Shown here in pieces: positions 1 through 32,000 of a DNA stretch of 32,000 bases. The translations under genes were made by a program, and so were the position numbers. Source of the DNA: Burkholderiales bacterium (GTDB lineage: Bacteria > Pseudomonadota > Gammaproteobacteria > Burkholderiales > Burkholderiaceae_C); contig JAFLDH010000005.1 of NCBI GenBank assembly GCA_017302505.1, positions 1 to 32,000 on the forward strand, given 5' to 3'. Within the stretch, counting starts at the first letter, position 1; every line of letters starts with the position of its first letter. The notes below the pieces were generated by a model. That model ran no database searches, had not been told where the DNA came from, and saw only the letters and a list, made by a program, of their open reading frames with translations.

Positions 1-1
1 G

Positions 2-634
2 GACCTGCCCGCCTGCCTCGCGCCGGATGGCTCGTTGCGCCGTGCGCCGTGGCTGGCGCTGTCCGCTGCCCGGCGGGCGAACCTGCTGCGGGCCTGGCTG
101 GCTGGCGACGCCGGCCTACCGGTGCCCGACAGCTTGGTGCAGCGTCTGCTGGCGGAGCTGCCTCGGGCCGCCGCCGGCAGCGCTTGGCCCGGCCCGGGCG
201 GTTTGCTGCGGCTGCATGCCGGCGCGTTGCATACACTGCCGCCCGAAACGCCCGCACCGGTACCGCCCGAGCGGCTGGCCATCGACCTGCGGCGTCCCGG
301 GCGCCACCCGGTGCCGCCCTGGGGCGGGCACTTTGTCGTCACCTCGGTCGCCCAGGGCGGCCTTGCACCCGAACTGCTGCGCCAGGCTGAATTGCGGCCG
401 CGGCGTGGCGGTGAACGCTTCCAGGCCGCACCCGGCAGCCTGCCGCGCAGCCTGAAGCTGCAGTTCCAGGCGGCGGGGGTGCCGGCCTGGCAGCGCGGCG
501 GGCCCTTGTTGTTTGCCGGCGAGCGGCTGCTGTTCGTGCCCGGCCTGGGGCTGGATGCGCGCTGCCTGGCGCCGGCCGGCAGCCCGATGCGCGGCCTGCG
601 CTGGCAGGCCGGGGCAGCCGACCCGGCAGGCTAA
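2..634 (+). CDS. tilS: tRNA(Ile)-lysidine synthase, C-terminal part (5' end lies outside the window)
   Basis: The frame is open from the window edge to the stop at 632-634. The C-terminal block RPRRGGERFQ..SLKLQFQAAGVPAWQR..PLLFAGERLLFVPGLG is typical of the TilS C-domain. It sits immediately upstream of aspartokinase, as in many betaproteobacteria. Confidence 0.75.
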   Translation, partial: DLPACLAPDGSLRRAPWLALSAARRANLLRAWLAGDAGLPVPDSLVQRLLAELPRAAAGSAWPGPGGLLRLHAGALHTLPPETPAPVPPERLAIDLRRPGRHPVPPWGGHFVVTSVAQGGLAPELLRQAELRPRRGGERFQAAPGSLPRSLKLQFQAAGVPAWQRGGPLLFAGERLLFVPGLGLDARCLAPAGSPMRGLRWQAGAADPAG

Positions 635-684
635 AATGCTGGGTTTCCTGCGCCGCCGGCGCCGGACTGACCCCAACCCCCGCC

Positions 685-1956
685 ATGGCTCTCATCGTTC
701 ACAAATACGGTGGCACGTCGATGGGCTCGACCGAGCGCATCCGCAATGTCGCCAAGCGCGTCGCCAAATGGGTGCGCGCCGGACACCAGCTGGTCGTCGT
801 GCCTTCGGCGATGAGCGGCGAGACCAACCGCCTGCTGGGCCTTGCCAAGGAACTGTCGCCCGACAAGCCCAGCGCGCAGAGCTTCCGCGAGCTGGACCAG
901 ATCGCCGCCACCGGCGAGCAGGTGTCGGTGGGCCTGCTGTCGCTGGCGCTGATGGCGGAAGGCCTGGAGGCCGTCAGCTACGCCGGCTGGCAGGTGCCGA
1001 TCCGCACCGATTCGTCCTTCACCAAGGCACGCATCCAGGCCATCGACGACGTCCGCGTGCGCGCCGACCTGGCCGCCGGCAAGGTGGTGGTCATCACCGG
1101 CTTCCAGGGCGTGGACGAGCAGGGCAACATCACCACGCTGGGCCGCGGTGGTTCGGACACCTCGGCGGTGGCGGTGGCCGCGGCCATGAAGGCCGACGAG
1201 TGCCTCATCTACACCGACGTCGACGGCGTCTACACCACCGACCCACGCATCGTGCCCGAGGCGCGGCGCCTGCAGACGGTGAGCTTCGAGGAAATGCTGG
1301 AGATGGCCAGCCTGGGCTCCAAGGTGCTGCAGATCCGCTCGGTGGAGTTCGCCGGCAAGTACCGGGTGCCGCTGCGCGTGCTGTCCAGCTTCACGCCCTG
1401 GGACATCGACCTGGCCGAGGAGGCTTCCTCCGGCACCCTGATCACCTTCGAGGAAGACGAAAAGATGGAACAAGCTGTCGTGTCCGGCATCGCCTTCACC
1501 CGCGACGAGGCCAAGATCACCGTGGTCGGCGTGCCCGACCGGCCCGGCATCGCCTACCAGATCCTGGGGGCCATCGCCGAGGCCAACATCGATGTGGACG
1601 TGATCGTGCAGAACGTGTCGCACGGCGGGCGCACCGATTTCTCGTTTACCGTCAACCGCAACGACTACGCCCGCGCGCTGGACATCCTGAAGGGCGGCGT
1701 CGGGCCGGCCACCGGCGCGGCCGAGGTGACCGGCGACCCGCGCATCTGCAAGGTGTCGATCGTGGGCATCGGCATGCGCAGCCATGTCGGCGTGGCGGCC
1801 AAGATGTTCCGCACCCTCAGCGAGGAGGGCATCAACATCCAGATGGTGACCACCAGCGAGATCAAGACCAGCGTGGTCATCGACGAGAAGTACATGGAAC
1901 TGGCCGTGCGCGCGCTGCACAAGGCCTTCGACCTGGAACAGGCGCCGGCGGCCTGA
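685..1956 (+). CDS. lysC: aspartate kinase
   Basis: 423 aa. N-terminus MALIVHKYGGTSMGS (amino-acid kinase KYGGTS motif), a GRGGSDTSAVAVAAA block and tandem C-terminal ACT-like regions (KITVVGVPDRPGIA.., KVSIVGIGMRSHVGVAAKMF). Confidence 0.95.
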   Translation: MALIVHKYGGTSMGSTERIRNVAKRVAKWVRAGHQLVVVPSAMSGETNRLLGLAKELSPDKPSAQSFRELDQIAATGEQVSVGLLSLALMAEGLEAVSYAGWQVPIRTDSSFTKARIQAIDDVRVRADLAAGKVVVITGFQGVDEQGNITTLGRGGSDTSAVAVAAAMKADECLIYTDVDGVYTTDPRIVPEARRLQTVSFEEMLEMASLGSKVLQIRSVEFAGKYRVPLRVLSSFTPWDIDLAEEASSGTLITFEEDEKMEQAVVSGIAFTRDEAKITVVGVPDRPGIAYQILGAIAEANIDVDVIVQNVSHGGRTDFSFTVNRNDYARALDILKGGVGPATGAAEVTGDPRICKVSIVGIGMRSHVGVAAKMFRTLSEEGINIQMVTTSEIKTSVVIDEKYMELAVRALHKAFDLEQAPAA

Positions 1957-1993
1957 GCCGGCCCCTGGCGGGGTAGAATCCTGCCCATTCCGC

Positions 1994-2086
1994 GGAGCTG
2001 TGACCGAGTGGCCGAAGGTGCTCCCCTGCTAAGGGAGTATGCGGGCAAAACCTGCATCGAGGGTTCGAATCCCTCCGGCTCCGCCA
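1994..2086 (+). tRNA. tRNA-Ser (anticodon GCT, reads AGC/AGT), 93 nt including encoded CCA
   Basis: Acceptor stem GGAGCTG/CGGCTCC. Anticodon stem CTCCC/GGGAG with loop CTGCTAA. Long variable arm TATGCGGGCAAAACCTGCATC. T arm GAGGG-TTCGAAT-CCCTC. Terminal GCCA. Confidence 0.93.
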
Positions 2087-2191
2087 ACCATGTTCCCGGC
2101 CTTGCGGCGGTTCGTGCAACTGCGTAAGGCTGCCGCCAGCGCCAGGCGCTAAGGTCGGTGTCTTGTAATCTACTTGGACAAGGAGGCGAGC

Positions 2192-3376
2192 ATGAGCAAG
2201 CGTGATGTAGTGGTCCTGGGCGCAGCCCGGTCGGCGATCGGTACCTTCAACGGCTCGCTGGCCGACATCGAGCCGGCAGAACTGGCCGGCACCGTCATGA
2301 AGGAGGCGGTCAAGCGCTCCGGCGTCGACCCCAAGAGCATCAACTACGTGACGGTGGGCAACTGCATTCCCACCGAAAGCCGCTATCCCTACGTGGCCCG
2401 CGTGGCCTCCATTCAAGCCGGCCTGCCGATGGATTCGGTGGCGATGGCCGTCAACCGCCTGTGCTCGTCGGGCCTGCAGGGCATCGTCACCACCGCGCAG
2501 AACATCCTGTTGGGTGACTGCGACTACGGCGTCGGCGGCGGCGTCGAGGTGATGAGCCGCGGCGCCTACCTGAGCCCGCAACTGCGCAGCGGCGCCCGCA
2601 TGGGCGACGTGAAGATGGTCGACGCGATGGTCGCCGCGCTGACCGACCCGTTCGGCGTCGGCCACATGGGCATCACCGCTGAAAACCTGGTGACCAAGTG
2701 GGGCATCACCCGCGAGGAACAGGACGCGCTGGCCGTCGAATCGCACCGCCGTGCGGCCGCCGCCATCGCCGAGGGCCGCTTCAAGAGCCAGATCGTCCCG
2801 ATCGTCAAGCAGACCCGCAAGGGCGAGGTCACCTTCGACACCGACGAGCATGTGAAGGCGGGCACCACGCTCGAGACGCTGGCCAAGATGAAGCCGGCCT
2901 TCAAGAAGGACGGCAGCGTCACCGCCGGCAATGCGTCGGGCATCAACGACGGCGCGGCCTTCTTCGTGCTGGCCGATGCGGCCCGTGCTGCGGCCGACGG
3001 CCACAAGCCGCTGGCGCGCCTGGTGTCCTATGCCGTGGCCGGTGTGCCGAACGAGATCATGGGCGAAGGCCCGATCCCGGCCACCAAGCTGGCGCTGAAG
3101 AAGGGCGGCCTGACGCTCGACCAGATGGACGTGATCGAGAGCAACGAGGCCTTCGCGGCCCAGGCGATCGCGGTCGCGCGCGGCCTGGAACTGGACATGA
3201 AGAAGACCAACCCGAACGGCGGCGCCATCGCGCTGGGCCACCCGATCGGCTGCTCGGGCGCCTTCCTGGCCACCAAGGCGGTCTATGAACTGCACCGCAC
3301 CGGCGGCCGCTATGCGCTGGTCACGATGTGCATCGGCGGCGGCCAGGGTATTGCCGCGGTGTTCGAGCGCGTCTGA
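2192..3376 (+). CDS. acetyl-CoA C-acetyltransferase (thiolase II family)
   Basis: MSKRDVVVLGAARSAIGTFNGSL; nucleophile context NRLCSSGLQ; GNASGINDGAA; C-terminal GHPIGCSGA and CIGGGQG. AGGAGG at 2181-2186 precedes ATG 2192, so the track's TTG start at 2174 is not used. Confidence 0.93.
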   Translation: MSKRDVVVLGAARSAIGTFNGSLADIEPAELAGTVMKEAVKRSGVDPKSINYVTVGNCIPTESRYPYVARVASIQAGLPMDSVAMAVNRLCSSGLQGIVTTAQNILLGDCDYGVGGGVEVMSRGAYLSPQLRSGARMGDVKMVDAMVAALTDPFGVGHMGITAENLVTKWGITREEQDALAVESHRRAAAAIAEGRFKSQIVPIVKQTRKGEVTFDTDEHVKAGTTLETLAKMKPAFKKDGSVTAGNASGINDGAAFFVLADAARAAADGHKPLARLVSYAVAGVPNEIMGEGPIPATKLALKKGGLTLDQMDVIESNEAFAAQAIAVARGLELDMKKTNPNGGAIALGHPIGCSGAFLATKAVYELHRTGGRYALVTMCIGGGQGIAAVFERV

Positions 3377-3397
3377 CGTCGCACGGCACCCCAGCAG

Positions 3398-3427
3398 AAG
3401 CGGGCCCTCGGGCCCGCTTTGTTTTGG
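3398..3427. terminator. hairpin between the convergent thiolase and decarboxylase genes
   Basis: 9-bp stem AAGCGGGCC (3398-3406) / GGCCCGCTT (3411-3419), loop CTCG, followed by TGTTTTGG. Confidence 0.7.
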
Positions 3428-3428
3428 C

Positions 3429-5150
3429 TCAGCCCTGCTGGGCTGGCGGCCGCGAGTTGGCCGCGGCCACGCGGCTGCCCCATTCCAGCAGCTCCTTGGT
3501 GCAGTCGTCGCGGTCCAGCGCGCATTCGATCAGCACCAGGCCGTCGTGCTGGCGGGCCCGCTCGATGGCCGCGGCCAGCTCGGCGCTGGTGGCTGCCTTC
3601 AGGCCCAGGCCGTTGCCCTCGCCGGCATTGAACACCGCCACCAGCCCGGCGTAGTCCCAGTTCTTGATGTTGTTGTACGGGCCGTCGTGGATCTCCACCT
3701 CGATGGTGTAGCCGCGGTTGTTCAGCAGGAAGATGATCGGGTTGGCGCCGTAGCGGATCATCGTCGAGACTTCCTGCGCCGTCAGCTGGAAGGAGCCGTC
3801 GCCGATCAGCGCCACCGTGCGGCGCTGCGGGCCGGCGCCGATGGCCACGCCCAGCGTGGCGCCGGTCGCCCAGCCGATGGAGCCGTACTGCATCTGGAAG
3901 TGGTAGCCGGCGCCTGCGGGCAGGCTGAGCTTCTGGCCGTTGAACCAGGAATCGCCCGTCTCCACCACCAGCTGCGTGCTCGGCCCCAGCAGCTGCTGCA
4001 CATGGGCGCGCAGCTCGCGCAGCGCCAGCCGGCTGTCGGCGACCGGCGGCAGGGAAGGGGCCGTGGCCTGGTGCAGCCGCTGGTAGGCGGCCAGCGAGGC
4101 ATCCTTCTTTGGCGCACGCGCCGCCAGCGCGGCGATGAAGTCCGCCAGCCGCACGTTGTGGAACGGCGTGCCGGCCACCGTTACCCGGTCGGGGTCGATG
4201 GTGATGGCCTTCTTGTGGTTGACCAGTGCCGTCCAGCCGACGGTGGTGTAGTCGTTGAAGATCGGCCCGGCGAAGATCTGGTAGTCGCTGGATTCGATGA
4301 CCTCGGCGCAGTCCTCGCTGCTGACCTCGCCCCAGTAGGTGCCGATGAAGCCGGGGTGGTTCTCGCGCAGCAGGCCCTTGGCGTTGGGCATCACCGCCAC
4401 TGCACAGCCCAGCGCATCGGCCAGCTGCTCGAAGGCGCCTTGCGCGCCGGCTGGCGCGATCTTCACACCGGCCAGCAGCACCGGCTTGACGGCCGCGTTC
4501 AGGTGGGTGAGGGCGGCTTCCACGGCGGCGCCCAGCGAAGCGGCATCGCTGGGCAATGGGGCAGGGGGCAGCGTCATCGGCCCCGGCGCTGGCACACGGG
4601 CATTGGCCAGGTTGCAGGCGATCTCCAGGTACACCGGCTTGCGCTCGCGCAGGCACAGCGTCAGCGCCTCGTCGATCAGCGCCGGCGCGTCGTCCAGGTG
4701 GCGGATGACGATGGCCTTGCGCACCACCGGCGCGAAGCACTGGGCGGCCTGGTAGAAGTCCTTCTCGCCGATGGTGTGGTGCAGCACATGGTGCGCGCCG
4801 GCGTCGTTGCTGTTGGGCCCGCCCGAGATCACCAGCACCGGCAGGTCGTCGGAGTACGAGCCGGCGATGGCATTCAGCAGGCTGGTGGCGCCGACCATGT
4901 AGGTCGCCACCACCATCGAGAAGCCGCGCACCCGCGCGTAGCCGTCGGCCGCGTAGCCGGCGTTCAGCTCGTTGCAGCAGCCGATCATGCGCAGGCCCGG
5001 CTGCTTCAGCAGCTCGTCCAGCAGCACCAGGTTGTAGTCGCCGGGCACACCGAAGAAATCGGTCAGGCCGGCCTGGGCGACGCGGGCAGCCAGATAGCCG
5101 CCGAGCGTGGTGGTAGGGGTGGACGACAAGCGGGTTCCTCCTTCAGACAT
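3429..5150 (-). CDS. thiamine-diphosphate-dependent 2-keto-acid decarboxylase (pyruvate/indolepyruvate/phenylpyruvate decarboxylase family)
   Basis: 573 aa. N-terminal TPP-pyrimidine domain (FGVPGDYNLVLLDEL). C-terminal TPP-binding motif IGDGSFQLTAQEVSTMIRYGANPIIFLLNNRGYTIE. The substrate cannot be read from sequence. Confidence 0.85.
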   Translation of the reverse strand: MSEGGTRLSSTPTTTLGGYLAARVAQAGLTDFFGVPGDYNLVLLDELLKQPGLRMIGCCNELNAGYAADGYARVRGFSMVVATYMVGATSLLNAIAGSYSDDLPVLVISGGPNSNDAGAHHVLHHTIGEKDFYQAAQCFAPVVRKAIVIRHLDDAPALIDEALTLCLRERKPVYLEIACNLANARVPAPGPMTLPPAPLPSDAASLGAAVEAALTHLNAAVKPVLLAGVKIAPAGAQGAFEQLADALGCAVAVMPNAKGLLRENHPGFIGTYWGEVSSEDCAEVIESSDYQIFAGPIFNDYTTVGWTALVNHKKAITIDPDRVTVAGTPFHNVRLADFIAALAARAPKKDASLAAYQRLHQATAPSLPPVADSRLALRELRAHVQQLLGPSTQLVVETGDSWFNGQKLSLPAGAGYHFQMQYGSIGWATGATLGVAIGAGPQRRTVALIGDGSFQLTAQEVSTMIRYGANPIIFLLNNRGYTIEVEIHDGPYNNIKNWDYAGLVAVFNAGEGNGLGLKAATSAELAAAIERARQHDGLVLIECALDRDDCTKELLEWGSRVAAANSRPPAQQG

Positions 5151-6777
5151 AGTTCTGGTAGACCGGCGTGTAGGCGTAGCTGCGCACGTGCTGGGCGATG
5201 TCGGCCGGCCGCGGCACGCGCGCCAGGCCGCGGTCGAAGATCAGCTGCGCCACGCGCGTGGCGGCATGCAGCGAGGCTTCCAGGATGTGGCTCTGCGGCG
5301 GGTAGATCAGGCCACTGTCCAGCTGCGCCTGTGTCACCTGTTCGGCCACCGCCTGCGCGGTGCAGATGAACATCTCCTGCGTGACGCGGCTGGCCTCGGT
5401 GGCCAGCACCGCCAGGCCCATGGCCGGGAAGATGTAGACGTTGTTGCCCTGGCCGGGGATGAAGGTCTTGCCGCCGAGCGTCACCGGGTCGAAGGGGCTG
5501 CCGCTGGCGAAGATGGCACGGCCCTGCGACCAGGTGTAGGCCTCCTGCGCGGTGCATTCCGAGCGCGAGGTCGGGTTCGAGTAGGGGAAGATGATCGGCC
5601 GCGCATTGATGCGGCTCATCGCCTCGATCACCGCCTGGTTGAAGAGCTTGGGCACCGTGCTGACGCCGATGATCACCGTCGGCTTGATCGCCTCGATGGC
5701 GGCCACGAAGCTGGCTACCGCCGGGTGCGCGTGCGAGAAGGGTTTCTGGAAGTCGGTGAGGTCGGTGCGCGCCTGGGTGATCAGGCCGTTGACGTCGTAC
5801 AGCCAGTTGCGGGCGCGCGCCTGCTCGAGGGTCAGGCCCTCCAGTGCCATCGCCTCGCTGATCAGTTCGGCAATGCCGGTGGCCGCGGCGCCGCCGCCCA
5901 GGAACAGCACGGTCTGCTGGCTGAGCTTCTCGCCCTTGATGCGGATGCCGCCGTAAAGCCCGGCCAGCGCCACGGCCGCCGTGCCCTGGATGTCATCGTT
6001 GTAGGTGCAGATCTTGTCGCGGTAGCGGTCCAGGATGCCGTAGGCATTGAAGTTGGCGAAGTCCTCCCACTGGATGCAGCACTTGGGGTACAGGTCCTGC
6101 ACCGCGCTGACGAACTCGTCGATGAAGGCCATGTACGCGGCCCCGCGCACCCGTTCGCTGCGCAGGCCCAGGTACAGCGGGTCGTCCTGCAGGCTGGCGT
6201 TGTTGGTGCCGACGTCCAGCGTGATCGGCAGCGTCAGGTCCGGCGGCACGCCGGCGCAGGCGGTGTACAGCGCCAGCTTGCCGATCGGGATGCCCATACC
6301 GCCCACACCCAGGTCGCCCAGGCCCAGGATGCGTTCGCCGTCGGTGACGACGATGAAGCGCACGTCCTTCTCGGGCCAGTTCTGCATCAGCTGCTTGATC
6401 CGGCCCTTGGCCGTGATCGGCAGGTACAGCCCGCGCGTGCCGCGGAAGAAATGGTCGAACTTCTGGCAGGCCTCGCCGACGGTGGGCGTATAGACCAGCG
6501 GCATGAAGTGCGCCGGGTCGGACATCAGCACCGCGTAGTACAGCGTCTGGTTGCGGCTTTGCAGGTCCGACAGGAACAGGTACTTCTGCAGGTCGTCAGG
6601 GATGGCCTCCAGCTGGCCGTGGATGCGCGCGATCTGCATGTGCAGGTCCTGCACCAGGTCCGGCAAGAGGCCGTTCAGGCCCAGGGCCTCGCGTTCAGCC
6701 TGTGTGAAGGCCGAGCCCTTGTTGTAGCGGGCGTTGTGCAGCAGCGCGTAGCCGCGCAGTTCGGTGGGGAGCGTCAT
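5143..6777 (-). CDS. maeA: NAD-dependent malic enzyme
   Basis: LLHNARYNKGSAFTQAEREALGLNGLLP, YNDDIQGTAAVALAG and Rossmann motif FLGGGAAATGIAELI. Start moved to ATG 6777 (MTLPTELRGY); the track's extra 29 codons are Pro/Gly-rich and look like upstream read-through. The 3' end overlaps the decarboxylase start by 8 nt. Confidence 0.9.
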   Translation of the reverse strand: MTLPTELRGYALLHNARYNKGSAFTQAEREALGLNGLLPDLVQDLHMQIARIHGQLEAIPDDLQKYLFLSDLQSRNQTLYYAVLMSDPAHFMPLVYTPTVGEACQKFDHFFRGTRGLYLPITAKGRIKQLMQNWPEKDVRFIVVTDGERILGLGDLGVGGMGIPIGKLALYTACAGVPPDLTLPITLDVGTNNASLQDDPLYLGLRSERVRGAAYMAFIDEFVSAVQDLYPKCCIQWEDFANFNAYGILDRYRDKICTYNDDIQGTAAVALAGLYGGIRIKGEKLSQQTVLFLGGGAAATGIAELISEAMALEGLTLEQARARNWLYDVNGLITQARTDLTDFQKPFSHAHPAVASFVAAIEAIKPTVIIGVSTVPKLFNQAVIEAMSRINARPIIFPYSNPTSRSECTAQEAYTWSQGRAIFASGSPFDPVTLGGKTFIPGQGNNVYIFPAMGLAVLATEASRVTQEMFICTAQAVAEQVTQAQLDSGLIYPPQSHILEASLHAATRVAQLIFDRGLARVPRPADIAQHVRSYAYTPVYQNYV

Positions 6778-6974
6778 GGTTCGGGGCAGGCCGGGCGCGT
6801 GGCCTGGCGTGAGTGGTGTTGCAAGCGGGCCGCGAGGCCCTGGGATGACACGCCCGCCCAGCAAGTGCTGCGCCGGCCGCTGAAGCGCCCACGGTCAAGC
6901 AGGCAGCGCGCGCATCATCGGTTTGGTATCCAGGCCGGTCAAGGCCGTGGACGTGTCCATCCCGAGAATGAAAA

Positions 6975-6995
6975 CGGGCCGCACAGGGCGGCCCG
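6975..6995 (-). terminator. hairpin with a T-tract on the minus strand
   Basis: 8-bp stem CGGGCCGC (6975-6982) / GCGGCCCG (6988-6995), loop ACAGG. GAAAA at 6970-6974 gives TTTTC after the stem on the minus strand. Confidence 0.55.
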
Positions 6996-6997
6996 GA

Positions 6998-7009
6998 TTC
7001 GCATGCGTC
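6998..7009. repeat. degenerate copy (10/12) of the prophage palindrome, about 25 bp outside the left repeat
   Basis: TTCGCATGCGtc compared with TTCGCATGCGAA. Confidence 0.35.
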
Positions 7010-7024
7010 GACGACGCTGAACGT

Positions 7025-7327
7025 CTATCGTTTAGTTAACATAATATACAAACCATTACCGGGATCGTCCACGCCCAGGGCGCGGGCGAGGGTTTCACGC
7101 TTCGTCGCGTCTTTCTCCTGCGAAAGCACCGCCGCATTGATTGCGGCTTGCACGTTCAAGCCGGCAACAGCGGCGATCCTGCCTGCTAGGGCAGGGGGCA
7201 GCGGTTTCGTGCCGCGATAGACCTTCCCGATGAAGGACTCGTCTTCACCCAGTTTCTGCGCCAACTGGTAGCGGCTGGCTACCATAGAAGTTAGCGCAGC
7301 GTCAATCAGGGATTGTCCGTAGTGCAT
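7025..7327 (-). CDS. phage repressor-like small HTH protein (putative)
   Basis: 100 aa from ATG 7327 (MHYGQSLIDAAL..). Candidate helix-turn-helix SRYQLAQKLGEDESFIGKVYRG. Divergent from the replication module. Its last codons run through the left dif-like repeat. The track's 154-aa version adds an implausible N-terminus. Confidence 0.5.
   Translation of the reverse strand: MHYGQSLIDAALTSMVASRYQLAQKLGEDESFIGKVYRGTKPLPPALAGRIAAVAGLNVQAAINAAVLSQEKDATKRETLARALGVDDPGNGLYIMLTKR
7034..7061. repeat. left dif-like site (attL candidate)
   Basis: AGTTAACATAA-TATACA-AACCATTACCG. The reverse complement of the first 17 nt (TGTATATTATGTTAACT) matches the E. coli dif central region plus XerD arm (TGTATA-TTATGTTAAAT) at 16/17. 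The other arm shows no XerC-arm similarity. Confidence 0.6.
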
Positions 7328-7478
7328 ACCGGTCCTTTGGTCCTGTAGTCTCTGCCCCGTGCTGGGCCATCGGTCCAGCTTGACCGGGGGTCCAGGGGTG
7401 CGCAAGCTACCGCAGTCAATCGAAGAGGTCAACAGGGTTACAGAAACCCTAGAGCGACAAGGGGTCTTCAAGGCCCTG
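7328..7478. promoter_or_regulatory. divergent control region between the repressor-like gene and the replication module
   Basis: Non-coding gap between divergent genes. TTGACC at 7379-7384 is a possible -35 element. No confident -10 element or operator was identified. Confidence 0.3.
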
Positions 7479-7760
7479 ATGGACTTCAAGGCTCGCGATC
7501 ACGTGCAGCTGCGGGTGCGCGGCGAAACGTTGTGCGGCGTGGTCCGTGGCGATTACGAACGCTGGATCAGCGGTTCGGGTGTGCGCGTCAGCGTCAAAAC
7601 GTCCATCGGTGATTTCCGCGTGCGGCCGTTTGACCTGCGCAAGTGTTCGAGCGTAGGGGATGGCCGCTGCGCGTGCGTGGACGGGGCGCGCAGCGCACCG
7701 GCCGCGCTCGCGCGGGCGTCCGGTGTTCCCCCCCTCGGTAACACGGGGGTAGCAGCATGA
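7479..7760 (+). CDS. hypothetical phage protein (93 aa) upstream of rep
   Basis: GC-rich third codon positions. The stop overlaps the rep ATG in ATGA (7757-7760), suggesting translational coupling. Confidence 0.5.
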   Translation: MDFKARDHVQLRVRGETLCGVVRGDYERWISGSGVRVSVKTSIGDFRVRPFDLRKCSSVGDGRCACVDGARSAPAALARASGVPPLGNTGVAA

Positions 7761-8914
7761 AGCCGGGCAGGACGGTAGCAGCGCAGGCGGTGTCCGATGG
7801 GCGTCGCATCAAGTGGACCCTGGAACAGGCGATCCAGGGCGAGACAGACCGGGTCCGGGTCGATTGGTTGCGGTTCACGCTGCCTCTGGGCGCGGTCGTG
7901 CCGTTCGAGCAGCGGGGCGAAGTGGACCCCGGTGTATTGGGGACGATGGACCGGGCCGAGCGGGAGGTTCAGGTGCTGGCTCGGGGCATCGAAGCTGAAC
8001 CCCTCGGCGCAATGTACGTCGCGCGTAAGGCGGCGGTGATGCTGGCCGATCGGCTCGGGTTCGAGGTCGGCACCGTCGAGGATCGAGGGCAAGACTTCTA
8101 CCTTTGCCGGGTTCCGCTGCTGGTCAACGCTGAAACGGTGGGCTTCGTCCTGGCCGGCTCCGACAAGTCGGCACAACAGGCGGGAACCGTTCACTTCAAC
8201 CTGTTCGGCGCTGCTTGCCTTCGTGTTTCGCATGCTCAATGGGCGGGCGTTGCGTCTTGGGTTCGGGATGCGTCGGGCTGGATCACGCGCTGCGATCTGG
8301 CGCTAGACATTTTCGAGGGCTTCGATATTGCGTCGATGCCTCAAGCGTGGCTGAACGGGCAATTTGACGTTCGCGGGCAAAGACCCGCGGAGCGTGAAGC
8401 CGGGGCGTGGACTAGCGGTCACTCGCGCACCTTCTACGTTGGCAAGCGTGAGACCGGGAAAGAGCTTCGCGGGTACGAAAAGGGCGATGAGTTGTTCGGC
8501 CATGAAGCCGGCGATCCCTGGTTCCGCGCCGAGGTCGAGTTCCGCAATAACGCACGGGTCATAGACCCGGCCATCCTCGAACGGCCGGCCGACTTCTTCG
8601 CGGGTGCCTATCCGTGGTGTGCGGCTCTCCTGGCCGCGCAAAGCGTCCAGGCTGAACCCGTCCGTATTCCGGCCGGGCAGCGGGTCAAGGATGCCACCGC
8701 ACGCGCTGCGGTTTCGCGCACTGCGGCCTGGGTCGTTCGCGTTGCGATGCCGTCGGTTCGCGAGGTATTCGACAAAGCCGGCGAGTTCTTCGACGAACAG
8801 CTGATCGGCTCCGTTGGGCGGCTTTCGCACCGGCTGCGTGGCTGGTCCGAGGTCGAGCGGCGGCAAGCCTTCGCACAAGTATTCGGCGCGTCCCCCCTCG
8901 CGTCGGGTCCATGA
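7757..8914 (+). CDS. rolling-circle replication initiator (Rep_trans / RstA-gpII-like)
   Basis: 385 aa. RVDWLRFTLP, ITRCDLALDIF, TFYVGKRETGKELRGYEKG and FRAEVEFRN blocks match my recollection of the Rep_trans (PF02486) family used by CTX-type and other inoviruses. Confidence 0.8.
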   Translation: MKPGRTVAAQAVSDGRRIKWTLEQAIQGETDRVRVDWLRFTLPLGAVVPFEQRGEVDPGVLGTMDRAEREVQVLARGIEAEPLGAMYVARKAAVMLADRLGFEVGTVEDRGQDFYLCRVPLLVNAETVGFVLAGSDKSAQQAGTVHFNLFGAACLRVSHAQWAGVASWVRDASGWITRCDLALDIFEGFDIASMPQAWLNGQFDVRGQRPAEREAGAWTSGHSRTFYVGKRETGKELRGYEKGDELFGHEAGDPWFRAEVEFRNNARVIDPAILERPADFFAGAYPWCAALLAAQSVQAEPVRIPAGQRVKDATARAAVSRTAAWVVRVAMPSVREVFDKAGEFFDEQLIGSVGRLSHRLRGWSEVERRQAFAQVFGASPLASGP

Positions 8915-8936
8915 AGTTAGGGGGTAGGAAAGCATC

Positions 8937-9239
8937 ATGAAGTTTCAAAGCCGTATCACGGTCTTCGGCATGAAAGCGTCGAAGGGCGATTACGAGGGCG
9001 TCGAGTTCGATTCGACAAAGGTTTACACGCTGACTTCGATGGACGAATCGAAAGGCAACATGAAGGGGCAAGCCTGCGTCGAGTACACGCTCGGCCTGTC
9101 CGAGGAATATGACAAGTTCAAGCACTTGCCGTTCCCCTTCGACGCTGATGCGGAGTTCGAGATCGTCACCACGGGCAAAGCCTCGAAGACGGTGCTTCGC
9201 ACTCTGCGGCCGGTCGAGGCGAAGCTGCCGAAGCCCTAA
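8937..9239 (+). CDS. ssDNA-binding protein candidate (g5p position), 100 aa
   Basis: Small ORF directly after rep, preceded by GGGGGTAGGAAAG. The functional call rests on position and size only. Confidence 0.55.
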   Translation: MKFQSRITVFGMKASKGDYEGVEFDSTKVYTLTSMDESKGNMKGQACVEYTLGLSEEYDKFKHLPFPFDADAEFEIVTTGKASKTVLRTLRPVEAKLPKP

Positions 9240-9242
9240 GCC

Positions 9243-9446
9243 ATGCGGCTCCTCATCCAGTCCTGCGAAACGTGGCAGTTCCTGCACGTGTCGCCCCGTA
9301 ACGGTGATGTGACTTGGACGCCTTCACTTTTGACGGCGATCCGGCACGGCATCGTGGCGGAACCGGATGAGGCCGCGCAGCTGATCGAGGACCACGCAGA
9401 AGTCGGCGGCTGCATCGTCGTCAACCTGGATGCGGCTCGGTCCTGA
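9243..9446 (+). CDS. hypothetical phage protein (67 aa)
   Basis: Starts 4 nt after the previous stop. Third-position GC bias is consistent with coding. Confidence 0.5.
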   Translation: MRLLIQSCETWQFLHVSPRNGDVTWTPSLLTAIRHGIVAEPDEAAQLIEDHAEVGGCIVVNLDAARS

Positions 9447-9458
9447 GTTGTCGCGGCC

Positions 9459-9557
9459 ATGCACCTTCCGAACCCCCTCGAACTTTTCGGCTGGTGGATG
9501 GCTGTTTGTATCGCATATGCGTGGGCGGTTCTCATGCGAAACCGCCTCATGAATTAG
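9459..9557 (+). CDS. 32-aa hydrophobic micro-ORF (g7p/g9p-like minor coat candidate); not in the ORF track
   Basis: My translation is MHLPNPLELFGWWMAVCIAYAWAVLMRNRLMN: a single TM-like core with a basic tail, located just upstream of the major coat gene as in Ff phages. Confidence 0.4.
   Translation: MHLPNPLELFGWWMAVCIAYAWAVLMRNRLMN
9529..9540. repeat. palindrome copy, 11/12
   Basis: TTCtCATGCGAA, 78 bp upstream of the coat gene ATG. A related palindrome CGCATATGCG lies at 9512-9521. Confidence 0.6.
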
Positions 9558-9617
9558 GCCGGGAGTGCCTGATCCGTCGCCGGCGCGGGTTTCGTCGGTT
9601 TCTTTGGAGTGTTTGCA

Positions 9618-9809
9618 ATGAAGTTCTCGAAGTTCGGCGCCATCGGCGCAACCCTGTCCGGTCTGGCGATCCAGGCCCACGCCGCCGTCCCGGCGGCCGT
9701 CACCACGGCGCTCGAAGGCATGCAGGAGGACGGTCTGGCCGTGGCCACCGCCGTACTCGTCGCCACCATCGTGGTCGCCGCCTTCAAGTTCATGAAGAAG
9801 GGCATGTGA
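9618..9809 (+). CDS. major coat protein precursor (g8p-like)
   Basis: 63 aa. Signal peptide MKFSKFGAIGATLSGLAIQAHA. The predicted ~41-aa mature part has an acidic N-terminus (EGMQED), a hydrophobic core (LAVATAVLVATIVVAAF) and a basic C-terminus (KFMKKGM). GGAG at 9606-9609 precedes ATG 9618. Confidence 0.85.
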   Translation: MKFSKFGAIGATLSGLAIQAHAAVPAAVTTALEGMQEDGLAVATAVLVATIVVAAFKFMKKGM

Positions 9810-10237
9810 TGGGCTTCCCGGCGCGGTCGGCATTTGCGGTTGCGGCCTTCGTGGCGGCGGCTTCGGTGCAGGCTGCGCCGGGCTTTGGCTATCAGGACCG
9901 GTGCTATGCGACAAAAGCCGAAGCTCTAGCGGCGTTCTGCCGCGGGGAATTTCCGAAGCTTTCGCTTGAGACGGATGAATCGGTTTCCGCGAACACGTGG
10001 TCGTTGCTAATCAAGGTGGCAACGTGTCAGTCGGTTACGGCTCCGGATACGCTGAATCTCTGGTGGAACCGACCCGGTCAAAACGGGCAGGGCGGCGTCG
10101 CGATGAAGCTCGATAACTGGCCGCCGTGCGACACGGACAATTATTTCGGGCTAAGTGATGCTCTTCTCCTCGGATGGGGCATCGGCACCGCTTGGATTCT
10201 GACTGCGGCGGCGCTTCGCATGCGAAAGGCGTGGTAA
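9809..10237 (+). CDS. secreted/membrane-anchored phage protein (142 aa), minor virion protein candidate
   Basis: The ATG overlaps the coat stop (ATGTGATG). Signal peptide MGFPARSAFAVAAFVAAASVQA. C-terminal TM LLLGWGIGTAWILTAAAL followed by RMRKAW. The upstream part of the track ORF (from 9494) is rejected. Confidence 0.7.
   Translation: MGFPARSAFAVAAFVAAASVQAAPGFGYQDRCYATKAEALAAFCRGEFPKLSLETDESVSANTWSLLIKVATCQSVTAPDTLNLWWNRPGQNGQGGVAMKLDNWPPCDTDNYFGLSDALLLGWGIGTAWILTAAALRMRKAW
10215..10226. repeat. palindrome copy, perfect
   Basis: TTCGCATGCGAA at the 3' end of the 142-aa ORF, just upstream of the 28-aa ORF and the g3p-like gene. Confidence 0.7.
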
Positions 10238-10323
10238 TGCTAATTGCAGATTACATCTATCCTATCGCGCTCTTAGTCTGCCTTTGCGGCGTGGCTTGGA
10301 TCATCGTCAAGGGGCTGGAATGA
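10237..10323 (+). CDS. 28-aa hydrophobic micro-ORF (g7p/g9p-like candidate); not in the ORF track
   Basis: My translation is MLIADYIYPIALLVCLCGVAWIIVKGLE. Its ATG overlaps the upstream stop (TAATG) and its stop overlaps the downstream ATG (ATGA at 10320-10323). Confidence 0.5.
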   Translation: MLIADYIYPIALLVCLCGVAWIIVKGLE

Positions 10324-11822
10324 AAGACGGTCCAGCTGCATTCTTCCTGTCGTTTCTCGTCGTCGGGCTTCTTCTGGTGTCGATGCCTCGATGCGCAATG
10401 GCTCTAACTCCACCAGTCGGCACTATTCAGCCGGCGATTGATGCCACCGGGCGGGTAACTGTCGGTGTTGGAGCAATGAATAATTCTTGGGGCGTCACTA
10501 TCGGGACGAATCCAGGCGGCACGAACATTGGTAAAGATTTCGTGATGCCCGGCCCAGGCGGTCGCACCGCTGCGGCTAAGGTAACTGCTAGGCTCACGGC
10601 GGCGGAGCTTGCGTTATTCGCTGGTCGCGCGGCTGGTGCGATAGGTGCGGCGGCATGGGTCGGCTCCATGCTGTACGACTATTGGCAGGATGAGCGAGTG
10701 CAGCCGGGCGGCGCGTCTGGTGCTCTTGGGCGTGATCCAGGTCAAGCGACCGTGCCGTTCGATCAGTGGTGCGTTGCGGCCAGTGGGGTGCAATCGGCCA
10801 GCACTTGGACGGGCTGCTATGGAACACCGATGGCGGCCATGCAGGGGCTCGCGGGTTACTTCAATGATACGAACTATCAAGACGGCGGCGGGCTTAAAAG
10901 CGTCTGGTCTGCGCCCACTGTTTGCAACGCGTCCGGCGACTTCGTAGATTGCTGGCTTCGCGTGGCGCAGTGCTTCGGCGCAGGCTGCACTGTCGGCGCG
11001 CCGTCGAACTATCAACAGGTCCGGGTAAACAAGTCGGTTGGTGCGCAGTGCCCGGCCTGGATTGATTTCTACGGCAATAACATTGCTGCCGGCGGTAGCG
11101 CAATCGGCCCGGATGGCAAGTGTCCTAGTGGCACCTATGCGCCTATCACTGCGGAAGAGTTGCAAGCGATACGCGAAGCGCGGGCTAATGCGTGGGTGCC
11201 CGAAGACCTAAACGAACTGACCCGGGAGATTCTCGGCATCGTGCCGATTCCGGTGCAAGACGTTGCGGACGTAGAGGTTGGGAACGTCGTGCCCGGCAGC
11301 TTGAGCGGTCCGGAAACCACCACCACCACGGAAGTCGGCGGGCAACAGGTCGAGCAGAAAGAAGCCATCGGGTGGGATTGGTCTCGTGACCCGTTGCGGG
11401 GTACTGAAGGGAACTGGATCGAGACAAAAACCATCTTTGAGAAAGACGCTAACGGTAACTGGCAAACCAAGTCCACCACGCGCACTCAGGGCGAAACGTC
11501 AGGCGATGCTGCGAAGAAGGCCGGCGATATGTGCGCGCTAAACCCCGATGCGGCAGCATGCAAGGCCCTTGGCACTGCACCGGAACCGGACACGATTCCG
11601 GAGCAGGAAATCGAGTTCGAGATAACGCCTGTTTCGGGGTTTGGACCGTCAACGGCGGCATGCCCGGCGCCTCGAACAATCAGCGTGTCTCATGGTGTCC
11701 AGCTGTCTATGCCGTTCGATCTGCTGTGCGAGTTCGCGGACGGAATACGCCCCGTCGTTCTAGCCATGGCATGGATCGGCGCGGTGTTCACGTTCATGGG
11801 CGTAAGCCGGCGCGAGGGGTAA
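10320..11822 (+). CDS. adsorption/minor coat protein (g3p-like), 500 aa
   Basis: Signal peptide MKDGPAAFFLSFLVVGLLLVSMPRCAMA. Cys-paired N-terminal regions, a Thr-rich linker (PETTTTTE) and a C-terminal membrane anchor VVLAMAWIGAVFTFMGV followed by SRREG. It is the largest ORF and sits at the g3p position. Start moved to ATG 10320. Confidence 0.75.
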   Translation: MKDGPAAFFLSFLVVGLLLVSMPRCAMALTPPVGTIQPAIDATGRVTVGVGAMNNSWGVTIGTNPGGTNIGKDFVMPGPGGRTAAAKVTARLTAAELALFAGRAAGAIGAAAWVGSMLYDYWQDERVQPGGASGALGRDPGQATVPFDQWCVAASGVQSASTWTGCYGTPMAAMQGLAGYFNDTNYQDGGGLKSVWSAPTVCNASGDFVDCWLRVAQCFGAGCTVGAPSNYQQVRVNKSVGAQCPAWIDFYGNNIAAGGSAIGPDGKCPSGTYAPITAEELQAIREARANAWVPEDLNELTREILGIVPIPVQDVADVEVGNVVPGSLSGPETTTTTEVGGQQVEQKEAIGWDWSRDPLRGTEGNWIETKTIFEKDANGNWQTKSTTRTQGETSGDAAKKAGDMCALNPDAAACKALGTAPEPDTIPEQEIEFEITPVSGFGPSTAACPAPRTISVSHGVQLSMPFDLLCEFADGIRPVVLAMAWIGAVFTFMGVSRREG

Positions 11823-11825
11823 CGT

Positions 11826-12101
11826 ATGAACTGGGCAACCTGGCTAATGAGTCTCGCGGCGCCGATTGCGAAGCGCGTCGCGGTCGCACTCGGTTTCGGT
11901 TATGTCAGTTTCGAGGGCGCTGCTCTGGTTCTGGAAAACGCATTCGCGTCGGCGCAGGGGGCCTTAGGCGGGCTCGTCGGGGAAGCGGCGGCGATCTTGG
12001 CACGCGCTGGCATGTTCGATGCGATGGCGATTGCGTCCGGCGCGCTGGTGGCGTCCTTGTCCTGGGTCATGCTGCGTAGGTTCGCGCTTGTCTCGTCTTA
12101 G
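11826..12101 (+). CDS. g6p-like minor coat protein (DUF2523-like), 91 aa
   Basis: MNWATWLMSLAAPIAKRVAVALGFGYVSFEG.. with several hydrophobic segments, located between the g3p-like and Zot-like genes. Confidence 0.7.
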   Translation: MNWATWLMSLAAPIAKRVAVALGFGYVSFEGAALVLENAFASAQGALGGLVGEAAAILARAGMFDAMAIASGALVASLSWVMLRRFALVSS

Positions 12102-12105
12102 GGGT

Positions 12106-12117
12106 TTCGCATGCGAA
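12106..12117. repeat. palindrome copy, perfect
   Basis: TTCGCATGCGAA, 5 nt after the g6p-like stop and upstream of the zot-like gene. Confidence 0.7.
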
Positions 12118-12210
12118 CGGTCTTTCTTCGTCGCTCCCTGTGGCGCGCATGGTCCGCGGCGATAGGCTTCGGGGTTCGGCAGCTGCTGCGCTCGTTGTTC
12201 AGGTGATGCG

Positions 12211-13278
12211 GTGGCGATCACGCTGATAACAGGCGTTCCGGGCAGTGGGAAGTCGGCGCTTATCGTTTCGCTCTTGGCAAAGCAGCCGGCAGACCGGCCG
12301 GTTTATGTCCACGGCATACCCGATCTAAAGGTCAAGCACCTAAAGCTCGAAGACCCGCACCGCTGGCACCTCGATCTGCCGGATGGTGCGCTAGTGGTTA
12401 TTGATGAGGTGCAGGAGGTATGGCGCGCGGCCGGGGCAGGGCAGAAAGTGCCGGAGTCGATACAGGCCCTCGAAAGGCACCGGCACCGGGGCTTTGATTT
12501 CATCATTGCCACGCAGGGGCCGAAGCTCGTTCATTCAAACGTTCGAGCCCTGGTGAATCCGCACATTCACTTGCGTAACCTTGGCTTCTTGGGGCGTCGA
12601 TATTATGAATGGCCGGAGTGCTCTGATTTGCTGTCTTGGAAGTCTGCGCCGATTTCCAAAAAGTACAAGCTTCCAAAGCGCGTGTTCTCGGAGTATCGAA
12701 GCGCAACCATTCACAACAAACCGGCAAACCGGATACCTGCGTCGGCCCTGGTGCTCGGTGTCGGGGTTGTCGCCCTGGTCGGGCTCGGCTGGTATCTGAG
12801 CGGGCGGCTCCTTCGCGGCGCGGGCGTCGAGGGCGAAGCCGTCGCGACAGCACCGGCGGCAGCTTCGGCACCGGCAGGGCAGGGCGGGGCGCTTGATCGA
12901 ATCATCAACGGGGCGCGCGAGGTCGAAGCGGCGGCCGGCATCGCACGCTGGCCGGAGTACGCAAGCGGCGCGCTGCGGACCGAGGTCGAGCCATTCGAGG
13001 GGCTTGCCGTTGTGCTCGATGGCCACTGGCAACGGGACGGGGCAACCTTTGCGAGTTTTGGGCTGATCGACGCTGGCCAGCGTATCGCGACGATGACACT
13101 CGCGCAGGTAGTGCGTGCCGGGTACTCGTGGAAAACGCTCGCGCCATGCGTCGGCGCGCTGCGGTTCGGCGAGGTCGAGCGGCGGGTTATATGCGGCAAG
13201 CCTGCACTGCCGCTACCCGCACCGGCCGCAGGTGCAAGCGTCGAAGCTAACGCTTCGACGGTGCCGGCCAGACTCTAG
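12211..13278 (+). CDS. Zot / g1p-like assembly ATPase
   Basis: GTG start after AGGTGA. Walker A ITGVPGSGKS, Walker B-like LVVIDEVQE, a central TM ALVLGVGVVALVGLGWYL and a C-terminal periplasmic-type domain. Confidence 0.85.
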   Translation: MAITLITGVPGSGKSALIVSLLAKQPADRPVYVHGIPDLKVKHLKLEDPHRWHLDLPDGALVVIDEVQEVWRAAGAGQKVPESIQALERHRHRGFDFIIATQGPKLVHSNVRALVNPHIHLRNLGFLGRRYYEWPECSDLLSWKSAPISKKYKLPKRVFSEYRSATIHNKPANRIPASALVLGVGVVALVGLGWYLSGRLLRGAGVEGEAVATAPAAASAPAGQGGALDRIINGAREVEAAAGIARWPEYASGALRTEVEPFEGLAVVLDGHWQRDGATFASFGLIDAGQRIATMTLAQVVRAGYSWKTLAPCVGALRFGEVERRVICGKPALPLPAPAAGASVEANASTVPARL

Positions 13279-13310
13279 GCGTTCGGAAACGTCACGGGTA
13301 GGGCAGGGCG

Positions 13311-13322
13311 TTCGCATGAGAA
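13311..13322. repeat. palindrome copy, 11/12
   Basis: TTCGCATGaGAA, immediately 5' of the 13325-13343 hairpin. Confidence 0.6.
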
Positions 13323-13343
13323 AAGGCCCGGCGAAGCCGGGCC
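13321..13343. terminator. hairpin between the convergent zot-like gene and the reverse-strand accessory operon
   Basis: Stem GGCCCGGC (13325-13332) / GCCGGGCC (13336-13343), loop GAA. The preceding AAAA gives a T-tract on the minus strand. Confidence 0.55.
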
Positions 13344-13366
13344 GCGATCAATTTCCTGGGTGCGGT

Positions 13367-13594
13367 TCACCCGATAACGCGGTCCACGTTGCGGATTTCG
13401 TATCCGTTCCGCCCGGCCCATTCCTTCGCAAGCCATGAGGCTTCCGCGCTTGTGTCCGCTGGCGGTGTGTTGGGCGTTGCTGCGCTCGGGCCGCGGTTGT
13501 GGTAGTCGTCGGCTGTCACTACCCGGCCGACGAAACGCACCCGGCCCGGCTCGTCGCTGGGTACGGGTTGCACGCTGATGAAAGCGAAGTTCAC
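13367..13594 (-). CDS. hypothetical protein (75 aa) coupled to the parB-like gene
   Basis: The GTG at 13594 overlaps the ParB-like stop (GTGA). Sequence (V/M)NFAFISVQPVPSDEPGRVRFVGRVV...WLAKEWAGRNGYEIRNVDRVIG. The track's ATG at 13627 would overlap parB by 37 nt. No family recognised. Confidence 0.45.
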   Translation of the reverse strand: MNFAFISVQPVPSDEPGRVRFVGRVVTADDYHNRGPSAATPNTPPADTSAEASWLAKEWAGRNGYEIRNVDRVIG

Positions 13595-14442
13595 GCGCCG
13601 GCCTTCGTCAGTTCGGCGCAAAGCCATTCGATCCCGCCCAGCTGCTCGAAGGCGGCGAGGTACTGCACCGGCACGGCCACCTGAAAATGCGTCGTCGGAT
13701 CGACCGGCGCGGCGGTGGTGGTTTCGGTGTGGTTGGCCTTGGTGTGCGTCGTTGTCGTCGTCACGGGTGCGGGCGCAGCTGCGGGCGGTGCCTTCAAAGC
13801 GGCGAGGGCATCCCGGGCGATCTGGCGATTCATGTCGCCGGCCTGGGCAATGCGGATCATTCGGCCCATCGTTAACAGGGCGCGCGGATCGGTTTTCGTC
13901 AGCTTGTCGATTTGGTTGAGGAGAATAAGCGTTTCGAGGTCCTGCACGATGCCGCGATCGAGCATTTCGGCCGCGATCGTGGAAAAGCTCGAACCCGTCA
14001 AGCTCAGGTGTTTCGAGACCCAGGCGGGCGACTTGTTCAGGATCGTGCCGACGCGCTTCGCGTTGTCGTAGATCATCATCAGGGTCCGCACGGCGCGCGC
14101 AGTGTCGGCGAGGGTCATCTGCTCGCGTTGCAGGTTCTCGGCAATCTCCATCTGATAGGCGGCTTCTTGCTCGGCATTGCTGATCAGGGCGGGCACCTCG
14201 GCGAACCCGGCCAGCTTCGCGGCGGCGATGCGGCGGCGGCCGGCGATCACTACGAAAGGCGGGTTCCCGTCCGGGCCGGCTTCGTCGTCGGCGGTGGCGT
14301 TGCGAAGCACCACGGGCTGCAACATGCCGTGAGTCTTCAGCGACTCGGCAAGCTCGGACAGGCCTTCTTTATCGAAGCCGTTCGATAGGCGCACGTTCGA
14401 GGTGGTGCGGATCTGAGCGATGGGGACCAGCTGCACATTCAT
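13591..14442 (-). CDS. ParB/KorB-like DNA-binding protein (ParB N-terminal domain plus HTH), 283 aa
   Basis: From ATG 14442: MNVQLVPIAQIRTTSNVR. Box-II arginine patch VVIAGRRRIAAAKLAG. HTH-like ILNKSPAWVSKHLSL. Low-complexity PPAAAPAPVTTTTTHTKANHTETTTAAP linker and a short C-terminal domain. The track's 94-codon N-terminal extension covers the hairpin region and is rejected. Confidence 0.8.
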   Translation of the reverse strand: MNVQLVPIAQIRTTSNVRLSNGFDKEGLSELAESLKTHGMLQPVVLRNATADDEAGPDGNPPFVVIAGRRRIAAAKLAGFAEVPALISNAEQEAAYQMEIAENLQREQMTLADTARAVRTLMMIYDNAKRVGTILNKSPAWVSKHLSLTGSSFSTIAAEMLDRGIVQDLETLILLNQIDKLTKTDPRALLTMGRMIRIAQAGDMNRQIARDALAALKAPPAAAPAPVTTTTTHTKANHTETTTAAPVDPTTHFQVAVPVQYLAAFEQLGGIEWLCAELTKAGA

Positions 14443-14469
14443 GGCTAACACGCCGTCAATGGCCGCACG

Positions 14470-14481
14470 TTCGCACGCGAA
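14470..14481. repeat. palindrome copy, 11/12, 28 nt upstream of the parB-like ATG
   Basis: TTCGCAcGCGAA. Confidence 0.6.
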
Positions 14482-14541
14482 ACGCACCGGCCGGGCCTGA
14501 GGCACCGCCCTATGCGATACCTTCAGCAGACCTTCCTCGCT

Positions 14542-14560
14542 CCCCTCGCAGGGCGAGGGG
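14542..14560. repeat. short hairpin carrying the CCCCTCGC motif
   Basis: CCCCTCGC (14542-14549) - AGG - GCGAGGGG (14553-14560). Confidence 0.6.
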
Positions 14561-14611
14561 CGGGGGGGAGTGGGTTGGTGGAAAACAGGGCGAAGGGCCG
14601 CGCTGTGGCGA

Positions 14612-14685
14612 CCCCTCGCAAAAAAGACACCCCCGTTAACCCCCTCATAGCGGAGCGGGGGGTTAACGGGGGTGTCTGCGAGGGG
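14612..14685. repeat. 74-nt composite hairpin (candidate packaging signal, ssDNA origin or protein-binding site)
   Basis: Perfect 19-bp inner stem GACACCCCCGTTAACCCCC (14626-14644) / GGGGGTTAACGGGGGTGTC (14658-14676) with a 13-nt loop. Outer 9-bp stem CCCCTCGCA (14612-14620) / TGCGAGGGG (14677-14685), with an AAAAA bulge on the left arm. Confidence 0.75.
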
Positions 14686-14820
14686 TTGGCGCAGCGTGGA
14701 CCGTAGCGGGGTGCAGCCTGCCAAAAGGCGGCGGACGTGACAGCTTCAGCTGGCGCGGCCGCTGCTTGGCAGGCGGATCAGGTGCAGCGGCGGTCGAACA
14801 CCACCGCGCGAGGGATCGTT

Positions 14821-14851
14821 ACCCGAAGGGCCGAAACCCGAAGGGGTTCGG
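14821..14851. repeat. tandem direct repeat ACCCGAAGGG x2 with an overlapping imperfect hairpin
   Basis: ACCCGAAGGG at 14821-14830 and 14836-14845. CCGAAACCC / GGGTTCGG can pair around GAAG. Confidence 0.5.
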
Positions 14852-14890
14852 TTGCAATGCCATAGAGCCCGGTCCGTAGGACGCGCTTAA

Positions 14891-15160
14891 CTACCTGTAC
14901 CATCCGAAACGCTGCCACCAGTGTGGCATGGGATTCGTCGTCAGGCTGACGATGCTATCGAACTGGCCGCGGGCCTTTGCGGCTTTGATTTTCGCGACGA
15001 CATTCCAGTCGCGCACGTACTGTGCGGCGCGTGGTGAATCGGGGTCGATGCGCGGAACGGCGAGCAGCCATGCGGCTATGTCGTAGTGGTAGACCGGTAT
15101 TTCGCCGAAAAGGTCGTATGGTGGATGTATGCGGTGGGCGCGTGGTCTATGCTTCCGCAT
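14891..15160 (-). CDS. hypothetical protein (89 aa) next to the right phage end
   Basis: Longest ORF in this stretch, with roughly 70% GC at third positions by hand count. No family recognised. It competes with a back-to-back plus-strand ORF starting at 15161. Confidence 0.35.
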   Translation of the reverse strand: MRKHRPRAHRIHPPYDLFGEIPVYHYDIAAWLLAVPRIDPDSPRAAQYVRDWNVVAKIKAAKARGQFDSIVSLTTNPMPHWWQRFGWYR

Positions 15161-15374
15161 ATGGGAATCATGGACCGCGACTGGTATCGCGAACGCTGGG
15201 AAAAGCGGGTGCTTGGTTGGAGCCCGGCTAGGCGGCGCAGGGTTGCGAAGGGCTCAGTTCCGGTGTGGCCGTTTGTTGTTCTTGCTGCGTGCCTAGTGGC
15301 CGCGTGGGTGTTTGCCAAGGTGATGCGCGCTTTGTTCTGAGGCTCCCGACAGCCATACGCAATAGCTTGCGCAT

Positions 15375-15402
15375 AGTTGACATAATATACATCGTCGCGC
15401 AT
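15375..15402. repeat. right dif-like site (attR / candidate functional dif)
   Basis: AGTTGACATAA-TATACA-TCGTCGCGCAT. The XerD arm plus central region is dif-like (15/17 to the E. coli dif central region plus XerD arm). The other arm contains a TGCGC core but lies 1 nt out of register with the E. coli XerC arm. Confidence 0.55.
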
Positions 15403-15408
15403 TCGTGC

Positions 15409-15621
15409 TCAGATCTGCTCGCCAGGCAAGTCCAGTTCGTCGATGTGCGATGGCTCGCCATCCTCTTCGGCCAACATCGGCAGCAGCGGCTTGTCCAGCG
15501 GCCGGCATACGCGGCTGTGCAGCCGCTCCAATCGCTCGGAATTCTCGATCGCGCGGAAGATGGATTGCGGGTCCATCAGCAATGCAAACGGGTTGGCGAC
15601 GGGATGTTGCGGCTGCGTCAT
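15409..15621 (-). CDS. hypothetical small acidic protein (70 aa)
   Basis: High GC3. GGTGGA lies upstream of the ATG. The stop is 7 nt from the dif-like site. No family recognised. Confidence 0.45.
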   Translation of the reverse strand: MTQPQHPVANPFALLMDPQSIFRAIENSERLERLHSRVCRPLDKPLLPMLAEEDGEPSHIDELDLPGEQI

Positions 15622-15732
15622 GAAAGTCCACCAGGCTCAGTTGATCGTGAGCCCACTCTAGCGGCGGCGTCCCGCGCCTAGCAGTCGGGGCCTTGCCATG
15701 CCGCATGTCGGAAACGCGCTGACAGGCGTTGT

Positions 15733-16356
15733 CTACTTCAGCAACGGCTCGAGCCAGGTCTTGTCCAGGTTGCGCGCCATGTCCGCAGCCGTCAGGTTGC
15801 GTTCGTTGATATAGCGCCTTTCGGCGCCGCGCTTGACCAGCAGTTTGACGTTGTCCTCGGTCCCGAAGCGCACGGCCATCATCAAGGGCGTGCTCATGTC
15901 GGGCGCCCGTGCGTTGATGTCCGCACCGCGGTCAAGCAGCAACGCCAGCACTTCGGTGCTGGGCCCGGTGGCGGCGTAGTGCACCGGCGCCCAGCCCGGC
16001 TTCTGCACCTTGGCGCCGCGCTCGATCAGCTTCTTCGTCCAGTCGAGCCGGCCCATCATGGCCGCCATCATCAGCGGCGTCTCGCCGACGGCGTTGGTGG
16101 CATCCACCTTCAACGCCGGGCTGGCCAGCAGCACCTCGGCCACCTTCGGACAGTCTTCCTGCATCGCCAGGTACAGCGCCACCTGGCCTTTTTCGTTGAG
16201 CGTGTTCGGGTCGAAGCCCTTGCCCAGCAGCTCGGCCACCTTGCCGGCGTTGTCGACATTCACCGCACGGAAGAAGTCAACATACGAATCCGCCCTTGCA
16301 GGAAATAACGCTGTAATTACAAATAGATAGAAAGCTATTCGAAGGTACGTTCTCAT
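15733..16356 (-). CDS. secreted ankyrin-repeat protein (207 aa)
   Basis: Signal peptide MRTYLRIAFYLFVITALFPARA. ANK repeats (GETPLMMAAMMGRLDWTKKLIERGAKV; WAPVHYAATGPSTEVLALLLDRGADINA; STPLMMAVRFGTEDNVKLLVKRGA). The ATG overlaps the tatD-family stop (ATGA). The track's 367-aa version is upstream read-through. Confidence 0.85.
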   Translation of the reverse strand: MRTYLRIAFYLFVITALFPARADSYVDFFRAVNVDNAGKVAELLGKGFDPNTLNEKGQVALYLAMQEDCPKVAEVLLASPALKVDATNAVGETPLMMAAMMGRLDWTKKLIERGAKVQKPGWAPVHYAATGPSTEVLALLLDRGADINARAPDMSTPLMMAVRFGTEDNVKLLVKRGAERRYINERNLTAADMARNLDKTWLEPLLK

Positions 16357-17159
16357 TGTTTGGCGTGTTGTTTCGAGCCATCCAGGCAGCGCCTGAACAG
16401 CCTGTCGAAGTTGCGGCTGGTGATTTCGGCGATGGTTTCCACCGAGACATTCTTCAGCAACGCCAATTGCCCTGCCACCTGCGCCACATAGGCCGGCTGG
16501 TTGAGTTTGCCGCGATAGGGCACCGGTGCCAGGTACGGGCTGTCGGTTTCGATCAGACAACGCTCCAGCGGCACGCGGCGGGCCACCTCGCGCAGGTCTT
16601 CCGCATTCTTGAAGGTCAGGATGCCGGAGAACGAGATGTGAAAACCCATCTCCAGCGCGGCATCGGCCACTTGCTGGGTCTCGGTAAAGCAATGGAACAC
16701 GCCGCCCACCTGCCCGGCCCCCTCCTCCTGCAGGATACGCAGCGTGTCCTCGGCCGCCGAGCGCGTGTGCACCACCAGCGGCAGCCCGGTCTGGCGCGCT
16801 GCGCGAATGTGCACGCGGAAGCGTTCGCGTTGCCATTCCATCTGCGCGATGCTGCGGCCGGCCAGGCGGTAGTAGTCCAGCCCGGTCTCGCCAATGGCCA
16901 CCACGCGCTCCAGCGCCGCCAAGGCCACCAGGTCAGCCACGGTGGGCTCGCGCACCCCCTCGCTGTCGGGGTGCACACCGGCACTGGCCCAGAGGTTGGC
17001 ATGGCCCATTGCAAGCGCGTGCACGGTGTCGAACTCCTCCAGCGTCGTGCAGATGCAAAGGGCCCGGTCGACGCGGGCCTGGCGCATCTCGCGCTGCAGT
17101 TCATCGATGCGGCCGTGCAGTTCCGGAAAGCTCAGGTGGCAATGGGAATCGACGAACAT
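16353..17159 (-). CDS. TatD-family metal-dependent hydrolase/DNase
   Basis: MFVDSHCHL motif, GVHP, AIGETGLDYY, VVHTR, SFSG and ETDSPYL blocks. Confidence 0.92.
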   Translation of the reverse strand: MFVDSHCHLSFPELHGRIDELQREMRQARVDRALCICTTLEEFDTVHALAMGHANLWASAGVHPDSEGVREPTVADLVALAALERVVAIGETGLDYYRLAGRSIAQMEWQRERFRVHIRAARQTGLPLVVHTRSAAEDTLRILQEEGAGQVGGVFHCFTETQQVADAALEMGFHISFSGILTFKNAEDLREVARRVPLERCLIETDSPYLAPVPYRGKLNQPAYVAQVAGQLALLKNVSVETIAEITSRNFDRLFRRCLDGSKQHAKQ

Positions 17160-17194
17160 GGAAGGCGGTGCCGCGGCACCCTGTGGCTGGCCGC

Positions 17195-17623
17195 CTAGAG
17201 CGTCTGCGTCGGCTTGGAAGAGGAGATCGAGGTGCCAAGTATCTCTTCGATCTTCTGCTTCAGCGCCCGCGTCTTCTCGTCGGCCGGGAAGCGCACGCCG
17301 ACGCCCTGGGTACGGCCGCCGGAGGCATTGCTCGGCGTGATCCAGGCCACCTTGCCGGCCACCGGATAGCGTTGCGGGTCATCCGGCAGCGACAGCAGCA
17401 GGTACAGGTCTTCGCCCAGCTTGTACTCGCGGGCCGTCGGCACGAACAGGCCGCCGTCGGTGAGCAGCGGGATATAGGCCGCGTACAGCGCACCCTTCTC
17501 GCGAAACACCAGCTGGATGACACTCGGTCGCCCGGGGGCCGCTCCGGCCGAGACCGTGCCCGTCGGCGCTAGCGGCATGGCGCTGCTGGGCGTGCCTTGA
17601 CGGGTGACGACGCGGTCGTTCAT
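17195..17623 (-). CDS. pilZ: PilZ-domain protein
   Basis: 142 aa from ATG 17623. Core LVFREKGALYAAYIPLLTDGGLFVPT..YKLGEDLYLLLSLPDD..VAGKVAWITP...GVGVRF is PilZ-like. It occupies the conserved position between holB and tatD. The ATG overlaps the holB stop (ATGA). Confidence 0.7.
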   Translation of the reverse strand: MNDRVVTRQGTPSSAMPLAPTGTVSAGAAPGRPSVIQLVFREKGALYAAYIPLLTDGGLFVPTAREYKLGEDLYLLLSLPDDPQRYPVAGKVAWITPSNASGGRTQGVGVRFPADEKTRALKQKIEEILGTSISSSKPTQTL

Positions 17624-18675
17624 CGGCCCAGTGTATCGAAGGCCCTGGCGGCGCGGGGCGCCCGCGCCGTGGCATCTTGCCAGCATGCACGGCCTTCGCA
17701 GGCCAGGGCTTCGATCAGCAGCCCGTCGTTCCACGGGTGATCCTCGTGCCGTGCGACTCGGGCCAGCGTGCGCGACCAGGCCGACAGTGCGGCCAGCCGC
17801 CCGCCCGGTGGCACGGTGCCTGCGGGATAGAACCGTGGCGCGGCGCCCAGTGCCTGGCGCATGGCGTCGTGACAAAGCTTCTGCAGCGCATCCAACGCGC
17901 GCGGCACGGGCCAACCGGCCAGCAAGCCGGGCGGCCCCTGCAGCAACGCCCGGGGCAGCGCCGCCCAGGCTTGTGCATCGATGCCGGCTCTTGCCAGCTC
18001 CAGCGCGGCCAAGGGCCCGCCGCCGGCGGCGGACAACAGCACGGCAGGGTCGCGCACCTGCTGCTCGGCCAGCCAGGCCACGCCCTGCGCCGGCGTGGGC
18101 GGCGGCAGACGGATGCGTTGGCAGCGGCTGCGCACGGTGGGCAGCAGGTGGGCCTCGTCCACGGTGCTCAGCAGCAGCCTCGCGGCGCCGGGGGGCTCTT
18201 CCAGTGTCTTCAGCAAGGCGCTGGCCGCCTGCGGATTCATCGCATCGGCCGGGTGCAGCAGCACCACCTTGGCCCGTCCGCGGGCGCTGCTGTTCGCCAG
18301 CCAGTCGATGGCAGCGCGTACCTCGTCGATGCGGATCTGGCGGCTGGGCTTGCGCCGTTGTTTGCCGCCTTCTGCAGCGTCGTCCTCGCCCTGCCCGTCC
18401 CAGCCCAGGCCGACGCGCAGCGCATCGGGCAACAGCACACGCAGGTCGGGATGGGTGCGCGATTGCACCAGGTGGCAGCTGGCGCAGCGCCCGCAGGGGC
18501 GCGCATTCCCTTCCGATTCGCACAACCAGCCTTGCGCCAGCGTCAGCAGGAACTCCAGCGCGCCGGTGCCGTGGGCGGCTTGCAGCAGCAACGCGTGGCT
18601 GCGCTGCGCCTGGGCCTGCTGCAGCGGCTCCGTCAGCCACGGCAGCGGCAGCCGGCCATCCGGACCTACCACCAC
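17620..18675 (-). CDS. holB: DNA polymerase III delta' subunit
   Basis: PWL..., zinc module [17 protein letters not shown] and SRCQRI motifs. No in-frame ATG near the N-terminus, so a GTG start at 18675 (or 18672) overlapping the tmk stop is inferred. The start is uncertain. Confidence 0.85.
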
Positions 18676-19304
18676 GGCTGGGCCTCCAGCGCGGCTTCGA
18701 TCTGCTGCCAGACGGCCTCGGGCGCCAGCGCGGCATCCAGCCGGGCGAAGCGCTGCGGTGCGGCCGTCATGCGCTGCAGATAGCCATCGCGCACGCGGCC
18801 GAAGAAGGCATCGTCCTGGCTTTCGAAGCGGTCGGGGCTGCGCACGGCCGAGCGCCGGGCCGCGGCCACGGCCGGCGGCAGATCGAACCACAGGGTCAGG
18901 TCGGGCTGGCGGCCTTCCTGTACCCACGCTTCCAGCTGCGCCAGCACTTGCAAGTTGAAACCGCGGCCGCCGCCCTGGTAGGCGAAGGTGGCGTCGGTGA
19001 AGCGGTCGCACAGCACGGTGGCGCCGCGGGCCAGCGCCGGCTCGATGCAGGTCTGCAGGTGGTCGCGGCGCGCGGCGAAGATCAGCAATGCCTCGCACAG
19101 CGCGTCCATCGGCTGGTGCAGCACCAGTTCGCGCAGCTGCTCGGCCAGCGGGCTGCCGCCCGGCTCGCGCGTCAGCACCACCTCGTGGCCGCGGGCCTGC
19201 AACCAGCGCTGCAGGGTGGCAATGTGGGTGGACTTGCCGGCACCGTCGATGCCTTCGAAGCTGATGAAGCGCCCGCCAGTGCGGGCACGTGCCAGGGCGC
19301 TCAC
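18666..19304 (-). CDS. tmk: thymidylate kinase
   Basis: P-loop [21 protein letters not shown] and CDRF motifs. 212 aa. Confidence 0.95.
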
Positions 19305-20320
19305 GGCCCGGTCTTTCGCTGGTAACGGTTCACCGCCCGATTATGGTCGGCCAGGTTCTCGCTGAAGACGCTGCTGCCGTCGCCGCGGGCCACGAAATAC
19401 AGCGCTTTGCTGGGCGTGGGCTGCACCACGGCGCGCAGCGAGCCCATGCCTGGCAAAGCAATTGGCGTGGGCGGCAGACCGGGCCGCGTGTAGGTGTTGT
19501 ACTCGCCATCGGCCAGCAGGTCGCGCTTGCGCAGGTTGCCATCGAAGGCCTCGCCCAGGCCGTAGATGATGGTCGGGTCGGTCTGCAGCGGCATGCCGAT
19601 GCGCAGCCGGTTCAGGAACACCGCCGCCACCAGGCCGGGGTCGTCCTTCGGGCCGGTTTCCTTCTCCACGATCGAGGCCAGGATCAGCGCCTGATCCGGG
19701 CTCTTCAGCGGGTTGTCGGCGGTGCGCAGCGCCCAGCTGTCCTGCAGCCGGCGCTGCATCAGCGCATGGGCGCGGCGCAGCACGGTCAGGCTGCTGACGC
19801 CACGGCTGTACGCGTAGGTGTCGGGAAAGAATCGGCCTTCGGCGCTGCTCACTGAATCGCCCAGGGCCTGCATCAGCTGGGCCTCGGTCATGCCGGCGGG
19901 CAGCGGCTTAAGGTGCGGCGCGGTCTCCAGCGCGGCGCGCACCTGGCGGAAGGTCCAGCCTTCACCCAGGCGCAATCGCTCCAGCGTCTCGTCACCCTGC
20001 ACCATCTTGTCCAGCAGCTGACGCGGCGTGACCCCGGTCTCGATTTCGTAGCTGCCAGCGCGGATGCGCCGCGCCTGGCCGGACCAGCGGAACCACTGGT
20101 ACAGCCATTCGGCACGGGTCTGCACGCCCGCGGCCACCCAGGCCTGTGCCACCTCGCGCGGGTTGCTGCCGGGTTCGATGGACAACTCCACAGCCGGCGC
20201 GGTCAGCGTCAGCGGGCGGTCCAGCCACAGCCACGCCGCTGCCGCCAGCAGCAGCGCGAGCAGCGCCAGCGAGCCCATCGCTCCCAGCAGCCAGCGTGTC
20301 CCCTTCGCCATCGAAGCCAT
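19301..20320 (-). CDS. mltG: endolytic murein transglycosylase MltG (YceG family)
   Basis: N-terminal [37 protein letters not shown] and [18 protein letters not shown] blocks. The stop overlaps the tmk ATG (ATGA). Confidence 0.9.
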
Positions 20321-20343
20321 GGTGCGACCATGATAATTCCGGC

Positions 20344-21267
20344 ATGACGCCCTCCCCTGCCCTCACTGCCCACGCCCAGGGCGCACTGCGCCTCGACGAT
20401 TGGGGCGTGATCCGCGCCCATGGCCCCGATGCCGCCAGTTTCCTGAACGGCCAGCTGACGCAGGACATGCTGCACCTGAGGCCGGAGCGCGCCCGGCGCG
20501 CCGGCTACTGCTCGGCCAAGGGGCGGCTGCTGGCCAGCTTCATCGTTTGGCGGCTGGCCGAGGACGAATTCGCACTGGCCTGCAGCGCCGACTTGTTGCC
20601 GGCCACGCTGAAGCGGCTGTCGATGTTCGTGCTGCGCGCCAAGTGCAGGCTGGAAGACGCCAGCGAACGCTGGCCGCTGCACCTGCTGGCTGGCGACGCG
20701 GCCTTGGCCGGCCCGCAGGACGATGGCGCTTGCACGGCGCAGGGTGATGGCGTGTGGACGCGCCTGCCGGCCGCCGACGGCGTGCCGCGCGCGCTGCTTC
20801 TGGGCAGCCCACCGGCCGCCAGCTTGCCAGCACTGTCGCCCGCCATCGGCCGCTGGCTGGAGGTGCGCAGCGGTGTGCCGCGCATCGTTGCCGCTACGGT
20901 GGACCGCTTCGTGCCGCAGATGGTCAATTTCGAGCTGCTGGACGGTGTCAACTTCAAGAAGGGCTGCTACCCCGGCCAGGAGGTGGTGGCGCGCAGCCAA
21001 TACCGCGGCACGCTGAAGCGCCGCTGCTATCTGGTGGACAGCCCGGTGGCGCTGGCCGAATGCGCCGACGTGATCCACAGCGAAGACCCTGGCCAGCCGG
21101 CCGGCACCGTGGTGCTGGCGGCCTCGCTGCCCGAAGGCCGGCACTGCGCGCTGGTGGAGCTGAAGATCGCCGCCGCGGAAAGCGGCCGGCTGCATGCCGG
21201 CACGCCGGACGGCCCGCTGCTCACGCTGGCCGCGCTGCCTTACACGCTGGAGCCGCTGGCTGCCTGA
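20344..21267 (+). CDS. ygfZ: folate-binding YgfZ-family protein (GcvT-like fold)
   Basis: 307 aa from ATG 20344. Signature NFKKGCYPGQEVVARSQYRG. The track's upstream 66 codons overlap mltG antisense and are rejected. Confidence 0.85.
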   Translation: MTPSPALTAHAQGALRLDDWGVIRAHGPDAASFLNGQLTQDMLHLRPERARRAGYCSAKGRLLASFIVWRLAEDEFALACSADLLPATLKRLSMFVLRAKCRLEDASERWPLHLLAGDAALAGPQDDGACTAQGDGVWTRLPAADGVPRALLLGSPPAASLPALSPAIGRWLEVRSGVPRIVAATVDRFVPQMVNFELLDGVNFKKGCYPGQEVVARSQYRGTLKRRCYLVDSPVALAECADVIHSEDPGQPAGTVVLAASLPEGRHCALVELKIAAAESGRLHAGTPDGPLLTLAALPYTLEPLAA

Positions 21268-22130
21268 GTGCTGTCGAGCCGCACGAACATTTCCTGGTGC
21301 GGGATGTCGGCTTCTTCGAAGACCGGCCCGCGTTCGATGTAGCCAGCACGGCGGTAGAAGCCCGCAGCGCTGGTCTGCGCGTGCAGCAGGATCTCGACGT
21401 CGCCACGCTGTCGCGCGCAATCGCTCAACGCCTGCAGCAGCCGCCGGCCAATGTCTGCGCCGCGCAGCGCCGACAGGACCGCCATGCGCCCGATACGCGA
21501 CACGCCCGGCGCGTGCGCGATCAGCCGGCCGGTGCCCAGTGCCATGCCGAAACGGTTGCAGGCCACCGCATGCACGCAGGTGGCATCGGCCTCGTCCCAT
21601 TCCATTGCTTCCGGAATGCGCTGCTCCTCGATGAACACGGCACGGCGCACGGCGGCCGCCTGCGGGCCCAGCTGGTCCCAGCTGCCCAGGCGCACGTCGA
21701 CCATCGGCTGGCCGGCCTCGAAATCCTGCAGCAGCGCGCGCAGCGCCTCGGGAACTGGCTTCGAGCGCTGTGTGGCCGGATCGGCGAACACGTAGACCAG
21801 ATCGCCGCTGACAAGCAGCACGTCGCCACGGAACACCGCGGCAGCGAACGCCACCGACGAACTGCCGATGCGCTGGCAGCGGATGCCCACGTCCAGCAGG
21901 TCGTCATACTGGGCCGAGGCGTGGTACTCCAGCGTGGCCTTGCGCACGTACAGGTCGCCGTCCAGATGCTGCATGGCCTGCTGGTAGGGCATGGCCATGG
22001 CGCGCCAGTAGCCGGCCACCGCGGTGTCGAAATACATCAGGTAGTGGCCGTTGAACACGATCTTCTGCATGTCGATCTCGGCCCAGCGCACGCGCAGGCG
22101 TTCGAGGTAGCGGAATTCGCTGCGTTTCAT
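21240..22130 (-). CDS. fusion protein: YbgC/4HBT-type acyl-CoA thioesterase (N-terminal) plus GNAT N-acetyltransferase (C-terminal), 296 aa
   Basis: N-terminus RVRWAEIDMQKIVFNGHYLMYFD is hotdog-like. C-terminus RIGRMAVLSALRGADIGRRLLQAL...AQTSAAGFYRRAGY has GNAT motif A. The ATG at 22130 overlaps the esterase stop (ATGA). Confidence 0.8.
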   Translation of the reverse strand: MKRSEFRYLERLRVRWAEIDMQKIVFNGHYLMYFDTAVAGYWRAMAMPYQQAMQHLDGDLYVRKATLEYHASAQYDDLLDVGIRCQRIGSSSVAFAAAVFRGDVLLVSGDLVYVFADPATQRSKPVPEALRALLQDFEAGQPMVDVRLGSWDQLGPQAAAVRRAVFIEEQRIPEAMEWDEADATCVHAVACNRFGMALGTGRLIAHAPGVSRIGRMAVLSALRGADIGRRLLQALSDCARQRGDVEILLHAQTSAAGFYRRAGYIERGPVFEEADIPHQEMFVRLDSTQAASGSSV

Positions 22131-23071
22131 AGGCGAAAGGCGTCCTTCAGGGCATCGGCCGCAGCCTGCAAGGCCTGGCCGGCCTCGTCGAGCACGCGGC
22201 CCATCTTGATGAAATCGTGGGTCAGGCCACGGTACAGCTCCAGCGTCACCGACACACCGGCCGCGCGCAGCCGGTCGGCGTAGGCCAGGCCCTCGTCGAC
22301 CAGCGGATCGCATTCGGCCAGAATGACGCAGGCCGGGGCCACGCCTTCCAGCTCGTCGCGTGTCAACGGCGCGAAGCGCCAGTCACCGCGATGGTTGTGC
22401 TCGATGTACTGCTCGAAGAACCACTCGATGGTGGCCGCATCGAGCAAGAAGCCATTGGCGAACAGACGGCGCGAGCCGGTGTCGCCATGGGCCGAGGTGC
22501 CTGGCGTGATCAGCAACTGCAGGGCCAGCGGCAGCCCGGCATCGCGGGCTTGCAGCGCGCACACCGCGGCCAAGGTGCCACCCGCACTGTCGCCGCCCAC
22601 CGCCAGGCGCGAGACGTCCAGGCCCCACGACGCGCCATGTTGCTGCAGCCAGCACAAGGCGTCCCACGCGTCGTGTACGGCCACCGGGAAGCGATGTTCC
22701 GGCGCAAGCCGGTAATCCAGCGCCAGCACCGCAGCCCCGCTGCGCCCCGCCAGTTGGCGGCAGAGGCTGTCGTGGGTTTCCAGCGAACCGATGACGAAGC
22801 CGCCACCGTGCAGGTACAGCATCACTGGCAGCGGCCCGTCGGCATCGGCATACAGGCGCGCCGCCAGCGGGCTGCCATCGCGTGCCTGCAGATTCAGCTC
22901 CTGCACGCGGTGCAGCGGTGCGCGCGGCAGGTCCAGGACCTCGGCGGCAGCCACATAGGCCCGACGGGCATCCTCGGGTGCCAGGGCATGCAGCGGTTCC
23001 CGGCGGGCGCGTTCGATGCGTTCCAGCAGGCCTGCCATGCGCGGCGTTAGCAATTGTGAGCGCGGCCTCAT
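22127..23071 (-). CDS. alpha/beta-hydrolase esterase/lipase (HSL family IV type)
   Basis: HGGGF oxyanion motif, GDSAGG nucleophile elbow, DPLVDEG and a later H. Start uncertain: ATG 23071 (MRPRSQLL) or ATG 23038 (MAGLLE). Confidence 0.85.
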   Translation of the reverse strand: MRPRSQLLTPRMAGLLERIERARREPLHALAPEDARRAYVAAAEVLDLPRAPLHRVQELNLQARDGSPLAARLYADADGPLPVMLYLHGGGFVIGSLETHDSLCRQLAGRSGAAVLALDYRLAPEHRFPVAVHDAWDALCWLQQHGASWGLDVSRLAVGGDSAGGTLAAVCALQARDAGLPLALQLLITPGTSAHGDTGSRRLFANGFLLDAATIEWFFEQYIEHNHRGDWRFAPLTRDELEGVAPACVILAECDPLVDEGLAYADRLRAAGVSVTLELYRGLTHDFIKMGRVLDEAGQALQAAADALKDAFRL

Positions 23072-23130
23072 CAATGCCGGTGCAGCGCCTTGGCTTTGCG
23101 ATACTCCATCGAATGCAAGCATAGCGGCCG

Positions 23131-32000: not shown

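What the first reader, a model, noticed from the sequence alone, without database searches (positions are those of the whole stretch)
9529..14481. Dispersed 12-bp palindrome TTCGCATGCGAA at gene boundaries across the prophage: candidate operator/parS network for the phage ParB/KorB-like protein
Seen in sequence: two perfect copies (10215-10226, 12106-12117) and three 11/12 copies (9529-9540, 13311-13322, 14470-14481). There are weaker copies at 8227-8235 (half site) and 6998-7009 (10/12). My rough expectation for sites with at most one mismatch to a fixed 12-mer in 8.3 kb is about 0.02, so five is not chance. All five sit at gene ends or intergenic positions: before the coat gene, before the g3p-like gene, before the zot-like gene, at the convergent terminator, and 28 nt upstream of the parB-like ATG. 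Established knowledge: ParB-family proteins bind palindromic sites, and the ParB homologue KorB of RK2 binds a 13-bp palindrome (TTTAGCSGCTAAA, as I recall it) at about a dozen dispersed operators to repress transcription. Inference: the phage ParB-like protein may bind these sites to autoregulate and to silence or partition the replicative form. I do not know of this being described for an integrating inovirus. Alternative: the half-site TTCGCAT resembles the XerC-arm core of some dif sites (from memory, Xanthomonas TTCGCATAA), so a Xer-related role cannot be excluded.
Basis: partly seen in the sequence, partly recalled or inferred. Interest (0 to 1): 0.78.

Follow-up and report, generated by a model that had tools for sequence, protein, structure and literature searches.

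The report
Phage KorB-like ParB operator network
A filamentous prophage carries six copies of a short palindromic DNA word that is very probably the docking site for the phage's own ParB/KorB-type DNA clamp, a plasmid-style control circuit not found described for this kind of virus.

Summary
The 12-mer TTCGCATGCGAA is the core of a 16-bp palindrome, GTTTCGC-NN-GCGAAAC. Six good copies lie in the window, all inside an 8.4-kb inovirus prophage bounded by dif-like repeats.

- Almost every locus encoding a ParB of this clade, down to about 30% identity, carries the motif (184 sites/Mb against 3.6/Mb in other ParB loci).
- The 80 closest Zot relatives lack both ParB and the motif.
- Sites lie a median of about 20 bp from a parB gene boundary.
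- Two betaproteobacterial plasmids with ParA-KorB-like-KorA operons use the same palindrome at dispersed, operator-like positions. ParB is the only protein they share with the phages.
- A half-site variant (TTCTC) covaries with a His/Arg position in the recognition helix.

The protein has the CTP-clamp motifs and folds most like RK2 KorB. It has no ParA, no KorA and no N-terminal extension.

Best reading: an orphan KorB-type clamp with dispersed operators. Binding, CTP use and the regulatory outcome are untested. Some ParB-less inoviruses also carry one or a few sites, which remains unexplained.

The parts
7033..15391 (.). Inovirus prophage, about 8.36 kb. Gene order: HTH repressor-like 7025-7327(-), orf133, Rep_trans 7757-8914, SSB-like 8937-9239, orf67, coat 9619-9809, orf142, g3p/TspB-like 10320-11822, DUF2523/pVI-like 11826-12101, Zot 12211-13278, orf86(-), parB(-).
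   Evidence: Pfam and PHROGs annotation, JGI gene calls with Phage_Coat_B, bounding repeats, GC dip to 0.60-0.65.
7033..7050 (.). Left dif-like att repeat, TAGTTAACATAATATACA.
   Evidence: Aligns 17/18 with the right-end repeat. Its reverse complement, TGTATATTATGTTAACTA, resembles the central region plus XerD arm of dif (resemblance recalled from memory).
15374..15391 (.). Right dif-like att repeat, TAGTTGACATAATATACA.
7111..7126 (.). Operator site 1, CTTTCTCCTGCGAAAG, inside the repressor-like gene.
   Evidence: PWM 22.4 bits. An identical core, TTCTCCTGCGAA, occurs in relative L003.
8225..8240 (.). Decayed site inside Rep, GTTTCGCATGCTCAAT (one good half-site).
   Evidence: PWM 11.9 bits. 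Relatives L003, L083, L084, L085 and L005 keep a full site at about the same Rep position.
9527..9542 (.). Operator site 2, GGTTCTCATGCGAAAC, after orf67 and upstream of the coat gene.
   Evidence: PWM 20.4 bits. The position is conserved in L003, L083, L084, L085 and L008.
10213..10228 (.). Operator site 3, GCTTCGCATGCGAAAG (perfect 12-mer core), upstream of the g3p-like gene.
   Evidence: PWM 23.0 bits.
12104..12119 (.). Operator site 4, GTTTCGCATGCGAACG (perfect 12-mer core), between the pVI-like gene and Zot.
   Evidence: PWM 21.8 bits.
13309..13324 (.). Operator site 5, CGTTCGCATGAGAAAA, at the convergent Zot/parB-operon junction beside the hairpin at 13325-13343.
   Evidence: PWM 19.4 bits. 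A site just downstream of parB recurs in most relatives.
14468..14483 (.). Operator site 6, CGTTCGCACGCGAAAC, 27 nt upstream of the parB ATG.
   Evidence: PWM 19.0 bits. A site just upstream of parB recurs in relatives.
13591..14442 (-). Orphan KorB-type ParB, 283 aa: ParB_N CTPase domain (box II GRRR, box III ENLQRE), HTH with recognition helix KSPAWVSKHL, disordered linker, two short C-terminal helices.
   Evidence: Pfam ParB_N 1.5e-16 and a weak KorB hit; PHROG ParB-like; profile hits to solved ParB, Noc and KorB; AF2 pLDDT 85.8; best fold match KorB 8QA9; alignment with plasmid KorB-like proteins.

Best explanation
The 12-mer is the core of a 16-bp palindromic operator, GTTTCGC-NN-GCGAAAC, for the prophage's own orphan ParB. 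This protein belongs to the KorB branch of the ParB CTPase family.

Inferred mechanism: ParB dimers recognise the six sites through the HTH recognition helix (KSPAWVSKH). They bind CTP at the N-terminal domain, close into clamps and slide outwards. The sites are 0.7-2.4 kb apart, so the whole 8.4-kb prophage or replicative form lies within reach.

The site 27 nt upstream of parB, and in relatives a site overlapping the parB ribosome-binding site, would give autoregulation. The sites ahead of the coat, g3p and zot genes and inside the repressor gene would damp or coordinate phage transcription, as KorB does from its 12 O_B sites on RK2.

Shown by comparative data: the motif, its linkage to ParB, its family-wide conservation, the shared recognition helix and the KorB-like fold. 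Inferred: binding itself, CTP-dependent sliding, and repression as the outcome.
For: - Enrichment: 5 sites in the window against 0.18 expected; six PWM sites, all inside the prophage.
- Clade-wide co-occurrence: 97 sites in 527 kb of clade loci against 7 in 1.96 Mb of loci with other ParBs.
- Sites more than 1 kb from parB: 188/Mb in ParB+ loci against 4.7/Mb in the 80 closest Zot relatives, none of which has ParB.
- Rep-based sample: all 7 ParB+ contigs have sites. 16 of the 19 other ParB-less contigs have none, and three siblings share one site inside Rep. Four further ParB-less contigs with sites end before the point where parB lies in full-length siblings.
- L205 and L219 lack about 5 kb, including parB, relative to L008. 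They keep 1 site against 6.
- The nearest site lies a median of 20 bp from a parB boundary, against about 750 bp at random; 23 of 30 loci have one within 150 bp.
- An independent Logan/ENA set (L305-L310) has 4-9 sites per phage, including sites 5-6 nt upstream and 21-37 nt downstream of parB.
- Plasmids with ParA-KorB-like-KorA/TrfB operons use the same palindrome. pNRS527-2 has 4 exact 16-mers plus one TTCGCATGAGAA variant, one copy 49 nt upstream of mobC. The Massilia plasmid has CTTTCGCGCGCGAAAG twice, one copy about 40 nt upstream of the par operon.
- Of that plasmid module, only ParB has homologues in the phages.
- The recognition helix KSxxWVSK[HR] is shared by phage and plasmid proteins.
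- TTCTC half-sites occur only with His at window residue 145: 12/19 loci against 0/19 with Arg.
- CTP-clamp motifs are present and the best fold match is KorB.
- KorB properties are taken from PMC11790492.
Against: - No binding or expression data exist.
- The exact 16-mer also occurs on inovirus contigs with no ParB gene. Several are fragments or siblings of ParB+ elements. L195 and L220 (circular, with terminal repeats) and L205 and L219 truly lack ParB yet keep one site. L198, L202 and L212 carry 3-4 sites with no ParB on the contig.
- No KorA or TrbA-type partner and no ParA are present, so the RK2 mechanism cannot be copied over unchanged.
- Box II is GRRR, not GERR, so CTP hydrolysis may differ.
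- No promoters could be assigned in this high-GC DNA, so the site-to-promoter geometry is unknown.
- The covariation test is not corrected for phylogeny.
Confidence: 0.7

Rival explanations
1. ParB binds the same sites, but they act mainly as dispersed centromeres or a condensation scaffold (parS-like). They would organise or segregate the double-stranded replicative form, or the prophage region at the chromosome terminus, rather than regulate transcription.
For: - The outer arms GTTTC...GAAAC match canonical parS (from memory), and some sites extend to TGTTTC...GAAACA.
- Sites flank parB as parS sites often do.
- In sequence, the ParB profile is closest to chromosomal ParB/Spo0J.
- The plasmid relatives do have ParA.
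Against: - No ParA (deviant Walker A) is found in the window or any clade phage locus.
- The window protein has no N-terminal extension where ParBs and KorB carry the ParA/IncC-interacting peptide.
- Sites sit at gene boundaries and at the parB ribosome-binding site.
Confidence: 0.2
2. The palindrome is bound by another factor, and the association with ParB is indirect. Candidates are the phage CI/YdaS-like HTH repressor (7025-7327), a KorA-like protein, or a host regulator of Betaproteobacteria.
For: - Some ParB-less inoviruses and Mu-like phages carry the motif.
- In L198 four sites cluster in a regulatory region next to small DNA-binding-type ORFs, including a ParD-like one.
Against: - The repressor-like protein is detectable in only a few motif-bearing loci.
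- KorA/TrfB and ParA have no homologues in the phages.
- No protein family other than Zot is shared by the ParB-less motif contigs.
- Close Zot and Rep relatives, probably from similar hosts, lack the motif.
- No sites occur in the host flanks.
- The half-site variant tracks a ParB recognition-helix residue.
Confidence: 0.07
3. The sites are structural or recombination elements: hairpins in the single-stranded phage genome or in mRNA, Xer/dif-related sites, or a restriction-related word (the core GCATGC is the SphI site).
For: - The half-site GTTTCGCAT resembles XerC arms of dif (from memory).
- The prophage is flanked by dif-like repeats.
- The motif is a palindrome that could form a small hairpin.
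Against: - Half-site changes are one-sided and uncompensated (TTCTC opposite GCGAA), which breaks pairing.
- The two half-sites are 2 bp apart, not separated by a 6-8 bp central region, and no XerD arm follows any site.
- The central dinucleotide varies while the flanks are conserved, the opposite of a GCATGC restriction word.
- The same motif occurs at operator-like positions on double-stranded conjugative-type plasmids.
Confidence: 0.03

Closest known systems
KorB and its O_B operators on IncP-1 plasmid RK2 (PMC11790492)
   Same: - ParB-family CTPase fold with an HTH domain; KorB is the best structural match (8QA9, TM 0.76-0.77).
- Many copies of one short palindrome dispersed over the element, some at promoters or gene starts and some inside genes.
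- A site next to its own operon.
- The nearest plasmid relatives of the phage protein sit in ParA-ParB-KorA/TrfB operons.
   Different: - The operator sequence differs: GTTTCGC-NN-GCGAAAC here, against TTTAGCSGCTAAA as I recall it.
- No KorA or TrbA partner and no IncC/ParA.
- No N-terminal extension.
- Box II is GRRR rather than GERR.
- The C-terminus is predicted as two short helices.
- The host element is an 8.4-kb integrating single-stranded-DNA filamentous phage, not a conjugative plasmid.
Chromosomal ParB/Spo0J and parS
   Same: - Strongest sequence-profile matches (E 1e-32 to 1e-28).
- A 16-bp palindrome with the same outer arms, GTTTC...GAAAC (parS tGTTTCACGTGAAACa, from memory).
- Sites clustered around parB.
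   Different: - The core is GCNNGC instead of ACGT, so the half-sites are 2 bp further apart.
- No ParA.
- The sites are spread over a whole small genome.
SopB and the dispersed centromere sites of phage-plasmid N15 (from memory, not checked here)
   Same: A temperate phage carrying several copies of a ParB-type binding palindrome scattered among phage genes, with reported effects on gene expression.
   Different: - N15 has a SopA ATPase and is a linear plasmid-prophage that needs partition.
- The protein family (type Ia SopB), the site and the virus type all differ.
Other non-partition ParB-CTPase regulators: Noc-NBS, VirB-virS, BisD of ICEclc (titles and abstracts)
   Same: ParB-fold CTP switches that load at specific sites and act at a distance on gene expression or DNA organisation, sometimes on mobile elements.
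   Different: They have different sites, partners and outputs. None has been reported in inoviruses.

Membership tests
ParB/KorB CTPase DNA-clamp family | ParB N-terminal domain with box II (GxRR) and box III (ENxQRE) nucleotide-binding motifs | tested here: met
   Pfam ParB_N 1.5e-16. G68, R70, R71, E102, N103, R106 and E107 are invariant in the family. The family aligns to CTP-bound ParB, Noc and KorB structures. Box II reads GRRR; the canonical Glu is replaced.
ParB/KorB CTPase DNA-clamp family | Central helix-turn-helix DNA-binding domain following the N-domain | tested here: met
   The profile aligns through the HTH to Spo0J, Noc and KorB, and to the KorB DNA-binding domain 1R71 (E 2e-11). 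The fold search matches KorB over 218 columns. Many homologues carry a precomputed PF08535 KorB hit.
ParB/KorB CTPase DNA-clamp family | C-terminal dimerisation domain | tested here: inconclusive
   AF2 predicts a disordered linker (231-243) followed by two short helices (259-282). No solved C-terminal domain was matched.
ParB/KorB CTPase DNA-clamp family | CTP binding or hydrolysis and clamp closure stimulated by the cognate site | not testable with these tools
   Needs ITC, a CTPase assay and crosslinking with purified protein.
ParB/KorB CTPase DNA-clamp family | Sequence-specific binding to a cognate palindrome | tested here: inconclusive
   The evidence is comparative only: co-occurrence, cis-linkage, plasmid relatives and helix/half-site covariation. 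No binding assay was done.
IncP-1 KorB global regulon | Multiple dispersed copies of one operator on the element, including at its own operon | tested here: met
   Six sites across 8.4 kb, one of them 27 nt upstream of parB.
IncP-1 KorB global regulon | The O_B operator sequence of IncP-1 | tested here: not met
   No TTTAGC.GCTAAA is found in the related plasmid loci, which use TTCGCNNGCGAA instead. The window motif is a different word.
IncP-1 KorB global regulon | KorA (or TrbA) co-repressor that locks the clamp | tested here: not met
   The KorA/TrfB proteins of the related plasmids have no tblastn hit in the window or any clade phage locus.
ParABS partition system | Cognate ParA (deviant Walker A ATPase) encoded with ParB | tested here: not met
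   No KGGxGK[ST] ORF in the window or the clade loci, and no hit to the plasmid ParAs.
ParABS partition system | N-terminal ParA-interacting peptide on ParB | tested here: not met
   The first beta-strand of the N-domain starts at residue 3. The plasmid relatives have 20-25 extra N-terminal residues.
   The 16-mers are symmetric, with half-sites 2 bp apart and no XerD arm alongside. The true dif-like repeats are at the prophage ends.

The most novel reading that the evidence does not exclude
The 16-bp palindrome is a shared operator code among unrelated mobile elements of Betaproteobacteria: conjugative-type plasmids, ParB-encoding inoviruses, ParB-less inoviruses and Mu-like phages. A KorB-type clamp made by one resident element would then load on, and silence or partition, other elements in the same cell. 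That would be a trans-acting layer of cross-regulation or exclusion between elements, and it would explain why ParB-less phages keep one to four sites.
Probability: 0.2. Interest if true: 0.85.

Novelty: new variant of a known kind. Interest (0 to 1): 0.68.

Why it matters
Filamentous phages are thought to control chronic infection and lysogeny with small repressors and host factors. A CTP-dependent ParB/KorB clamp with operators spread over the whole genome would add a plasmid-type global control circuit to inovirus biology.

The system is compact and easy to work with: one protein, six sites, 8.4 kb, and no ParA or KorA. That makes it useful for asking how an orphan ParB-fold clamp silences or organises DNA.

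It defines a new operator specificity within the KorB family, with a testable specificity determinant (His or Arg after WVSK against G or T at half-site position 4).

The same operator on plasmids and on several phage types also makes regulatory cross-talk between mobile elements directly testable.

Tried and rejected
- **Searches with no relative.** Megablast of the prophage against deposited phages found nothing. A single-protein scan of viral contigs found nothing, and an alignment was needed. No deposited phage genome carries this ParB.
- **Coding artefact.** The central ATG falls in frame in some ORFs, and peptides such as FRMRN and FACET recur. These are just the three reading frames of the same DNA word in unrelated or spurious ORFs.
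- **Promoter assignment.** The sigma-70 scan gave nothing usable in this high-GC DNA.
- **Reverse test, from 16-mer to ParB.** At first it seemed to contradict the hypothesis, because 25 of 34 contigs had no ParB. Several are chance hits or unrelated phages: an RNA phage and low-GC contigs. Four are Mu-like phages whose 24-bp palindrome is too long for chance and remains unexplained. L196 and L210 are at least 99.8% identical fragments of the ParB+ locus L012. L222 and the L199-L219 group are siblings of ParB+ prophages. A residue of true ParB-less carriers remains.
- **Alternative binders.** I searched the ParB-less contigs with a ParB C-terminal HMM, ORF clustering and Pfam, and found nothing shared.
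- **orf86 as a KorA-like partner.** It has no Pfam hit and no homologue outside L001 and L002, the source metagenome contigs that carry this same prophage.
- **The 6998 copy.** Rejected by the PWM.
- **More plasmids of the same ParB subtype.** Beyond the two found, there are only distant IncP-1 and PromA-type KorBs.
Full report
**Observation.** TTCGCATGCGAA occurs with at most one mismatch at 9529, 10215, 12106, 13311 and 14470, and nowhere else in the 32-kb window. Shuffles give a mean of 0.18, and none of 100 reaches five. All five copies lie in a low-GC island that is an inovirus prophage of about 8.36 kb. It encodes a repressor-like HTH protein, a Rep_trans initiator, an SSB-like protein, a Phage_Coat_B coat protein, a TspB/g3p-like protein, DUF2523 (pVI-like), Zot and, on the opposite strand, a 283-aa ParB_N protein with a weak KorB-domain hit. 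The element is bounded by dif-like direct repeats TAGTT[A/G]ACATAATATACA at 7033-7050 and 15374-15391.

**True extent of the motif.** Pooling 86 unique sites from relatives gives a 16-bp palindrome, G-T-TTCGC-NN-GCGAA-A-C. The central dinucleotide is AT in about 73% of sites and otherwise free. T/A is at 86% and G/C at 51% in the two positions either side of the 12-mer. A PWM trained only on relatives finds six sites of 19-23 bits in the window, all inside the prophage: 7111, 9527, 10213, 12104, 13309 and 14468. The shuffle 95th percentile is 15.3.

**Is the motif tied to ParB?** I tested this in several ways.
- ParB homologues are common on 8-10 kb contigs. In 38 loci encoding a ParB of this clade (30-55% identity, from genomes and IMG/VR), the core TTCGCNNGCGAA occurs 97 times in 527 kb. 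In 1.96 Mb of loci encoding more distant ParBs it occurs 7 times.
- In a sample chosen by Rep similarity, all 7 ParB+ contigs have sites. Four ParB-less contigs with sites end just before the point where parB lies in full-length siblings. Of the other 19 ParB-less contigs, 16 have none and three siblings share one site inside Rep.
- In a sample chosen by Zot similarity (the 80 closest relatives, 635 kb), none has ParB. Only those same three sibling contigs have a site.
- The association is not just a parB cassette carrying its own sites. Sites more than 1 kb from parB occur at 188/Mb in ParB+ loci (34 of 38 loci have at least one), against 4.7/Mb in the Zot set.
- Sites nonetheless hug parB. 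The nearest site lies a median of 20 bp from a parB boundary, against about 750 bp for random placement.
- An independent set from Logan and ENA assemblies (L305-L310, all inoviruses by Pfam) has 4-9 PWM hits per phage. Some lie 5-6 nt upstream and 21-37 nt downstream of parB. The upstream one often reads TTCGCAGGAGAA, which also provides a Shine-Dalgarno sequence.

**Reverse test and its complication.** The exact 16-mer GTTTCGCATGCGAAAC occurs on 34 IMG/VR contigs, mostly 4-14 kb. Only 9 of them encode a clade ParB, even by profile HMM.
- Several are chance hits or unrelated phages: an RNA phage and low-GC contigs. Four are Mu-like phages; their 24-bp palindrome is too long for chance and stays unexplained.
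- L196 and L210 are at least 99.8% identical fragments of the ParB+ locus L012. L222 and the L199-L219 group are siblings of ParB+ prophages.
- L205 and L219 are true deletion siblings of L008. They lack about 5 kb, including parB, and keep 1 site against 6.
- L195 and L220 are circular (terminal repeats), have no ParB and carry one site each. L198, L202 and L212 have 3-4 sites and no ParB on the contig.
- No alternative shared binder was found in these contigs.

So the presence of ParB predicts the motif almost without exception, but the motif does not always come with ParB. This remains the main unexplained point.

**Plasmid evidence.** No deposited phage genome has this ParB. The nearest plasmid relatives (31-35% identity) sit in ParA-ParB-KorA/TrfB operons, which is the IncP-type central-control layout.
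- Nitrosospira pNRS527-2 (41 kb) carries four exact AGTTTCGCATGCGAAACT copies plus one TTCGCATGAGAA variant, the same variant as window site 13311. One lies 49 nt upstream of mobC, one in a convergent intergenic region, and the rest inside T4SS or coupling-protein genes.
- The Massilia plasmid has CTTTCGCGCGCGAAAG twice in the 12.5-kb region examined. One copy is about 40 nt upstream of the first gene of the par operon.
- Of this plasmid module, only ParB has homologues in the phage loci (34-37 hits). KorA/TrfB and ParA have none.

**The protein.**
- The family profile matches solved ParB/Spo0J, Noc and KorB.
- An AF2 model (pLDDT 85.8) matches RK2 KorB best, at TM 0.76-0.77 over 218 columns.
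- Box III ENLQRE and the arginines of box II are invariant. Box II reads GRRR or GHRR in the phages and GERR in the plasmids.
- The recognition helix KSxxWVSK[HR] is shared by phage and plasmid proteins.
- The window protein has no N-terminal extension, and no ParA is present in any clade phage locus. In KorB the N-terminal disordered peptide binds IncC (PMC11790492).

**Covariation.** The one-sided half-site variant TTCTC occurs in three window sites and recurs in relatives. It is seen in 12 of 19 loci whose ParB has His after WVSK (35 of 154 half-sites) and in 0 of 19 with Arg (0 of 92). Fisher p is 4e-5 by locus. This is not corrected for phylogeny, but it is the pattern expected if this helix reads that base pair.

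**Rivals.**
- A hairpin or RNA role is contradicted by uncompensated one-sided changes and by the motif's presence on double-stranded plasmids.
- A Xer role fails on architecture: the half-sites are 2 bp apart and there is no XerD arm. The real dif-like sites are at the prophage ends.
- A restriction-site explanation fails because the centre varies while the flanks are conserved.
- The CI-like repressor and KorA are not shared by motif-bearing elements.
- A partition or condensation role for the same ParB-site pair remains possible. It is disfavoured by the lack of ParA and of the N-terminal peptide.

**Conclusion.** The finding is a real, selected cis-element network. Its most probable reader is the phage's orphan KorB-type ParB. 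By analogy with KorB (a CTP-dependent sliding clamp with 12 O_B sites, some kilobases from their target promoters; PMC11790492), I infer loading at six operators, autoregulation, and silencing or coordination of phage genes. The motif string appears in no bacterial paper in the searchable library, and a literature search found no description of a ParB in inoviruses. I rate it a new variant of a known kind. Biochemistry and genetics are needed to establish binding, CTP use and the regulatory outcome.

Noticed in passing
window 14600-14697: A near-perfect hairpin of about 98 nt lies in the intergenic region upstream of parB. As ssDNA it has a minimum free energy of -51.1 kcal/mol, z = -9.9 against shuffles, with 0 of 200 shuffles folding as well. 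It is a candidate packaging signal or complementary-strand origin of the filamentous phage. Conservation in relatives was not checked.
   Followed up: partly
window 7033-7050 and 15374-15391; L309, L310: The prophage is flanked by dif-like repeats, which suggests XerCD-type integration. A sister prophage (ParB 67% identical) occupies the same host locus, between the Ank-repeat/TatD genes and the malic-enzyme gene, in related metagenome contigs.
   Followed up: partly
L195, L220 (circular); L198 1053-2211; L202; L212: Some inoviruses with no ParB gene still carry the exact 16-mer. L195 and L220 have one copy beside a second palindrome, TTGCGCATGCGCAA, downstream of Zot. L198 has four copies in 1.2 kb upstream of a different Rep, next to VapBC-like ORFs (by sequence inspection) and a ParD-like gene (Pfam). 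L212 has four copies. What binds them is unknown.
   Followed up: partly
L207/L214 and L213/L223: Mu-like transposable phages (rve transposase, Mor, DUF3102) carry a single extended 24-bp palindrome, AAATGTTTCGCATGCGAAACATTT. The longer flanks match canonical parS arms even better. No ParB was detected on these stretches.
   Followed up: partly
window 8225-8240; L186 2146, L187 2010, L189 509: A motif copy at about Rep residue 157-160 is shared by many ParB+ relatives. It also occurs in three ParB-less sibling contigs and is decayed in the window. It may be partly maintained by Rep coding constraints.
   Followed up: partly
window 13591-14442 (ParB residues 68-71): Box II of the phage clade reads GRRR or GHRR, while the plasmid relatives keep GERR. 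In canonical ParBs this Glu is linked to CTP hydrolysis (from memory), so the phage clamps might be slow hydrolysers.
   Followed up: no
window 10215/10320 and 12106/12211: Both perfect 12-mers start exactly 105 nt upstream of the start codons I assigned to the g3p-like and Zot genes. The Zot start is a GTG and is uncertain. This could be coincidence or a shared promoter geometry.
   Followed up: no
window 14442-14487; L001 5688-6584: The JGI gene call for ParB (298 aa, P0001) starts at GTG 14487, which would put the 14470 site inside the coding sequence. The family alignment favours the ATG at 14442. In L005, L084, L085 and L308 a site (GTTCGCACGCGAAAC) lies inside the 5' end of parB. By my manual translation it encodes the conserved VRTRN.
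   Followed up: partly

Follow-up and report, generated by a model that had tools for sequence, protein, structure and literature searches.

The window, i.e., the whole 32-kb stretch of DNA analyzed here, carries an 8.3-kb inovirus prophage between two direct dif-like sites (approximately 7036–15400), and this prophage encodes an orphan ParB from a conserved, ParA-less accessory family. The family occurs mostly in inoviruses, and its named hosts are all Betaproteobacteria. In the explanation we favor, to which we assign about an even chance, the protein is a KorB-like, ParA-independent clamp on the phage genome that loads at the palindrome TTCGCATGCGAA, and the adjoining 75-aa gene, orf75, is cargo. 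A preliminary description of the locus had presented parB and orf75 as a two-gene module; the properties it assigned to ParB are borne out below, and the pairing is not.

Organization of the prophage

Domain searches identified the inovirus core genes Rep_trans, Phage_Coat_B, TspB-like pIII, DUF2523/pVI, and Zot, in agreement with the preliminary description, which had placed ParB in an inovirus and outside its core gene set. The gene map puts the major coat gene at 9618–9809. The dif-like sites at the left (7036–7062) and right (GCGCGACGATGTATATTATGTCAAC, 15376–15400) ends both lie on the minus strand, and their TGTATATTATGT cores occupy 7039–7050 and 15380–15391. Core genes with direct dif-like flanks and without a phage integrase constitute a CTXphi-like dif layout, in which the role of XerCD is putative. 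The flank outside the right site is common to the lysogen of a related phage, L161. A megablast search of the prophage DNA against GenBank phages gave no match.

The parB gene lies on the strand opposite to the replication and assembly genes. Also on the minus strand is a gene for a 100-aa weak XRE/HigA-like HTH protein (7025–7327), which is divergent from the rep operon, in the classical repressor position, and whose final codons cross the left dif-like site. An 89-aa gene (14891–15160, minus strand) precedes a conserved non-coding region upstream of parB and is kept in L161 with 52% identity. This region contains a near-perfect 118-nt hairpin (14590–14707; DNA fold −54.8 kcal/mol, z −9.7), followed by a T-run on the minus strand, which is probably a packaging signal or a complementary-strand origin; Rfam returned only sub-threshold miRNA-precursor look-alikes for it. 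A 19-bp palindrome is also present upstream of parB, at 14542–14560. The parB–orf75 unit is closed by a terminator-like hairpin, GGCCCGGC-TTC-GCCGGGCC followed by TTTTCT (13325–13343, minus strand), which is also found after parB in L161. A sigma-70 consensus scan of 13200–15420 detected no promoter, and PADLOC gave no defense-system match for ParB, orf75, or the 89-aa, 100-aa HTH, and 93-aa genes.

Structure and family of the orphan ParB

The parB gene (13591–14442, minus strand) runs from the ATG at 14442 to the TGA at 13591 and encodes 283 residues; the family alignment favors this start over the upstream GTG at 14487 chosen by the gene caller. From its N-terminus, the protein comprises a CTPase-fold domain, a DNA-binding domain of the HTH type, a T/P/A linker, and a C-terminal domain of two helices. 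As noted in the preliminary description, it has a box II arginine patch (AGRRRIAAAKLAG, residues 67–79), an HTH, and a linker of low complexity, of which residues 232–243 are disordered in the AF2 model (pLDDT <50; mean for the model, 86). Box I (conserved G39, Q42, P43, and R47) and box III (ENLQRE, residues 102–107) are likewise recognizable.

ParB_N (PF02195) matches with 60.6 bits (cut-off 26.3, E 1.5e-16) and TIGR00180 with 87.7 (cut-off 58.45). Profile matches to solved structures range from E 1e-33 to 1e-28 for ParB/Spo0J/Noc and reach 6e-24 for KorB. The AF2 model superposes on the N-domain and DNA-binding domain of KorB, Noc, and ParB, and the top Foldseek match is the KorB–KorA–DNA complex (8qa9, TM 0.76). 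The KorB HTH model PF08535 gives 17.1 bits, below its cut-off of 22.3; many relatives carry a precomputed PF08535 match, weak wherever its strength is stated. Pfam, NCBIfam, PDB profiles, AF2, and Foldseek are thus concordant, and the protein is a genuine member of the ParB family. A ParB-like nuclease, or sulfiredoxin-like protein, which had been named as an alternative, is ruled out because of the full HTH domain and the TIGR00180 architecture, and the nucleotide-pocket motifs are intact.

The homologues form about 55 clusters, many on contigs of 7–11 kb. Most of the fetched loci show inovirus hallmarks (Zot, Rep_trans or Phage_CRI, coat, and pVI), usually with parB and zot converging. The phages are mostly integrated, at dif-like sites, beside a serine recombinase, or in chromosomes, which argues against a need for plasmid-type partition. 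A tblastn search with ParB yielded only weak matches in Listeria phages, and the best matches on PLSDB plasmids cover no more than 69% of the protein, with identities of ~41% or less. Literature searches on inovirus or filamentous-phage ParB proteins returned nothing relevant.

In the 39-member alignment, the HTH segment NKSPAWVSKHL is the most conserved part, with K137, S138, W141, S143, K144, and H145 invariant, as are G68, R70, R71, E102, N103, R106, and E107. Box II reads GRRR in 30 of the 39 members, compared with GERR in the solved ParB and Noc structures. The E102A variant of Caulobacter ParB binds CTP without hydrolyzing it and is clamp-locked (PMC8367383). The replacement of the box II Glu by Arg therefore predicts altered CTP hydrolysis and, since this Glu is needed for hydrolysis, the putative clamp may be long-lived.

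The window ParB is an orphan, without a ParA partner and without the ParA-binding peptide. The deviant Walker A motif of ParA is absent from all ORF segments of the window longer than 120 aa, and the only P-loop in the prophage is that of Zot, which upholds the earlier statement that the element has no Walker-type ParA. No ParA, CbiA, or AAA_31 match is listed among the genes of an identical copy of the prophage, nor any ParA among those of the relatives L161 and L169–L172. The ParA-binding motif [LFI]G[KR]G[LFI], as defined in PMC12704722, occurs in none of the 39 aligned proteins, whose N-termini extend only 3–10 residues ahead of the first strand.

A palindrome dispersed over the phage genome

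With up to one mismatch, TTCGCATGCGAA has five sites in the window (0.18 expected; none of 100 shuffles reaches five). All are within the prophage, four intergenic and one in the last codons of a gene, and none occurs in the 23.6 kb of host flanks. A copy 28 nt upstream of the parB ATG (TTCGCACGCGAA, 14470–14481) is a candidate ParB loading or operator site, and another (TTCGCATGAGAA, 13311–13322) has the zot stop on one side and the parB-operon terminator on the other. Perfect palindromes are found in the pVI–zot intergenic gap (12106–12117) and at the 3' end of a 142-aa gene upstream of the pIII-like gene (10215–10226). The fifth copy (TTCTCATGCGAA, 9529–9540) occupies the gap that precedes the major coat gene. 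Since no promoter is mapped, "operator" is meant here in a positional sense only. The motif usually has flanking T and A, and the DNA of the candidate site is also written TTTCGCATGCGAAA and GTTTCGCATGCGAAAC. Canonical parS has the arms GTTTC...GAAAC, of which the outer arms of the palindrome are reminiscent. Formation of an RNA or ssDNA hairpin was rejected, as hybrid half-sites (TTCTC..GCGAA) break the pairing and the loop is too small.

Among ParB-positive phages, TTCGCATGCGAA is the most widely shared palindrome (27 of 31), and no other palindrome common to them was found. It occurs 2.95 times per 10 kb in the DNA up to 6 kb from parB, against 0.09 times per 10 kb in unrelated loci whose GC exceeds 0.55. 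It is present in nearly all loci of the family, and in most of the 39 it flanks parB or lies inside it: 20 loci have a site no more than 300 bp upstream of parB, and 19 have one no more than 300 bp downstream of its stop, often 2–52 bp away. This position makes the palindrome the best candidate loading site. The motif remains unchanged down to ~30% ParB identity, and the recognition helix is likewise invariant. Four ParB-positive phages (L087, L088, L005, and L097) have few or degenerate sites.

Inoviruses with a related Rep and no ParB were collected with a Rep alignment, a search of viral contigs with a single Rep protein having returned nothing. Eleven of these 15 phages have no site, and three have a single copy, not AT-centered, inside rep. 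Two complete ParB-less inoviruses, L230 (127-bp terminal repeat) and L197 (8720-bp repeat unit), have 3–8 copies at similar intergenic positions, as do the ParB-less sequences L244, L256, L297, and L301, which may be incomplete. Hence, the link to ParB is tentative, and another factor may bind the motif. Clustering of all ORFs revealed no protein common to all motif-bearing phages and absent from the motif-less ones, and Pfam scans of candidate regulators in ParB-less L297 and L244 were uninformative.

The downstream gene orf75

The second gene, orf75 (13367–13594, minus strand), encodes 75 residues. Its GTG start overlaps the parB stop in a GTGA at 13594–13591, exactly as first described. AAGG is located 9 nt ahead of the GTG, the codon-position GC is coding-like (0.66/0.54/0.75), the alignment of the orf75 family begins at the GTG position, and gene predictors call the gene on other contigs. 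The overlap and the shared terminator indicate that parB and orf75 are co-expressed in this phage.

The statement that the 75-aa ORF belongs to no recognizable family holds insofar as Pfam and PHROG gave no match; however, the protein is a member of a small, uncharacterized family of 21 clusters. A word-index search returned only orf75 itself, and an exhaustive HMMER search was needed to reach its remote homologues. A 790-aa match (P0076), due to a short internal repeat only, was discarded as uninformative. The AF2 model has a pLDDT of 82, and fold searches of PDB and BFVD found nothing significant. The family has a common ..EWAxxNGYxI.. segment, shared with helix 1 of the Lsr2 DNA-binding domain; seven of 20 members match this domain (best E 3.8e-4), all below the curated thresholds, and the window orf75 itself does not. 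Two of the 20 members match phrog_1223.

By tblastn, orf75 is present in identical copies of this phage only. It is absent from all seven relatives examined with 54–67% identical ParB (L161, L169, L170, L171, L172, L001, and L081), one of which occupies the same chromosomal site as the window prophage. In these seven, the parB stop is followed directly by a terminator and the convergent zot. Such a lack of conservation in relatives is what the preliminary description had said would speak against its module. Conversely, none of the four orf75-homologue contexts with enough flanking DNA contains a ParB, and three resemble tailed-phage early regions. Other small ORFs, mutually dissimilar, are found upstream of parB in relatives, so the flanks of parB appear to be a cargo slot. 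On this distribution, orf75 appears to be a lineage-specific cargo gene (moron) that was acquired separately, and not a ParB cofactor.

Proposed mechanism and alternative explanations

As a ParA-independent autoregulator and silencer (or organizer) of phage DNA, comparable to KorB of RK2, ParB would act as follows. Dimers would load at the TTCGCATGCGAA copies that flank parB and that occupy gaps between genes in the structural half of the genome, bind CTP, close as a clamp, perhaps a long-lived one, and slide along the replicative form or the prophage. The cargo gene orf75, in its variable slot, is co-transcribed and translationally coupled with parB. A further-reaching extension, which we regard as unlikely, is that inoviruses of Betaproteobacteria carry a ParA-independent ParB clamp with a natural defect in CTP hydrolysis, which would load at TTCGCATGCGAA sites scattered over the structural operon and silence the virion genes, a KorB-like switch of lysogeny or production in ssDNA phages. 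Given the presence of these sites in ParB-less inoviruses as well, such a clamp would also work in trans, either in cross-immunity or as a regulator shared within a community of filamentous phages.

The palindrome could instead serve a host factor or a different protein of this group of inoviruses, as its operator or as a processing signal, with the ParB site elsewhere. The complete ParB-less inoviruses with the motif at equivalent positions speak for this explanation, as does the overlap, in some relatives, of the copy just upstream of parB with an AGGAG ribosome-binding sequence. Yet ParB-positive phages share no other palindrome, the motif flanks or lies inside parB in most loci and is rare in host flanks, and no alternative shared phage protein was found; we consider this explanation possible but somewhat unlikely. 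A role in partition, in which ParB would be a centromere-binding protein stabilizing the double-stranded replicative form as an episome, with the palindromes as parS and the chromosomal ParA of the host or ParA-independent clustering or hitch-hiking as the means, fits the canonical domain organization confirmed by TIGR00180, the best sequence match to chromosomal ParB/Spo0J, and the palindromes beside or inside parB, a placement common among par loci. We nevertheless regard it as unlikely: ParA and its binding peptide are missing, the N-terminus is short, the carriers are mostly integrated prophages, and the sites are spread across the structural operon rather than clustered. Moreover, the site is invariant throughout the family and recurs in ParB-less phages, by our reasoning the opposite of the divergence in specificity that incompatibility would drive.

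Less likely again is that the ParB of a resident prophage silences related incoming or co-resident inoviruses through the same palindromes or, conversely, helps ParB-less phages in trans. The site is indeed the same at ParB identities of 30–100% and in complete ParB-less inoviruses, parB lies on the presumed lysogen-expressed strand together with the repressor-like and other non-structural genes, and different inovirus prophages can be arranged in tandem, as in L092. However, the argument is purely inferential, the ParB-less neighbor in L092, the sole tandem case seen, has no sites, and in ParB-less phages the site may be bound by a different factor. Finally, a dedicated module in which the 75-aa protein serves ParB as a KorA/TrbA-type clamp cofactor is very improbable. 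Co-expression in this phage and the use of small partner proteins by KorB (PMC11790492, PMC13584720) would suit it, but none of the other ParB-family loci examined contains orf75, its homologues occur on phage-like contigs without ParB, it has neither an HTH nor a KorA/TrbA-like domain, and the small ORFs of relatives, on the opposite flank of parB, are unrelated.

To our knowledge, what decides between chronic production and silent carriage of a filamentous phage has been worked out in few cases, among them CTXphi RstR and the Pf repressors. If the KorB-like clamp is real, a new type of regulator would be added to the inoviruses, a conserved ParB-CTPase clamp that loads at dispersed sites of its own, and the KorB/Noc/BisD theme of non-segregation ParB clamps would extend to ssDNA phages. 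With Arg in the place of the box II Glu, the family provides a natural test of the contribution of CTP hydrolysis. With orf75 as cargo, the original lead is corrected, and work aimed at a ParB–75-aa complex would probably be wasted.

Comparison with known systems

The chromosomal ParB/Spo0J proteins of ParABS systems share TIGR00180 and boxes I–III with the window ParB and are its best sequence match (E 1e-33). They differ in that the window ParB is phage-borne, has GRRR instead of GERR, and lacks both ParA and the ParA-binding motif; in addition, the arms of its candidate site are 6 bp apart rather than 4 bp. Noc, among the top sequence and structure matches, has a membrane-targeting helix, for which the N-terminus of the window ParB is too short. 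Noc, BisD of ICEclc, and VirB are all ParA-independent ParB paralogues with dispersed specific sites and non-segregation roles (PMC12704722, PMC12409273), although taxon and element type differ from those described here.

KorB of the IncP-1 plasmid RK2 belongs to a plasmid and not to an ssDNA phage, and it has an N-terminal peptide interacting with IncC(ParA), a ParA partner, and the co-repressors KorA and TrbA, none of which was found here. In sequence, the window ParB is less similar to KorB than to chromosomal ParB, its PF08535 score is below threshold, and the palindrome is 13 bp in KorB and 12–14 bp in the phages. Nevertheless, KorB has the same order of a CTPase-fold N-domain, an HTH, a long flexible linker, and a small C-terminal domain, and its operator half-site, TTTAGC (PMC11790492), resembles the half-site TTTCGC of the phage palindrome. 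In both cases, many copies of a short palindrome are dispersed over a small replicon.

Inovirus prophage and its integration site

The parB–orf75 pair is located inside an inovirus prophage. Its plus strand encodes a Rep_trans initiator (7757–8914), a 100-aa phrog_4994 protein (8937–9239), a Phage_Coat_B major coat protein (9618–9809), a TspB-like pIII (ending at 11822), DUF2523/pVI (11826–12101), and Zot/pI (12211–13278). In the circularised genome, the minus-strand genes form a single block in the order 100-aa HTH gene, 89-aa gene, non-coding region, parB, and orf75. The 8.3-kb prophage is bounded by direct dif-like sites (7036–7062 and 15376–15400) with identical TGTATATTATGT cores (7039–7050 and 15380–15391). 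Host genes adjoin both ends: malic enzyme at one, and at the other a 70-aa gene, then an ankyrin-repeat gene and TatD. Since the prophage contains no integrase and has dif-like sites at its ends, integration probably occurred at dif in the manner of CTXphi, presumably by XerCD. In another assembly (locus L161), exactly this junction of the chromosome is occupied by a different inovirus, whose ParB is 67% identical to that of the window. Both of these phages sit between dif-like sites, in contrast to three further relatives, L169 (2617–3201), L170 (3168–3752), and L172 (8895–9620), in which a serine recombinase (Resolvase) gene adjoins parB.

The 100-aa HTH gene (7025–7327, minus strand), weakly XRE/HigA-like, is divergent from the rep operon. 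The dif-like site encodes its last ~9 codons and stop, so integration or excision could change the C-terminus of the protein. The attachment site is distinct from the tRNA-Ser (GCT) gene that lies in the host flank (1994–2086, plus strand), ~5 kb outside the prophage.

ParB and its family

The parB ORF runs from ATG 14442 to TGA 13591 on the minus strand and encodes 283 residues, including box II (AGRRRIAAAKLAG), box III (ENLQRE), and an HTH segment (NKSPAWVSKHL). The protein scores 60.6 bits against ParB_N and 87.7 against TIGR00180 (curated cut-offs of 26.3 and 58.45, respectively). The closest structural superpositions of its AlphaFold2 model (pLDDT 86) are with KorB, as seen in complex with KorA and DNA, and with Noc (TM 0.72–0.76), and the Thr/Pro/Ala-rich stretch is predicted to be disordered. 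The profile scores and the model bear out the preliminary description of a ParB-like ORF with a box II patch, an HTH, and a Thr/Pro/Ala stretch. Its orphan status was also confirmed: a deviant Walker A motif of the ParA type is absent from every long ORF of the whole 32-kb window.

Approximately 55 clusters of ParB homologues were found at E < 1e-29, many of them on 7–11 kb contigs, and most of the fetched loci contain inovirus hallmark genes. The named hosts, from 18 genome loci, are all betaproteobacteria (Burkholderiales, Ideonella, Roseateles, Paraburkholderia, Trinickia, Variovorax, Rhodocyclaceae, Gallionellaceae, and Methyloversatilis). The carrier phages differ in Rep type (Rep_trans or Phage_CRI) and in integration (dif-like sites or a neighbouring serine recombinase), indicating that parB is an accessory gene that moves among inoviruses. 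Around a conserved parB–zot junction, the integration modules have been exchanged.

Among solved structures, the strongest matches to the family profile are Noc and the chromosomal ParB/Spo0J proteins (E 1e-33 to 1e-28), with KorB behind them (E 6e-24). The [LFI]G[KR]G[LFI] ParA-binding motif, which defines ParA-dependent ParBs in a recent survey (PMC12704722), is present in none of the 39 aligned members, and the family N-terminus comprises only a few residues. At box II, 30 of these 39 members have GRRR, 5 have GHRR, 3 GERR, and 1 GQRR, versus GERR in all five aligned solved structures. Changing the Glu to Ala in Caulobacter ParB (E102A) leaves CTP binding in place, abolishes hydrolysis, and yields a locked clamp with wider spreading (PMC8367383). 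Taken together with the GRRR box II, this behaviour makes it reasonable to infer that the family may have an altered, possibly slow, CTPase cycle.

orf75 is a cargo gene

The GTGA overlap between the parB stop and the 75-aa ORF noted in the preliminary description was found at 13594–13591, from which orf75 extends on the minus strand to 13367. An AAGG lies 9 nt ahead of the GTG, the GC content by codon position is coding-like (0.66/0.54/0.75), and a hairpin with a T-run follows the gene (13343–13325). An exhaustive HMMER search followed by a profile search yielded a family of 21 clusters (67–94 aa) with the consensus MKAYI..VVTEQDYHEGGP..EWAxxNGYxIxSVDEVAA, whose N-termini line up with the GTG start. 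By these sequence criteria, orf75 is a real gene.

The proposal that ParB and orf75 form a two-gene module did not hold, as orf75 is missing from the parB loci of seven relatives. In L161, only 81 bp separate parB from the convergent zot gene, and this gap contains two terminator hairpins, one identical to that of the window. The same layout, with just a short gap between the parB stop and the next, convergent gene, occurs in six more relatives with ParB identities of 54–56% (L001, L081, and L169–L172); in L169–L172, the gap is 73–118 bp and contains a terminator hairpin. A tblastn search with orf75 against all fetched loci matched identical copies of this phage only. Four homologues had enough flanking DNA to establish their context, and none has a ParB neighbour. 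Three are found among small early genes on tailed-phage-like contigs, with neighbours including RecT, ERF, NinB, integrase, or DNA methylase; the fourth adjoins a protein-primed-type DNA polymerase B gene. We conclude that orf75 is a cargo gene, gained by horizontal transfer and placed between parB and the parB terminator, and that the coupled partner most stressed in the preliminary description is incidental. Dissimilar small ORFs also occur directly upstream of parB in L161 (9796–9993), L170 (4190–4411), and L171 (891–1187), encoding 65, 73, and 98 aa, respectively, with no counterpart in the window phage. Thus, both flanks of parB act as cargo slots. The orf75 model is confident (pLDDT 82) and has no significant match in the PDB or BFVD; as to function, the one clue is that its C-terminal helix weakly resembles, below threshold, the DNA-binding domain of Lsr2.

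Non-coding region upstream of parB

A non-coding region of ~430 bp (about 14450–14880) precedes parB. It is 85–100% identical to L161 9540–9790, compared with 52–67% for the proteins of the two phages. A ~70-nt block, the same in both bar one inserted base, contains the palindrome CCCCTCGC-N3-GCGAGGGG (14542–14560). This conserved region may be an origin or a promoter. It also contains a near-perfect 118-nt hairpin (14590–14707; inner arms paired 20/20; DNA fold −54.8 kcal/mol, z −9.7), which is kept in L161 with a varying loop and is probably a packaging signal or complementary-strand origin. Rfam returned only sub-threshold miRNA-precursor look-alikes for it.

Candidate loading site

The 12-bp palindrome TTCGCATGCGAA was first spotted when parB terminators were compared. 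At ≤1 mismatch it occurs five times in the window (0.18 expected; five copies were reached in 0 of 100 shuffles). All five lie inside the prophage. One precedes the coat gene, another occupies the extreme 3′ end of the 142-aa gene that comes before pIII, two lie on either side of zot (in the pVI–zot gap and directly after zot), and the fifth is 28 nt ahead of the parB ATG. No copy is present in the window's 23.6 kb of host sequence. Flanking bases extend the site to TTTCGCATGCGAAA, often to GTTTC...GAAAC (100 distinct sites), and G or T is tolerated at half-site position 4.

No other palindrome is shared nearly as widely among ParB-positive phages (27 of 31 have it). At distances of up to 6 kb from parB there are 2.95 copies per 10 kb, versus 0.09 in unrelated loci with GC > 0.55. 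Of 39 loci, 20 have a copy in the 300 bp preceding parB and 19 have one in the 300 bp following it; in several others, a copy is located in parB itself. Of 15 Rep-related inoviruses lacking ParB, 11 have no copy and three have a lone, non-AT-centred copy inside rep. The site remains constant across ParB identities from 100% to ~30%, matching the invariant ParB recognition helix. In L092, where two different inovirus genomes with two zot genes lie in tandem (1–6500 and 6500–16137), ParB and palindromes are found in the second only.

A search of viral contigs with the exact 14-mer gave mostly single matches at chance level, together with several inovirus-sized contigs carrying 3–8 copies, in which no ParB was detected even by an unfiltered profile search (E < 10). 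Two of these ParB-less phages are demonstrably complete, namely L230 (127-bp terminal repeat), which encodes a CRI-type Rep, G5P, and a cI-like HTH, and L197 (8720-bp repeat unit); their palindromes again lie in structural-operon gaps. In this lineage, the palindromes are interspersed with TTTAGC[C/G]GCTAAA: complete inoviruses lacking ParB contain arrays of this sequence alternating with TTCGCATGAGAA (L197 893–1022 and 9613–9742; L230 7270–7375; L269 3290–3400). An 18-bp palindrome, AGTTTCGCATGCGAAACT, is present in four perfect copies within 1.2 kb (1055–2209) of L244, a 5.6-kb ParB-less inovirus-like fragment encoding a PIN-domain protein and a tyrosine integrase; each copy occupies a gap between small genes.

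Proposed role of ParB and comparison with known systems

Because the palindrome occurs in phages without ParB and no phage protein common to all motif-bearing phages was found, one of two options should hold. Either the palindrome is a ParB binding site, and phages lacking ParB respond to a trans-supplied ParB or to some other binder, an option to which we give a slightly better than even chance, or the palindrome belongs to another factor and the ParB site lies elsewhere.

The best-supported reading is that ParB would act as a ParA-independent, KorB-like clamp, since its architecture and fold match KorB, ParA and the ParA-binding peptide are both absent, parB is on the regulatory strand in a phage group that mostly integrates, and the palindromes are dispersed and mostly intergenic, with copies flanking parB that suggest autoregulation. 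The main rival, plasmid-like partition of the replicative form, is weakened by the integrative lifestyle of the carriers and by the family-wide invariance of the palindrome, as partition systems would be expected to diversify and so avoid incompatibility. The data are also compatible with ParB acting in trans on other inoviruses, by exclusion or help.

KorB, Noc, VirB, and BisD are characterised clamps with non-segregation roles. The half-site TTTCGC is one base off the KorB operator half-site, TTTAGC (PMC11790492). The TTTAGC[C/G]GCTAAA of the ParB-less arrays matches the operator core of RK2 KorB exactly, and these phages may respond in trans to ParB/KorB-type proteins, e.g., from IncP-like plasmids or other phages. 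Close homologues of this ParB or prophage were not found among deposited phage genomes, and the literature search turned up no publication describing an inovirus ParB. Because orphan proteins of the ParB-CTPase type are already recognised as a category on mobile elements and prophages (PMC12704722), the present protein is new within a known class; the new elements are a conserved, inovirus-borne ParA-less ParB, its Glu-to-Arg change in box II, and a candidate set of dispersed sites.
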